Below, piece after piece: positions 1 through 64,000 of a DNA stretch of 64,000 bases. The stretch is from a bacterium (GTDB lineage: Bacteria; Zhuqueibacterota; Zhuqueibacteria; Residuimicrobiales; Krinioviventaceae): assembly GCA_963674595.2 (NCBI GenBank), contig CAXXFV010000015.1, forward strand, positions 288,001 through 352,000. The letters run 5' to 3'. The translations under genes and the position numbers were made by a program. The first letter of the stretch is position 1. Each line of letters opens with the position of its first letter. The notes under the pieces were generated by a model. That model did not search any database. It saw nothing but the letters and a program-made list of their open reading frames with translations, and was not told the DNA's origin.

Positions 1-478
1 CAACAATTTTTTTACCGTTGACAATAATTTCGTGTGTGTACCATTCATTATCCTGTGCGGGTGCTTCTTTAATATTAACAACATCGTACAAGCTCGCCGA
101 ACGTTTCCAGTCACTGTGGGAGTTGTTGACCTGTGATTCGTAACCTTTATTCGGCCAACCGTCCTGCTGATATTCGGTATGAAAATAAATCCCGGAATTT
201 GAACCTGGCGTGGTCATAACATCCGCTTTAAATTCGAAATTTTTGAAATTCGCGTTATTAACCTGACCGGTATAGAACAAATGGCTTCTTTTACCGTGCA
301 CTTTGATAGCACCATTTTCTACAGTAAAAGTGCCCTGATTTTCACTGGCTGTCCAGCCATCCAGATTTTCACCATTAAATAATGATACCCACTCCTGCTT
401 TGGGGCTTCCTGTTTTTGTTGTGCCTGACAACCTAAAATTGCTGAAATGATTAGAAACACCAACATCATTTTTTTCAT
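1..478 (-). CDS. DUF1080 (3-keto-disaccharide hydrolase-like) lipoprotein, 3' end outside window
   Basis: Not in the ORF track. Manual translation from ATG at 478 (RBS AGGAGG): MKKMMLVFLIISAILGC...WVSLFNGENLDGW...NFEFKADV...NSGIYFH...GYESQVNN, typical DUF1080 motifs with a lipobox. Confidence 0.88.
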   Translation of the reverse strand, partial: MKKMMLVFLIISAILGCQAQQKQEAPKQEWVSLFNGENLDGWTASENQGTFTVENGAIKVHGKRSHLFYTGQVNNANFKNFEFKADVMTTPGSNSGIYFHTEYQQDGWPNKGYESQVNNSHSDWKRSASLYDVVNIKEAPAQDNEWYTHEIIVNGKKIV

Positions 479-595
479 CTTGCGCCTCCTTGTGTTTTGG
501 TTGAAAGGAATTTAGAAACATGTCCCCGGAATTCCAAGCGATAAAATATCTTTTTTCTTTCCGGAGACCAGAGAGTTTCAAAATTTGTGGGGAGA

Positions 596-1300
596 TTAGG
601 GCTTCACCGCTCTTATGGTAACATAATCACCGCGATCATAACCGCTTGATGGTTGTTCTGAACGGTCGTTTGAATAAAGCGGGTGTGTGGTCAACGTCTG
701 TGCAAATTCAAGGTTTTGGAAGCCGACTTTTTTAACAAGCTCTATTTTTTCAGGTGTTGTCCGCCAATTGGCGCTGACGACAAATTCTATGGGGTAACTG
801 AATTCCGGCCGGATGTTTATCAACATATCATGGTCCCAGGAACCGGTGGTTTTGGCGAGATTATATAACATTGCATAGCTGCTTTCTTTGGGAACATCCG
901 CCACAACAATATAGCCGCCGGATTTTAAGGCGTTATAAGCGTGTGTAAAAGCTTTTTCCAAATCTGTAATATAGCTCGGTGTGCCGTTGAATAGGATTGT
1001 ATCAAATTCCTGATCACCAAAAATTGTATCTTCGGCGGTCCCGATTCTTACACTCATACCTCTTTTTTTAGCAATATCGGCCATGCTTTCAGAGGGCTCA
1101 ATACCCTCCTGAATTGTAATATTATATTCTTTTTTTAACAACATTTCAAACAAGCCGCTGCCGCAACCGATAGAAAGCGTTCTGCCGGGTTGTTTCAGGC
1201 TATGGGCAATCAACGCCAGTTCAGACGCCAGAACAGATTTGTTCTTTAAAAACCATTCATCATATTTTTCTGCATATTCATCAAAAGATCGATTATCCAT
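596..1300 (-). CDS. Class I SAM-dependent methyltransferase
   Basis: LSIGCGSG SAM-binding motif, GIEPS, FDTIL, ALKSGG; last gene of the thiamine operon. Confidence 0.88.
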   Translation of the reverse strand: MDNRSFDEYAEKYDEWFLKNKSVLASELALIAHSLKQPGRTLSIGCGSGLFEMLLKKEYNITIQEGIEPSESMADIAKKRGMSVRIGTAEDTIFGDQEFDTILFNGTPSYITDLEKAFTHAYNALKSGGYIVVADVPKESSYAMLYNLAKTTGSWDHDMLINIRPEFSYPIEFVVSANWRTTPEKIELVKKVGFQNLEFAQTLTTHPLYSNDRSEQPSSGYDRGDYVTIRAVKP

Positions 1301-1320
1301 TATATTTTCCTTTATATAAA

Positions 1321-2115
1321 TTACCAGGGACTTTTAACGTCTACGTTATGGTTTGTCGGGCCGTGTCCCTGACCAATATTCAATGATGTTTCGATGGCCC
1401 GTGAAATGAATTTTTTTGCTATGGTTATTGCTTCTATCGGCGAACGGCCTTTTGCCAGACTTGCGGCTATGGCCGATGAAAAGGTACATCCTGTTCCGTG
1501 TGTATTTTTTGTTTCAAAACGTGGTGATTCCAAAAGATGATATGATGAACCATCATAAACAATATCGATGGCGTCCTGATTGTCTTCCAAATGTCCGCCT
1601 TTAATAACCACCCAGGGGCATCCTGTTTCAGCAAGCTGAACGGCGGCTTCTTTCATATCACTCAATGTTTTTATTTTTCGGTCCAGCAAAACTTCCGCTT
1701 CATATAAATTGGGTGTCATGACTGTGGCCAGGGGCAAGAGATTGTCTTTAACTGCTTTTCGTGCTGATTCGGACAGTAACGAGTCACCACTTTTGGCAAT
1801 CATAACCGGATCAACGACAAGGTTTTTTAACTGAAATGTTTTTATTTGATCCGCTACAGCGTTTACAATTTCAGGTGTGGCAAGCATACCCGTTTTTACG
1901 GCATCAACACCGATATCCGTAGCAATACTTTTTATCTGTTCGATAATTATTTCAATGGGCAGTTCATGGACAGCCTGAACGCCGATGGTGTTTTGGGCTG
2001 TAATGGCCGTAATCGCAGACATGCCGAACACGCCGAACGCATGAAACGTTTTAAGATCAGCCTGAATTCCGGCACCGCCTCCGCTGTCTGAACCGGCTAT
2101 GGTTAGTGCTCTCAA
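1321..2115 (-). CDS. thiD: Hydroxymethylpyrimidine/phosphomethylpyrimidine kinase
   Basis: ALTIAGSDSGGGAGIQADLKTF, VVDPVM, TPNLYEA, THGTGCTFSSAIA, GHGP. Confidence 0.97.
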   Translation of the reverse strand: MRALTIAGSDSGGGAGIQADLKTFHAFGVFGMSAITAITAQNTIGVQAVHELPIEIIIEQIKSIATDIGVDAVKTGMLATPEIVNAVADQIKTFQLKNLVVDPVMIAKSGDSLLSESARKAVKDNLLPLATVMTPNLYEAEVLLDRKIKTLSDMKEAAVQLAETGCPWVVIKGGHLEDNQDAIDIVYDGSSYHLLESPRFETKNTHGTGCTFSSAIAASLAKGRSPIEAITIAKKFISRAIETSLNIGQGHGPTNHNVDVKSPW

Positions 2116-2126
2116 TTCTATCTCCT

Positions 2127-3143
2127 TTATTTAAAATGGTCCCAGCTATCTGGAAACAATTGTTGTTTGTTTTTATATTCGTCTACCAGCCACATTTTTT
2201 TATCAGAAATGATTGTTCCGATTTCCGTTAATTTTGTTTTTTTCGAAATCTCTTCTATTACAGATGCCGGAGTGTCCGGTTTAACCGTAAAGAGAAGTTG
2301 ATAATCTTCTCCGCCGTATAATGACCAGTTTAATGTATCTTTTGAAAGCAGGCTTGCCGCTTTGGTTAAAGAGTTCGATATCGGCAATTTATTTTGATAA
2401 ATTTGCGCCCCGACGCCGCTGCTTTTACACAGATGCATTAAATCACCGGCCAGGCCGTCACTGATGTCCAGCATGGCTGTTACATATCCGGACAGGGCCA
2501 ATTGGCGACCCGTCTGCATTTGCGGTTGAGGGAGCAAATGTGCCTCAACAAGTTCCGGAAAAGTGATCCTTAGCGCCGTGTTTTCGTTTTCCAGAATTGA
2601 AAATCCGGCGGCTGATGATCCCAAATGGCCGGTAACAAAAATACGGTCACCGGGTTGGGCGCCTTTCCTGTAAATTATATTTGAGGCTTCAACTTCACCT
2701 AACAGAAAAATATCGATGATTATAATATCACTGGATTTTGAAAGATTGCCTCCGATGATATGTCCTCCGGTTTCGCCGATTTGGTCACATAGACCTTTGT
2801 ATAATTGCTCAAAATGTTCTGTTTTTATATTCGGAGGTATGCCCAATGAAACAAGCGCAAAAAGCGGTGTGCCGCCCATTGAGGCAATATCACTCAAGTT
2901 GACGGCCATGGCGCGTCTGCCCAGATTATAATGTGTTGTGTTTTCAATACGAAAATGTGTGTTCTGAATTTGAATGTCACAGGTGGCAATATAATAGACA
3001 GAATCATTTTTTTTGAAAACAGCCGTATCGTCACCGATACTGAGGACCACATCCGGGTGAACAGTATTTGGTACGATTTTTTGAATCCGTTCGATCAGGC
3101 CGAATTCACCAATATCCGTAACGGTTGTTTGTTTTTTGATCAC
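2127..3143 (-). CDS. thiL: Thiamine-phosphate kinase
   Basis: GEFGLI, IGDDTAV, NLSDIASMGG, DISDGL, GGEDYQLLFT, C-terminal WDHF. Confidence 0.95.
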   Translation of the reverse strand: MIKKQTTVTDIGEFGLIERIQKIVPNTVHPDVVLSIGDDTAVFKKNDSVYYIATCDIQIQNTHFRIENTTHYNLGRRAMAVNLSDIASMGGTPLFALVSLGIPPNIKTEHFEQLYKGLCDQIGETGGHIIGGNLSKSSDIIIIDIFLLGEVEASNIIYRKGAQPGDRIFVTGHLGSSAAGFSILENENTALRITFPELVEAHLLPQPQMQTGRQLALSGYVTAMLDISDGLAGDLMHLCKSSGVGAQIYQNKLPISNSLTKAASLLSKDTLNWSLYGGEDYQLLFTVKPDTPASVIEEISKKTKLTEIGTIISDKKMWLVDEYKNKQQLFPDSWDHFK

Positions 3144-3811
3144 AATTTATTCCTGACATTTTGGATGGTGCTGTTCAGATATTCTGTTGCCTCTTTGATA
3201 TTATCAGCCGCAACAATACAGGAAACCACAGCCGCGCAATCCGCACCGTGATGTAAAACATCGGCAATGTTTTGCGGATTAATGCCGCCGATAGCCACAA
3301 TCGGGATATGACAGTTTTGTCTAACCTGTGTTAGCAGCGATAAACCAAGCGGCGCTTTGGCATCCGGTTTGGTGCCTCGTGCTTCGTAAACAGGACCAAC
3401 ACCCAAATAATCTCCCCCGTCTTTTTCCGCCTGGATCGCTTCCTCAAGCGTGGTTGCCGAAACACCGAGAATCATATTATCCGGTAAAAGTTTTCTGGCG
3501 ACAGATGCGGGCAAGTCATCCTGACCGACATGCAAACCGTCGGCCTGACAGGCCAGGGCAATATCCAGCCTGTCGTTTATTATAAACGTTTTTTTACAGG
3601 ATCGGGTCAATTCACGAATTTTTATCGCCTGTTCATACAGTTTTTTTGAACTTGCATTTTTGTCCCGGAGCTGGATAACATCCGCACCACCGGCCAGGGC
3701 CTGTTCAGCAACCTCTATATGCGAACGTCCTTTTGATAACACATCATCTGTTACAAGATATATCCGCCAGTTTTTAATCTGGTTTATATCTACTCTACTA
3801 TTGTCGACCAT
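3140..3811 (-). CDS. thiE: Thiamine-phosphate synthase
   Basis: IYLVTD, QLRDK, INDRLDIA, GLHVGQDD, DYLGVGPVY, VAIGGI. Confidence 0.96.
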   Translation of the reverse strand: MVDNSRVDINQIKNWRIYLVTDDVLSKGRSHIEVAEQALAGGADVIQLRDKNASSKKLYEQAIKIRELTRSCKKTFIINDRLDIALACQADGLHVGQDDLPASVARKLLPDNMILGVSATTLEEAIQAEKDGGDYLGVGPVYEARGTKPDAKAPLGLSLLTQVRQNCHIPIVAIGGINPQNIADVLHHGADCAAVVSCIVAADNIKEATEYLNSTIQNVRNKL

Positions 3812-4470
3812 AATTCTTTCTTCCAGCTCATTTCAAAAAACAACAGTTCGAAACGGGCGCTTTTGGTGTATGATTTTTGCCAGAGTGCTTTATCATTTTC
3901 TGATGCGTTTACAGCAAAGGTGTTTAATTTTTCGATCAACATATCAGCATAATCGACAAACTCGGGCGCTGAGTATAGCTCAATCCATTCCCTGTAATGG
4001 GGATGGTCGGGCAGTCCTTTTTCTTTTAACTTTTGTGCAATTTCTACATAACCCACAGCACATGGCGTTAGAATTGTAATAATTTCTTTTATAGAACCTT
4101 CGTAACAGGTCCTGATAAGAAAATCAGTATAGGCGGCCGTAATCATTGCCTGAGGGGTATTTTCAAGCTCGATGTCTGTAATACCGAAATCGGCACACGT
4201 ACGACGGTGCAGTTCCATTTCCGTGTTTAATGTAAGATTTAAAAGTTCGGCAAAATAGGCCATATCTTTAAAGTTTTGGGCTTTAACACTTGCCAGTCCA
4301 AATACACGGCTGAATTCGATCAGGTATAAATAATCCTGTTTTAAATAAAACACAAATTTTGACGGATCAAGCGTGCCGGCTCCAATTTCCTTTACAAAGG
4401 GATGTGAATGGACTTTATCCCACAGTTCGTCTGTGTCTTTTCGCAGTTTTTGATAAAATTGTAGAGACAT
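3790..4470 (-). CDS. tenA: Thiaminase II / aminopyrimidine aminohydrolase
   Basis: HPFV..IG.GTL, YLKQDYLYL, EMELH, catalytic PC, WIELY, FELLFF. Confidence 0.93.
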   Translation of the reverse strand: MSLQFYQKLRKDTDELWDKVHSHPFVKEIGAGTLDPSKFVFYLKQDYLYLIEFSRVFGLASVKAQNFKDMAYFAELLNLTLNTEMELHRRTCADFGITDIELENTPQAMITAAYTDFLIRTCYEGSIKEIITILTPCAVGYVEIAQKLKEKGLPDHPHYREWIELYSAPEFVDYADMLIEKLNTFAVNASENDKALWQKSYTKSARFELLFFEMSWKKELWSTIVE

Positions 4471-4485
4471 TTTTCTGCCTTTATT

Positions 4486-5541
4486 TTAATTTGATGCAGC
4501 CTTACCAAATGCTTCCCAGAAAGGATCCACTCTGGGGTGAACCAGTTCATGTTTAACATTATTTTCAAAAACATTCATTCCTTCGGCCTTATCCACAACT
4601 TCACCGACAATACTGGCGGCAATTCCGTTATCTTTGAGGCGATCAATGACTTCCCGGGCCTTGTGCGGACGGCAGGTGGCAAGGAGCGTTCCTTCACTGA
4701 TGGAACTGTAGGGATCGATATTATACATTTGGCATATTTTATCTACTTTATCATCCAAAATAATTTTTTCCTTATCAATGACCATACCCACCTTTGACGC
4801 CTGTGCTATTTCAAACAATCCACCCCAGACGCCGCATTCAGTTGCATCGTGCATGGTGGTAATGCCGTTTTCGCGTACACCGACAGAAGCCGCAATCATG
4901 GCATCATCAACAACAGACATTTGCCAAAATATTTCTTCAGCATTTTTAGAAAATTCTTGCCCATATTTTTCGGCAATTTTATTTGGGAATGTAACTGCAA
5001 ACAAACCGGCAGCTTCAATAGCTGCGCCCTTGGTAACGATAACAGCATCACCGGGTTGTGCCATTGTTGGTGTAACATATTTATCTTTTGGGCCCACACA
5101 AATAATCGTGGCTCCGCCGATCATCGGATACTCACAGCCTTCGTATCGACCGGTGTGCCCGGAAATTACGGCCATACCGATTTTTTCACATTCTCTGTGC
5201 ATGACTGTCCACAGCGTTTCAAATTGATCACGTGTCATGGAAAGTGGTAAATTTAAATCGATCGTCATATATGAAGGCGCAAGGCCGGATGTAACAGCGT
5301 CAGATGCTAAAATATGAATGGCAAACCAGGCGGACCGTTCCCAGCCATAAGGCGGCACAACAAAAACCGGGTCAGTAGTTGTTGCCATAACTTGATTGTT
5401 GCCAAGGTCGGTAATGCCGACATCTACCCCATGCTGAGGCCCGACAAGTACTTCGGGTCTTTTTTTGCCCAGGTGCCGCAGTATAACTTGATCAAAAATT
5501 TCAGGTGAAATTTTTCCTATATCTGGTAAATCTGATTTCAT
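4486..5541 (-). CDS. AIR synthase (PurM/HypE/ThiL/SelD) superfamily protein, first gene of the TPP-regulated operon
   Basis: GKI, VGP..GVD, TTDP, SDAVTSG, GHT, MHDATECGVWGGL.E, ISEGTLL. Confidence 0.85.
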   Translation of the reverse strand: MKSDLPDIGKISPEIFDQVILRHLGKKRPEVLVGPQHGVDVGITDLGNNQVMATTTDPVFVVPPYGWERSAWFAIHILASDAVTSGLAPSYMTIDLNLPLSMTRDQFETLWTVMHRECEKIGMAVISGHTGRYEGCEYPMIGGATIICVGPKDKYVTPTMAQPGDAVIVTKGAAIEAAGLFAVTFPNKIAEKYGQEFSKNAEEIFWQMSVVDDAMIAASVGVRENGITTMHDATECGVWGGLFEIAQASKVGMVIDKEKIILDDKVDKICQMYNIDPYSSISEGTLLATCRPHKAREVIDRLKDNGIAASIVGEVVDKAEGMNVFENNVKHELVHPRVDPFWEAFGKAASN

Positions 5542-5565
5542 AAGTAACCTTTCTTTGTATAAAAT

Positions 5566-5603
5566 AAAAAAACCGTTCCAGCGTACGAAAGAACGGTTTT
5601 TTT
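5566..5603 (-). terminator. Intrinsic terminator (expression platform of the TPP riboswitch)
   Basis: Minus strand AAAAAAACCGTTC-loop-GAACGGTTTTTTT, between the aptamer and the first ATG. Confidence 0.85.
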
Positions 5604-5635
5604 ATACAAATAGAAATTGTATTTGAAAAATATGT

Positions 5636-5712
5636 TCTGTTTTCCTACGCTGGTATTATCCAGTTCAGGTCCAAAGGATATAATCTCAGGTCTTTCGACC
5701 ACTCCTAACCGA
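5636..5712 (-). ncRNA. TPP riboswitch aptamer
   Basis: Minus strand GGAGTG-GTCGAAAGAC-CTGAGA...ACCTGAACTGGATAATACCAGCGTAGGAA matches the THI-element consensus; upstream of thi genes. Confidence 0.95.
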
Positions 5713-5717
5713 AAAAG

Positions 5718-5746
5718 AATATAAAAAAGAAATGAATACAGGTCAA
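5718..5746 (-). promoter_or_regulatory. sigma70-like promoter of the thiamine operon
   Basis: TTGACC-17 nt-TATATT on the minus strand immediately before the aptamer. Confidence 0.7.
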
Positions 5747-5775
5747 CTGTTATTTCACGTCTTTTGAAAAAGACG

Positions 5776-8007
5776 TCAACTGCAACTAAAATCAGGGTGA
5801 ATGGATTTTTCTAAAAAGACGTAAACATCACCCATTTCCATATTCAGATCATGTTGTTGTGCGAGTTTGTTGCCTTGCAGTTCAACCATTGGTTTGTGTA
5901 AAATAAGAGACCGTTTACCGGATGATGTGGCAACTATCATAATGGCATCTTCCGTTCCTGCAACCTGGTCCGCTCTATCGCTCCATAGATTCACACTGGC
6001 TTCACCTGCCAGCCAGCGCAGGATTTCAACAGGCACAGGCGCTGTGCCGACATAAACAGACGTCCAGCCGTTCATTTGTTTTTTAGCAAAGGCAATAGAA
6101 TTATCGTCCTGCCATACACCCAGTATTGTACAATCTGAATTTATCACGGAAAATCGTGGTGCTCTTTGTTCATCGATGCCAAAGAGAGAGGGAATGTTTT
6201 CCGTATATGATTGAATTGCCGGTCGAATGAACAACGATTTGGGATTATTATTAACAGAGAAAGAAAAGCCCGTTAATTTTTGCATCTGTTCTAGATTAAT
6301 TCCGTTTGGATGAACAAATCCCGGGGCGTAATACCAGACAACCGTTGTTTGGCTGTTTTCAAGCATATTATGTATGTGGTTTATTTCATGTTCGTCCATA
6401 TAAAAATGGTTGATCATCAGTAAAAGCTGATATTTTTTCATGTCTGATTTTCCAAGATCAAAGCGATACATGAAATCCACGGGCGCTCCTATCCGATGAA
6501 TCGCCCTGACCTGGGCGTCCATATACCAGTGGCTAAAAAAGTCCATATTATGAGAACCTTTTTTAAAGGGGGCCTCTGCTTGCCAGTAGCGTGTTACAAA
6601 GTAACTTTTGGCGTCATAAATTGCAGCTATTTCGGAGCAGGATGACAAATTCCGCGTTTTGATAAATTGACCTGTTTTAATAAACAGGGTTAAAAGTTTT
6701 TTGATGCTTTTTTCGTCAAACCAGCTTTTATTAAGAGATACAGCCGGTCCGAAATCAAACAACCAGCCGCCGTTGCCTTTTACAAACTGTTGGGCCATGT
6801 CCCGTTTTAAAATTTTTAGGGTCCCTTCTCTGGTGTCACAACCGGTACCGCCAATTTTATAAAACTCACGGTCTATATCATGAATATCCGGCTCATTTGG
6901 AGATTGCGGCCATTTTTGTAAATAGGTGCTTGCATCCAGTTCCACAAAATACATTTTGTTGTGTCTTTTTAATGATTCCAGCAAAACGCGGTACCCTCCG
7001 TCGCCGGCGACACCCCGTGACCTTCCCAGCCAATTATCAGCATCATCGTAAACATCATGTTCCCATGCTGGTTTGTCGGGTTTATTAGTCGTTTGATAGG
7101 AATAGGGACTGGCCAGAAAATCAATGTCCGGGCAGTTTAAGATGATTTCCGGGGCCAAATGCCCGCCGTCATGCATCCATACATTTTCCAGTTGATAACC
7201 GTAAAACACACCACATAAAACACGATTTTTTGTTTTTTCTTTCAAGAGTCGGGCAAGCTTGATAATTGTGCCGGCACAAATTTCTTTATGAAATTTTTTA
7301 TAATATTGTATGACTTCTGTTTCCTGGGCCGGATCACGAAAGAGTCCACAAGAGGTATATAACCTTTTTTCCAATGTGGGGACGTAGCCGATTTTTTCTT
7401 TCATTGCATCACTAAAATCAGGAACAAATTCGGAAAGAAAATAGTGCCATTCGCCATAAATACCAGCACCGATTTGATAACCGATGATACGGTCAGCATA
7501 ATCTGATGATTCAAAATGTTCAAGGAAACTGGAAAATAATGTTAACATATCGCCCTGCCACTGGTTGGAGGCGAATGATGGTTCCTGTGTTTGAATGCCC
7601 CATAACCAGCCGCCCTCTTTATTTTCTCGTACAGGACGATATTGCCGGTCATCTTTGGGTTTGGTTGGTAAAGCACATTTTATCAATTCATGCGGATATT
7701 TTTCTTTCCACCATAAAGGCACATCAAAAAGGATTCGGGGAAGAAATAGGGCGTTGGGATCTGTTTTTAACAGATTTTTAAGTAAAGTTTCAAATGCTGT
7801 AAAGTTATAATGGTCCGGATTTTCCCAGGCTTTATTCATACCAAATACAGGATGTAAAAGATGGATATTTAATTCTTTAAACACCTGTCCGCTTTTTTTG
7901 AAACTCCAGCTCCATGCCAGCAAGGGGTAAACAGATTGGTTGTTAATAACCAATTCAGGTGCACCATTTATATTCCTGATGAAATTTTTTGTTTTTGAGA
8001 TATCCAT
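5776..8007 (-). CDS. Putative glycoside hydrolase (GH-A clan, beta-galactosidase/GH42-like)
   Basis: Y.F..F..., PRI...P.WW, SFAS, IIGYQIGAG..GEW, DFLASPYSY, putative E nucleophile (YFVELD), C-terminal trimerisation-like domain; no signal peptide. Confidence 0.6.
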   Translation of the reverse strand: MDISKTKNFIRNINGAPELVINNQSVYPLLAWSWSFKKSGQVFKELNIHLLHPVFGMNKAWENPDHYNFTAFETLLKNLLKTDPNALFLPRILFDVPLWWKEKYPHELIKCALPTKPKDDRQYRPVRENKEGGWLWGIQTQEPSFASNQWQGDMLTLFSSFLEHFESSDYADRIIGYQIGAGIYGEWHYFLSEFVPDFSDAMKEKIGYVPTLEKRLYTSCGLFRDPAQETEVIQYYKKFHKEICAGTIIKLARLLKEKTKNRVLCGVFYGYQLENVWMHDGGHLAPEIILNCPDIDFLASPYSYQTTNKPDKPAWEHDVYDDADNWLGRSRGVAGDGGYRVLLESLKRHNKMYFVELDASTYLQKWPQSPNEPDIHDIDREFYKIGGTGCDTREGTLKILKRDMAQQFVKGNGGWLFDFGPAVSLNKSWFDEKSIKKLLTLFIKTGQFIKTRNLSSCSEIAAIYDAKSYFVTRYWQAEAPFKKGSHNMDFFSHWYMDAQVRAIHRIGAPVDFMYRFDLGKSDMKKYQLLLMINHFYMDEHEINHIHNMLENSQTTVVWYYAPGFVHPNGINLEQMQKLTGFSFSVNNNPKSLFIRPAIQSYTENIPSLFGIDEQRAPRFSVINSDCTILGVWQDDNSIAFAKKQMNGWTSVYVGTAPVPVEILRWLAGEASVNLWSDRADQVAGTEDAIMIVATSSGKRSLILHKPMVELQGNKLAQQHDLNMEMGDVYVFLEKSIHPDFSCS

Positions 8008-8183
8008 ACGCCTTTTTACTCCTTTTTATTCGATATGGTAATATAATAAAGTTAAAATTTTTTAAAAATGTTGCGTAAATAAATTTTTAATAATATATTA
8101 AAAACTAAAATCCATCCAGGTTGTGGTGTTATGTCCTGAAACGTTCATACTTTTTACCGAATCCGAATTGCAGAGGAGTGCAG

Positions 8184-10139
8184 ATGAGTTACCTAAGTAC
8201 AATGGATTATGCTATTATTCTGATCTATCTGTCGATTTTAATAGGTCTGGGATTTTATCTTGCAAAAAAAGCATCGAACAATTTGAATGAATATTTTTTA
8301 GGTGGGCATAAAATTCCCTGGTGGGCAATGGGCCTTTCGGGAATGGCTTCCTGGCTGGACATTGCAGGAACAATGCTTATTATTTCTTTTATTTTTATGC
8401 TGGGACCCCGTGGACTATATATTGAATTTCGTGGCGGTGTGGGTCTTGTTCTCATTTTTACGCTTTTGTGGACAGGCAAGTGGCATTATCGCTCCGGATG
8501 TATGACCGGTGCAGAGTGGATGGAGTATCGGTTCGGTAGTGGTATTGGTGGACAAGCGGCCAGGATCATGTCTGCTGTTGCACGTATTGTATTAACTATT
8601 GGTTTACTGTCTTATATGATTACAGGTGTTGGGTTGTTTTTGTCCACGTTTTTACCTTTTTCGCCTTTAACCTGTTCTATTATAATGATCGGTGTGGCCA
8701 CAATTTACACCTTGTGTTCCGGTTTTTATGGTGTGGTTTATACGGATATATTTCAGTCTGTTATTATTATGTCAGCCACAATTTTAATAATTGTTTTGGC
8801 TGTTTCTAAAATAGCCAGCCCTGAACAATTGTCACACTTGGCTACCGAAATTACCGGTAATTCACAATGGACCAGTTCTGCGCTTCACTGGAAAACATCC
8901 ATGCCGGCGGGTTATGAAGCTTATCAATATTTAATGTTTTTTGCTATATTTTATCTTTTAAGAAATGTATTGGGTGGAATGGGTGTTGGTGATGATCCCA
9001 AGTATTTTGGCGCCCGAAATGAACGAGAGTGTGGAACACTTTCCTTTTTATGGGGAACCTGTATGGTTGTCCGTTGGCCGTTGATTATGGGAATTTCAAT
9101 TCTGGGATTGTATTTGATGAAGGACTTGTTCCCCGATCAGGGCATATTGTTACAGGCTGCTGAGTTGATAAAATCCTATTTTCCGGATGTAACAAAATCC
9201 GAATGGACAACCTTGTTATCAAGTATTCAGAATGCGCCGCAAAATTATTCAAAGGAGCTCATTTCAGGACTTGAAGGTTTGTTTCATAGCGGCTGGAAGG
9301 AAAGGCTGCTGTTAATAGGGTACGAGGGTGGAGTAAATCCGGAACGTGTAATGCCGGCGGTTCTTTTTTATGTTATTCCTTATGGAACCCGAGGTTTATT
9401 ATTGGTGGCTTTACTCGCTGCATCCATGTCAACATTTGATTCCACAGTTAATTCTGCAACAGCTTTTTTTACACGTGATATTTATCAACGATATTTAAGG
9501 CCAAAGGCAAAAAACAGAGAGCTTATAAATATTTCTTATGTTTTTATTATATTGATGGTTGCTAGTGCATTTTTTATGGCAGAAACCATTAAAAGCATCA
9601 ATGATATTTGGGGATGGATTGCCATGGGATTAACAGCGGGCATGATTATTCCAAATTTTCTTAGATTTTACTGGTGGCGGTTTAACGGAACCGGGTTTGC
9701 TTTGGGAATGATTATCGGTATGCTGGGTGCTTTTATCCAACGGGCCCTATGGCCGGATTTGGTGGAATGGCAGATGTTTCTTATACTGATATTTATAGGG
9801 CTTACCGGATCAATTGTAGCTTCTTTACTGACCTCTCCCACAGACGATAAAACATTGTGGCATTTTTATCAAACAACGCGTCCCTTTGGATTATGGGGGC
9901 GTTATAAAAAACGATTGCCGGAAAATGTTCGCACCAGGATGGAAAAAGAACACAAAAATGATTTATTGGCTGTACCCTTTACATTTTTATGGAATGTAAC
10001 ACTGTTGCTTTTACCGATGCAGCTTTTAATCCGTACGTATAAATCATTTTTTATAACATTGTCTATTTTTCTTTTTGCTCTTGGTGGTATGTACTGGTTT
10101 TGGTACAGGCATTTACCGCCGGCAGAAGAAAAACAGTAA
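8184..10139 (+). CDS. Sodium:solute symporter family protein
   Basis: D..II..Y, YFLGG..IPWW..GLS, EWMEYRFG, VVYTD..Q, AASMST.DS..NS; many TM segments. Start placed at ATG 8184 after AGGAG. Confidence 0.92.
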   Translation: MSYLSTMDYAIILIYLSILIGLGFYLAKKASNNLNEYFLGGHKIPWWAMGLSGMASWLDIAGTMLIISFIFMLGPRGLYIEFRGGVGLVLIFTLLWTGKWHYRSGCMTGAEWMEYRFGSGIGGQAARIMSAVARIVLTIGLLSYMITGVGLFLSTFLPFSPLTCSIIMIGVATIYTLCSGFYGVVYTDIFQSVIIMSATILIIVLAVSKIASPEQLSHLATEITGNSQWTSSALHWKTSMPAGYEAYQYLMFFAIFYLLRNVLGGMGVGDDPKYFGARNERECGTLSFLWGTCMVVRWPLIMGISILGLYLMKDLFPDQGILLQAAELIKSYFPDVTKSEWTTLLSSIQNAPQNYSKELISGLEGLFHSGWKERLLLIGYEGGVNPERVMPAVLFYVIPYGTRGLLLVALLAASMSTFDSTVNSATAFFTRDIYQRYLRPKAKNRELINISYVFIILMVASAFFMAETIKSINDIWGWIAMGLTAGMIIPNFLRFYWWRFNGTGFALGMIIGMLGAFIQRALWPDLVEWQMFLILIFIGLTGSIVASLLTSPTDDKTLWHFYQTTRPFGLWGRYKKRLPENVRTRMEKEHKNDLLAVPFTFLWNVTLLLLPMQLLIRTYKSFFITLSIFLFALGGMYWFWYRHLPPAEEKQ

Positions 10140-10172
10140 TTTTAAATTAAACTGTAATACGAATCTCGTTTT

Positions 10173-12140
10173 TTAATCTGTTTCGACTTGAAAGGTTGCT
10201 TTGGCAACTTTAGATTCTTCGTCCGTTAAAATACGATCAATGTCCAGTAATACCCGGACATGCTGATGACTTTTTGCAATAGCAAGAATGTAATCCGTAT
10301 TTGTATTGACGCCAAAGGATGGAGTGTCTTCCAAATCGTTGACTTTGATGTCAGATATATCTGAAACGGCATCAACAATGACACCTACTTGCACACTGCT
10401 GCCATTTGTGCCGATTTCCAGGATAACAATGACACTTCTGTCTGTATATTCAAATTCCTGCATACCCAAACGAAGTCTTAAATCGATTACCGGAATGATT
10501 CTGTTGCGTAAATTTATCATACCTTTTACTGACGGGGGCGCTTTGGGTATTTTTCGGATCGGCATGAGTCCTATAATTTCGCGGATTTTAAGAATATCAA
10601 TACCGAATTGTTGTTCGCCAAGGAGCAACGTTAAATATTTACCTTCTTTATTAATTAACGATTTGTCACGTTGATCAACACTGGCTGAAGCGCTGCGTGA
10701 AAGCAATTCTCCAACAGCATCTGACGATGTAAGCAGTTGTGTTTTTTTACGGCCGATTTCAGTTTTTATATTTGCGGCATTGGCAAATCGCAGGTCTACA
10801 AATTCTTCCAGATCTATTAAATTTCCTATTCCCATCTGATCGTGCATGTAATGCTGGATTTTATCCAGATCTTCAATGGATGGATACAAGTTATCGGTTT
10901 TAATCCCTTTTGGTTCAGTTAATACATTTTTAAGTAAAGGAACTTTAAGACCAAGTGAGCCGTCCGGGTCTAAGAATTGAACAGCGATTTCAGCAGACAT
11001 GGAAGGTTTTTCTGCAATAAAATTTCCGGCGGTAACCAGCATTTTTGTGAATTCATAAACCGCTGCTTCGTGTTTATTAATGAAATCTTTTTGCATGGTT
11101 ACAACACAACAGGGATGTTGATCCCAAATTTCACTTGATAAAAATTGTAATTCGGCAATCCCGGATGCGATCGCTTTTGTTCCAAGCGGTTCAGCTACGA
11201 GGTAACCACAGGCATTTGGATTGGCTCCTAAAAATTCCGGCATTTTAACCGGCGGAGCAACTTCAAAACTGACATCGACTCCTTTTTGTCCGACTACTCC
11301 GGGTTGAAGGCCGATTCCCTTAAAAAAGATATGTCCCAGCATATTATGAATGGACATTGTATGAGGAATATAAAAGGATTTATTTCTATAAAAGTTTTGA
11401 TAAGGTTCAGAAAATTCGCCGCCTTTTTTATTACGGACTGAGATACTGCCGTTTCGGTGGGCAAATAATATAAGACTTAACGGTACGTTATAGCTGAACA
11501 GGTCCATAGCGATGGGCGCCAATACACATGCCCCGTCTATAGCCCCGTTTTCCAAAGCATCCGAAACAGGATTCCAACTGGACATGCACATTGTTTCCAG
11601 CTCAAAATGTTGAGGATTTAGCTCTCCGGTTTCAATCAAATGTTTTAATACACCAAGTACAAGATGGTCGGTGATCTGTATATGGCCAATACGCATAACA
11701 ACTTTGCCGGACTTGCCGTATTCTGTTTGTCGGCTGACCTGTTTTTCTTTGGTTTTTTTACCAAATGCTTCTTCAATTTTTTCACTTAACTCTTTGGCGT
11801 TAAATGGTTTGGATATAAAGCTGCTTACTCCGGCTTCTGATGCTTTGTTCATTTCCTTCCGTTCGCCGCGTCCTGTTGCCATAATGAAAGGGATATGTTT
11901 TGTTGATTCGTTTTTCCGAATCCAAACCAACAAATCATATCCGCTTACATTCGGCATATTCCAGTCACTGATAACGAGATCAAAATTAGGATTTTTGCCA
12001 AGTAATGTTATTGCCTCATCACCATCTTTTGCTTCGGTAATTTTATTAAAGCCTAATGTTTGAAGAGTTTTTGCCTCCATTTTAAGCATAACGGCTGCAT
12101 CTTCAACTAAAAGTATGCTTATACCATTGTCAACCGGCAT
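10173..12140 (-). CDS. CheY-like receiver - NrtA/CmpA/NMT1-type binding domain - CheW fusion protein
   Basis: N-term LLVED...SDWNMP...KPF; middle GHIQITDHL...SW...DG...LAP...EPLG...HPCC; C-term YLT..LG...FGIDI..IREI...GMINLR..IIPVIDLR...GVIVDAVSDI. Confidence 0.9.
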   Translation of the reverse strand: MPVDNGISILLVEDAAVMLKMEAKTLQTLGFNKITEAKDGDEAITLLGKNPNFDLVISDWNMPNVSGYDLLVWIRKNESTKHIPFIMATGRGERKEMNKASEAGVSSFISKPFNAKELSEKIEEAFGKKTKEKQVSRQTEYGKSGKVVMRIGHIQITDHLVLGVLKHLIETGELNPQHFELETMCMSSWNPVSDALENGAIDGACVLAPIAMDLFSYNVPLSLILFAHRNGSISVRNKKGGEFSEPYQNFYRNKSFYIPHTMSIHNMLGHIFFKGIGLQPGVVGQKGVDVSFEVAPPVKMPEFLGANPNACGYLVAEPLGTKAIASGIAELQFLSSEIWDQHPCCVVTMQKDFINKHEAAVYEFTKMLVTAGNFIAEKPSMSAEIAVQFLDPDGSLGLKVPLLKNVLTEPKGIKTDNLYPSIEDLDKIQHYMHDQMGIGNLIDLEEFVDLRFANAANIKTEIGRKKTQLLTSSDAVGELLSRSASASVDQRDKSLINKEGKYLTLLLGEQQFGIDILKIREIIGLMPIRKIPKAPPSVKGMINLRNRIIPVIDLRLRLGMQEFEYTDRSVIVILEIGTNGSSVQVGVIVDAVSDISDIKVNDLEDTPSFGVNTNTDYILAIAKSHQHVRVLLDIDRILTDEESKVAKATFQVETD

Positions 12141-12162
12141 TTACTGTCCTCCACAATCTTTT

Positions 12163-12801
12163 TTATTGGTCTTCTACTGTCTCATTGTCCGTTTCATATT
12201 CATCAAGGCGTTCCATAATATATTGCTGTGTGTCCAGAACAAGCTGTGGTAACTTTCCACCAAACATTTGTGCCACTTCTGAATATGCCTGATTTATATA
12301 GCCTTTTACATAATCGACATCTATGGGTCCATTTGGATTTTTAGGAACCCAAATATCAAGAATTCGTTGTGCCGTTTTTTCTACCCCAAAATATTCCGGT
12401 ACAATACCATTTTGTACTTTTTCCCAATCTTCAGAATTATTGGCGAAATAATCACCCAGTCCGATAGGATCGGTTTCTTCTCCAATATATTTGGAAGCTT
12501 CGACAAGTCCTTTTTCAAGCTCTGGAAATGCTTCGGTTCCATTGAGTGCTCTATAAAGTAATGTATATGTTTGACGCCAGATTTGTTGTCGAATCTCTTC
12601 TTTGTCAGCAATCTTTTTCTCTTCTTCATTTTGTAAAGCTTCAGTTTTTGAAATCATCGTTCCTTGGGCATCATATCTGTCTGTTTGTTTCTTTTGCGCA
12701 ACTGAATCTTTAGTATATTCGGATTTCTCATTTTTTTGCTTTTTTTGAAGAGCTTGTTTTTCATAATCCGGCTGAACTGAGGAAATGGATGATATGTCCA
12801 T
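12163..12801 (-). CDS. Hypothetical protein, DUF5610-like C-terminal domain
   Basis: YFGVEKTAQRILD and MFGGKLPQLVLDT...MERLDEY resemble DUF5610. ATG at 12801 follows AGGAG. Confidence 0.65.
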   Translation of the reverse strand: MDISSISSVQPDYEKQALQKKQKNEKSEYTKDSVAQKKQTDRYDAQGTMISKTEALQNEEEKKIADKEEIRQQIWRQTYTLLYRALNGTEAFPELEKGLVEASKYIGEETDPIGLGDYFANNSEDWEKVQNGIVPEYFGVEKTAQRILDIWVPKNPNGPIDVDYVKGYINQAYSEVAQMFGGKLPQLVLDTQQYIMERLDEYETDNETVEDQ

Positions 12802-12907
12802 AATATTAGCTCCTAAATTGCTCAATATAATTGCTTATATACCTGGTTGCCTTTTTGTATATTTATTGTTTTTGGTTGAGATTATTTAAATTAATCATGA
12901 GAGTACC

Positions 12908-12923
12908 AGCAAAATAAATGCCA
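12908..12923 (-). promoter_or_regulatory. sigma54 (-24/-12) promoter
   Basis: Minus strand TGGCATTTATTTTGCT = GG-N10-GC, about 107 nt upstream of the DUF5610-like ATG. Confidence 0.75.
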
Positions 12924-13265
12924 TTATTTCCATGTTTTTTGAAATTTAACGATTTTTATGCATTGTAATATATTGTTTTTTATAATTATATTTAAGTGGT
13001 TAATTGATGTGTATGCAAAATATTGAAAAAGTGGCGAGAAAAGGGGATAACGTGTTTATTTAAACGGACAATTTTTTCTGCATCTGTGTCTTTTTGCAAT
13101 CCGGCACATTCTTCCTCCCGGATGGGCCTCTGTTAAATGGAGAATATAATAAGATGCTCTCTTTCTCTTCCTAAAAATTTAGAACATTTTACAATAGTTT
13201 TACAGTACCTTAAAAATATTCTGCTATATTACTAGGTTTAAATATGAACCACATAGGAGATTTTT

Positions 13266-13907
13266 ATGAAACTCAAGTTACGGGAACCGGTCAATGGCTG
13301 GACACATTTTATTGCTGCACTTTTTTCAATTTTGGGATTGGTTTTATTATTAAATCGTGATTATATAACAAATACCATTTGGCACAACATTTCCTTTTCA
13401 ATTTTCAGTGGGGCAATGATTTTATTATATGTATTTAGCACGCTATATCACTGGTTGTCTTTGTCAAAAAAGAACATACAAATATTTAGAAGAATCGACC
13501 ATATTATGATTTTTATTTTTATTGCGGCGACCTACACACCTGTTTGTTTGATTGTTTTGAAAGGAGCATGGGGATGGTCGATTTTTGGTGTTGTTTGGTT
13601 TACGGCTTTGGCCGGTCTGTTTTTAAAACTTTTTTGGCTGAATGCCCCCCGGTTTTTATATACGTTAATATATGTATTGATGGGGTGGATTATTGTAGTC
13701 GGCATTTGGCCGCTTGCTCATATACTTGCAAAAAACGGTTTGATTTTAATGATAACCGGTGGTGTGTTATACACAACCGGCGCGCTTGTTTATGCCTTTA
13801 AATGGCCGAATCCGAAGCCGGGTATTGCCGGATTTCATGAAATATTTCATGTTTTCATTGTTCTTGGTAGTTTTGCCCACTATATAATGATGTATTTTTA
13901 CGTTTAG
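13266..13907 (+). CDS. Hemolysin III / PAQR family membrane protein
   Basis: EPVN.WTH, STLYH, RRIDH..IF..IAATYTP, HEIFHVF. Confidence 0.95.
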   Translation: MKLKLREPVNGWTHFIAALFSILGLVLLLNRDYITNTIWHNISFSIFSGAMILLYVFSTLYHWLSLSKKNIQIFRRIDHIMIFIFIAATYTPVCLIVLKGAWGWSIFGVVWFTALAGLFLKLFWLNAPRFLYTLIYVLMGWIIVVGIWPLAHILAKNGLILMITGGVLYTTGALVYAFKWPNPKPGIAGFHEIFHVFIVLGSFAHYIMMYFYV

Positions 13908-14044
13908 ATTTTTTTTATTGAATCCTGCAAAATGATACACCCTGAAAAAATATAATTGATCCTGCTTGTGTCATTTCAAAACTCTTGATACATTTCAAAA
14001 GATTGTATATTAATATTTTTATTTACCCTGTCATGGAGGCCATT

Positions 14045-15238
14045 ATGATGACCAAAATTTTATGGGGTTGTTGCACAGTGTTATGCGTTGCATTTTTATT
14101 TTGTGACGATGATAATCCGGCGGAATCTAATGAAAATCTAATCAAAGCATCAGAGGGAGGAACGCTTTCAACAGAAAACGGTATTTCGTTAATTATACCT
14201 CCCGATGCACTGGAAAAGGACACAGAAATTACGCTCACTCCTCTGGACGGCAGTGCTTTTGATGCATCAGCGGTTATTGGTGTCAAGCTGGGACCGGATG
14301 GTTTGGTGTTTAAACTACCTGTTCTGTTAAGATTCCCCTTACCGGCTGATTGGCCTGAAAATGAATTGCCGGCGATTTATGAAGCGCCAGGCACAAATCC
14401 ACAGGATTTTATGCTCACCGGTTTAGCCGCCGGTTTAACCGGGTCTGTCGGCAAGTACAAGGCTGAACTTGAACTGGAGCATTTTACCTCCATTGCCATG
14501 GCCCGTAATTGTCACATGGGCGCCATGACCTATCTAATGAGGCAGTTTGAACAATATGGATGCGATATCGATATAATGACCAATCAAGTACGATTGAAAC
14601 ATGGGAACAAGTTTTCTGTCGATCCTTTTGGCAACCAGCCGGGTGAGTATACAACCGGTAATGTTTCCATGCAATGTTTTTTAGATTACTATTTTGATAA
14701 TGCACGCGGATTCGAAGAGTATGAACAAGTATCGCAAAGTTTTTTAGACAGACTGGAAGGATATATGAAATGGGACGAAAAAGAGATTGTTGTTGCTTTT
14801 AATACAAAATGGGAGGATAATAATTCCGACGGTTTTTATGATGGATTTGCTCATTCGGCTGTTTTGGAGATCGTTAATGGTGAGTTAAAACTGCGCCAGA
14901 GTGTTAGCGCTAAAGACAGTGTTATTGATAAACTCGTTGCGAAAAATGGTGATAATGTTTTTTATTATCCGCAAAGTGGTTCGTTAACAGCCGAACAATT
15001 AAACAGTTTTAGACAGTTAAAATCCGGAGTTGGTGTGGAAATGGAATTGTGCGGAACACCGGGTTGTTTGTTTAAACATAAACTGGAAAACAGGGCAACA
15101 CCCTATAAAGCGATTCGGTTTTATGTGTCAAAATACACACATGATGATAATCCCTGCAATCCCGGTCAGACCTGCATTCAGATTGCCTATCCATTGTCGC
15201 CAGAAGAATCCGTTTTTGACGAGTCATTTCAACCGTGA
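14045..15238 (+). CDS. Hypothetical exported (lipo)protein with ZU5-like domain and possible Cys/His papain-like domain
   Basis: Signal peptide ending FC; GG.L....GISL.IPPDAL, LGPDGL.F..PV, LEHFT; then RNCH...AHSAV. Start approximated at the MM after GGAGG. Confidence 0.55.
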   Translation: MMTKILWGCCTVLCVAFLFCDDDNPAESNENLIKASEGGTLSTENGISLIIPPDALEKDTEITLTPLDGSAFDASAVIGVKLGPDGLVFKLPVLLRFPLPADWPENELPAIYEAPGTNPQDFMLTGLAAGLTGSVGKYKAELELEHFTSIAMARNCHMGAMTYLMRQFEQYGCDIDIMTNQVRLKHGNKFSVDPFGNQPGEYTTGNVSMQCFLDYYFDNARGFEEYEQVSQSFLDRLEGYMKWDEKEIVVAFNTKWEDNNSDGFYDGFAHSAVLEIVNGELKLRQSVSAKDSVIDKLVAKNGDNVFYYPQSGSLTAEQLNSFRQLKSGVGVEMELCGTPGCLFKHKLENRATPYKAIRFYVSKYTHDDNPCNPGQTCIQIAYPLSPEESVFDESFQP

Positions 15239-15248
15239 TTTTATAACA

Positions 15249-15899
15249 ATGGCTGACAAATGTATGAAACGGATATTTATTTTTATATTATTTTCGCTGG
15301 TGTTGAATGAAACTGCTTTTGCTGAAAACCGTGATTCGACCCTGGCTGTTATGAAAAGAAATATTCATTTTATTACCAATGCGGCGGAACAGTTTCATAT
15401 CAATCCAATATATTTGTCAGCCATTATTTATACGGAACGGCACCAAAATTATTCCTGGCAGGACCGAGTGTTCGATATTGATCTTTATAAAAAATTGGGG
15501 AAAAACAGCTCTATCGGATTTTGCCAGATTAAAATTAAAACAGCTTATTTTATCGACTATTGCTACAATACGGATAATTATTTGTATTTCCCGGGGAAAC
15601 AATACGAAAAGATGTTGGTACAAAGTGATAATCCGGATGACTTGATTACACGGCTTGTTGATGATTCTACAAATATTTGCTATGCCGCCGCCTATTTACG
15701 TGTAATTGCCGGCCGATGGGAATCTGCCGGATTTCCAATTGATGACAGACCGGATATTCTGGGGACTTTATATTCAACCGGCCTGTTTTACAAAGACGGG
15801 TCGGAGCGGAAACCACATGCCGTACCGTGTGCAAATGCTTTTGGTAAAGATGTGGATTCGATAACTGACTTTATAAAGAATGAGTTGTTTGATCAATAG
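15249..15899 (+). CDS. Exported lytic transglycosylase/lysozyme-like protein
   Basis: Signal peptide, AA..F.I.P..L.AII..E (catalytic Glu), SIG..QI, NI.YAAAYL. Start is ATG 15249 or 15264 rather than the ORF-track start. Confidence 0.6.
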   Translation: MADKCMKRIFIFILFSLVLNETAFAENRDSTLAVMKRNIHFITNAAEQFHINPIYLSAIIYTERHQNYSWQDRVFDIDLYKKLGKNSSIGFCQIKIKTAYFIDYCYNTDNYLYFPGKQYEKMLVQSDNPDDLITRLVDDSTNICYAAAYLRVIAGRWESAGFPIDDRPDILGTLYSTGLFYKDGSERKPHAVPCANAFGKDVDSITDFIKNELFDQ

Positions 15900-15916
15900 T
15901 TTTTTATTTATTAAAT

Positions 15917-16444
15917 CTATGTACCAGTAGAGCCTTTTAACACCATTGGTAATCCACACACCATCATAATGACATTATCAGCCAGACACGCAATGTCCTG
16001 GTTAAGCCGTCCTGCTGCATCCCGAAATTGACGTGATAGCTTATGTTCTGGGACAATACCGTTACCAACCTCGTTGGTTACAATTAAGACATCACACCTG
16101 ATATTTTCCAGCTTTTTAAAAAAGTTGTTTATGGTATTAATGCGATGCTCTTTATCTTTATATTGAAAAAAAAGATTTCCAAGCCATACAGTGATGCAAT
16201 CAACAATTATCACATCAACTTTATCCTCAAGTTTTTCAAGAGCCTTGTCTAAATATAAAGGCTCTTCAACAGTGATGTAACCTTTGCGTTCGTTGCGATG
16301 GTTGGCAATCCGAACTTTCATTTCATCATCCATTGCAATGGCCGTTGCAATAAAGCCACGTTTTGCATAGTTTAAAGTATGTTCCAATACATAGCGGCTT
16401 TTTCCGCTGCGGGCGCCGCCGGTTACAAGTGAAATGTTTCCCAT
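15917..16444 (-). CDS. cobU: Bifunctional adenosylcobinamide kinase / cobinamide-phosphate guanylyltransferase
   Basis: LVTGGARSGKS, IATA, RI..HR..R, EEP, VDC, VTNEVG.GIVP, FRD..GRLNQ. Confidence 0.95.
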   Translation of the reverse strand: MGNISLVTGGARSGKSRYVLEHTLNYAKRGFIATAIAMDDEMKVRIANHRNERKGYITVEEPLYLDKALEKLEDKVDVIIVDCITVWLGNLFFQYKDKEHRINTINNFFKKLENIRCDVLIVTNEVGNGIVPEHKLSRQFRDAAGRLNQDIACLADNVIMMVCGLPMVLKGSTGT

Positions 16445-16483
16445 TTTGGTAAATACCTTTAAAGCTGGGTTATGGAATATTTT

Positions 16484-17488
16484 TTATTGTTTCTGCATAA
16501 TACGCTTTTCTAAAGAGCCGTTTAAAAGCAGCCAAATGAAAAAGGGCCCTCCAAGAAGAGCCGTTAGTACACCGACAGGGATTTCAGTCGGTGCGATAAT
16601 AGTACGTGCCAAAGTATCACAAAAAACCAAAAATGCACCACCAAACAAAAAGCTGGCCGGAGCAAGAAACCGATGATCTGCTCCGATGATTAATCGACAC
16701 ATGTGTGGGGCCATCATTCCGATAAAACCAATTGGACCACAAACCGAAACAACAGCACCAATTAAAAGAGATGTTGCAAAAAACAGGGTCCTTTTAACGT
16801 GAATGACATTAACGCCACGGCTGATAGCAATATCATCTCCCAGTAGAAAAATATTTAGTTCTTTTATAAAAAATGTGATCACAAAACCACCGATCAGCAA
16901 AAATGGCATCAGCGTTAAAACCGGTCGAAATCCAACAGTTTCAAATCCACCCATCAGCCAACGGATTATGCGAAAGGAACCGGTAAAATCGGAAAGGTAT
17001 TGTATAAAAAGAATGATACTGGAAAAGAAAAAATTCATGGCTACGCCGGTAATGAGCATATTTGCTGTTGAAAAACCTTGCCGAAGCCTGGAAAGGCCAT
17101 AAACCAGAAGGATGGATGTTAATGCACCTAAAAAAGCGCCTACAGATTGACCGACAATACCAAATATTGAAAAAATGGTCCCGATTTTAATAGTCATAGC
17201 GGCACCAAACGCGGCCCCGCTTGATACGCCAAGGGTAAATGGTGTTGCCAATGGATTTCTGAACATGGCCTGAAAAATCATCCCGCAAACACTTAGAGAT
17301 GCGCCGGCTAAAAAAGCAATAATAACGCGAGGTATCCTTATTTGCCAAAAAATATGTGTCTTGATTTGATTATTATTCTGAAAAAGTTCAACTGGTGAAA
17401 TGTGCTGCATACCTAAAAAGGGAGCTATACAAAGGACAATAAGCGAAAACGTTATTATCCACAAGAATGCTTTGCCTCTGTTTTTCAT
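16484..17488 (-). CDS. btuC: Cobalamin ABC transporter permease (FecCD family)
   Basis: IRIPR, QAMFRNPLA.PF.LGVSSGA, G.IGFIG...PH, EIPVG..TA..GGPFF; B12 riboswitch context. Confidence 0.85.
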   Translation of the reverse strand: MKNRGKAFLWIITFSLIVLCIAPFLGMQHISPVELFQNNNQIKTHIFWQIRIPRVIIAFLAGASLSVCGMIFQAMFRNPLATPFTLGVSSGAAFGAAMTIKIGTIFSIFGIVGQSVGAFLGALTSILLVYGLSRLRQGFSTANMLITGVAMNFFFSSIILFIQYLSDFTGSFRIIRWLMGGFETVGFRPVLTLMPFLLIGGFVITFFIKELNIFLLGDDIAISRGVNVIHVKRTLFFATSLLIGAVVSVCGPIGFIGMMAPHMCRLIIGADHRFLAPASFLFGGAFLVFCDTLARTIIAPTEIPVGVLTALLGGPFFIWLLLNGSLEKRIMQKQ

Positions 17489-17491
17489 ATT

Positions 17492-18277
17492 TTACAAAAC
17501 CTCCGGAGCAATAATACGTTGTCCGGATATCGGATGATCTACAAATGTAAATGGTTTTTCAAAAGCCGGTTCCAGTGTTTTGTTTTGCATCATGTCTTTC
17601 GGAGGACCATTAAATTTTAGATTCCCTGCTTTTAAAATAATAATTCGGTCACTGTGCAGAGCTGCACTGTTGATGTCATGTGTGATGGAAATAATAGTAA
17701 TGCCCATTTTTTTGTTCAGGGTATTTAAAATGTTATGAATATCATTGGTATGTTTTGGGTCCAAAAAACTTGTTGGTTCATCTAATAAAATAACGTTGGC
17801 TCCCTGTGCTAATGCTGCTGCGATAAAAACAATTTGTCGTTCACCCCCGCTTAGTGTATCCAGCGGTCGGTCGGCAAAATTGTTCATTTGCGTTAATGTT
17901 AAAGCCTGTTCTACGGCCTGTTTGTCTTTGGTTTTTAAAGTGCTGAATGGACTGAGATATGGATAACGCCCCATCATAACGAGTTGTTCAACCGTATATG
18001 GAAACAAATGTTCATTACCCTGCGGGACATAACTTAAATATTGTGCTATTTTTTTATGAGTCATGTTTTTGACGGAATGACCCATTAAAAAAATCTCCCC
18101 TTTATAATGGGTATAAATTTGCAGCAGGCATTTTAATAAACTTGTTTTTCCCGCCCCGTTCGGCCCGATGATTGAAATGGATTCGCCCTCGTAAATTGAA
18201 AGAGAGATATTTTGCAAAATTGGTTTTTGCGAAATATGCAGCGATAAATCTTTAATTTCAAGAATTGGTCTTTTCAT
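17492..18277 (-). CDS. btuD: Cobalamin ABC transporter ATP-binding protein
   Basis: GPNGAGKT, LSGGERQ, LLDEPT, THDIN. Confidence 0.85.
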   Translation of the reverse strand: MKRPILEIKDLSLHISQKPILQNISLSIYEGESISIIGPNGAGKTSLLKCLLQIYTHYKGEIFLMGHSVKNMTHKKIAQYLSYVPQGNEHLFPYTVEQLVMMGRYPYLSPFSTLKTKDKQAVEQALTLTQMNNFADRPLDTLSGGERQIVFIAAALAQGANVILLDEPTSFLDPKHTNDIHNILNTLNKKMGITIISITHDINSAALHSDRIIILKAGNLKFNGPPKDMMQNKTLEPAFEKPFTFVDHPISGQRIIAPEVL

Positions 18278-18289
18278 ATCTGTTTTTAT

Positions 18290-19165
18290 TTATTGAATAA
18301 TTTTTGCAAGGTCTTCCAGTAATTGAATAAAACGCGGTCCTGGAATGAAAACATAATCATTGCTGAGGATATTAAGTTTGTTGTTTTTAACGGCATTCAC
18401 CTGCGGCAGTTTTTGCCAATCGTTTAAAATAGAAGATGCCCCGAGCATATTTTGATCATCTTTTGAGATCAGGTCTATAATAATATCCGGATTAATGGAT
18501 AATATCCCTTCGGCTGAAAGCATTGGATAGGTAATGTCGCTATGACTGTAAGCATTTTCACCGCCGCTGATGTTAACGAGTTCGTCGTAAAAGGTGTTTT
18601 TACCGGCAATATACACTTCTTCCAAAGTCCCTGCACCGGCAGTCCGGCCGATACAGATCATTATTTTGGGTTTGTTGGTTTGAGTTGATTTGCTTTTGAC
18701 AGCTTTAATCCTTTGTTCTATGTTTGTGATCAAAGAATCGGCTTTGTTTTTTACACCACACAGGCAGCCGATTGTTTGAATGCTTTGTATTATATCGTCA
18801 ACTTTTTTGTTGTTAACCGTCAGAAAGTTGATTCCAAGCTCCTGAAGATAATTGCGGACATTTTCGTGTTCCGGCAAAAGAATGACAATATCCGGTTTTA
18901 GGATGGCGATGGCTTCATAATTTGGATCCAGGTAGCCACCGACTTTAGGTTTTGTTTGCGCTTCCGGAGGATAATTACAAAACCGGGTGACACCGGCAAC
19001 TCGGTCACCGAGTCCTAGTGCAAATAGAATTTCTGTCGTACTTGGCGACAGTGATATAATACGTTGGCAGGTTTGGTTTGTTTTGGGGAATTCAGATTTT
19101 TGACAATTACAGCAGAGTAAAATAATTTGTAATAATAGGAAGGGTAAAAAAATTTTTCTATTCAT
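18290..19165 (-). CDS. btuF: Cobalamin ABC transporter substrate-binding lipoprotein
   Basis: RIISLSPSTTEILFALG, GVT.FC.YP, PN.EAI..LKPD, PGPR; directly downstream of the riboswitch. Confidence 0.88.
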   Translation of the reverse strand: MNRKIFLPFLLLQIILLCCNCQKSEFPKTNQTCQRIISLSPSTTEILFALGLGDRVAGVTRFCNYPPEAQTKPKVGGYLDPNYEAIAILKPDIVILLPEHENVRNYLQELGINFLTVNNKKVDDIIQSIQTIGCLCGVKNKADSLITNIEQRIKAVKSKSTQTNKPKIMICIGRTAGAGTLEEVYIAGKNTFYDELVNISGGENAYSHSDITYPMLSAEGILSINPDIIIDLISKDDQNMLGASSILNDWQKLPQVNAVKNNKLNILSNDYVFIPGPRFIQLLEDLAKIIQ

Positions 19166-19202
19166 AAACTTTAACCTCGCCCGCGAAGGTTTATATTGTT
19201 AA

Positions 19203-19391
19203 ATTCAATGGCCGGTCTCCTGGCTAGGGTCTGGACGAATACGCCTTCCCATTCCGATTTTTCGGAACAGTGGCTTTTGTATTGTCGTTTGTATCAATCG
19301 AAATGATACACGAACCCATCACAGTTGCGGGGCAGCTCCCGGTTCTAACGGGATTCCCGATTCTTTCCTTTTTTAAGGAACACCACTGAAT
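19203..19391 (-). ncRNA. Cobalamin (AdoCbl) riboswitch
   Basis: Minus strand GGTG...GGGAATCCCGTTAGAACCGGGAGCTGCCCCGCAACTGT...GCCACTG...TGGGAAGG...AGCCAGGAGACCGGC; followed by a hairpin (AACCTTCGCGGGCGAGGTT) covering the RBS. Confidence 0.96.
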
Positions 19392-19405
19392 GGTTTAAAA
19401 AAATG

Positions 19406-19434
19406 AATATATGAAAATGAAATGGGATTAGCAA
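19406..19434 (-). promoter_or_regulatory. sigma70-like promoter of the btu operon
   Basis: TTGCTA-17 nt-TATATT on the minus strand just upstream of the riboswitch. Confidence 0.65.
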
Positions 19435-19442
19435 GGAGCTTT

Positions 19443-20159
19443 TCACGTTTCTTTATTTAATAAAATATCACAATACCAAACCCCCGTCTTTTTATCAGAA
19501 TTTCCATCATTCTGAGTGGTATAGGTTTTATGTATTTTTTCTCCTGTTTTTATTTCAATCGGGTATTGGAATATTGGCCCGTCAAAACAAAAAGTATGAA
19601 ACTCACCGTTTTCCCCACAGGGGTCTACATGCTTTGGCAACGCGTTGATAAGAGATTTGTCTATTATTTGTCCAACGAAATCGCTATTTACATGAGAGTC
19701 CATAGCACTTACGATGATCGTTTTAAAACCAAGTTCCAGAAATTTGTAAACAAGCTCACGCGTTTCACGTCCCCATAATGGGAAAACAGGTGTGATGTTG
19801 AAAGGCTGTAATTGTTTTTCCCGATAATTACGAAGATCCTGCAAAAAAATATCGCCGAAACCACAGTGGGTAAAGTTTTCTTCTTTTAATGTCTGAATGA
19901 CCTCGGACAATTTTTGTTCATATAGTTCCATATCGGTATTCTCTGGTAATTCTATAGTCATTGCCGGAATGCCGATGGATTTGACCTGTGCGTTGTAGAC
20001 TTTCCGATGCACACCATGCATGGAAATTCGATTATAATGACTGTTCATGGAGGTGAGTAGTTTCTCAATCGAATACTGTTTATTCTGCATGAGATAATAG
20101 AGGGCAAGGGCAGAGTCTTTACCGCTGCTCCAGTTAAAATAGAGTTTGTGCGAATTCAT
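19443..20159 (-). CDS. PP-loop ATPase, diphthine-ammonia ligase (Dph6/DUF71)-like
   Basis: WSSGKDS, R.SMHGV, FGDIFL, FPLW, DPCGENGEFHTF..DGP.F. Confidence 0.9.
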   Translation of the reverse strand: MNSHKLYFNWSSGKDSALALYYLMQNKQYSIEKLLTSMNSHYNRISMHGVHRKVYNAQVKSIGIPAMTIELPENTDMELYEQKLSEVIQTLKEENFTHCGFGDIFLQDLRNYREKQLQPFNITPVFPLWGRETRELVYKFLELGFKTIIVSAMDSHVNSDFVGQIIDKSLINALPKHVDPCGENGEFHTFCFDGPIFQYPIEIKTGEKIHKTYTTQNDGNSDKKTGVWYCDILLNKET

Positions 20160-20293
20160 ATTTAGTGATTATTCTCTCTTTTGTGTTTGGTTAATATGAA
20201 TCTCGTTATTTTTTTTAAAATAGAGTTTTTGCATAATCTCTAATTTATAAATTTTTTTTAAAATTTCTACTTTATAAAATAAACAATATGAGT

Positions 20294-21115
20294 TTAATGA
20301 TTCCTGTAAAAATATTTTTGACATAGGTATTGAACCAAATTTGAGTCGTCTTTTACAGCCTTAAATTTATCCGGGTTTATGTTTATTGAATCGGTTTTGA
20401 TCATATAATCATTGGCAAAAATGAAATTTTTCATTGTTTCATATTCAATGTTGTTATGATAAAGATAAACTTTATTTCGACGATTTTTGGGACTCATCTC
20501 TATTTTAAACGGGAGTTGATTGCCCAGAACAGTAAATGTAAAATTTTGACTGGGTGATACCTGTTTACGATTTAACCATCCCTTTTTTGTCATGGTTTTT
20601 AATAAATTCCTCAAATCCTGAAAAGATATTTTTAAGGATGCATCACATTCGGCATAAATATCCGGTCCTGTTGCATCACCTTTTTCCCAAAGTATGGATA
20701 ACACGCCAAATTCTTCGCGGGTGGGCAGCTCATACTTTTTTGCCGGGAAAGGTTTTGGTTGTTTATGGTCTTCCTTAGACTTTATGTTTGGAAGGGAAAA
20801 AATTTTAGACCGGAAGGTTTTGGCTTCAATATCAAATTCTTTTTTAATAATGGGTTGGCTTATAAGGTCTTTGTTTATTTCTTTTAGTAAATTATTTTGT
20901 GAGGATTTATTGACTGAAAAATTTAGAGTATTGTTTATGGGAAAGAACGGACTATACAAAAGCTCATTGTTGAATAATTTGTTGTGATATAGCGTCGTAT
21001 CATTTTTGAACTGTATATAATTTTGCACGGCAATCGTTGTGTCGGGAACTTGACTTGAGAGTATGGATGAAAAAATAATGAGGATCAATAGTATAATGAT
21101 GATTTTGTTCATCAT
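20294..21115 (-). CDS. Hypothetical protein: N-terminal signal peptide plus BlaI/MecI-like winged helix
   Basis: MMNKIIIILLILIIFSSILSSQ; PTREEFGVLSILWEKG.AT..DIY...L..LL..M..KG.L.R resembles the BlaI wHTH. Confidence 0.55.
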   Translation of the reverse strand: MMNKIIIILLILIIFSSILSSQVPDTTIAVQNYIQFKNDTTLYHNKLFNNELLYSPFFPINNTLNFSVNKSSQNNLLKEINKDLISQPIIKKEFDIEAKTFRSKIFSLPNIKSKEDHKQPKPFPAKKYELPTREEFGVLSILWEKGDATGPDIYAECDASLKISFQDLRNLLKTMTKKGWLNRKQVSPSQNFTFTVLGNQLPFKIEMSPKNRRNKVYLYHNNIEYETMKNFIFANDYMIKTDSININPDKFKAVKDDSNLVQYLCQKYFYRNH

Positions 21116-21177
21116 ATTGAGTCATCTCCTAGGTTTCGGTCTATGTAAATACAAGTATATTTAAAACATTTTCTGTT

Positions 21178-22533
21178 CTATTCAGATAAAATATCTTTCA
21201 TCATCAGGTCCAGTCTCATGTTTTGGAAATCAAAAGTCACAGTATAATTTTTTAAAATGTCTTTACCAATAACGCCTTGAGTTATAATGTTGTTATTTTT
21301 CCATTCCGGTAAAAGCTCCAGCTTAAAATTTTCTATGTTATATTTATCAACAACCAGTTTTTTCGGAATAATGTCGTTTTTGAGTTTAATTTTTATTCCA
21401 ACATGATCTCTGATTTTTCTTCGTGATTTTGTATAGTTAAAATTGGTGCTGTCCAGAAATGCCATTGAGTTTTGGACAATAGCGCTGAATTCCGTACCAC
21501 TATCCAGGAGGAAATTTAAATCTGATAATTCATTTATATTTACCTGAATATAAGGAACATTTTGAGCAGAAATCGTCATATTGGGCGTTAAACTATTAGT
21601 CCTTTTATTTTGTGGTAAACTAAACGTTATCTTTTTATCCGGATAATTGACAACGGTTTTAAATTTTTTCATTAATGGTATTCCAATGCCGCCTTCAATT
21701 TTGTACAATGTAATTCCTAATATTTTCAAACTGCTGTGTTTTTCATCCAAAATAGCTGCCGGGACATTGTAAATCTTAAAATCCCCCAGAGTCAGTGAAT
21801 CAATAAATGCATATTGTGCTTTAATTGCTTTGTATTCAGCGTATTGGGTTTTGCCATCATTGTTTGAGGAAAATGATTGAAATGGAGTGATGCCGCATTT
21901 TTTTGCCAATTTGGATGATAATACTACCATATTACATCCGGTATCCAGTATAAAATCATCGGAAGAAATACCATTGACACGGACCTCAAGTTTTGGAAAG
22001 GGTTCCAAATCAACAAGGTCGATTGTTGTTGAGTTTGTTTGGGATTGTATTTGAAAAGGTTTTCGGTCCTCAAAACTTTTTAAAAAATCACCAAATATTT
22101 GATTAGAGTGATTTTTATTACCCGCTTTAAAATATGCCGCCGCAGAAGGATAGTCGTTCATGTTATAATGGACAAGTCCCAACCTGCTCCTCAAGTTTAA
22201 TATATCGGTTGTGTCACCCTGAGCTTCTGCCGCTTGTAACGCTTTTGTGAAATAATAACTTGCGCTATCGAGCTGATTTCTTCGTTCAAATATTTCGCCT
22301 TTTAAAACAGGGAATTCTTTTAATTCATTATTTTTGATTTCTGCTTGATAAATCAAATTTAGCGCATAATCCAGGCGATTATATTTGAGTGCTGTATTGA
22401 TCGAGTCTAAAAGAGATGTGCCGCCAAGTTTTTCATCAATAGATGTTGTAAATGATTTTTCCCTGATTTCCCGGCATAAAAATGGCTGTTGTTTTGAGGC
22501 GCAGGCCATTAAAAAAAGAATGAGGAACATCAA
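21178..22533 (-). CDS. Lipoprotein with TPR-like region and two retropepsin-like aspartyl protease domains
   Basis: Lipobox LMAC; FILDTGC...G.IG and FLLDSGT...GVIG.DIL. Confidence 0.8.
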   Translation of the reverse strand: MMFLILFLMACASKQQPFLCREIREKSFTTSIDEKLGGTSLLDSINTALKYNRLDYALNLIYQAEIKNNELKEFPVLKGEIFERRNQLDSASYYFTKALQAAEAQGDTTDILNLRSRLGLVHYNMNDYPSAAAYFKAGNKNHSNQIFGDFLKSFEDRKPFQIQSQTNSTTIDLVDLEPFPKLEVRVNGISSDDFILDTGCNMVVLSSKLAKKCGITPFQSFSSNNDGKTQYAEYKAIKAQYAFIDSLTLGDFKIYNVPAAILDEKHSSLKILGITLYKIEGGIGIPLMKKFKTVVNYPDKKITFSLPQNKRTNSLTPNMTISAQNVPYIQVNINELSDLNFLLDSGTEFSAIVQNSMAFLDSTNFNYTKSRRKIRDHVGIKIKLKNDIIPKKLVVDKYNIENFKLELLPEWKNNNIITQGVIGKDILKNYTVTFDFQNMRLDLMMKDILSE

Positions 22534-22800
22534 ACCTGTGTTTTTTTCAATTTTATCCCTTTCAATGGTGATTAATATTGGTTTGTTTAAATACTTTTTG
22601 TGACCATTGACGGGTCACGAGTGTTATATATAAAACATTCAAAAATGTTTACAAACCCAAATCAAACACGAGAAAAATAGAGAAAAAATATTTAACAGGT
22701 TTTGAAGAAAAATTATTAAAATAGCCGTTTTGAATGACTTAATTGTTATACTGTACAAGTCATACAGAGTTCCAGAAGGAGATTTTATAAAAAATAACTC

Positions 22801-22829
22801 TTGCGCTGCGGAGGTTTATTTTGTATAAT
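22801..22829 (+). promoter_or_regulatory. sigma70-like promoter
   Basis: TTGCGC-17 nt-TATAAT upstream of the TlpA-like gene. Confidence 0.55.
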
Positions 22830-23031
22830 TTTACAGGAGCTATGCATTATTTTTTTTGGAACGGTTGGTCGTCGGCGATTCCGATAAAATATTCTATTGC
22901 AAAATATGGGATTCATTGCAGCACACGAGGAAGTGGTTGCGTTTATATAAAAGCCACATTCAAGTTTTCTCTTTTCCAAAACTATTGGACTGGGTGAGGT
23001 GCGTCTTGGCAGATTACAAAAGGAGAATATA

Positions 23032-24543
23032 TTGTCTTTAAATCTAATTATTGTCATTTCAATAGTACCTGTTATTCTATGTCTGTTTTTTGTCATTTTT
23101 ATTTTGCGTCAATCACGTAAAAATAAAATTAAGCACCCAAAGCTTATCATTGCTGCTCTGGTTTTTTTAACAATTGTGATTGTTTCATATCCTTCTTACC
23201 TGCTGATTAAAAACTTTTCTTTGATACGCATAATGGCCGAAAAAAACGCCCAAATGCAAAAAGAGATAGAGATTTTTAATGGTCTGCAAGATCAGGTTTT
23301 TAAAAGTAAAGAAATAAATTTGAACAAGGTTGAAAATCTTTTAAATGATTATGAATCCATTAAAGAACCCAAACTTTTAGATACATGGCTGCATGATTCT
23401 TTTGCCCAAAGTTTTATGCCCGGGGTAACAGTGAAAGATTCGGTTCAGGTCCTTAAAATGCTTGATATTTTTGGAAAAAACAAAACATCCGGAATTTATA
23501 AAAAATCACAGGCCCTTTGTATCTGGGTTAAAATGCAGCTTTACAAAGACCACCCTGAATATCTTTTAAACCTTGAACCGCAGCTCGTACCATCCAGGGA
23601 AGCCTTGTCCGAACGTTATAGGCTTTTTCTTTATAAAAAACTATCCGGTGAAAATTTATTCTTTGATGGTGGTGAACATATTTTGGACCATGTTATTGTT
23701 AATTCCCTGTCAATTTTAAATACAATAAATCCCGATACAAGGTTACAAAACACCTTAAGGGCCAGACATCGTTATTATATTGCCCATGCTTATTATTTAA
23801 AATCCCTTCATTCTAAAAAACGCCATGATTTGGAAGAGGAAAAATATTATTTGAAAAAGGCCAGTGAGTTTGGTCCGGATGAGGCTGATGAAATGTCAAG
23901 TTTTCAATATGATATTCATTTTTTACAGGGAGAAAAGGATTACTCTTTTATTTATATCGATTATTTATTGTCCAATAAAATGCAAGATGAAGCATTGGAG
24001 GAGATGGCACGGACATCTGTTTTCAATTACAAATATTTTGAAAGATTAAGGGACTTGTTTGACCAATTGCATCCGCAGAAAAGTTTTAGTCAGTACTGGA
24101 ATGAAAATCTGGAATCGGTCCTTTCAAAGGCTCCGAATTTTAAATTGTGTGATTTTAAAAGAGATTCGGTTTCTCTTGCCCACTATAAAGGTAAATGGTT
24201 GCTGGTTGACTTTTGGGGGACCTGGTGTTCGCCCTGTTTACAGGAACTGCCTGCAATACAAAAGTTTTATGAGCAAATGGTGCAAAAATATCCTGAAAAA
24301 GTTGATGTGTTGACGATTGTCTGCAAAGATAAACCTAAAAGTGTGCGCAAATTTTTAAAACAGAATAATTACACGTTCCCTATCGTCATTTCCGATAATT
24401 TGATCGACGAATTATACAAGGTACACGGTTACCCTTCAAAATTTCTAATCACTCCAACAGGGCGTTCTATGTTTTTGCCCTTGCACAGTAATTGGGAACG
24501 TCTTGTCACGTTTCATATATTACAATCGTTGACAGATAGTTAA
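23032..24543 (+). CDS. Membrane-anchored TlpA-family thiol:disulfide oxidoreductase
   Basis: Two N-terminal TM segments; APNFKL, LVDFWGTWCSPC..ELP, V.GYP. TTG start at 23032 follows AGGAG. Confidence 0.85.
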   Translation: MSLNLIIVISIVPVILCLFFVIFILRQSRKNKIKHPKLIIAALVFLTIVIVSYPSYLLIKNFSLIRIMAEKNAQMQKEIEIFNGLQDQVFKSKEINLNKVENLLNDYESIKEPKLLDTWLHDSFAQSFMPGVTVKDSVQVLKMLDIFGKNKTSGIYKKSQALCIWVKMQLYKDHPEYLLNLEPQLVPSREALSERYRLFLYKKLSGENLFFDGGEHILDHVIVNSLSILNTINPDTRLQNTLRARHRYYIAHAYYLKSLHSKKRHDLEEEKYYLKKASEFGPDEADEMSSFQYDIHFLQGEKDYSFIYIDYLLSNKMQDEALEEMARTSVFNYKYFERLRDLFDQLHPQKSFSQYWNENLESVLSKAPNFKLCDFKRDSVSLAHYKGKWLLVDFWGTWCSPCLQELPAIQKFYEQMVQKYPEKVDVLTIVCKDKPKSVRKFLKQNNYTFPIVISDNLIDELYKVHGYPSKFLITPTGRSMFLPLHSNWERLVTFHILQSLTDS

Positions 24544-24588
24544 ATTATTATGGTTCTGAAAATTTTAATTTTAAATCGAGAGGGCACG

Positions 24589-25623
24589 ATGCAAAGAAAT
24601 TGTATTTTTTCCAAAATTATATTGGCTCTTTGTGCGTCATTTTTCACTATCTCATGTGATGAAAAACCGACTGAAGCAGTTATTGAATTGCCGGTGGTAT
24701 CGACATTAGAAATTTCAGCAATACGGGACAGTTCCGTCCAATGCGAAGGCGTGTTAGTATCCGAAGGTGGTGCGCCGGTAACTGAGTATGGCATCTGTTG
24801 GCGAAAGAACCTGATGCCGTCAGTTGAACACGACCGGACAATAATCCAAAGCCAGAACGCAGATAGCTTTAAAAGCCAAATAACCGGCTTGTTGCCGAAT
24901 AAAGTTTACAAGGTCCGGGCTTATGCTACAAATAGTGCCGGTACAAGTTATGGTAAATACAAGGAATTTAAGACCAGGCCTTTACCAACCGGTTTGTTGA
25001 CGGACATTGACGGCAATACCTATATAACTGTGAAAATTGGTGAGCAATGGTGGACTGCTGAAAATCTTAGAGTCACCCATTATCGCAATGGCGACGCTAT
25101 ACCCAATGTTGTTGAAAATTCGGAATGGAGAAATTTGACAACAGGCGCTTATTGTGCTTATAACAATGATGAAAACATTGCCGATATTTATGGTTATTTA
25201 TATAATTGGTATGTTATTAAGGACCAACGTCAAATTGCTCCCGAAGGATGGCATGTTTCAAGTGATGGCGACTGGTTAAAGTTGGAAGAACAAATGGGCA
25301 TGGTAGGGGAATATTTCGGATGGAAATCTGCCTCTCCTAATTTTGATCAAGGTGGAAGATTAAAAGAAGCCGGAACCCTGCATTGGTCAGGGGAAAACAC
25401 TGGTGCCACAGACGAGATTGGTTTTTGTGCGCTTCCCAGTGGTTTTCGAGAAGATAAATATGGTTCATTTAAATGGTTTGGGAATTTTGCCTATTTTGGG
25501 ACCAGAACTTATAATTCTAATAATGAATATTTTATGAGAGCATTGGCTTTCAATAGTACAGAGATTTTTCGAAATTCCCTTAATGTAAAAACAGGACTAT
25601 CCATTCGTCTTGTAAAAGACTAA
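24589..25623 (+). CDS. FN3 + Fib_succ_major (FISUMP) domain lipoprotein
   Basis: Lipobox TISC; FN3 (GL.PN..Y.VRAYATN..GT.YG); DIDGN.Y.TVKIG.QWW.AENL, YG.LYNWY, APEGWH, G.SIRLVKD. Confidence 0.9.
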   Translation: MQRNCIFSKIILALCASFFTISCDEKPTEAVIELPVVSTLEISAIRDSSVQCEGVLVSEGGAPVTEYGICWRKNLMPSVEHDRTIIQSQNADSFKSQITGLLPNKVYKVRAYATNSAGTSYGKYKEFKTRPLPTGLLTDIDGNTYITVKIGEQWWTAENLRVTHYRNGDAIPNVVENSEWRNLTTGAYCAYNNDENIADIYGYLYNWYVIKDQRQIAPEGWHVSSDGDWLKLEEQMGMVGEYFGWKSASPNFDQGGRLKEAGTLHWSGENTGATDEIGFCALPSGFREDKYGSFKWFGNFAYFGTRTYNSNNEYFMRALAFNSTEIFRNSLNVKTGLSIRLVKD

Positions 25624-25878
25624 TTGGTTCACTGTTGAAAGGTACATATCATTATATTATTTTTATTCTGTTGGAATTACACAGGGAATAAAATTTGACC
25701 AGAAGGTTGCAGGACGGGTAGAAATTTATATATCTAATGCCCAGAAGCAGCATTTGACAACTTTTATTGCCGGCCTGTTTTTACAAAATCTATTATTATG
25801 TCCGGGATTTTCAAGCGGTCTGTATACCAATAAACTGTGGAAACTTTAGGTAATAAAAAATGGTGTATGTAAAATAGA

Positions 25879-27012
25879 TTAAGAATTCCCCTTGCTGTCC
25901 AGGTATTGTTTGGGTGACATACCGGTTGTTTCTTTAAATATTCGAAAGAAAGAAGACCGGGAATTAAATCCGGCGGCGTCACTGACAGAGTCTATTGTCA
26001 TTTGATTTGGCAGGTTTAATAACAGTTCTTTACTTTTTTCTACCCGATAATAGTTTACAAAACTATGAAAATTATCAAATCCGGAATTTTTAAAAAGTTG
26101 GGGCAATCGGTATTTGGGGATGCCTGTTAATATTGACAATTGTACTAATGTGAGTTTTGGATTTAAAAAGGGTTCTTCAGCAAGCATTATTCCCTCAAGA
26201 TGTTGCTGGTCTTTCTCTTCGTTGTTATTTATTTCGATATTTTTTTTATCAATGGATTTTTCTTCAGAGGATATTATCTCTGCAAGATCTTCATGAAGAA
26301 ATGCATGTAAAAACAAAAACAAAGAAATGGCTACCATGGGTATTGCCGCCATAAAAAATAGAATGGGTATATTATAAATTCCCCAAAAAGACAAACCTTC
26401 AAACACACCATTCACAGCAATAAAAACAGCACCGTATCTTACCCAGGTTGAATAATAATCAGGCATCCAGGATGCATTTTGCTTTATCCTTTTTATGTAG
26501 TTGTGATACAATTTGCTGATCAATATTGTATAGAGAATTGATTGGATGAAAACAATAAAGCGTGTGTTGACAAACAGATTGGAATAATTGCTACATTGTC
26601 TCCAACTCAATGTTAAAAAATTGTTAAAAAATTCATAACTGCCAAGGGATTCCTGTTGTGATTGTGATGGGAAAACAACCAAAGAGACCAAAAGAACCAC
26701 CATAGGCACTGTTAAATGCAGTAAATCAGCGGTACCTGGTTTTTTATTTATCTCCCCAAGTTTCGAAAAATAAAGCCATGTTAGAGGAATGGAAAGAACT
26801 TTTAAAGGTCCTGTGATTAAGGTAATCCACTCTAAATTTTTATCCAGAAATATGAGCACCGGCGCTGCCAGATAAACAGCCCGAAGCAAAATATTAAGAT
26901 ACACATATTCAATGCCCCGCTCTTTATAAAAGCGGCTGATGAAAACGAGAGCAATCCCCAATGTAAAATGGATTATTGCAAGAGTTGAAAAAAGCAGCGT
27001 CTGTATATTCAT
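25879..27012 (-). CDS. Membrane-anchored AraC family transcriptional regulator
   Basis: About six TM segments then PFLNP.LTL..L, F..FVN.YRVE, GFNSRSSF.R.FK..TGMSP. Confidence 0.9.
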   Translation of the reverse strand: MNIQTLLFSTLAIIHFTLGIALVFISRFYKERGIEYVYLNILLRAVYLAAPVLIFLDKNLEWITLITGPLKVLSIPLTWLYFSKLGEINKKPGTADLLHLTVPMVVLLVSLVVFPSQSQQESLGSYEFFNNFLTLSWRQCSNYSNLFVNTRFIVFIQSILYTILISKLYHNYIKRIKQNASWMPDYYSTWVRYGAVFIAVNGVFEGLSFWGIYNIPILFFMAAIPMVAISLFLFLHAFLHEDLAEIISSEEKSIDKKNIEINNNEEKDQQHLEGIMLAEEPFLNPKLTLVQLSILTGIPKYRLPQLFKNSGFDNFHSFVNYYRVEKSKELLLNLPNQMTIDSVSDAAGFNSRSSFFRIFKETTGMSPKQYLDSKGNS

Positions 27013-27115
27013 TTACTAAAATCGATTCATAAAACTGGTCATAGTTTTAAGATAATAAAACAACATAAAATTTTCAAGTTATTCTATAATCGAAAAATTT
27101 AATTTATTGTAGATG

Positions 27116-27148
27116 TTGGGACTTGTTTTTAGTGTTTTGGGACTTGTT
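27116..27148 (+). promoter_or_regulatory. Direct repeat TTGGGACTTGTT x2 (21-nt period), probable AraC-family operator
   Basis: Exact 12-mer at 27116 and 27137 in the divergent intergenic region between the AraC gene and the lectin gene. Confidence 0.65.
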
Positions 27149-27274
27149 ATCTCTGAATAATTTGAAATAATTTTTTAATATACGTTGCATCTCCAGACAG
27201 CCATCCCTTGCATTTTTATCCAAATAATTTCTCCGTAAAGGAGACAAATTTTCAAATTAATATTAGGAGACTCT

Positions 27275-29293
27275 ATGCTTTTTAATCGTCTCATAAAGAT
27301 TTATTGGACAAGTTTTTTTGTTTTGGTAATGATATCGATGATCTCTGCACAAGAGATTACCATTGTACAAAATTCAGGTGATTTCAATTCCTCTCTGTGG
27401 CAGACAACCAACAGCGCTACGGTAACTTCAAATATTATGCTGACGCCGGCGAGTTCGGCCCAAAAGGGAACGGCCTATTATAAACAGCGTGTATATCTGG
27501 ACAATGACAGGTCCTTTTCTGCTTATTTTCAGTTTAGTTTAACCAATTCCGGTTCTTATTCACCGCGCACCCCCGGTGCGGATGGTTTTTGTTTTGTACT
27601 GCAAACAACATCCAATACGGCCGGTAGTGTAGGCAGCGGTATGGGCTATGCCGGTGTAACACCTTCAGTAGCCGTTGAGTTTGATACCTATCAAAATGCA
27701 AGCTCTACAGACCCGGATGAGGGAAATTCCGATGGTCATAATGCAGACGGCGGGTGGTATACTCTTGGTTATAACCATATTTCAATTTTAAGTGACGGAT
27801 CGGTCAGCAACCACTTGAGTTATGAATATTTGGATATGGGTGATGATGGCACTATTGACAGTGATAATCCCCTGCAATCAGGGACCTGGTCTGTTTGGGT
27901 GGATTATAATGGTGAGAGCGATCTATTAGAGGTCCGATATGTTAAAGACTCTACGATCCGCCCTTCATCAGCGAATTTAAGTTATAATATCGACCTGTCA
28001 AACAAATTTTCAGACCGTGATGTATTTGTGGGATTTTCATCCGCTACGGGTAATGCCTGGTCAAAACACTCTATTTTAGAGTTTTTGTTTGAAAATTCAT
28101 ACGCTTCTTCCGGCCTAAGCACCAGTGCGTCTTATACAGCGGCTACACCCCCTGCCGCACCGGATGATCAGGACCTTTCTGTTGTTTCCGGTAATACTGT
28201 TACGATTACGGCGGTCAGCAGCAGCGCGGGCGTGGATGATTATTTTTGGTTTGACAGCTCTACCAGTGAAAATCCCATTGCCACTGGATCGGCTTATACT
28301 ACACCTGAGTTATCTTCCAGCACCATTTATTATGTTACCGCTGTAAACAACGAAGCCGGTTTGCAAAGTACGTCACGCGGTGTTGTTAGTATTACAGTGG
28401 ATTCAAACCCCCCTCCCAATCCGGCGTTGAACCCTGATCCCGAAACGAATTCAACAGATATTGACCCTGGCACCACGTTTTCATGGTCGGCGCCGACAGC
28501 CGGTGAAGCACCTACCGGGTATAAAATATATTTTGGTACGGATGATCCTCCGACTAATATTGTAAATGGTTCGGATTTGGGGAATGTAACGGTTTATGAT
28601 CCTTCTGGTTTGGTGTCTAGTACAACATATTATTGGAAAATCGTACCTTATAATGGTGACGGCGATTGTACAACAGCTCCCGTATGGAATTTTACCACAT
28701 CAGATGCCTCGTTGCCGGTAGAGCTTTCTCTCTTTACCGCCGAACAGCAGGGCGCGTCTGTGCGGCTTGAATGGACCACAGAAAGTGAACGAGATAATGC
28801 CGGGTTTGAAATTCAACGTTCGTGGAATGATAATAACTGGAAAACCATCGCTTCCTACAAAACCCATTCGGCATTGGTCGGGCAGGGCACCACATCATCG
28901 CGAACCGAATACACTTTTACTGATATATCTGCCGACGCTGACGTTTTGTATTATCGTTTACGGGATGTTCATATCAACGGATCAGCGGGAAAGTGGACGG
29001 AAACAAAGATTGTTCGAAATAATTTGCCGCAGCAGTTTGTGTTACATGATGCTTATCCCAATCCTTTTAATCCACAGACAAATATTGATTTTGAACTGCC
29101 GGAAAAATGTAATGTGTGTATAAAAATATTTAACGTTAAAGGTCAATGTGTGGAAGACTTGGCGGAACAGTCCTTTGACGCGGGCGTTCACTCTGTTGTG
29201 TGGACGGCTGTGGACCAACCCAGCGGATTGTATTTCATCCATTTACAGGCCGGAGGATTCAAGGCTGTACGCAGTGTTGTGCTTTTGAAATAA
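27275..29293 (+). CDS. Secreted L-type (legume) lectin / Ig / FN3 protein with T9SS-type C-terminal sorting domain
   Basis: Signal peptide; LT......G.A.Y, GADGF.FVLQ, SVAVEFDTY, NH, FVGFS.ATG; LPVEL..F.A, YPNPFNP.T.I, SGLYF. Confidence 0.88.
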   Translation: MLFNRLIKIYWTSFFVLVMISMISAQEITIVQNSGDFNSSLWQTTNSATVTSNIMLTPASSAQKGTAYYKQRVYLDNDRSFSAYFQFSLTNSGSYSPRTPGADGFCFVLQTTSNTAGSVGSGMGYAGVTPSVAVEFDTYQNASSTDPDEGNSDGHNADGGWYTLGYNHISILSDGSVSNHLSYEYLDMGDDGTIDSDNPLQSGTWSVWVDYNGESDLLEVRYVKDSTIRPSSANLSYNIDLSNKFSDRDVFVGFSSATGNAWSKHSILEFLFENSYASSGLSTSASYTAATPPAAPDDQDLSVVSGNTVTITAVSSSAGVDDYFWFDSSTSENPIATGSAYTTPELSSSTIYYVTAVNNEAGLQSTSRGVVSITVDSNPPPNPALNPDPETNSTDIDPGTTFSWSAPTAGEAPTGYKIYFGTDDPPTNIVNGSDLGNVTVYDPSGLVSSTTYYWKIVPYNGDGDCTTAPVWNFTTSDASLPVELSLFTAEQQGASVRLEWTTESERDNAGFEIQRSWNDNNWKTIASYKTHSALVGQGTTSSRTEYTFTDISADADVLYYRLRDVHINGSAGKWTETKIVRNNLPQQFVLHDAYPNPFNPQTNIDFELPEKCNVCIKIFNVKGQCVEDLAEQSFDAGVHSVVWTAVDQPSGLYFIHLQAGGFKAVRSVVLLK

Positions 29294-29361
29294 TTTGATA
29301 ATAGAATAAAATTCATAAACAGGTTTTTATTCGTATTTATCTGTCTGTGATGAATATATTT

Positions 29362-29400
29362 AAACGCTGACAGGACTTAAAATCGTGTCAGCGTTTTTTT
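29362..29400 (+). terminator. Intrinsic terminator
   Basis: AAACGCTGACA...TGTCAGCGTTTTTTT. Confidence 0.75.
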
Positions 29401-29472
29401 ATAAATAATATGTTTAAAAAGTAATGCTTTTTTGTTATATTAGTTTTAATTTTCCTGCCAATATAAACATTT

Positions 29473-32343
29473 TTGTCAATGTTTAATCGCCTGAGGAATA
29501 AATTGACCCGATTTCATCGATTATTGTACTATAGCCTGATTCTTTTTATGGTGGTTTTTTCAAGATCAACTTTTTGTTACAGCACGTTGATGAGCGAACC
29601 CGGTAAAAATTCGAAAACATCAGATGAAATATACAATATCGAGACCGGTTGGCAGTATCGCACAGGTGATTCTCCACAGGATTCAAATGGTCGGTTAACC
29701 TGGCTGGATGATAGTCTTGATTCCAGTGCATGGACATCTGTGGACAAGTTCAGCGATATACCTGTTTCAGGATATAAAAGTCTATGGGTACGAACCCGTC
29801 TTCCGGATATTAAAGTTTTTAACTCGGCGCTCTATTTTCCAAGTGTACGGCAAATAGTTCAAATTTACTTGAATGGACAGCAAATTTATCAATTTGGCGA
29901 TTTCACAACCAAAGATAAAGACCACTTTGTGGGCTGGCGTATTATGCTTGTGCGTTTGCCCGAAGATTATGCTGATGGTATTCTCTGTTTCCGAATCTGG
30001 TCCAGCGGATCTACTATTGGTCTCAATCAGCCTCTCCGGCTTGTTTCGGCAAATGTTGTCTTAACTGACTTGTTCTTAAGAGATGCTGATGAAATTATTG
30101 TTGCGCCGCTTTTTATTATTCTTGGTTTTGTGCTGCTGATTGTTTTTTTGTTTTTTCAGAGAAACAGGCTGTTGATAGGAATTGCTCTTTTTCTAATACC
30201 AATTGGTGTATTTACAGGCAGCAATTCTTACTTTCTTCTAGCCTTGATTGACAAGCCGTATCTTTTTTTTCTGCTGGATTTTTTCTCATTAATGATTTGT
30301 CCCATTGGAGGCCTGTATCTTACAGAGCAGATTATTGTCAAAAATTTCAGGCCTGTTGTCAGGCGGCTTTGGCAGGCACACCTGATTTTGTTACTAATTT
30401 CAATAATATCCACAATTGTTTTTAAGAACCGCTTTACGGACTTGTTTTATCAGCTTTTTTTCATATTGAGTTCAGTGAGCACCATTATAAGTTTTATTTT
30501 GGTCATTAAGAGTTTACACAAAGGCAGGCGGGAGATAAAATTACTTTTTATCGGATTGATTATTTTTTACTTTTTTGGGGGCAGCGAAATTTTCCTGCAC
30601 TATGTAATACATGTGTCATCACATGTTAATTTGCTTCATTTCGGTACCTTTGGTTTTGTTGTCTGTCTGGCCTGGATCGTCATCGACAGATACATTGACA
30701 CCATTCGCCAGCAAGAGATTGCACAGGAAAAAGTTATCGAGTCGGAAAAAATTAAAGAAATCGACAGGATGAAATCCCGGTTTTTTGCCAATATTTCCCA
30801 TGAATTTCGCACGCCCCTGACATTGATTATGGGCACAGCCAAACAGATTTTGGAGACCTCGAAGGATAAAAGCATACGCACAAAATCTCAGCTACAGATA
30901 AAGAACGGAAGGCGACTGCTGAACCTGGTCAATGAACTACTGGAACTGTCCCGGATCGAAGCAGGACGTATGGATTTAAAAATCGAATTGACGGATATAT
31001 TGCCGCTGATAAAAGGGGTTTGCCACGCTTTTGAATCGTATGTATTGCATAATAAAATCGATATGGTTTTTGCATCAGATCTGGATACTGCCCTCATTTG
31101 GATTGATCGCGATAAAATAGAAAAAGTAGTGACCAATCTGGTTTCGAATGCCGTCAAGTTTACACATTCAGGCGGGCAGATCAAAATATCTGTTTCTCAA
31201 TACGAGTGCCTGGAAATAAGGATAGCCGATACGGGTCCGGGAATTGCAGGTCAGCACCTTCCCCATGTTTTCGACCGTTTTTACCAGGTGGACAATGAAT
31301 ATAGACAAGATCAGCAGGGGAGCGGCATTGGCCTTGCGTTGGCCCGTGAACTGGTACATTTGCATCATGGTGAGATTACCGCGCAAAGTGAAATCGGCAG
31401 TGGCAGCACATTCATCGTGCAGTTGCCGATAGGGCGTGAACACTTTTCAGAAGAAGAGTTGGCGGCTTTACCTTTAGTGCCTGCTTTAGAACCTGATCCA
31501 GGGGCTTCAAGTTCAGCAGAATCTCTGACAATTGAGGAGATTAGCGAGGATGTTCCGAATGTGCGTGTCCGGCGTTCAAAGAAAAAGGGTGCACCCATCA
31601 TCCTCATTACAGAGGACAATACCGACCTTCGTGCTTATATCCGTGATATAATAGAGGGGGAATACGAAATTCTGGAGGCCGGGGACGGGAAGGAAGGCTT
31701 TCAACAGGCAATTGAAAGCATACCGGATCTGGTGATCAGTGATGTGATGATGCCCAAAATGGACGGTTACCAGTTTTGTGAAAAACTAAAAACAGATGAA
31801 CGAACCAGTCACATCCCTGTGGTTTTGCTTACCGCCAGGTCGGACAGCGCCAGCAAAATAGAAGGCCTTACGCAGGGCGCCGACGACTATCTCACCAAAC
31901 CCTTTGAACCGGATGAGCTGCAAGTGCGGGTTAAAAATCTTATTGAGCAGCGCCGCAAACTGCGCGAACGGTTCAGCAGACAGATTACCACATCTTTTGC
32001 GGATATTGCAGTTATGCCCGCAGATGAAAAATTTTTAAAACGTGCTGTGGATATTATCGAAATCCATCTTGATAATCCCGATTTAAGTGTAGACTGGCTC
32101 AGCAACAAGCTGGCTCTTTCACGCTCTCAATTGCATAGAAAAATTCATGCTCTCACCAATCAAACCGTTGTTGATTTCATCCGTACCATCCGTTTAAAAC
32201 ATGCTGTACAAATGCTGGAAGCCCGGACCGCCACCATATCTGAAATTGCCTACCAAACAGGTTTCGGCAGCCCGGATTATTTCAGACGTTGTTTTAAAAA
32301 GCAGTTTGGCATGTCTCCTTCTCAATACATTTCTCTCAAATAA
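29473..32343 (+). CDS. Hybrid two-component system (extracellular sensor, 7TM, HisKA, HATPase, REC, AraC HTH)
   Basis: FFANISHEFRTPLT, NLVSNAVKFT, DTGPGI, GSGIGL, SDVMMP, DDYLTKPF, GF.SP.YF.RCFKKQFG.SPS. Confidence 0.95.
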   Translation: MSMFNRLRNKLTRFHRLLYYSLILFMVVFSRSTFCYSTLMSEPGKNSKTSDEIYNIETGWQYRTGDSPQDSNGRLTWLDDSLDSSAWTSVDKFSDIPVSGYKSLWVRTRLPDIKVFNSALYFPSVRQIVQIYLNGQQIYQFGDFTTKDKDHFVGWRIMLVRLPEDYADGILCFRIWSSGSTIGLNQPLRLVSANVVLTDLFLRDADEIIVAPLFIILGFVLLIVFLFFQRNRLLIGIALFLIPIGVFTGSNSYFLLALIDKPYLFFLLDFFSLMICPIGGLYLTEQIIVKNFRPVVRRLWQAHLILLLISIISTIVFKNRFTDLFYQLFFILSSVSTIISFILVIKSLHKGRREIKLLFIGLIIFYFFGGSEIFLHYVIHVSSHVNLLHFGTFGFVVCLAWIVIDRYIDTIRQQEIAQEKVIESEKIKEIDRMKSRFFANISHEFRTPLTLIMGTAKQILETSKDKSIRTKSQLQIKNGRRLLNLVNELLELSRIEAGRMDLKIELTDILPLIKGVCHAFESYVLHNKIDMVFASDLDTALIWIDRDKIEKVVTNLVSNAVKFTHSGGQIKISVSQYECLEIRIADTGPGIAGQHLPHVFDRFYQVDNEYRQDQQGSGIGLALARELVHLHHGEITAQSEIGSGSTFIVQLPIGREHFSEEELAALPLVPALEPDPGASSSAESLTIEEISEDVPNVRVRRSKKKGAPIILITEDNTDLRAYIRDIIEGEYEILEAGDGKEGFQQAIESIPDLVISDVMMPKMDGYQFCEKLKTDERTSHIPVVLLTARSDSASKIEGLTQGADDYLTKPFEPDELQVRVKNLIEQRRKLRERFSRQITTSFADIAVMPADEKFLKRAVDIIEIHLDNPDLSVDWLSNKLALSRSQLHRKIHALTNQTVVDFIRTIRLKHAVQMLEARTATISEIAYQTGFGSPDYFRRCFKKQFGMSPSQYISLK

Positions 32344-32374
32344 TTTCTCTCAAATAATTCCTCAAAAAAACAAA

Positions 32375-32407
32375 TGCGACATATGTTCTGCTTTTTGCGA
32401 CATGTGT
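32375..32407 (+). promoter_or_regulatory. Direct repeat TGCGACAT(A/G)TGT x2 (21-nt period), probable HTCS operator
   Basis: Copies at 32375 and 32396, between the HTCS stop and the first FISUMP gene. Confidence 0.65.
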
Positions 32408-32476
32408 GCTTGTTACCTTTTCTCAAAGATTTTTATATTGGGCCTTATTTTATTCTGTTAAATATTGAGGCAGTCT

Positions 32477-33433
32477 ATGAAATATGTAACCATCCTTTTA
32501 TTATTCCTGTCCATTTCAGTCCATTCTCAAGAAATGGTTGTTTCCAACGTTCGTATGGTACAACGAACCGACGGCAATTTTATGGTTGATATAGTGTACG
32601 ATTTAAGTTATACAGGGGAGAATATGATTGCTATCGCTGTTGAAGCATCGGCTGATAACGGGGCAACATGGGATTTAGAGTGTAAAAGCCTGACGGGTGA
32701 TGCAGGTGGAAATATCACACCGGGTACAGACAAGCATGTCGTATGGGATTTTTATGCAGACAATCCAAATGTTTCAGGAAATCAATACAAAGTCCGTGTA
32801 ACTGCCAGTGATGAGTACATGATGGGCAATGACGGAAAACTGTATAAAACCGTTCAAATCGGCAATCAGCTTTGGATGGCGGAGAATTTAAAAGAGACAG
32901 TGTACAGGAATGGCGACCCGATACCTGAAGAAACCAATGGTCGTGACTGGCCGTTTTTTACCTCCGGCGCACGTTGTTCTTATGACAACTCGGAGTCATT
33001 AGCTGAGATTTATGGATATCTGTATAACTGGTATGCAGCCGTTGATACCCGGCATATAGCGCCCGAGGGTTGGCATGTGCCTTCAGATGTGGAGTGGAAT
33101 ATTTTACGCTCTTATCTTGGGCCTAATAGTATTCATATTGGGGCTGGGGGCAAGATGAAAGAAACAGGAACCGTGCATTGGGGTTCTCCAAATGATGGGG
33201 CTACAAACGAGAGCGGATTTACCGCACTTCCTGCGGGATATCGATTTGGTGAAGATACGGATTATACGGGGTTTTTTTCACAACTCCAAAATTCTACCTA
33301 TTACTGGAATTCAACAAGCAGCACTAGTGAAAATGTAGAGATGTTGTGTCAATATCACGCTATGTTGGAACATGTGTATAACCAAAAGACTTATGGCCTC
33401 TCTATACGTCTGATCAAAGACAAAGATGAATAA
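32477..33433 (+). CDS. FISUMP-domain secreted protein, array copy 1
   Basis: Signal peptide; VSNVRMVQRTDG..VDI.YD N-domain; Y.TVQIG.Q.WMAENL, YGYLYNWY, APEGWHVP, GLSIRLIKD. Confidence 0.9.
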   Translation: MKYVTILLLFLSISVHSQEMVVSNVRMVQRTDGNFMVDIVYDLSYTGENMIAIAVEASADNGATWDLECKSLTGDAGGNITPGTDKHVVWDFYADNPNVSGNQYKVRVTASDEYMMGNDGKLYKTVQIGNQLWMAENLKETVYRNGDPIPEETNGRDWPFFTSGARCSYDNSESLAEIYGYLYNWYAAVDTRHIAPEGWHVPSDVEWNILRSYLGPNSIHIGAGGKMKETGTVHWGSPNDGATNESGFTALPAGYRFGEDTDYTGFFSQLQNSTYYWNSTSSTSENVEMLCQYHAMLEHVYNQKTYGLSIRLIKDKDE

Positions 33434-33470
33434 AGCGCTTGATAATATCATATGTAATTTAAGGAAACAC

Positions 33471-34439
33471 ATGAAATTTTTAATAACCGTACCAACATTA
33501 CTCTTGACCGCTGTCTGCCTGTTCGCCCAGGTTTCCAATGTTCGTGTGCAACAGCGCACCGACGGCAGTTTGATGGTAGATATTTATTACGATTTCAGTA
33601 ATCCCGTAGTTTTTGATATGGAAATTATGGGGATGCAAGCCTCTAATGACAACGGTGCAACCTGGGACCTGGACTGCGTTAGCCTGACCGGTGATATTGG
33701 CGCAGAGGTTACTTTTGGAACAGACAGGCATATTGTGTGGGACTTTTACGCGGATAATCCCGGTATGAGCGGTGACCAGTTCAAAGTTCGTCTTCTCTAT
33801 TATTTATTTGACTTTATGATTGGCAACGACGGCACGGTATACAAAACCGTCAAGATCGGCGACCAGTGGTGGATGGCCGAGAATTTAAGAGAAACAAAAT
33901 ATAATAATGGTGTAGAAATACCGGTGATAACGGATGATTATGAATGGGAACATTGCTATAGCTTTAACAGAGCCGCGCGTTGTGTTTATAATCATGACGA
34001 ATCAAATGCAGATACCTATGGATACATTTATAATGGACACGCTGCAAACAACAGTAAAATTGCACCTGTTGGCTGGCACCTGGCGACTGATGATGATTGG
34101 AAAGAGCTGGAAATGTTTATGGGGATGACTCAGGCTCAAGCTGATGAATTTGGAACTCGTGGTACTGACCAAGGCGCCAAATTAAAGTCAATAACAAGCT
34201 GGGACTCAGGTAATGGCAATAATATAACCAGGTTTTCTGCCATACCAGGCGGCTATAGGTGGACTCGTGGTAATTTTTCCTCCTTGGGTGAGATGACTGT
34301 TTTTATATCCAGTTACATCACAGAGTATGTAAATAATAGTTTATGTTTTACTCGAAGGATTAAAGAAGGTGCGGATGGTATAGAAAGAATGTCTGAATTT
34401 TCAGTAATGGGTGGTTATATCCGCCTGGTTAAAGACTAA
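33471..34439 (+). CDS. FISUMP-domain secreted protein, array copy 2
   Basis: Same architecture; ATG 33471 after AAGGA. Confidence 0.9.
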   Translation: MKFLITVPTLLLTAVCLFAQVSNVRVQQRTDGSLMVDIYYDFSNPVVFDMEIMGMQASNDNGATWDLDCVSLTGDIGAEVTFGTDRHIVWDFYADNPGMSGDQFKVRLLYYLFDFMIGNDGTVYKTVKIGDQWWMAENLRETKYNNGVEIPVITDDYEWEHCYSFNRAARCVYNHDESNADTYGYIYNGHAANNSKIAPVGWHLATDDDWKELEMFMGMTQAQADEFGTRGTDQGAKLKSITSWDSGNGNNITRFSAIPGGYRWTRGNFSSLGEMTVFISSYITEYVNNSLCFTRRIKEGADGIERMSEFSVMGGYIRLVKD

Positions 34440-34474
34440 TGACGTGCTAGTTTTATATTGATATGAGGAAACAC

Positions 34475-35440
34475 ATGAAATTTTTAATAACCGTAGGAAC
34501 ATTGCTTTTAACCATTGGCCCCCTGTTCGCACAGGTCTCCAACGTGCGTGTGCAGCAGCGCACAGATGGCTCTTTGATGGTGGATATTTGTTATGATTTT
34601 ATCAATCCCAATGGCTATGACACCGAAATAGCAGTCATGGCCTCTAACGACAACGGCGTGACCTGGGAGTTAGCGTGTTCAAGCTCAAACCAGACCGGCG
34701 ATGTGGGCGAAGACATTAGCGCTGGTACAGACAAGCACATTGTGTGGGACTTTTACGCGGACAATCCCAATACCAGCGGCAGCCAGTTCAAGGTCCGGGT
34801 CCTGTACTATTTCTATGATACCATGACCGGCAACGACGGCACGGTATACAAAACCGTCAAGATTGGCAACCAATGGTGGATGGCGGAAAATTTAAGAGAA
34901 ACTAAATACCGTGATGGGTCAGAAATAGTATTAGCAACTCATGATTGGATGTATAACGAAGACGCCGCAAGAGGCATAAGATGTATTTATAACAACAATG
35001 AAAGTAATGCTGCAACGTATGGCTATTTGTACAATTGGTATGCCGCTGCCCAAAGTGGTATAGCCCCCGAAGGCTGGCATGTGCCAACGGATGAGGAGTG
35101 GAACGTACTGGAAGCCTATTTAGAAATAGGGGCCCCGGATACTCAGGTTGGTGATTATAGTGGTTATAATGGTCAAGGCGCCAAATTCACGAGTGCTGAG
35201 TACTGGGATCGTAAACTGGATAATAATAGCCCCTACTTTAACATCAGCCGTTTTTCAGCAGTGCCCGGCGGTATGCGTTGGGATACAGGTGAGTTCAATG
35301 GAATAGATTATGATGCCAATTTTTGGACTGCAACAAGCCCTTCTAGAGACCGAGCGTGGTGCCGATCAGCAGCCACTTCGTATTACCACAACGCCGTTAG
35401 CAAGTATCAAGGTTTTTCTATCCGCTTGGTCAAAGATTAA
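34475..35440 (+). CDS. FISUMP-domain secreted protein, array copy 3
   Basis: Same architecture; ATG 34475 after GAGGA. Confidence 0.9.
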   Translation: MKFLITVGTLLLTIGPLFAQVSNVRVQQRTDGSLMVDICYDFINPNGYDTEIAVMASNDNGVTWELACSSSNQTGDVGEDISAGTDKHIVWDFYADNPNTSGSQFKVRVLYYFYDTMTGNDGTVYKTVKIGNQWWMAENLRETKYRDGSEIVLATHDWMYNEDAARGIRCIYNNNESNAATYGYLYNWYAAAQSGIAPEGWHVPTDEEWNVLEAYLEIGAPDTQVGDYSGYNGQGAKFTSAEYWDRKLDNNSPYFNISRFSAVPGGMRWDTGEFNGIDYDANFWTATSPSRDRAWCRSAATSYYHNAVSKYQGFSIRLVKD

Positions 35441-35476
35441 TAACGTGCTTAATACTAATATAATATGAGGAAAAAC

Positions 35477-36468
35477 ATGAGATTTTCAACAACCATATTA
35501 TTATTGATTTTAATGATGGGATGCCTGTACGCCCAGGTCTCCAACGTGCGGGTGCAGCAGCGCACGGACGGTACTTTTATGGTTGATATCTGGTACGATT
35601 TTAACAACCCTCAAGGGTATGATAACGAAATCACGGTCAAAGCATCTGACGATAACGGCGCAAGCTGGAACCTGTACTGCATTAGCCTCACCGGCGACCT
35701 GGGTGAGAACATTACCGCCGGCACAGACAAGCACATAGTGTGGGATTTTTATGCCGACAATCCCAATATGAGCGGCAGCCAGTTCAAAGTGTGTGTGCTT
35801 TATTCTTTTTATAGCACCATGACCGGCAATGACGGCACGGTCTACAAAACCGTCAAGATTGACGACCAGTGGTGGATGGCTGAAAATTTAAGAGAGACTC
35901 AATATCGTGATGGAACCAGCATAAAAGAAATAGCAGATAGTTTTTATTGGCCTCTCGGTTATTCAGGCCGGTGTGCATATGAAAACGTTGAAAGTAATGC
36001 TGATACGTATGGCTATTTATATAATTGGTATGCTTGTGACGATGACCACCAAATTGCCCCCCGGGCTGGCATATGCCAACAGATAGTGATTGGAAAGAAC
36101 TGGAACGCTCCCTGGGCATGAGTGAAAGTAACGTGAATGCTACCTATAGGCCTGATAGCCGTGAAGGCAGTAAACTCGCCGGTCGTGCTGATTTGTGGTG
36201 GGGAGGTGGTCTTTTGGAGACTGATGCCAACTTTGATGTTAGTGGTTTTTGCGCGGTGCCAGGCGGTTACCGCAACTACGATTATGAGGGTGATTTCACC
36301 CAAAAAAATTACAAGGCCCGTTTTTGGACCGCTTCGGAGGAAGATGAAATTCACATATATGACCCTTCTTACGCGTGGTATCGCGGGTTGGACCATACGA
36401 ATGCATATCTCCACCGTTCATATACCTATAAGGAGCATGGTTTTTCTATTCGCCTGGTCAAAGATTAA
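35477..36468 (+). pseudogene. FISUMP-domain secreted protein, array copy 4, frameshifted at a C6 tract (36057-36062)
   Basis: ORFs 35465-36121 and 36073-36468 join into one paralogue (IAPxGWHMPTD) if one base is added at GCCCCCCGGG. Confidence 0.85.
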
Positions 36469-36521
36469 CCAATGATCATAAACAAAAATGTTATTAATTA
36501 ACAACTAAAATAGAGGTTAAC

Positions 36522-38621
36522 ATGAAAAAAACATTTGTTCTTTTGGTATTATGTGTTTTGGCATGCGCCGGTACCATACTGGCGCAATCGGGAATGGCCG
36601 AATCAGGGGCGGTGTCTCTGACTTCCAGGCCTCCCGCTTCTGCGCCTGAATTGGTCGGTCCCAGATATCCCAATTATGAGCTGCTCTCTTGCCGGGCCCG
36701 GTTGATTTGGGAAAACATGGACCATGCCCTGACTTATAATGTTCAGATCGCGAATGATTTTGAATTTACTGACATTGTGGGAACATACACCAGCATAGAA
36801 GACACAATCTATGTTGCTGATCTGCCCGCAAACAGTACATGGTATCATTGGCGGGTCAGCGCCACCAACCGCGCCGGCACAGGCAGCTATGGTTATATAC
36901 TACAATTTGAAACATCAGATATGACCAGCATCAACGTGGGCAGTTACGCCGCCCCAACCATGACCGATATTGACGCCGACGGCCTGCTGGATATGCTGGT
37001 GGGCAATCATGACGGCACACTGACCCGTTATGAACAAACGGCCGTCAACTCGTTTTCATTAAATCTCATTGCTTCAAATTTTAGCGGTATTGATGTCGGT
37101 GTCGGCAGTTCCCCCACGGTTCTTGATCTCGATGGCGACGGCCTGCTGGACCTGATCATAGGCCGCGGTGACGGCACCCTGCAACACTATGAACAAGACA
37201 GCGAGCGTTCCACATCCTTTACCCTAGTCGGCGCCTTGAGCGGCATCGATGCGGGTTCCTGGTCCAAACCCACGTTTACTGATCTGGATTGGAATGACCA
37301 CCTTGATCTGCTAATTGGCAACCAGGGCGGTACCATTTATCATTACGAACAGGACGCCCAGTATTCATCGTCCTTTACCCTGGTTAGCGACAATTTCAAT
37401 TCCATTGATGTTGGAAGGGAAGCCTCCCCTATGTTTTGTTTTTACAATACCGGAAGTACTATGGAGCTTTTTATAGGCAATGCACTCGGCAAGGTCCAGC
37501 TTTATCACCAGGGCTCCATTGCTTCACGTGTGTTTTCAATTGAAACCACGGATTGGAATGACATTGATGTTGGCGAAAGATCGGTACTGGCCCAAACCGA
37601 CCTGGACGGTAATAACCGTGTTGACCTGTTGGTCGGAGGTGATGACGGGATCGTTGGTATTAGAAAAGGAGATACTTATCGTATCGATGTTTCCATGTCA
37701 ACAGACCCTGCAGAAAACATAACCGCCACAACTGCTGAATTGGGCGGTGACTTTTCTAACTTTAATGCCGTACCGGTACAGCGACGCGGCGTTATTTACA
37801 GTACCACCAATCCGCCCGTTATGACGGACAACATGGTCTCCATGGGCAGTGTTGCGGGTATTTTTTCCGAAATAGTAAGCGGACTGACTCCCAATACCAC
37901 CTATTACTATCGTACTTTTGGCACCAATTGTTACGGCACCTTTTATGGTTCGGTAAAGACCTTTGTTACCAATGATTGTCCCCATATTTGTGTCAAAGTT
38001 TTTTTACAAGGGCCCTATGATGCTGTTACGCACGCCATGCAAACGAATCTTTCAGGCAACATCCCGGCAATATCTCCTTACGCGGACAACCGCAATGCTG
38101 GCAGTATCCCGGAGGGTATTACTGACTGGGTTTACCTGGAATTACGTAACACAGCCGACGGCGAAGCGGTATACGGCCGCTCCTATCTTTTACGCAACGA
38201 CGGCTACCTTGCTGAAGATGACGGCACAGAGACGGATCTGAGCCTTGAAGACGCAGCCGAGGGTGACTATTACATCATCATCCGGCACCGCAACCATCTG
38301 GCCGTTGAAAGTGCGTCGGCACAGAGTTTGACTTCAACATTAACAACTTATGATTTCACTGTGAATGAGACAGTGGACTGTGATAAATATTACGGCGGAG
38401 AGGCTGCTCTTTTGGAAAACGGTGACCCAAAAATTTATGGCATGTTTTGCGGAGATGCTAACGAAAACGGCAGTATCAATGCCACCGATTATCTCAGTGT
38501 AAAGGGGCAAAACGGTGCTTCCGGGTATCATGCTCGTGACTGTAATATGAATGGAGATGTTAACGCCACCGACTATTTGTTTATCAAACCCAATAGCGGC
38601 AAGAGTACTCAAATCCCATAA
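36522..38621 (+). CDS. Secreted FN3 / FG-GAP repeat protein with C-terminal dockerin-like module
   Basis: Signal peptide; repeats DIDADGLLDMLVG, DLDGDGLLDLIIG, DLDWNDHLDLLIG, DLDGNNRVDLLVG; KVFLQGPY...HRNHL...GDANENGSINATDY / DCNMNGDVNATDY; no T9SS CTD. Confidence 0.82.
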   Translation: MKKTFVLLVLCVLACAGTILAQSGMAESGAVSLTSRPPASAPELVGPRYPNYELLSCRARLIWENMDHALTYNVQIANDFEFTDIVGTYTSIEDTIYVADLPANSTWYHWRVSATNRAGTGSYGYILQFETSDMTSINVGSYAAPTMTDIDADGLLDMLVGNHDGTLTRYEQTAVNSFSLNLIASNFSGIDVGVGSSPTVLDLDGDGLLDLIIGRGDGTLQHYEQDSERSTSFTLVGALSGIDAGSWSKPTFTDLDWNDHLDLLIGNQGGTIYHYEQDAQYSSSFTLVSDNFNSIDVGREASPMFCFYNTGSTMELFIGNALGKVQLYHQGSIASRVFSIETTDWNDIDVGERSVLAQTDLDGNNRVDLLVGGDDGIVGIRKGDTYRIDVSMSTDPAENITATTAELGGDFSNFNAVPVQRRGVIYSTTNPPVMTDNMVSMGSVAGIFSEIVSGLTPNTTYYYRTFGTNCYGTFYGSVKTFVTNDCPHICVKVFLQGPYDAVTHAMQTNLSGNIPAISPYADNRNAGSIPEGITDWVYLELRNTADGEAVYGRSYLLRNDGYLAEDDGTETDLSLEDAAEGDYYIIIRHRNHLAVESASAQSLTSTLTTYDFTVNETVDCDKYYGGEAALLENGDPKIYGMFCGDANENGSINATDYLSVKGQNGASGYHARDCNMNGDVNATDYLFIKPNSGKSTQIP

Positions 38622-38641
38622 CTGGAAGAAAGGATAACAAC

Positions 38642-39718
38642 ATGAAGCGCTTTATACAGATTATACTATCACTTTTAATACTTGCCGGAATTTCATGGGC
38701 CGGAGATGTTACTGTTTCTCTTTCAGGTACCAATCCGCTGTCAGTTAATATCAAGGGAACCAGCTCCAACCAGGAAGCCGGAAGCATCAGTATCTACCTC
38801 TATTTTTGTGATGATGGTGTTGCTGATCTTTCAATCGATAATGTCAATGATGATCTGCTGGAATTAACCTGGGGATGGGGAAACACATTACGTACCCAAT
38901 CGATACAAACCGGATCATGGAGCAGAGGTGGACATACCTTTACCCGCCGGCTTTATTATGATAATGTTGATGTTGGTGATCAAAATGATTACTGGACCAC
39001 CGCAGGTATAAATGCCCTGGTCTGCACATTCACCACCCTGGGAAGCGGTCATGCCTACATTGAGGTTAACGGTGATGGACTGGCTGACTGGTCCGGTACG
39101 GCCCATAATGTGAGTTATGGTTCCCAGGACACGTCCCTGCCTGTGGAACTCGTCTCTTTCTCAGGCAGGCAGCAAGGAAGCTCCATTATACTCGACTGGA
39201 CCACGGAAAGCGAAACCGACAACCTGGGATTTGTTTTGGAACGCAAAAGCGACAATTTGGAGTGGACGACCATTGCTTCTTACAAAACCCATTCTGCACT
39301 AGCCGGACAGGGTACCATATCGTCACGAACAGAATATACTTTTACTGACATGTTTACGGGCGCAAAAGTTTTATACTATCGTTTAAAAGACGTTGATGTC
39401 AACGGCACTGCAGGTAAATGGACGGAAACAACAATTGTTCAAAATACTTTGCCGAATCAGTTTGTGTTATATGATGCTTATCCCAATCCTTTTAATCCAC
39501 AAACGCGGATCGATTTTGAATTACCGGAAAGATGTGATGTATTTATCAAGATTTATAACCTACAGGGACAGTGTGTGGAAACCATCGCAGAACAGTCATT
39601 TGACGCAGGTATCCACTCTGTAGTGTGGACGGCTTTGGACCAGCCCAGCGGATTGTATTTTATCCATTTACAGGCTGGTGCTTTCAAGGCTGTGCGCAAT
39701 GTTGTGCTTTTGAAATAA
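38642..39718 (+). CDS. Secreted protein: unknown beta-rich (possibly cohesin-like) domain + Ig + T9SS-type CTD
   Basis: Signal peptide; ~140 aa beta-strand-rich domain; LPVELVSF, WTTESE.DN.GF, YPNPFNP, SGLYF. Confidence 0.8.
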   Translation: MKRFIQIILSLLILAGISWAGDVTVSLSGTNPLSVNIKGTSSNQEAGSISIYLYFCDDGVADLSIDNVNDDLLELTWGWGNTLRTQSIQTGSWSRGGHTFTRRLYYDNVDVGDQNDYWTTAGINALVCTFTTLGSGHAYIEVNGDGLADWSGTAHNVSYGSQDTSLPVELVSFSGRQQGSSIILDWTTESETDNLGFVLERKSDNLEWTTIASYKTHSALAGQGTISSRTEYTFTDMFTGAKVLYYRLKDVDVNGTAGKWTETTIVQNTLPNQFVLYDAYPNPFNPQTRIDFELPERCDVFIKIYNLQGQCVETIAEQSFDAGIHSVVWTALDQPSGLYFIHLQAGAFKAVRNVVLLK

Positions 39719-39744
39719 GGGGAATTATAAGCCGATTAAGTAAA

Positions 39745-39785
39745 ATATGCACCATGGCAAAAGCTGTGGTGCATGTTGTTTTAAT
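39745..39785 (+). terminator. Intrinsic terminator ending the FISUMP operon
   Basis: ATATGCACCATGGC-AAAA-GCTGTGGTGCATGT followed by a T-rich tail. Confidence 0.7.
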
Positions 39786-40533
39786 TTTTATCCAGTTTTA
39801 TAAACACGGGGTGAAGCGAGCTGTTTCTTTTAAAAGTAATTTCACTTCAACACAAATTTTATAAAGGCAAAAACGGCAATATTAAGGCTTGTATGGATTT
39901 TTTTTGAAAATTGGTTGACTTTTCAGTCATAGGCGGTTAAATTATAGCTTGTAGATTTCCAATATATAAAAAGATTTCCGGGTAATATCATATTAAAGAT
40001 TTTTTTAATCTGATTCTTTTATTTACTTTTTGGTTGACTTGCCCCGCCAATATGATTTAAAATCTCCAACTATTTCTTTATTTTTATTTGCACCTGTTTG
40101 TAAACATACGATAATATTATATTTTTCTAAATTTGAAATAGCTTGTATAACTTTAGTTTTTATTCGAGTTATAAAAATACTAGTATATATTCGTATGGTT
40201 AGCCCACTCATTACCATTGGCGTTTTAGAAAAGATGAGTTTGGTGTAATCGGCAAGACACAATCCTCGCATAAGCAGATATGGCATTATGATGATTTGTC
40301 TTTAGGCGGTTTAAAAGAGAATAATTGAACTAAGAAGAACGGAAGAAAAATTGCTGAATTTGAAAATATAGTAGCACAACAAAATAGAGGAATAAAAGAC
40401 CTTGAGAAAATAGCAAATGAAAATGTTTTCTTGCGACAAAAAATGGTTGACCTTTTAAAAATGAAAAATCAGGAGATAGAACCGGCTCAGAAATGAAAAT
40501 TTTGTTGTCAGGTATAATATATTGGAGTAGACC

Positions 40534-42726
40534 ATGAAAAAATCGACCTATTTAGCTGTGATGTTACTAACCCTGGCCACAAGTGTCTTTGCGCAGTTGT
40601 CCGGAACGTACACGGTTGGTGCAGGGCAGGATTATGAAACCCTGACTGCAGCAGTAAGCGATCTGAATACGAACGGCGTTTCAGGTGCTGTTGTTTTTGA
40701 ATTGACGGACGCCGGTTATGCCTCAGAAACATTCCCCATCACGATTAACGAAATAACAGGCGCAAGTTCTACAAACACCGTTACCATCCGTCCGGCAAGC
40801 GGTGTAACAACAGAAATAAGCGGTGACAGCGGCGGAGACAATACCAGCATTATAAAACTGTATGGTGCGGACTATATCATAATTGACGGCAGCAACAACG
40901 GTTCAACCAGCCGTGATCTTACCATTGAAAACACCAAAGTCGGTGCATGGAGCTCGACGATTTGGCTGGCAAGCTTAGGGGATGATCAGGGATGCCACGA
41001 TAATGTAATTAAAAACTGTATCCTTAGTTATGGAGCGCCAAGTTATACAGCCGCTGTTATCAATTTTTCCGGTTCGTCACATATGTGGACTGATTACGGT
41101 TATGATAATAATAATAATGTTATTGAAAACTACGAAATAAAAAAATGTCATACTGGTATTCGTTTATGTGCTATAAGTGCTGAAAAAAACAGCGCCAATA
41201 TCATACGTAATAATCTGATCGGTTCCGGCAATTCCGGGGACTATATTGATGATGAAGGAATTTATTGTCTTCATCAGACCGATCTGGAAATAACCGGGAA
41301 TGAAATTTTTAATATAATTGATAATGGCCACGTAACGGGTATTTACATTGCCATCTGTTCATCAGTAACAGTCGCTAAAAATAAAATTCACGACATTTAC
41401 AGCACATATGAAGATTATCAAGTTCGTGGTATTTATTTTAACTCAAACGAAACAGATCCTGATTTAACAATCAGTAACAATATGATATGGCATATAGCAA
41501 GTCAGGGTAATTGGGACGATGATGAAAACTATATGCCTGCAGGCATTTCTTTATATTCTTCAGCTATCACAACCGGGATCCGTCTCTATTTTAATTCAAT
41601 CTACTTAACTGAAGATGTTGATAATGGTCTGAATGTATTTGATAACTTTTCATCAGCGCTGTTTATAGATGGGCCAACCGGAATTGATTGCAGAAATAAT
41701 ATTTTCCGCAACAGCCTGGGCGAGAAAACCGGATGTACCTTTTCGACGACCTGTTACGGGATTTATGTTAATCGATCCTCAAATCCATTTTCTGTTTGCG
41801 ATAATAATATTTACTATGTAAACAGTACCAGCGATAATAATTATATCGCTAACGGGAATAGCACAAATTATTCCACCCTTTCAGCCTGGCAGGGATTTAC
41901 CGGCGATGATGATAATTCGCTCAATTCAGAGCCTGACTTTACATCGGCGACAAATCTTGATCTGACGGAAAGTAACGATGCCGGAATAGCCATCAGCGGA
42001 TATTCTACGGATATCAATGGTGATCAACGGGCAGATCCTCCGGATATCGGAGCGGATGAAGAGGCATCGGTCGTCCGGTTGCAGGCAAAAGTCTTTCTTG
42101 AAGGAGCCTATTATGCCGACGGTGATACCATGTCCACAGCAGTGAACGATTCGATCCCGCTGACCTCGCCGTACACCGAAGACGCACGAACCATTGACTC
42201 GGTTCCTGAGGACATTACCGACTGGATGCTGGTTCAGCTTCGTTTAATGGCGGAAGATACGAACGCCGTGGCTTCCAAAAGTGTTTTCCTGCGCAATGAT
42301 GGCCGGATTGTAGGAGATGACGGCACTACCGAATACACTGAAATTGAAGCGGATTCCGGAAATTATTTCATTGTTGTTAAACACAGGAATCATCTCGCTG
42401 TGATGAGTGACGAGGTACATACGCTCGGCGCAAGCAGTTCCTCTTTGTACGATTTTACGGTGAGTGATTCTGATACCTGTGACAGGTATTTTGGGAATGA
42501 CGCCAAAGTGCTTGAGACAGGTGTTTATGGCATGTATACCGGAGATATTAATCAGGATGGTGAAATTACGACATCAGACTATACTCGATGGTATAATCAA
42601 GCCCGTATCGGTGCAAGTGGTTATAATACCTGTGATATAAATTTGGATAAAGACGTTACGACAACGGATTATACAAAGTGGTATAATAATGCCTGCATTG
42701 GCGCTTCGTCCCATGTGCCAAAATGA
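40534..42726 (+). CDS. Secreted parallel beta-helix protein with C-terminal dockerin-like module
   Basis: LSGTYTVG...Y.TL.AA..DL...GV.G.V; N-rich GI.. repeats; TDINGD.R...PDIGADE; KVFLEGAY...HRNHL...GDINQDGEITTSDY / DINLDKDVTTTDY. Confidence 0.82.
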   Translation: MKKSTYLAVMLLTLATSVFAQLSGTYTVGAGQDYETLTAAVSDLNTNGVSGAVVFELTDAGYASETFPITINEITGASSTNTVTIRPASGVTTEISGDSGGDNTSIIKLYGADYIIIDGSNNGSTSRDLTIENTKVGAWSSTIWLASLGDDQGCHDNVIKNCILSYGAPSYTAAVINFSGSSHMWTDYGYDNNNNVIENYEIKKCHTGIRLCAISAEKNSANIIRNNLIGSGNSGDYIDDEGIYCLHQTDLEITGNEIFNIIDNGHVTGIYIAICSSVTVAKNKIHDIYSTYEDYQVRGIYFNSNETDPDLTISNNMIWHIASQGNWDDDENYMPAGISLYSSAITTGIRLYFNSIYLTEDVDNGLNVFDNFSSALFIDGPTGIDCRNNIFRNSLGEKTGCTFSTTCYGIYVNRSSNPFSVCDNNIYYVNSTSDNNYIANGNSTNYSTLSAWQGFTGDDDNSLNSEPDFTSATNLDLTESNDAGIAISGYSTDINGDQRADPPDIGADEEASVVRLQAKVFLEGAYYADGDTMSTAVNDSIPLTSPYTEDARTIDSVPEDITDWMLVQLRLMAEDTNAVASKSVFLRNDGRIVGDDGTTEYTEIEADSGNYFIVVKHRNHLAVMSDEVHTLGASSSSLYDFTVSDSDTCDRYFGNDAKVLETGVYGMYTGDINQDGEITTSDYTRWYNQARIGASGYNTCDINLDKDVTTTDYTKWYNNACIGASSHVPK

Positions 42727-42891
42727 TTTTTAGGGATTATATTTATTGAAAGGATGAAATTTCATTATACCTTTTTTATAGTTGAATTATTTTTAAGCGA
42801 TTTTTCTGTGATTTGGGAAATAATCTCAAGGGTCCTCTGGTTTTATGCATTAATGTTCAAGTATAAATCTGAAAATCACAGAGGTATAATA

Positions 42892-43578
42892 ATGAATTTA
42901 AAAATTTCAAAATTAGCCGGATTCGGCTATCTGGCTATATTTATTACCGGTTTTTTTGCTAATTTTTTTGTTCTGGAACGGCTTGTTGATTTGGAGAATG
43001 CGTCCTTAACAGCAACTAATATTTTAGCAAATGAATTATTGTTCCGAACAGGTATATTTAGCTTTATTTTAATGGTTGTTTTTGATATTGTGCTGGCCTG
43101 GGCGCTTTATATTTTACTCAAACCTGTTGATAAAAACCTTTCATTACTTTCAGGGTGGTTGCGGCTGGTGAACAGCACTGTTTTCGGTGTTGCTTTGTAC
43201 CATCTTTTCAGTATGTTGCGTGTTTTAAAAGGTGCCGGGTATCTGAAAGCGTTTGTTCCGGACCAGCTTCAGGCAATGGTTCTCATGTCATTTAACAGTT
43301 TTAATGATACCTGGCTTGTGGGACTGGTGTTTTTCGGCTTGCATTTGTTGGCGCTTGGTTATTTAATCTTTAAATCCGGATATATTCCCCGGATTATTGG
43401 TGTTTTATTGGTAATCGCCGGATTTGGTTACCTGGCAGATAGTTTTGCCAACTTTATTCTTATTAATTATAATGACTATAAAAATGTTTTTCAGGCTGTT
43501 GTTATAATTCCCGGTGTGGTTGGAGAACTGTCACTGACATTCTGGCTTTTGTTTAAAGGCGTTAGAAACGAAAAGTAA
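42892..43578 (+). CDS. DUF4386 family membrane protein
   Basis: AG..YL, A..T..NI......FR.G, LY.LLKPV, FFG.H...LGYL.FKSGYIPR, E..L..WLL.KG. Start set at ATG 42892 after GAGG. Confidence 0.85.
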   Translation: MNLKISKLAGFGYLAIFITGFFANFFVLERLVDLENASLTATNILANELLFRTGIFSFILMVVFDIVLAWALYILLKPVDKNLSLLSGWLRLVNSTVFGVALYHLFSMLRVLKGAGYLKAFVPDQLQAMVLMSFNSFNDTWLVGLVFFGLHLLALGYLIFKSGYIPRIIGVLLVIAGFGYLADSFANFILINYNDYKNVFQAVVIIPGVVGELSLTFWLLFKGVRNEK

Positions 43579-43782
43579 TTTACAATGGTTTTATCATAAG
43601 GAATATGTCCTGTTTCTGGCCCATAAATGACACAGTTACTAATGATTTTTTATACCATCAATTGATTTTTATTGAATTTAAGCACAATTTTTCGTTCGAA
43701 TTCTCTTTTGGTTCAAGGCATTTTTTTTGCTATGTTTTTATGAATTCAATTGACAGCATAATATTATAGGAACGGAGAGAGT

Positions 43783-46700
43783 GTGAGAATGAAAAAGTTT
43801 GTCAAGACTATTGGTATAATTATTCTTTCGAGTGTGACATTTCTGCATGCGCAAACACGACCTTCTATGGTTGTAGATGAGCAAAATCATCCACTTTATT
43901 ATAAAGGTATGGCGGTTGTTAAACTCGCCAAGCGCCCAAATGGGCCATCGTTGCAAAAGGGCGCCAAATCCACCGGTATGATGTCGGTAGACAGAATTTT
44001 TTCAAAACACAGTGTTGATAAAATTGAAAAACATTTTCAACACAAACCCATTCCTGAGAATTCCTCATTACCCGATCTTTCACGCATTTATACGATACAT
44101 TTTTCAGAAGATCAGAATGTGCTCAGTGTGGTCCGGGAACTGGAAAAAGACCCCAATGTAGAGTATGCCGAACCTGTGTCCGTAGATCGTTTGTTGGATG
44201 TTCCTGATGATTCGTTGTACAGCTCTCAAAGTTGGCTCAGGCAGATTTTTGCCGAAGAGGCCTGGGATATTCACAAGGGTGAGGATGGAGATTCAACCGT
44301 TATTATTGGCGTTGTCGATACGGGTGTGGACTGGAAACATCCCGATTTGATAGACAATTTTTGGCACAATCTGGGAGAAGATGCAGATGGTGACGGCCAT
44401 GTCTTCGAGTGGGACGGTAGTGAATGGAAGTTTGATCCTGATGACGAAAATGGTATTGATGACGACGGCAATGGTTATACAGACGATTTTGTGGGCTGGA
44501 ATTTTTGTTCTTCTTATGATTTTTCCGGTGACGAGGGTAACGATCCCGGCGATCCTGCTGGCCATGGTACCCATGTGGCAGGTATTGCTGCAGGCGTTAC
44601 CGGTAATGGTAAAGGGATTGCCAGTATTAGCTGGAACGTCAAACTTTTGGCCGCTGCCCATGCGATTTATTTACCGGATTTTGATGATTATTATATACTT
44701 GATGGAGAAAAAGGCATTGTTTATCTGGCTGAAAACGGCGCTGACGTTATCAACGCGAGTTTCGGCGGAGGATACAGTCAGGCAAAACAGGACGCTGTCG
44801 ATTATGCACGGGCTCTGGGTAGTATTGTGGTAGCCGCAGCCGGGAATTCGGCTTCCGAGGAGCTGGAATATCCGGCTGCGTGTACCGGGGTGATAGGGGT
44901 GGGTAACTTAAAAGAGGATGATGTGTTATCCTCCTGGTCCAACCGTGGCGCCTATGTAGATGTCTGTGCGCCGGGAAATCAGATTTTAAGCACCGTGCCG
45001 GACGGGCAATATGCAAGCAAATCAGGTACTTCTATGGCCAGTCCTTTAGTGGCCGGACTGTTGGGACTGATAAAATCGATGCATCCTGACTGGAGTTGTG
45101 ACCAACTAGTCCTTCAACTATTGAGTACGGCAGATAATATCGATGCTTTAAATCCCGGTTTGGAGCATAAGCTGGGTGCCGGCCGTATTAACGCCTATCG
45201 TGCTTTGACTGATTCGGGAGCAATCCTTCCTGCAGAATATCGATTGGCCTGGCATACGAACATAGTTTATCAGGGTGAGGATGGATCAAAGATACCTAAT
45301 CTTGGTCAGCGTGGATCGTTTACTTTTACAGTAGGTAATTATAGCTCCAGCACAAATGGCGAGCCTGTCACTTTTACCCTGTCAACAGAAGACCCTGATA
45401 TTGAAATAATTGAAGGCGAATTTTCAGAATACCTGAATCCGGAAGATGTTACAACTTTTACAGATGTTTTTAATATCCGTGTAAAAGAGGGTGCCAAGCC
45501 GCATGTTGCTGATTTTACTATAAGCGCTCAATCTGAGACGCCCATATATTCTAATGCCGGCAAGTCGTTCGATATACTCGTCGCTCCTTCAGGCATTTTG
45601 GTAATAGGATACGCAGAAGCTGACTTTATTGAAAGTTTTCTCAAGAACCAACAATTAGATGTACTCAGGTTAGATAGTGTCCCTGCAGACTTGACTGTCT
45701 TTGACGCCGTTTTTTTTACACAAAGTTATGGTATAACGCCGGAATTGGTCCGTAATTATCTTGAAAACGGTGGGCGTCTTTATGTACAGGATTATGGTAT
45801 TTTGAGTAATCTGGAAGAAGATATTTCACTGCCCGGTCTTTTTGGTCTGGACAGGGTTGAACAAGGCGAGACAATTATCCGTCCGAAATGTATAATCGGG
45901 GGAGAGGAGAGTCTTGCACGTGATATGGTCTTTACAGGTACGGCACAGTCATTTGTGGACGCGTCGAATATTTATTACCCAAATGAGAATGGTACCTCTC
46001 TTTTACAAATTGAGGATTACGGTGTGGTGGGTGTTCAGGGACAGGGTGAATATGGACAGAAAACTGTTTGTCTTTCATATGATTTGTCGAACTTGCTTGA
46101 GAATGCATCACCTTCAGGCCGACAGGCTTTGTTGGCGAGAATTCTCAATTTTTTTGATATTGAAACAAAAATGTTTACCGATTTTTCCTGTGAACGAACC
46201 AATGATTACGAGTCCTTTAATATACAGTTTAGAGATCTTTCCCTGGCATCCGGCGCCGAATTTGTGGATTCATGGGCCTGGGATTTTGACGGAGACGGGG
46301 TTACCGACTCTCAGGAAGCCAATCCATTGTGGACCTATACAAGTCCTGGTGTTTATGATGTGAGTTTGATTGTTTCCAAGGGTGCGGAGGTAGATACATT
46401 AGCCCGTGACTCGACTGTTACTATATATATAAACGGCGGTGGAATTACGTCGGTAGATTATGGTAGCGACATAAGTGTTCCCGGTGATTCGTCTATGGAT
46501 CAGGCCCTTAACCGTGCTATGTCCATGGAATGTATGGTATGGCCCGATACGATGGCAATTGAAGAATTGGGCGGATGGTGGTTCCCTTTATGGAATAAAT
46601 CCGATGCTTTAATTTTATGCCTATATGATGATTTGAGTCTGGATATAGAGATTGAGCTTGAGGATGGATCATGGGATTATGTATATGCTGACGTAGGTGC

Positions 46701-47412
46701 TGTTACTCCCAATACATGGAACCATATTGTTGTGACTTTTGACAGTGATTCGGGCAGGGTCATTCTTTATGTCAACGGACAGGAAATGGACCGATATGAG
46801 CATGACGAACCCGGGGTTGCCCTTACAAAGGAGTACTCGTCACCCTTGAATGAGATGATTTCTTTCGGCGGAAGAGTGCCGGGCATTATGGACGAGGTAC
46901 GTCTCTGGGACCGGGCACTCTCTGATCAGGAAGTGAAAATGGGGATGAATAACACATTGACCGGTCAGGAACCCGGACTGGTTGCCTGGTGGCCCCTGGA
47001 CGAAGGTTGCGGAGATTTGGCTATGGACAGGACAGAGCATGGGTATGTCGGTTATATCAGCAATATGAAAAGAGTTGAAGGATTCAAGCCTGCTGAGACA
47101 TTGGTGCAGGAATCAGGTGACGAAACAGTACCATTGACTTTTGCCCTTGAACAGAATTATCCCAATCCGTTTAATCCTGCGACCGTGATCGGTTATTCTC
47201 TGCCTGAAAGAAAACAGGTTGTTATGACTATATATGATGTTCTCGGACGGCGTGTGCGGCAGCTTGTAAATCGAACAGAATCAGTCGGCAAGCATTCAGT
47301 CCTTTGGGACGCAACAGATGATTATGGCCAACGGGTCGCCACAGGTATTTATTTTTGTGAAATTCGTGCCGGCGAGTTTAGACAAAGCCGTAAAATGCTG
47401 CTAATGAAATAG
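43783..47412 (+). CDS. S8 subtilisin-like serine protease with PKD, LamG and FlgD/T9SS-type C-terminal domains
   Basis: Catalytic VVDTG, HGTHVAG, AAAGN, GTSMASP; WAWDFDGDG (PKD); WNHIVVTFD...LYVNG...DEVRLW (LamG); QNYPNPFNP. Confidence 0.95.
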   Translation: MRMKKFVKTIGIIILSSVTFLHAQTRPSMVVDEQNHPLYYKGMAVVKLAKRPNGPSLQKGAKSTGMMSVDRIFSKHSVDKIEKHFQHKPIPENSSLPDLSRIYTIHFSEDQNVLSVVRELEKDPNVEYAEPVSVDRLLDVPDDSLYSSQSWLRQIFAEEAWDIHKGEDGDSTVIIGVVDTGVDWKHPDLIDNFWHNLGEDADGDGHVFEWDGSEWKFDPDDENGIDDDGNGYTDDFVGWNFCSSYDFSGDEGNDPGDPAGHGTHVAGIAAGVTGNGKGIASISWNVKLLAAAHAIYLPDFDDYYILDGEKGIVYLAENGADVINASFGGGYSQAKQDAVDYARALGSIVVAAAGNSASEELEYPAACTGVIGVGNLKEDDVLSSWSNRGAYVDVCAPGNQILSTVPDGQYASKSGTSMASPLVAGLLGLIKSMHPDWSCDQLVLQLLSTADNIDALNPGLEHKLGAGRINAYRALTDSGAILPAEYRLAWHTNIVYQGEDGSKIPNLGQRGSFTFTVGNYSSSTNGEPVTFTLSTEDPDIEIIEGEFSEYLNPEDVTTFTDVFNIRVKEGAKPHVADFTISAQSETPIYSNAGKSFDILVAPSGILVIGYAEADFIESFLKNQQLDVLRLDSVPADLTVFDAVFFTQSYGITPELVRNYLENGGRLYVQDYGILSNLEEDISLPGLFGLDRVEQGETIIRPKCIIGGEESLARDMVFTGTAQSFVDASNIYYPNENGTSLLQIEDYGVVGVQGQGEYGQKTVCLSYDLSNLLENASPSGRQALLARILNFFDIETKMFTDFSCERTNDYESFNIQFRDLSLASGAEFVDSWAWDFDGDGVTDSQEANPLWTYTSPGVYDVSLIVSKGAEVDTLARDSTVTIYINGGGITSVDYGSDISVPGDSSMDQALNRAMSMECMVWPDTMAIEELGGWWFPLWNKSDALILCLYDDLSLDIEIELEDGSWDYVYADVGAVTPNTWNHIVVTFDSDSGRVILYVNGQEMDRYEHDEPGVALTKEYSSPLNEMISFGGRVPGIMDEVRLWDRALSDQEVKMGMNNTLTGQEPGLVAWWPLDEGCGDLAMDRTEHGYVGYISNMKRVEGFKPAETLVQESGDETVPLTFALEQNYPNPFNPATVIGYSLPERKQVVMTIYDVLGRRVRQLVNRTESVGKHSVLWDATDDYGQRVATGIYFCEIRAGEFRQSRKMLLMK

Positions 47413-47434
47413 AAAATATCATTCCCAAAAATGA

Positions 47435-47462
47435 GCAGGGATTCAAAATTTTGAATCCCTGC
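47435..47462. terminator. Perfect 28-bp palindrome, probable terminator
   Basis: GCAGGGATTCAAAATTTTGAATCCCTGC just after the S8 stop. Confidence 0.65.
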
Positions 47463-47819
47463 AATAATTTACCTTTTAAATTTTTCCAATATACTGTAAA
47501 AAATTCTTGCGCTGGTTTTATATAATTTGTATTATACTTTTAACATCTGTAAAGAATTGATTTTTAAGACTATTTTTGTAGTTGGTCTATTTTATAAACA
47601 CGGGGGTCAACGGCACAAACGAGGAAAAGATTGTTTCGGATTCAGAATCATACTCCTGTTGTCCCGATGACAAAATTTCTACAAAGGGTAATGACGGCCT
47701 TGTTGTTGCCCCAAAATGCTTTCCAAATTTATCAACCTAAAAATATAATTATTCATATCGCTTAATAAATAAAAGATTTGTTCCAATAACAATTTAAAAC
47801 ATAAAAAGGAGAAAAAGCC

Positions 47820-48770
47820 ATGTATAAAATATTTGGGTTCCTTATTTCCTTTTTAATAATTCCAGGTTGTCTTTTTTCTCAGGTGCAATCAGATTATAAT
47901 CCTATGAACATCGGCAACTATTGGATTCAGCATACAAACACCCTTTTTGATGGATATAATCCAACAACCTTTAGAATGGAAATCGAAGGAATTGACCTGA
48001 TTAATGGAATAGAATATTTTAGGATGAAACAAGAACAGACAGTAGATGATGGTTCTAAAAAACCTTCTGTGTGGTATATTTGGACGGGTCAAAATTCTAA
48101 AGGTGGATTGTTGGGAGCTTTTGGCACCAGTTCCGATATAGATTCAGCATTTATTTATGATCCACCGGTTGTCTCGTTTCCAAAGGACGCAAATAGTATA
48201 GGCTATTCATGGAAATATTTTATGCCTGGTACGGGAAACGGTGGTCAAAATTTTTCCAATGAAATTATAAGTTACACGGAAACAGTCAAGGTGCCGAGTG
48301 GAGCATACAAAAATTGTATGAAAATCAGTACTATTATTACAGATACATCGGGAACAACAACCCAAACATATAACCATTATTATGCTCAGGGAGTTGGACA
48401 AATATTAAATGAAGGGTGGAGTTCCTGGGGAGGTGATTATAAATTTGAACTGACAGAGTATAATGTTCAAACCTCTGTAATTGTCGGAAAATCATTAAAT
48501 AATCCAGATAATTTTAAACTATGCCGGAACTATCCCAATCCGTTTAATCCAAAAACTGTTATTCAATACCAAATACCAAACTCGACAAATGTTTCGTTAA
48601 AAGTATATAATGTTCTTGGTAAAGAAATAGCTACTTTGGTTGACCAATACCAGTCCTTCGGAAATCACTCGATAAAATTTGATGCGACTAATCTGCCATC
48701 GGGTATTTATTTCTATAAACTTAGGACCGCCGGCTACTTGGAAACGAAAAAGATGCTGCTTTGTAGATAA
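47820..48770 (+). CDS. Secreted hypothetical protein with T9SS-type CTD
   Basis: Signal peptide; Y.P..IGN.W, E.V.VP.G.Y.NC, YYA.GVG; NYPNPFNP, SGIYFYKL. Confidence 0.82.
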   Translation: MYKIFGFLISFLIIPGCLFSQVQSDYNPMNIGNYWIQHTNTLFDGYNPTTFRMEIEGIDLINGIEYFRMKQEQTVDDGSKKPSVWYIWTGQNSKGGLLGAFGTSSDIDSAFIYDPPVVSFPKDANSIGYSWKYFMPGTGNGGQNFSNEIISYTETVKVPSGAYKNCMKISTIITDTSGTTTQTYNHYYAQGVGQILNEGWSSWGGDYKFELTEYNVQTSVIVGKSLNNPDNFKLCRNYPNPFNPKTVIQYQIPNSTNVSLKVYNVLGKEIATLVDQYQSFGNHSIKFDATNLPSGIYFYKLRTAGYLETKKMLLCR

Positions 48771-48882
48771 GTTGCTGGAGTGATATTATAAAGGCAGCAT
48801 TAATTTCTTTTCCGGTTACCCCGGGGTACCATCTTTGAGCAAAAAACAATTTTCTGTCCTTAAAATAATCTTTAAACATTGT

Positions 48883-48911
48883 TTGACATAAACGGGCCCA
48901 GTCCTTATATT
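48883..48911 (+). promoter_or_regulatory. sigma70 promoter (copy A of a duplicated element)
   Basis: TTGACA-17 nt-TATATT. Confidence 0.75.
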
Positions 48912-49015
48912 AGACCGTCCGATCAGGTTATTATATCCCCGGATGCTTAAAAACAATATGATGAATAAACACAACTATTTTGTAAACGCCTGTGCGTTTG
49001 TTTTCGGAGTATTTA

Positions 49016-49735
49016 ATGAAAGTACTTTTATTTGATTTTGATGGTACACTTGGCTATAGAGATGGAATGTGGACTGACACATTTTTTTCTTTATTAATAA
49101 AACACAATATCCATTCTATTGAAAAACGGGATTTGAGGCCTTTGCTAAATATCGGCTATACCTGGAGTTCCCCTGATTCACCGCATCGTGATCTTTTTAA
49201 GGGAAAAACCTGGTGGGAATATTATGAGGATTATTTTTGTGAAATTTTGTCTCTTTTTGGAATTGGCGCACAGCAAAGTAAAAATATTGCATCCGAATTT
49301 AGAGCGGAATATATGGATAAAACCAAATGGCACCTGTTTTCAGATATTCTTCCCCTGTTAAAAAAGAGTCAACAAAACGGCTTTACGAATATAATCCTTT
49401 CAAATCACATTCCGGAACTGGAAACTATTGTTGATTATCTTGGTATATCCGAGCTGTTTTTCAAAATATATAGTTCAGGATTATTAGGGTATGAAAAGCC
49501 GAACAAGGAAATCTTTAACCACGTTGTGAATGATCTGGGTATTGAAAGAAAAAACATCATCATGATTGGTGATAATTATCGGGCTGATATCGGTGGTGCT
49601 TTACGTTCACAAATAAAGGCAATTCTTGTGAGAAAGGAAAATGACAAAGACTATAGATGGTATTGCCAGGACTTTATACAACTGCCGGATGTTCTAAAAG
49701 AATTAGGTTTTGACATAACAGCGGCTGCGATTTAA
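49016..49735 (+). CDS. HAD-superfamily hydrolase
   Basis: LLFDFDGTL, LSN, EKP...IF, MIGDN...DI.GA. Confidence 0.92.
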   Translation: MKVLLFDFDGTLGYRDGMWTDTFFSLLIKHNIHSIEKRDLRPLLNIGYTWSSPDSPHRDLFKGKTWWEYYEDYFCEILSLFGIGAQQSKNIASEFRAEYMDKTKWHLFSDILPLLKKSQQNGFTNIILSNHIPELETIVDYLGISELFFKIYSSGLLGYEKPNKEIFNHVVNDLGIERKNIIMIGDNYRADIGGALRSQIKAILVRKENDKDYRWYCQDFIQLPDVLKELGFDITAAAI

Positions 49736-49804
49736 ATTGTTTATTGTTAGCCTGTAAGGCATTTTTATCGTTTTTTACCCGGTAAAAATAAATTGAATCA
49801 ATAT

Positions 49805-49833
49805 TTGACATAAATGGGTTCATTCCTTATATT
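49805..49833 (+). promoter_or_regulatory. sigma70 promoter (copy B of a duplicated element)
   Basis: TTGACA-17 nt-TATATT. Confidence 0.75.
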
Positions 49834-49922
49834 AAAATGTCTCAGATAGCAAAGTTTGAGACGATATCTAACCTGTTATCGATAAGAGGGAAATCTTTGT
49901 TATAAACCAGCGGAGCAGATCT

Positions 49923-51212
49923 GTGAAATTGCTGTTGGTAAACCTGGAAAACAACAATAGTATAAAATACGATCGCTTACTAATTTTGTTTGGCATATTT
50001 TGGGCTTTCTTTATAACAATATCAAGGGCACTACGATGGCCTAACGATTGGGCGGAAGCACAATGGCTGATAAGTTATAAATTTGGTTTTGTAAAACGGG
50101 GATTACCGGGAACACTCATTGCACCTTTTGTTAATTTGGGTAGAATAAATAATAATGTAGATATTGTAATAAAAATAATATCAACAATCTTTCTTTTGCT
50201 TTTCTGTGCCGTGCTGCTCTGGATATGTTTACGAATTATTCAAAAATCACTTTTTAATATTTACAGTGTGCTGGTTGTTTTGATATTTTCAACATCACCA
50301 TTTGTTGTGATGAGCGCGCACTTGAACGGTTATTTTGATCATATTATTGTGATTTTAATTGTTTTTTCCTGTTGGGCATTATTTAATGGTAAAGTCTGGT
50401 TGATCTCAATAATACTTTCAACAGGCATACTTGTTCATGAAATCACTTTTTTGATTGGATTTCCGGTTGTCATTTTTCTTGCATTGGTTCAGTACATTAA
50501 AGAAACCAATAACTTGAATACAAAACAGTTGATAACCGGTTATTTCTCCCGTTATAAATTACTTTTTTTAATCCCCTCAGTTACACTGTTGATTATTATT
50601 ATCAACCAGACAATATTCATAGAACCTGCGGAATTAAAAATCCGGCTTGTAGCTTATTTAACACAATTCGATTTTATACAGGATAAAAGAAACTTTGTCG
50701 TTCCGAACGCTTTTACGACTTCATTTTTTGCCTATTTCTCTCAACAGGGCCCCATGTTTATGCAACGCATAACAGACCTGACTCACCTACTGCATATCGG
50801 GTTACCCATAATTATTTTGTTACATTATGTTTGGCACAATCTTTCTGCCATTCGTTATAAAAAATTAATTTTTGGGGTTCTTGTTGCAATTACACTATTA
50901 CCCTTGTCGCTTCATGTTATCGCCTGCGATACAAGCCGGATTTGGTCATATCCGCTTTTGGTGGCGATGCTTTCACTGTGGGGAGTCACTGAAATTTTAC
51001 CTGCCAATAATAATGTGGATAAAGAACCTTTCGTTTTTTATATCATCGGATTAATCCTTTTAATATCTCAGATATTTATATTAACACCGCTTATGGACGG
51101 TGCGCAGGAACAATATTCGAATGGGATGCGAATCATCCTTTATTCTCCGACATTCATAATTTTTACAATATTTATTTTACGTTATTATAAATCGAAAAAC
51201 AGCTCTTTTTAA
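49923..51212 (+). CDS. Multi-pass membrane protein, possibly GT-C glycosyltransferase-like
   Basis: About 10 TM segments; W..SY..GF.KRGL.G, G..D, L.HE, D..R. Confidence 0.6.
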   Translation: MKLLLVNLENNNSIKYDRLLILFGIFWAFFITISRALRWPNDWAEAQWLISYKFGFVKRGLPGTLIAPFVNLGRINNNVDIVIKIISTIFLLLFCAVLLWICLRIIQKSLFNIYSVLVVLIFSTSPFVVMSAHLNGYFDHIIVILIVFSCWALFNGKVWLISIILSTGILVHEITFLIGFPVVIFLALVQYIKETNNLNTKQLITGYFSRYKLLFLIPSVTLLIIIINQTIFIEPAELKIRLVAYLTQFDFIQDKRNFVVPNAFTTSFFAYFSQQGPMFMQRITDLTHLLHIGLPIIILLHYVWHNLSAIRYKKLIFGVLVAITLLPLSLHVIACDTSRIWSYPLLVAMLSLWGVTEILPANNNVDKEPFVFYIIGLILLISQIFILTPLMDGAQEQYSNGMRIILYSPTFIIFTIFILRYYKSKNSSF

Positions 51213-51287
51213 TATTTTTATATTATGTTTGCTAATTAACATTTAATATAAAATTTGTAAATGTAACTTGATTATAGACGGGACAAT

Positions 51288-52730
51288 ATGATGAATATTG
51301 ATATGAAAAAAATAAATACAACAAAAGTTGGATTGTTCGGAATTGGCCTTGATACATATTGGCCTCAATTCGAAGGATTGCTTGACAATTTAAAAGACTA
51401 TCAAAATCAAATAAGAAAAAGATTTGAAAGTTTTGGAATTAATTTAGTAGACGCCGGGATGGTTGATAAGCCGGAAAAGGCCTGCGAAGCAGCAGATTTA
51501 CTGAAAACTCATGATGTGGAAATTGTATTTCTTTATGTTTCAACTTATGCTTTGTCGTCAACCGTGCTGCCTGTTGCACAAAAATTAAAAGTCCCGGTCG
51601 TAATTCTTAACCTTCAACCGGTTGCGCAACTGGATTACAAGGCCTTTAACAGTTTGAACGATCGGGGTAAACAGACAGGAATTTGGCTGGAGCACTGCCA
51701 GGCTTGTTCTGTGCCTGAGATTGCATCGGTTTTCAATCGTGCCGGTATCCAATATGATATTGTCACCGGACATTTGCAGGATGATGATGCCTGGCGAGAC
51801 ATAAAAGCATGGACCGAGGCTGCTGCAACAGCGGCTGCTATAAGAGATAACCGCATGGGAATTTTAGGCCACTATTATAATGGAATGTTGGATGTTTATA
51901 CGGATATCACAAAACAATCTTCGGTTTTTGGTACCCACATTGAACTCATTGAAATGTGTGAATTAAAAAAGTATCGCGATCAGGTTACTAAAGAGCAAAT
52001 CGCTGCCAAAATTGAGGAATTTAACAATACTTTTGACGTTTCAAAAGAGTGTGAAACGATTGAACTTGAACGTGCTGCACAGACGTCTGTGGCACTCGAC
52101 AAATTAGTTGAAGCCAAAAAAATAGGCTCTATGGCTTATTATTACGAGGGTGAAGAAGGTAATGAATATGAAAATATAGTAACCTCGGTCATTGCCGGCA
52201 ATACTTTATTGACAGGTAAAAATATTCCCATTGCCGGGGAGTGTGAAGTGAAAAACGCACAGGCAATGAAAATCATGGCTGAATTTGGAGCTGGGGGTTC
52301 TTTTTCTGAATTTTATCTGATGGATTTCAAGGACGATGTTGTCTACCTGGGACATGATGGCCCTGCACATTACGCCATTGCACAGGAAAAGGTAAAATTG
52401 GTCCCATTACCGGTTTATCACGGCAAGCCTGGTAAAGGGCTTTCAATTCAGATGAATGTTAAAAATGGTCCGGTTACTTTACTTTCTGTGGTTGAGGGAA
52501 AAGACAACGTGTTCTTTTTATGTGCTGAAGGCTATGCAGTGGAGGGCCCTGTGCTTCAAATAGGCAATACTAACAGCCGTTACCGTTTTTCCATTGGCGC
52601 CAAAGCTTTTATGGATACATGGTCAAAGCAAGGCCCGGCACACCATTGCGCTATTGGTATAGGACATATTGCTAATAAAATTGAAAGGCTGGGGCAAATT
52701 TTAAATATAGATGTTGTTAAAATTTGTTGA
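51288..52730 (+). CDS. L-fucose/L-arabinose isomerase family protein
   Basis: GLDTYWPQF, GMLDVY.D, AGECE.K, GSFSEFY..DF, GHDGP.H, GPAHHCAIG.GH. Confidence 0.85.
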   Translation: MMNIDMKKINTTKVGLFGIGLDTYWPQFEGLLDNLKDYQNQIRKRFESFGINLVDAGMVDKPEKACEAADLLKTHDVEIVFLYVSTYALSSTVLPVAQKLKVPVVILNLQPVAQLDYKAFNSLNDRGKQTGIWLEHCQACSVPEIASVFNRAGIQYDIVTGHLQDDDAWRDIKAWTEAAATAAAIRDNRMGILGHYYNGMLDVYTDITKQSSVFGTHIELIEMCELKKYRDQVTKEQIAAKIEEFNNTFDVSKECETIELERAAQTSVALDKLVEAKKIGSMAYYYEGEEGNEYENIVTSVIAGNTLLTGKNIPIAGECEVKNAQAMKIMAEFGAGGSFSEFYLMDFKDDVVYLGHDGPAHYAIAQEKVKLVPLPVYHGKPGKGLSIQMNVKNGPVTLLSVVEGKDNVFFLCAEGYAVEGPVLQIGNTNSRYRFSIGAKAFMDTWSKQGPAHHCAIGIGHIANKIERLGQILNIDVVKIC

Positions 52731-52968
52731 CAGACAATTTAATTATAATTTCACTATCCTTTTCTTGTCTTGCATTCGTTTTGGAAAGTTATGCCGGCAA
52801 ACTGGTAAGGCAATTTGGGCCATTAATTATCAAAGGAAATGGTTTGATTACATTTTAAATCCGGCAAGACATTACTCTCAAATATGGGGGATCAATGATT
52901 CAATTAAAGATAATGAACAAAATCTTTTTCAATAATTGATAAATTCAAATTTAAAAAGGAGAGCTAAA

Positions 52969-53556
52969 TTGAAATCAAAAAAAGTATCTGTTATCGTATC
53001 TGGTCTGTTAATATTTTTGATGCTGAATTCTTGCGGTAAAAAAGATGAAAGCTCCAGCCAGGAAAATGCTGCACAGAAATCTTCCCAGTCATCCGAGATG
53101 GCTGCTGCTGAAAAAGCAGGCGATACCGCAAAAGGAAAAATAGACGGGCAATTCATTACAGTAGATCAATTTAAATTTGTCATTCCCAAAGACTGGAAAG
53201 GTGATAAGGATACCCAGGTGTGGTTCCCGGATACGGAAGATGCAAATAAACCTATTCCCGATCGCAGCCTCCATCATGGAGCACGGCCACTAATGGGCAT
53301 TCCGTCTTTGGAAAAGGGGATACAAACTCATATCGGCTTGGAACCTGTTGATAAAAAGCCGGTAAAAGTGGGAAACATGCAGGGAATAATCTGCCAATGG
53401 CAGAGAGGAAGCTATAAGAGCATCGGGCTTTTTTTACTTGAAAAGAGCGCCGGGATGGATATTATGTATTTCTTTATCTGTCAGGCCCCGGCAACTTTGT
53501 TTGATCAGAATTTGGAAACCTATAAAAAAATTCTGGCGAGTGTTTCATTAAAATAA
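52969..53556 (+). CDS. Hypothetical lipoprotein (PsbP-like fold possible)
   Basis: TTG start after AGGAG; lipobox LNSC; F..P.DW; C-terminal helix YKKILASV. Confidence 0.7.
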   Translation: MKSKKVSVIVSGLLIFLMLNSCGKKDESSSQENAAQKSSQSSEMAAAEKAGDTAKGKIDGQFITVDQFKFVIPKDWKGDKDTQVWFPDTEDANKPIPDRSLHHGARPLMGIPSLEKGIQTHIGLEPVDKKPVKVGNMQGIICQWQRGSYKSIGLFLLEKSAGMDIMYFFICQAPATLFDQNLETYKKILASVSLK

Positions 53557-53587
53557 AATACCCGTTTAAATTTTTGATTGTCAATTT

Positions 53588-53620
53588 TGCCGCCCAGAGA
53601 AACATCCGGGGCGGCATTTA
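53588..53620 (+). terminator. Intrinsic terminator
   Basis: TGCCGCCC...GGGCGGCA followed by TTTATATTTT. Confidence 0.65.
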
Positions 53621-53774
53621 TATTTTAGAAGCGGACCCAGCCGCAACGGATGAAATTCCTAAAAAATTAAAATTGCACTTGCTATTTTCATCAATTGGGT
53701 TAAGTTGAATAAAGATAAGGTGTATTGCTAAAAAATCACCTTTATGTCATTATGACAAATCCGGAGGATGTAAA

Positions 53775-54227
53775 ATGTTATCAAAATTTTCTTCTGACAA
53801 TGTTTTTAAATCTGCTGGTTTTTGGGGAGTACTATTGGCCCTTATTATTTTCTTACCGATTACAAGTTTTTCTTTAGAGATTACAATTGATGTGGCGCCG
53901 AATGTTTTAAATTTGCAAAACAACGGGCAAGTGGTCACTATTCACACGGATATTGATTATCATCTTGTCCAGGCCTCAACTGTGTATCTGAATGGTATTG
54001 CCATACAGAGTTACAAGTCCGACCTGCGTGGTAATTTTGTCGCCAAGTTCGACATTGAGGCGGTTAAAGGATTGCCGTTGGTTATTGATGGCTATAACAC
54101 CCTTACAATGGAAGGTGTTACAACGACAAACGAAGAGTTTTTTGGTTCTCAGGATATTCTGGTTATCGACAAAAGCGCCGTTGTTAAAACCCGTAAAAGC
54201 GTTGATAAAAACCTATCACGCTATTGA
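53775..54227 (+). CDS. Exported hypothetical protein
   Basis: RBS GGAGG, hydrophobic N-terminus, IDVAP..LNL...G.V.LNG...L..KFD beta domain. Confidence 0.7.
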   Translation: MLSKFSSDNVFKSAGFWGVLLALIIFLPITSFSLEITIDVAPNVLNLQNNGQVVTIHTDIDYHLVQASTVYLNGIAIQSYKSDLRGNFVAKFDIEAVKGLPLVIDGYNTLTMEGVTTTNEEFFGSQDILVIDKSAVVKTRKSVDKNLSRY

Positions 54228-54293
54228 TTTTATTCTTTAGGGGCCATTCTGTAAAAGGGGATGATTTATTGGAATGTAAATTAGAGAAAATTT

Positions 54294-54328
54294 AAGCCCT
54301 TTTTATTGTTTTAAAAAGGGCTTTTGTT
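54294..54328 (+). terminator. Intrinsic terminator
   Basis: AAGCCCTTTTTA...TAAAAAGGGCTT followed by TTGTT. Confidence 0.65.
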
Positions 54329-54612
54329 AATTGCATATAGGTTGCAAACTATGTGAATTAATTAGTAAACACTTGCCTGTAGATTATAAACCATTAGGAA
54401 TGATTGACATTAAAAAATGAATCTTGACTGTTTTGTTTGTTATAAAGATGGAATTTTGTAACACAAAAGGAAAACATTATTTACCTTGTCAATTTGTTTA
54501 AAATTAATTTCTATTTCTAATTAGGATAATTTTGGTTATAATTTATAGGCAGATAAAATAGAAAACGTAAGAATAATAACTTGATGTATGTATGAAATAA
54601 CGTGGGATTTAA

Positions 54613-55392
54613 ATGGTACCAAAAAGTGAAAATACAACGCCTCGTCAATTAAATGTCGATCCATTGTACTCAAAAGGCGAGTATTTTTCTGATACGCAAA
54701 GACATAGCCATGATGCTGCTTTCAAAGCAAATAATTTCCTAAAGCTGTTTTCAAAATTTGTAAAACAGAATAATATAGAAATCAACTCATTTGTTGATGT
54801 GGGCTGTGGTTCCGGTGATATTATTAAAATTATAGCAGATTCTTTAAATGCAAACAATTCTAATTTAATAAAATTCAAAGCCTATGATGTTTCACCTCAT
54901 ATTCAAAATATTAAAAATGAAGGTATTGAGTATATTAATGGAGATTTTTGCGAATCAGATGAATTTGTTGATGTTGTAACTTTGTTTGATGTCTTTGAGC
55001 ATGTTCCTGACCCCATTGAGTTTATAAAAGCCGTTGCAAAGCGATGTAAAATTATTGGTTTTCATATACCGTTGGATAACTCAATCATGTTGGCTTTAAG
55101 GAACAAGTTCCGACATAAATTACGGACTGTCGGGCATTTACTTTTTATGGATACGGCTTTAGCTCTTAACTTATTGGCGTTATCAGGTCTCAAGGTGGTT
55201 GATTATGAGTACACTTTTGCTTTTTTAGCTCCATCCGGATATAGCACGATATTTGGAAAATTAATATTTCCTCTCCGATATTTGTTGGCAAAGATTAATC
55301 CATGGTTATTAAGCAAAACACTTGGAGGAGCCAGTCTTATTGTCCTGGCAATTACCGAAAAAGGTTTACATGAAATAAAACTCGATCATTAA
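54613..55392 (+). CDS. Class I SAM-dependent methyltransferase
   Basis: VDVGCGSG, YDVS, DVVTLFDVFEHVPDP. Confidence 0.88.
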   Translation: MVPKSENTTPRQLNVDPLYSKGEYFSDTQRHSHDAAFKANNFLKLFSKFVKQNNIEINSFVDVGCGSGDIIKIIADSLNANNSNLIKFKAYDVSPHIQNIKNEGIEYINGDFCESDEFVDVVTLFDVFEHVPDPIEFIKAVAKRCKIIGFHIPLDNSIMLALRNKFRHKLRTVGHLLFMDTALALNLLALSGLKVVDYEYTFAFLAPSGYSTIFGKLIFPLRYLLAKINPWLLSKTLGGASLIVLAITEKGLHEIKLDH

Positions 55393-55444
55393 AATGATAT
55401 TTTTTTTATAAAAATACCTAATGACTACCCTCTGTAAATATAAA

Positions 55445-55482
55445 AACCCTTTTCGTACTAAACCAGATGACGAAAAGGGTAT
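55445..55482. terminator. Bidirectional terminator between convergent genes
   Basis: ACCCTTTTCGT...ACGAAAAGGGT. Confidence 0.65.
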
Positions 55483-55501
55483 ATACTTAAAATTATTTAA
55501 T

Positions 55502-55999
55502 TTATTCTGCCGGCTGCCCCATTGCTCTGTTTTTGCTTCTTTCAATGGATTGAAGTGCCAGATAACGGTCGCCAAATTTTTCCATATTGTCCGTTTCCTG
55601 ATCAAATTGATCGTAATGGAGTTCTTCGTCTGCTACCAAATCTTCAAAAAGTTTTTTGGAAACAGAATCTGCATTGGCGGCACATTCATTGGCCCATTTA
55701 TTATAATCCATAACACTGGATTGCTCCATTTGGCATGCTTTTTCCAGCATTTTTCCAACATCATGTATTTTTTCTACTGCTTCTGAATTTACCATTTCAA
55801 CTTCACCTTTTAAGAACAATATACGTTCAGCCAGGCGTTCCACGTGCAGCATCTCTTCAATGGCTGTTTTTTTGAACAAACCGGCCAAAAGATCATATCC
55901 CTGATCGTCAAGGTGAAAATGAAAGTACATGTACTGATGAACAGCACTTAATTCATCAGCAACGGCTTTGTTAAGTAGCTCAATACTTTTTTCATGCAT
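55502..55999 (-). CDS. bfr: Bacterioferritin
   Basis: ELSAVHQY..H, EEMLH (ferroxidase Glu/His and heme-ligand Met), ERILFL.G, DEE.H. Confidence 0.9.
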   Translation of the reverse strand: MHEKSIELLNKAVADELSAVHQYMYFHFHLDDQGYDLLAGLFKKTAIEEMLHVERLAERILFLKGEVEMVNSEAVEKIHDVGKMLEKACQMEQSSVMDYNKWANECAANADSVSKKLFEDLVADEELHYDQFDQETDNMEKFGDRYLALQSIERSKNRAMGQPAE

Positions 56000-56037
56000 T
56001 GGTTAGATCTCCTGTTAATTGAATTTTTCTATTTTAA

Positions 56038-57141
56038 TTAGACATTGTCATAGGGTAACAGTGCATCATCGCCCTGGCGGTAGAAAAACTTTTTATACCA
56101 CCATTTTGATCTAAAGTTGGTAATTGTTTTACTGATCATTGATTCCAGTTGTGTATTTAACACTTCAATTTCAAAAAAGGCCAGTTTTTTTTCTTTTGAA
56201 AGCGTATTCCCGCTATAAAATGCGTACAGAGGGGGAGTCTTTGCCACGTCAACATATTTCTTTCTTAAAGAAAAAATATTGGCGCCAAAATATCGAAAAA
56301 TATGAAAAAGGTCCTTTAATGATACGACATAATGTTCACAAGAATCACATTTTTGAATATTAATTTTTCCAATAGAATAGGATAACTTTTTGTTAACACT
56401 GCCGCATGAAAGACATTCCAGTCCGTTTTGTAAAACGGGTTCTTTATAGCCTTCGAGAAACTGTTTCAGGTTTTTTCTAAAGGGAGAAACAGCCATTGTG
56501 TAATTTAAGAAAAAAACGATATTTTGGCGTAAAATGATAAAGAAAATCAGAAAAACCAGAAACGGGAAACTATTAAATATAATCAAATCATACACCCCAT
56601 GCAACAAACTTGCATAGAGAAAAGCTAGTAACACAAATAAATAGTTGATGTTGATTTTTTTATAATAGTAAAAAGCAATGCCCATTACTGCGCTAAACAT
56701 GATATGTGCCGGTGTGGTGATGAGCAACCGGGTTAATATTAAATAATTCATGTTTTGATAAGCGATGGCATAGGTATAATTTTCAATCAATGAAAAACCA
56801 AGAGCGACACAACTGATATATATAATGCCGTCAATGGGTTCATTCATCTCTTTTTTAATAATAAAAAAACCGGCAAACAGGGCAAACAGTTTGGCAAATT
56901 CTTCCACAGGGCCTATGATAAACAGTGCACCGAGACTGTTTTCCAAAGCGACCGGATAAACGACATTCGTAAAAGCGTAAAACAGCAATGATGTGATAAT
57001 TGATACAAATCCTCCAAACAGGCCCAGAAAAAACATTTTCCAAAACGGTTCTTTTTCATAAATGTCGAATGATCGTAATAAAGCGATTCCCAAAACACCA
57101 AAGATAAATGAGAGCAGTACAAATAGCAGTTTTATATTCAT
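56038..57141 (-). CDS. prsW: PrsW family intramembrane metalloprotease with C-terminal CxxC...CxxC extension
   Basis: D..EKEP, GPVEE.AK, DGI.Y, GF..IEN..Y, H, LHG.YD. Confidence 0.85.
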   Translation of the reverse strand: MNIKLLFVLLSFIFGVLGIALLRSFDIYEKEPFWKMFFLGLFGGFVSIITSLLFYAFTNVVYPVALENSLGALFIIGPVEEFAKLFALFAGFFIIKKEMNEPIDGIIYISCVALGFSLIENYTYAIAYQNMNYLILTRLLITTPAHIMFSAVMGIAFYYYKKININYLFVLLAFLYASLLHGVYDLIIFNSFPFLVFLIFFIILRQNIVFFLNYTMAVSPFRKNLKQFLEGYKEPVLQNGLECLSCGSVNKKLSYSIGKINIQKCDSCEHYVVSLKDLFHIFRYFGANIFSLRKKYVDVAKTPPLYAFYSGNTLSKEKKLAFFEIEVLNTQLESMISKTITNFRSKWWYKKFFYRQGDDALLPYDNV

Positions 57142-57172
57142 TTCAGGCCTTTTAAATCAGAGGGATGTTTAA

Positions 57173-58483
57173 TTAAAATTCCAGTGAACGTTTTAAAAGA
57201 GTAACAATTTCATCTTCAACCGATTCCGTAAAAGGAGCCGGCAGGAAAAATGCTTTATGCATATCGTGCCCTTCATAGCCGCCTTGTTTTCTAATTTCTT
57301 GCGACGGAATATAGCCGTCAACCGCATTGGTGTACCCCACAGTCATGGCATATTCTGTTTTTGTGAGGCTTCTTCCTAACGGGCCATAATGACCGCACAC
57401 TTCGCCTTCCATAAAAATGATTGAAAGAGTGTCGGCAATTTTCCATGTTGTGATATTATAGGGGATTTCTTTTATATCTTTTTTCATGCTCAACATCTGC
57501 CGTGCCCAGGCAGTTTCAAAATGGTGGCGGGGACTCTGAACCGCCCAGGTTTTTATTTGTGAATCTGTCGGTTTTTGTCCCAGCGTCAGCGAGCCATTCT
57601 GTTCATTACACATTATTTCCCCGGAAAGCGAAACAAACGGTTTGTTATTAATAGCCTCAATTATTGCCTTGGCCAGTTTTTCACCGCCTTCACAGGCCTG
57701 GTTTGGATGGGCGGCAAATTGATATTCATTTTTATCATTTATAAATGCGACTTTGGCGTCTGCACCACAACCCATAATAAACATGACCTTGTATTGCGGA
57801 TGTATTCGATTGATATACCGTCGCATGTATCCGGGATAATCCGGCGACCATTTTTGCATGTCCCCACCGGATGAGGTTGGATGACAGGCATGACCGGTTA
57901 TTATGATATGTTCGGATGTATTATGTCGTTCAATAAAAATTACAGGTGTATGGGCATCATAATGACCATCCGGGTTTGGGGCAAATTCAATTTTTCCATC
58001 TTTACCGGGTTTACGGCGGTTGACACCGATTTTAACATCCGTTGCCTGATATTGCATGCGGGCCGGACCGCTGTTATTAACAGCAGTATCAACAGCACTC
58101 AAAATTTTATCTTCCATTTCAAAAACATACCAGGGATTTATTGCACCGCATGACAATCCAATGGAATAGAGTGTTGCCGGTCCCCAATGGGTGTGGCTTG
58201 CACAACAGACAACATGCTGTTGCGGGATGTTGTATTTTTCAGAGATGGAATATTTTAGGGCGGCTGTTGTCGTTCTGTCAAAACCGATAATATCCGCTGT
58301 TATCCAAATCCATTCCTGCCGGTTTTGGTCTTTTAAATATAATACCTGGGAGATGAGTGGGAGTTCGGTCCCGTTTGCAATACGATCAACACCGTATCCG
58401 GCCATTAAAGAGTGCCCCGGTTTTGGTGTTATTTCTATTTGCCCATAACCGGCTTGCAGGTCCCATTTTCTGTTTTCGTTCAT
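57173..58483 (-). CDS. Neutral/alkaline ceramidase-like hydrolase
   Basis: G..EITP, MAGY, ASHTH.GP, NRR, ACHPT, S.DYPG, GE, GY.N...GYIPS, GGYE. Confidence 0.8.
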   Translation of the reverse strand: MNENRKWDLQAGYGQIEITPKPGHSLMAGYGVDRIANGTELPLISQVLYLKDQNRQEWIWITADIIGFDRTTTAALKYSISEKYNIPQQHVVCCASHTHWGPATLYSIGLSCGAINPWYVFEMEDKILSAVDTAVNNSGPARMQYQATDVKIGVNRRKPGKDGKIEFAPNPDGHYDAHTPVIFIERHNTSEHIIITGHACHPTSSGGDMQKWSPDYPGYMRRYINRIHPQYKVMFIMGCGADAKVAFINDKNEYQFAAHPNQACEGGEKLAKAIIEAINNKPFVSLSGEIMCNEQNGSLTLGQKPTDSQIKTWAVQSPRHHFETAWARQMLSMKKDIKEIPYNITTWKIADTLSIIFMEGEVCGHYGPLGRSLTKTEYAMTVGYTNAVDGYIPSQEIRKQGGYEGHDMHKAFFLPAPFTESVEDEIVTLLKRSLEF

Positions 58484-58505
58484 AAAAGGTTCCGTAATAT
58501 ATTTT

Positions 58506-58904
58506 TTATTTGGAAGAATTGCGATTTTTCATTTCAAATCCCCTCAGCACAACATAAGCAATTAATGCAAAAATGAAAAAGATGAGCAGCATCCAGGCGA
58601 TACTTTGCAGGGTTTCAATAACAGTTCGATAGACTTCCAGCGTCCAGCGTTCCGATGTTAAAATTAAAGGTGAATCATCTCTCATTCTGGAGGTAATATA
58701 ACGCTCCAGTTGATGAATACGAACACCCCCTGAAATGCCCACAACATAAATTGCGAAAACGATATAACGTTTCCAGGCTGTGGCAAGTTCTTCGGAAATA
58801 ATTCGATTCAATATTGCTGAAATAGAAGTGTTAAAAAGCCGGGTCACTAAAAAAGAAACAAAAATGGCGATTGAAAACGTAACAATTAGCAGGGACAGGA
58901 ACAT
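58506..58904 (-). CDS. Hypothetical membrane protein
   Basis: 132 aa, three hydrophobic segments, co-oriented with its neighbours. Confidence 0.75.
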   Translation of the reverse strand: MFLSLLIVTFSIAIFVSFLVTRLFNTSISAILNRIISEELATAWKRYIVFAIYVVGISGGVRIHQLERYITSRMRDDSPLILTSERWTLEVYRTVIETLQSIAWMLLIFFIFALIAYVVLRGFEMKNRNSSK

Positions 58905-58929
58905 GATAAATTCCTCAGTCTTGTTTTAA

Positions 58930-59634
58930 TTATTGATAATGAATGCCGGGATATAACATTTGAATGCTTATAAAATGAATGTATGGAAATATCACACTGA
59001 ATATTTTCCAGGCGATAAAGATACTCAAAAATACAAGTCCTGGATGGCTAAAAAATGATCGCAGTTTTGCAGCCGTTTCATTTTTAACAAATAAATAAAT
59101 AATTGAGCCTCCGTCAAAACCCGGAAGTGGAAATAAATTAAAAAATAATAGGATCAAATTCAACGAAAATAGTATACTCACCAGGGTGGCTAAAAATTCC
59201 CCTGTTGGGCCTGCTGAGGATTGTACAATATGAGAAAAGTTTATAAAATCCGGCGGTTGAAAGATATTGATAAATATCCCGATACGAATGGCGAGTGTTG
59301 CGGCCAGCATCAGGGCGAGATTAGCGGCTGGTCCGGCAAGCGCCATTTTTGCTGATTTTTTAGGGTGGTCCATGGCCCATTGCAGATTATAGGGCGTACT
59401 TGCCCAACCGAACATCCAACCGGAGGTGAAAAAGACAAATATCGGCACGATGACGGTGCCGAGAATTTCACGTTTAATATGGGGAATGGGATTGAGGCTG
59501 ACCTGACCATGAAGGTAAGCTGTGTTGTCACCGAGTTTTAAACCTGCCCAGGCATGGGCCGCTTCATGGCAAACCAGGCTGAATAGAAAAATGATATACC
59601 AAATAAACCCGGAAAGTACAAGTTCTGAATTCAA
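58930..59634 (-). CDS. Site-2 protease (peptidase M50) family
   Basis: HEAAH, LGD.TA, SLNP..H, ALAGP.AN, FNL.P.P.FDG. Confidence 0.92.
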   Translation of the reverse strand: MNSELVLSGFIWYIIFLFSLVCHEAAHAWAGLKLGDNTAYLHGQVSLNPIPHIKREILGTVIVPIFVFFTSGWMFGWASTPYNLQWAMDHPKKSAKMALAGPAANLALMLAATLAIRIGIFINIFQPPDFINFSHIVQSSAGPTGEFLATLVSILFSLNLILLFFNLFPLPGFDGGSIIYLFVKNETAAKLRSFFSHPGLVFLSIFIAWKIFSVIFPYIHFISIQMLYPGIHYQ

Positions 59635-59691
59635 TATTAGGTCCCTTTATTGATTGAAAGGATTTGAGATTTCGATTAAAGATCAGATGGA

Positions 59692-59722
59692 AAACCGGCA
59701 TGCAGGATAACATGCCGGTTTA
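59692..59722 (-). terminator. Intrinsic terminator
   Basis: AAACCGGCATG...CATGCCGGTTT just past the Ldh_2 stop. Confidence 0.7.
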
Positions 59723-59727
59723 ATGTT

Positions 59728-60840
59728 TTAAAACGGTATAGGAGTTGACAAACCATAATCTGCTTTAATTGTTTTCATGGTTTTTTGCAAGGTATCATTA
59801 ATTTTGACACCTTTTTCCGGTATTTCCTGTTCTTTGTCATACTCTTTTTCGCCGGCTGTATAAATACGTTCAATTCCCGGAAGTTTGGTGCATTTTCGCA
59901 TTTCGCGGGCCATATTTCCGGTAATTGTTTTGAATTCATCAATGTCGATAAAACTGGAAATGTTAATAGCCATGAAAAAATGTCCCAGTTTGTTTGGCAC
60001 TTTTTTACCGTTTTCATCAAAACCGGAAAGACCCCAGCAGAATGGACCGCCGCTGAACGCAGAAGAAAGAATTTCCACCATCATGGCCAAACCATAGCCT
60101 TTGTAGCCTGACAAATCTTCACCGGCTCCGCCAAGAGGAAGCAAAGAAGCTGCTTTTGATGCAAACATGCCTAATAATTTTGTCGGGTCTGTTACATAAT
60201 TTCCATCTCTGTCCATGGCCCAACCTTCGGGCATGGTTTTGCCGATTCGGTCATAAACTTCTACTTTACCGCGCTGGGTGATGGATGTCGCCATGTCCAG
60301 CAAAAAGGGACAGGGTTCGTCAGTCGGTACACCAAAAGCGATTGGATTTGTTCCGAACATGGGGTCATTGCTGAATGTCGGTGCAATAGAGGGACGCGCA
60401 TTTGTGACCGCAAATCCTGCCATGTTTTCTTTAATTGCCATTAACGGATAATATCCGCAAATACCAAAATGCGTGCTGTTGCGAACGGATACAGCAGCAA
60501 TACCTGTTTTTTTTGCTTTTTCAATCGCCAGCTTCATGGCATGGTAAGAAACAACGTGTCCCATACCAAATTTAGCATCAATCAAGGCTGTCCCCGGTGT
60601 TTCCTTGAGGATTTCATACTTTGTTACCGGGGTTTGAACGCCGTCTTTAATAAAATTTAAATACATTTGCAGCCGACCGATTCCGTGTGATTCGATTCCT
60701 CGCAGGTCCGAACTGATGAGAACATCAACAACGATATCGGCGTCATCATTGGGTACACCGGCTTTTAATAATGACTCTTTCATAAATGTTTTTAAATTAT
60801 CAACAGAAATAATTACATCAGACATCTGGGCTTTCTCCAT
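59728..60840 (-). CDS. Ldh_2 family (malate/L-lactate/sulfolactate dehydrogenase-like) oxidoreductase
   Basis: DLRGIESHG..RL, RNSTHFG, GTNPIAF, LDMATS, LLPLGG, KGYGL. Confidence 0.92.
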   Translation of the reverse strand: MEKAQMSDVIISVDNLKTFMKESLLKAGVPNDDADIVVDVLISSDLRGIESHGIGRLQMYLNFIKDGVQTPVTKYEILKETPGTALIDAKFGMGHVVSYHAMKLAIEKAKKTGIAAVSVRNSTHFGICGYYPLMAIKENMAGFAVTNARPSIAPTFSNDPMFGTNPIAFGVPTDEPCPFLLDMATSITQRGKVEVYDRIGKTMPEGWAMDRDGNYVTDPTKLLGMFASKAASLLPLGGAGEDLSGYKGYGLAMMVEILSSAFSGGPFCWGLSGFDENGKKVPNKLGHFFMAINISSFIDIDEFKTITGNMAREMRKCTKLPGIERIYTAGEKEYDKEQEIPEKGVKINDTLQKTMKTIKADYGLSTPIPF

Positions 60841-60884
60841 ATATAGTAAATGTTTATGTTAAATGTTTAAATTGTCTTTTGTTA

Positions 60885-63704
60885 TTACTTTTTCTTTTTT
60901 GCTTTTTCCTTTTCCTGCTGTTCCAGCCACTCCTGATATTTTGCTGCACGTTCTGTTCGTAAAATAGCAGGATTATCCAGCGGTGGGGTGTCATTAACTT
61001 TGTCCCATTTAAATTCTTTATCATAAGGGTCTAAAGCCTTTTGCGGATCAAAAAGTACCGGGTCCACCGGAAGGGCAGAGTAAGGTTCGATATTCAGAGG
61101 TTCATCTGTAAAACAGTCTGAAAGGTCATTTGTGCAGGCGTCATATTGATTTAATGGCGGTAAATCGAGAATTAAAAATATGGTTTTAATAATACTGGCA
61201 ATACTGGTATGGGTTTTTGAAACATATCCGGGTTTTGCATAAGGGCTGAGGACCATACAAAGACTACGGTGTGCGTCCACATGGTCAAGACCGCCCTGAG
61301 CATCGTCTTCGGTAATAAAAATTGCCATATTTTGCCAGAATGGAGAGTTGCTGAGCATTTCAATAACCCGCCCCAATGCCAGGTCGTTATCACTCATATA
61401 GGATTCATAAAAGGGATAGCCATCATCCGGTCTGGGACTGCTGGCATGGTCGTTCGGCAGCATCATAGTAATGACCTGAGGAAAGGGTTCCTTGCCGCTT
61501 AGCCAGCGTTGATTAAATTCTTCTTCAAACATGTCAACACGAAACTGGTCCGGTATATTTGTATTATATGTTGCAAACATACGGGAAGTACGTTCAAAAA
61601 GAGGTCTGGGCATCGGATAATTGATAGTCATTTGAATACCGGTATATTTATGATGTTGTTCTTCATAGGAACCGGCAAACTCGAATCCCAATCCATAGTT
61701 CCAAAAAGTTATATCGTTTCGATCAAAATGTTCCCACATACCACCGGCTTCGTTATAATCTTCCGGATAAATTGCGCCGGATGCACCGACAAATCCAAGT
61801 CTTCCTTTAGCATTAGGAGATTGTCCCCTTTTGCCACGGCCATAGTGAGCTGAAACAGATGTTTCAACCCATTCGTTCGGATAAACCCCTACAAGCCAGC
61901 GATGGCCGTCGGCTGAATGATCGGAATCGCAATAGAAATTATCGCTAATGGTAAATCGTTTTGCTAATGCCAGGTGGTTCGGCATGGCGACAACATTTTT
62001 TGCAACAGCGCCATTTTTTATATTTTTAAAGGTCCTTGGAACCGTATATCGGCATAATGATGAATCGCCCAGGCCGTTTTCCAACGCACCAAATACTTCA
62101 TCATAGGTGCGGTTTTCTTTGGTGATATAGACAATATGTTTAATCGGACTTTTACGAATGCCATTCACAGGTGGAACAGGGTTCTTTCCTTTAATATGAT
62201 TGCTGTTGACGGCAGTCATGACCACATTATTTTCAATGACTTTTTGTGTGAGTTTTTTAATTTGTTTGTCCGAAGGCATATCAATTATAGAAATAACACC
62301 TCTCATAAGATGCCCGACGTTTGAAGGATCGCCTGGTTTGTGGTTTTTACCGGCATTTGGACCAGCGCCCCAGCCTTTTGCATTGGCTATGTACAGTTTT
62401 TTACCGTCATCAGAAACAGCCAGTTTACTGGGGAACCAGCCGGTTGGAATATGGCCAATAATGTTGTGGGTTTTGGTATTGATGACAGCTACAGCATTAA
62501 TACCGGATTCCGCTACAAATAATTTTTCACCATCCGGACTTAGCGCTAAACCAAAGGGAATAACACCGCGTAAATGTTTTAACCTGTCTTGCCAGTAAAG
62601 ATTAATATCTTTGATAACCGTATTGGTTTGTGCGTTAATTAATGTAATGCTGTCGTTGTTGCCGTTGCTGACATATACATATTTATCGGAAGCGACAATA
62701 GAATTGGGACTGCTGCCGCCTACTGCCGGAATATTTTCCAGTTTTTCTCCAACCAGATGGCCGGTTTTTACTTTGGCTGTTACCTTGGCTTCCAATGGAT
62801 TTTCAACATTAACAGTCCAGACAGAAAAGGATTCCGGCACATTTGGATCACCGAGCCCGGGAACCTCCTTACCTTCAACCGTAGTGCCTTCGACCATTTC
62901 TTTTGTATTATAACCAAAGGCGGGGAATTTTATTGTCGTTGAATCGGGTTTGTTGCGGTCAAAACCTTTTATAAAAGAGTATTCAAACATCCCGACATTG
63001 GCTACGTAAATCTTTTTTTCATCCGGGGACAAAGCAATACCAAATGGATAACGTCCGACCGGGACATTTTTAATAACCTGTTTTTTGTTGACATCCAGGA
63101 TAATCATTCTGAAATTTGCCTGATCAACAGCGTAAATTATGCTTCCGTCCTTTGTCATAAACAGGTCGCCGATATAACCGTCCACAAAACGACCATCGGA
63201 AAAGTCACCGTTTAAATCAATTTCTCCGATTTTTTGATCTGTATTCAAATCAAAAATCATTATAGCGCCGCCACCGCCGGAGGAGGCGTACAGCGTTTGG
63301 TTGTCCGGGGCGATTGCCAGTCCCATAAACACCGATTCCAAAATACCGGAGCGTTCTTCGCCTTTTTCCGGAATCCGCGAGACGTTAGGTTTTTCATTCT
63401 TCAAATCGGAAATAATGGACAGGGAAAACGGGAACGTTCCACTGTTTGCCGTAACTAGTATGTTGTTATCAGGACTTAGAATCAATCCATAGGGGTGTGG
63501 TGCCACCCGGATTTGTTTGCCGATCGGGGTTACAATACGTCCGTTGGGGATGATCGCCGTGTTATCTGATTTGATTTCAGTATATTGGTCACCCGAAGGT
63601 GCGGATAAAATATATTTTTTTTCGGGTATTAATTTTTGACAATTTATAAAAACGATTACCGTCAGGCAACCCGTTAATATTATATTTAATAATGATTTTG
63701 TCAT
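60885..63704 (-). CDS. YncE-like beta-propeller / phosphoesterase (alkaline phosphatase superfamily) lipoprotein
   Basis: Lipobox; repeated P.G.ALSPDG..L.VAN; IKHIVY..KENRTYD, SDNFY, SADGH.W, LPNDH, EDDAQ.G.DHVDAHR. Confidence 0.9.
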   Translation of the reverse strand: MTKSLLNIILTGCLTVIVFINCQKLIPEKKYILSAPSGDQYTEIKSDNTAIIPNGRIVTPIGKQIRVAPHPYGLILSPDNNILVTANSGTFPFSLSIISDLKNEKPNVSRIPEKGEERSGILESVFMGLAIAPDNQTLYASSGGGGAIMIFDLNTDQKIGEIDLNGDFSDGRFVDGYIGDLFMTKDGSIIYAVDQANFRMIILDVNKKQVIKNVPVGRYPFGIALSPDEKKIYVANVGMFEYSFIKGFDRNKPDSTTIKFPAFGYNTKEMVEGTTVEGKEVPGLGDPNVPESFSVWTVNVENPLEAKVTAKVKTGHLVGEKLENIPAVGGSSPNSIVASDKYVYVSNGNNDSITLINAQTNTVIKDINLYWQDRLKHLRGVIPFGLALSPDGEKLFVAESGINAVAVINTKTHNIIGHIPTGWFPSKLAVSDDGKKLYIANAKGWGAGPNAGKNHKPGDPSNVGHLMRGVISIIDMPSDKQIKKLTQKVIENNVVMTAVNSNHIKGKNPVPPVNGIRKSPIKHIVYITKENRTYDEVFGALENGLGDSSLCRYTVPRTFKNIKNGAVAKNVVAMPNHLALAKRFTISDNFYCDSDHSADGHRWLVGVYPNEWVETSVSAHYGRGKRGQSPNAKGRLGFVGASGAIYPEDYNEAGGMWEHFDRNDITFWNYGLGFEFAGSYEEQHHKYTGIQMTINYPMPRPLFERTSRMFATYNTNIPDQFRVDMFEEEFNQRWLSGKEPFPQVITMMLPNDHASSPRPDDGYPFYESYMSDNDLALGRVIEMLSNSPFWQNMAIFITEDDAQGGLDHVDAHRSLCMVLSPYAKPGYVSKTHTSIASIIKTIFLILDLPPLNQYDACTNDLSDCFTDEPLNIEPYSALPVDPVLFDPQKALDPYDKEFKWDKVNDTPPLDNPAILRTERAAKYQEWLEQQEKEKAKKKK

Positions 63705-63736
63705 TATGTGCTCCCATACTATTTTATAAACTGAAT

Positions 63737-64000
63737 TTAATCTAATTGTAATTTATACCGCAACTGGTCTAAATAGACGCCCTCTGTTTCAGCGCAATCA
63801 TGATCTAATAACATTTTTGTTTCTACAAGTATTTCGTTTTCGTGTTCTTTAAAATCAGGATCATTGATGCTGACATCTTCATAATCATCGGCTATTTCTG
63901 TAATAAAATTTTCAGGAAAGGGTTTTGTCATCTTTTGGTTGTCAACTATAGACAAAATACGGTTTAAAATTTGAAACAACAATATTCTGCTGTTTTGCCA
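63737..64000 (-). CDS. Hypothetical protein, 5' end outside window
   Basis: Frame is open to the window edge and co-oriented with the downstream gene; no motif recognised. Confidence 0.5.
   Translation of the reverse strand, partial: WQNSRILLFQILNRILSIVDNQKMTKPFPENFITEIADDYEDVSINDPDFKEHENEILVETKMLLDHDCAETEGVYLDQLRYKLQLD

Follow-up and report, generated by a model that had tools for sequence, protein, structure and literature searches.

An incomplete fn3-like domain in a tandem FISUMP array: predicted docking of lectin-fold heads on a neighbouring carrier by donor-strand complementation

FimH carries its binding domain on an Ig-like domain that lacks one strand. The donor-strand mechanism of the chaperone-usher pilus tip, FimH-FimG, in which the next subunit completes the adhesin with its N-terminal donor strand, is described in PMC13721041. 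FISUMP proteins (Fib_succ_major, PF09603; TIGR02145) are multi-copy and extracytoplasmic, with 17-119 copies in Fibrobacteres according to part of PMC4704652, and sections of PMC5758913 and PMC4159848 report Fib_succ_major domains as targets of diversity-generating retroelements (DGRs), remote ones included. In CLec proteins, the C-terminal region forms the binding site, as stated in part of PMC6328139.

The locus described here lies in a window of 64,000 nucleotides, the whole stretch of bacterial DNA that was analysed. It resembles the pilus tip in having a binding domain on an Ig-like domain short of one strand, which is predicted to be completed non-covalently by the N-terminal strand of a partner. 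However, the acceptor is fn3-like and has no sequence relative among solved structures beyond Asp-box motif matches, natural fused and complete forms exist, the payloads vary, and no chaperone or usher gene was found among 50 ORFs scanned with Pfam. Since the heads would only accept a strand and the carriers only donate one, no fibre would form, unlike the pilus polymer. The proteins share domain membership, multiple copies and extracytoplasmic location with known FISUMP proteins, but here they are fused to a strand-acceptor domain and have a carrier gene as partner, a pairing absent from the papers searched. They share the CLec fold and C-terminally concentrated variation with the DGR variable proteins (Mtd, TvpA, TaqVP, LdtA), whereas the locus has no reverse transcriptase (RT), template repeat or adenine signature, and shows indels and segment exchange. 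As in cohesin-dockerin and T9SS cargo anchoring, many functional modules would attach to an anchored partner, and the carrier ends in a dockerin here and in a T9SS-type domain in relatives; the head-carrier link, in contrast, would be strand insertion, the heads lack a sorting domain, and the cohesin partner here is a weak lead. No description of such a split domain was found in the literature searched, which included few subscription papers and no supplements.

We propose, with a probability of roughly 70%, that swappable heads, predicted to bind ligands, dock by donor-strand complementation, with no pilus involved, on a carrier for export and anchoring, giving a two-part plug-and-socket display. 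Each head, in which an fn3-like domain without its last (G) strand bears a variable binding domain of C-type-lectin fold, would be exported by Sec. Cleavage of the carrier signal peptide would free an N-terminal peptide, which would then insert as the missing strand of the head. The head itself has no domain for sorting or anchoring. Export and anchoring would come from the carrier, in most relatives through a T9SS-type domain at its C-terminus and here through a dockerin module. Because one peptide is inserted per carrier, one carrier would hold one head, and the four heads would compete for the same socket. The split system would derive from a single chain whose domain carries a payload within its F-G loop, and the heads would diversify by tandem duplication and loss, by segment exchange between paralogs and by faster change of the lectin-face tail.

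The array consists of four tandem head genes of about 1 kb each (32477-36468), as an earlier note on this DNA had recognised; all are on the forward strand, and all match Fib_succ_major above the Pfam cut-off and also TIGR02145. Heads 1 (32477-33433, 318 aa), 2 (33471-34439, 322 aa) and 3 (34475-35440, 321 aa) each encode a signal peptide, a strand-acceptor domain (32537-32815, 33528-33809 and 34532-34816, respectively) and a FISUMP domain, with Fib_succ_major scores of 140-149 bits against a cut-off of 33.9. Head 4 (35477-36468; acceptor domain 35534-35812) has the same layout but is frameshifted into two ORFs, 35465-36121 and 36073-36468, a split that the earlier note had overlooked; both match parts of Fib_succ_major (61 and 64 bits). 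A run of six C lies at the frameshift (36057-36062), where the relative P0009 is in frame, and the shift may be a read error, slippage or a pseudogene. The N-domain between the signal peptide and FISUMP, about 95 aa long, is indeed common to the four copies. It had been called near-identical in copies 2-4, which is too strong, as amino-acid identity is only 70-77% (91 codons), with pS of 0.64-0.68 and DNA identity of 74-76%. The start of FISUMP in these copies, described likewise, is 81-90% identical over about 31 codons, the only stretch that similar. Profile searches detected only Fib_succ_major on the heads and no sorting domain.

The C-type-lectin fold that the note had given for FISUMP is borne out by the model of head 3, the copy modelled. 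Residues 94-302 align with TvpA at Z 8.7 (rmsd 4.0, 154 aligned), and also with PvdO (Z 8.4), InvE (8.2) and Mtd (6.4); Foldseek, run with the model against the PDB, found nothing at E 0.001. Conserved blocks alternate with loops 3' of the WMAENL motif, as had been noted, and divergence varies along the genes, with its peak in the last approximately 55 residues, the region of the CLec binding site. A variable tail is a feature of the whole family.

What has driven this divergence? The tail changes faster than the core in 12/12 close pairs (276/703 vs 256/1751), and in 8/8 pairs under a control selection. Head 3 and its relative P0001 differ at 10/55 tail positions, compared with 4/699 in the carrier and 4/318 in head 1, for representatives (P0001, P0036, P0273) that may come from different strains. 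Diversification by recombination, as had been suggested, is supported by 100%-identical segments common to otherwise different paralogs and by incongruent trees of the N-domain and FISUMP. Alternatively, there may be no selected repertoire, only old paralogs drifting under relaxed loop constraint, with the mosaics being assembly chimeras. This would fit the pseudogenes in both arrays, the exact words of up to 35 bases shared by paralogs, and the origin of the relatives as metagenome-derived proteins without DNA. The dN/dS check along the genes was uninformative, with tail pN/pS of 0.59-1.03, and positive selection is not demonstrable since synonymous sites are near saturation. Against this stand the tail outpacing the core in every close pair, the concentration of the head 3/P0001 differences in the tail, and the presence of mosaic segments on a complete chromosome and on a contig of 124 kb as well, and we regard it as unlikely. 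Of the antibody-like repertoire that had been postulated, the fold, the mosaicism and the variable tail hold, but the copies are old duplicates and not near-clonal.

A second alternative concerns the source of the variation only, and is thus compatible with docking: the tails may be rewritten, now or recently, by a DGR elsewhere in the genome. Remote DGRs are among those reported for Fib_succ_major in the sources cited above, and of the final 27 residues, 9 distinguish head 3 from P0001. The earlier statement that no RT is present holds within the window (none in the 50 ORFs scanned, of 101 ORFs of at least 80 aa, those left out being mostly short overlapping frames), but the sequence of one homolog, P0032, leads on into an RT of DGR type (PDB 8ub7, E 9e-10; PHROG RT, 9e-28). 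Outside the clade of the window, K/E/Q/M/W are depleted in variable tail columns (154/1773 vs 442/2453), whereas the depletion within the clade is weak (94/593 vs 166/818, p 0.037). Furthermore, a template repeat matching the head 3' ends, which the earlier note had proposed to look for, is absent from both strands of the window and of the related locus L001; even the closest candidates have mismatches at 39% or more of their non-A sites. The AAY-derived codon signature is not seen either (NNY at 59/103 tail codons vs 261/438 elsewhere, p 0.74). The tails of the four heads are 25-40% identical, with indels, and so no single template fits all. We therefore consider rewriting by a DGR quite improbable here.

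We turn to the N-domain, on which the docking model depends. In the head 3 model (pLDDT 90) it has six strands, and by this model it is an fn3-like sandwich without the seventh (G) strand. For all single-domain PDB chains listed in both fold searches (8/8), the alignment extends 9-19 residues further at the C-terminal end on P0238 than on head 3; P0238 is a natural fusion, and its model range, about 34..438, spans the inserted payload. The seventh strand is in place in the tandem-repeat relatives (15 proteins inspected), and in the natural fusions P0237 and P0238 and at a sixth related locus it follows the payload in the same chain. In 5 of 50 fold-search rows, fn3/Ig chains align out to residue 110-112 of head 3, so that the first hairpin of FISUMP may cover part of the open edge. 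Proteins with the head N-domain and FISUMP mostly end at FISUMP (93/105), and 103/105 have no sorting motif; the only two with a sorting domain of their own both carry a strand-like peptide directly after FISUMP. Payloads on the N-domain include FISUMP, FGE-sulfatase-like, beta-helix, LamG and Kelch domains, and its profile matches 4,382 clusters at 50% identity, not all of them split. The N-domain has no Pfam model in the version searched, the precomputed labels of some matches include PF26707, and the ESM Atlas places it in one unnamed cluster (0.75). The head 3 sequence had no match in the PDB, and tblastn of the N-domain against phage and plasmid records found nothing. The N-domain profile matched only Asp-box motifs in PDB sialidases, which we rejected as homology.

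The carrier gene (36522-38621, forward strand, 699 aa) directly follows the array. From Pfam and an alignment with 16 relatives, it encodes a signal peptide, an N-terminal donor strand, fn3, FG-GAP repeats, an fn3-like domain and a C-terminal module with a dockerin (PF00404, 34 bits; cut-off 22.9). The dockerin module replaces the T9SS-type domain found in the L002 and L005 carriers and in 11/12 matches of one carrier search (PF18962 and/or PF13860); no T9SS machinery was found in the 64-kb window. The fn3 of carriers has its own last strand, and the carrier shows no alignment with the acceptor domain. In 5/6 related loci a carrier gene lies next to the heads, the sixth having the strand in cis. 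Of the further carrier matches, 8/11 are on contigs equal in size to head-bearing contigs, and none equals the 123,916-base contig with six heads; this neighbourhood evidence comes from six loci and contig-size matches in few, related genomes.

The putative donor strand is mature residues 1-15 of the carrier (36585-36629), part of an N-terminal peptide conserved in the alignment. A profile of the 12 post-payload strands of fusions ranks this peptide first in 16/19 carriers and within the top five in 19/19, and the carrier of the window scores 12.8, whereas none of 43 control ORFs exceeds 5.4. A first profile gave modest scores (-4.8 to 10.1), heads 1-3 score below zero as donors, and hhalign profile-profile comparison of the peptide with complete domains was not significant. 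The predicted complex of head 3 and the carrier, the pair modelled, has an ipSAE of 0.85, versus 0.01 for the best of 3 controls; the ipSAE mark is reached by 116/157 solved complexes and 2/215 mismatched pairs. At least 99% of contacts agree between runs, and partner pLDDT is at least 87. In it, residues 1-15 of the carrier lie in the strand slot, paired with strands F and A of the head, and the N-domain pLDDT is 92 with the carrier, compared with 70-71 with unrelated partners. This pass may reflect a tendency of the model to complete any fn3-like fold. The common attachment domain of the earlier note thus survives in a more specific form, an incomplete domain apparently completed by the product of its neighbour. 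That the heads are instead self-sufficient secreted or periplasmic lectin-fold proteins, with a six-stranded domain stable alone or paired with another head and a merely co-regulated neighbour, is an improbable reading, for although head 3 was modelled at high confidence without a partner, some fold alignments reach into the first FISUMP hairpin and no carrier was found for some head-bearing contigs, it leaves unexplained the conserved carrier peptide, the fusions and the N-domain confidence gained with the carrier.

If docking by strand donation is correct, it would answer how numerous FISUMP and FGE-sulfatase-like proteins without anchors or sorting signals could be displayed, give a first function to a large unnamed domain family, and place donor-strand complementation outside pili, as a heterodimeric coupling. 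It also predicts that signal-less cargo is exported on the T9SS-type domain of a partner. Since complete, inserted and split forms all exist today, the passage from one chain to a two-gene assembly can still be read from them, which is rare. More tentatively, with the odds slightly against it, this could be an undescribed and widespread natural peptide-tag/catcher system, with which KSB1, Calditrichota, Cloacimonadota and Verrucomicrobia-like bacteria assemble surface binders, akin to antibodies, out of two genes. The heads, with lectin folds or other payloads, would be interchangeable and in some cases diversified by DGRs, and a single donated strand would let them be exported and anchored on the sorting signal of the carrier; in the present locus, cohesin and dockerin may add a third tier. 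The 15-residue tag and approximately 95-residue catcher may find use in protein display.

A hybrid sensor kinase-receiver-AraC regulator (29473-32343, forward strand; Pfam HisKA, HATPase_c, Response_reg, HTH_18) lies upstream and is probably the activator of the array; it is syntenic in L001, with 73% DNA identity. A two-copy direct repeat with a 21-bp period (32375-32403, forward strand) is a candidate operator of the head-carrier operon. Its pattern has one match in the window, against 0.04 expected, and two exact matches in L001, one ahead of each head block. Promoter-like sites show little excess in the window (28 vs 19.9 in shuffles, sd 5.2). The last gene of the probable operon (38642-39718, forward strand) encodes an unassigned N-domain, followed by a T9SS-type C-terminal domain (Por_Secre_tail/FlgD_ig), and the terminator scan placed a terminator-like hairpin 3' of it (39744-39777). 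Its product is a possible anchor for the carrier dockerin, a weak lead from an Atlas match of its N-domain (score 0.86; 14% of members Cohesin) that neither Pfam nor the PDB supports. A fifth FISUMP gene, also missed by the earlier note, is located at 24550-25623, with an N-terminal part of another type (fn3).

Four tandem head genes lie on the + strand at 32477-36468, each encoding a signal peptide, an N-domain of about 95 residues and a Fib_succ_major (FISUMP) domain. The earlier note described this array and took the N-domains of copies 2-4 to be near-identical, but they are only 70-77% identical (pS 0.64-0.68, pN/pS 0.19-0.26). Among copies 1-4 the whole proteins are 46-57% identical, and their tails (the last ~60 residues) 25-40%, with indels. 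The units are therefore not near-identical: they are old duplicates, conserved at the front and variable in the tail. The proposed repertoire is a real array, but older and less clonal than was claimed. Six consecutive C (36057-36062, + strand) mark the frameshift of copy 4. The related protein P0009, whose FISUMP part is otherwise about 99% identical to that of copy 4, is in frame at this site, and the frameshift may be a read error, slippage-based switching or the mark of a pseudogene. Named relatives are labeled candidate division KSB1, Calditrichaeota, Cloacimonetes and Bacteroidota. A fifth FISUMP gene (24550-25623, + strand), neighbored by genes for a thioredoxin-like protein and an AraC regulator, has an fn3 domain in place of the acceptor domain and a probable lipoprotein-type N-terminus.

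Mature copy 3, modeled with AlphaFold2 from an 83-row alignment (pLDDT 90), shows an fn3/Ig-like domain (residues 1-95) followed by a domain (94-302) that a fold search assigns to the C-type-lectin fold, with matches to TvpA (Z 8.7, rmsd 4.0, 154 residues aligned), PvdO (8.4), InvE (8.2) and Mtd (6.4). The Z values are middling, and the C-type-lectin matches agree with one another. The N-domain has six strands, and strand F passes directly into the FISUMP domain. No solved sequence relative of the head or its N-domain was found beyond Asp-box motif matches.

Where is the seventh strand? An N-domain profile search gave 4,382 clusters at 50% identity, and the best 150 of these show three layouts: complete, inserted and split. 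The complete layout occurs in 31 proteins with four or more domain copies, and the seventh strand follows strand F in the 15 multi-copy proteins inspected. The giant proteins P0133-P0149 carry up to 28 tandem complete copies, a surface repeat family without a name in the Pfam copy searched. In the inserted layout, strand F is followed by the payload and then by the strand, as with 18 FGE-like domains (assigned by a rough motif classification) and in the related locus L006. Single fn3 chains align to the model of the fusion protein P0238 (19 rows; pLDDT 78.6 overall, 91 at 431-440) across residues ~34 to 439, including 87 of 90 residues of 7jgu (Z 7.5, rmsd 3.1) and 91 of 96 of 3mpc. All eight single-domain chains common to both fold searches reach 9-19 residues further on P0238 than on copy 3, four chains that also cover a second domain being excluded.

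The heads, which lack the strand, represent the split layout. Among 105 N-domain-FISUMP proteins, 93 stop at FISUMP, 8 continue beyond it with no sorting motif, 2 (P0237 and P0259) have a sorting domain, and the other 2 are partial. The carrier-peptide profile scores P0237 highest (19.8, against 14.3 for the runner-up); its carrier-like peptide lies six residues past FISUMP, with no signal peptide between. In P0259 a strand-like peptide was recognized by eye. With a profile of 169 complete-domain strands, the carrier peptide is picked out in a single register in 17/17 carriers, at rank 1-3 with modest scores, and a profile of post-payload strands, built from the 12 gap-free rows of 19, places it first in 16 of 19 carriers. 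An hhalign comparison of the carrier peptide with complete domains was not significant.

A co-oriented carrier gene adjoins the heads in five of the six N-domain loci found in GTDB genomes, with head-carrier gaps of 20-62 bases in L002-L005, and the window gene at 36522-38621 belongs to this group. The product is secreted, and its mature N-terminus is a conserved peptide of ~15 residues followed by fn3. A search with the carrier N-terminal region gave 12 matches, one being the query itself. For 8 of the other 11, co-location was read from a longest contig equal in size to that of a head; three of these are on contigs under 3.2 kb, and L005 itself is one of the eight. Of the remaining three, two are on contigs too short to fit both genes. 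A further search added five longer carriers, four of which match head-bearing contigs in size. For a 123,916-base contig with six heads, the carrier matches include none of corresponding size.

For residues 1-97 of copy 3 and 1-113 of the carrier, a complex was predicted with an ipSAE of 0.85, compared with 0.01 for the best of three controls; of 157 solved complexes, 116 reach the ipSAE mark, as do 2 of 215 mismatched pairs. Contacts agree at a level of at least 99% across runs, with partner pLDDT of at least 87. Carrier residues 7-14 are placed alongside head strand F (82-87) in antiparallel orientation, also contacting strand A, and the invariant leucine 12 packs against head residues 9, 17, 74 and 86. 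The head pLDDT is 92 with the carrier vs 70-71 with unrelated partners. Because likeness to solved folds tends to carry split-domain halves through such a test, the prediction supports the geometry of the pair and not its affinity.

Several independent computational lines agree on a strand-swapped coupling of head and carrier. We suggest that both would leave via Sec (signal peptides were read by eye), that signal-peptide cleavage would liberate the donor peptide, which would then complete one head, and that the C-terminal module of the carrier would export or anchor the pair. With four heads and one donor, alternative one-to-one complexes would be expected. The coupling resembles in its working the donor-strand complementation of chaperone-usher pili (PMC13721041), but here no chaperone or usher is encoded among the 50 ORFs scanned, and no subunit acts as donor and acceptor at once. 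No published description of the split domain was found in the part of the literature searched. The predicted coupling, a new form of a known principle, is the main point of interest of the locus. A direct repeat precedes the head operon (32375-32403, window) and is kept before both head blocks of the syntenic locus L001 (3178-3206 and 9688-9716), which points to control by the upstream hybrid kinase-AraC regulator, with the repeat as its candidate binding site.

In most carriers the C-terminal domain is of the T9SS-type/FlgD-Ig kind; those of the window and L001 have a C-terminal dockerin module instead. TIGR02145 was once proposed as a cohesin analogue (PMC4704652), for which the present analysis gives no support. 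A third tier, in which the carrier dockerin would engage the 38642 protein as in a cohesin-dockerin pair, is only a lead. That protein (38642-39718, + strand) consists of an N-domain without family assignment and a T9SS-type tail. Two T9SS-tail genes have 456 bases in common at 81% identity at their 3' ends (28838-29293 and 39263-39718), a shuffled C-terminal module. A beta-helix-like protein (40534-42726, + strand) ends in the dockerin module that is also found on the carrier, and may belong to such a cohesin-dockerin tier. Other payloads on the acceptor domain are beta-helix, LamG and Kelch (L002 9917-11629; P0168, P0173, P0252); the L002 gene has a carrier gene directly upstream.

How have the heads diversified? 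Segments of 100% identity occur in otherwise different paralogs among 25 close proteins: P0001 joins the copy 2 front to the copy 3 body, P0016 joins the middle of the copy 4 N-domain to an unrelated payload, and P0009 joins the copy 4 payload to a different N-domain. N-domain and FISUMP trees of 24 sequences (P0007 excluded as incomplete) disagree (RF 40; AU p 6e-8 and 8e-67). These results support the recombination proposed earlier, but some of the relatives may owe their mosaics to chimeric assembly. L001 shares its regulator and carrier with the window but differs in its head set; a head-carrier block is duplicated there, and the first array member (3209-4325) is a pseudogene with a stop and frameshifts. 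Divergence is not uniform along the genes, as the earlier claim would also have it: the tail (248-302) outpaces the core in 12/12 close pairs (276/703 vs 256/1751), a comparison biased by picking pairs on core identity, and also in 8/8 pairs picked on the whole domain. In C-type-lectin variable proteins, the binding site is described as the C-terminal stretch from beta3 to beta5 (PMC6328139). Positive selection on the heads was not demonstrable.

Fib_succ_major domains are reported targets of diversity-generating retroelements (DGRs), also at a distance (PMC5758913, PMC4159848). As the earlier note stated, no reverse transcriptase is present among the 50 window ORFs scanned; neither the window nor L001 has a template repeat, and the tails show no NNY codon excess. 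Nothing in the four copies points to a common template, and a remote DGR acting on one of them is possible. Heads outside the window's clade have tails poor in K/E/Q/M/W, and the N-domain-FISUMP family probably includes DGR targets. In P0032 (2,910-base contig), head and FISUMP run in frame into a fragment of a DGR-type reverse transcriptase that matches PDB 8ub7, a join that may be an assembly collapse.

Elsewhere in the window, the gene at 10173-12140 (- strand) encodes an unusual fusion of a receiver, an NMT1-like binding domain and a CheW domain, and a perfect 28-base palindrome right after a subtilase gene (47435-47462) is probably a terminator.
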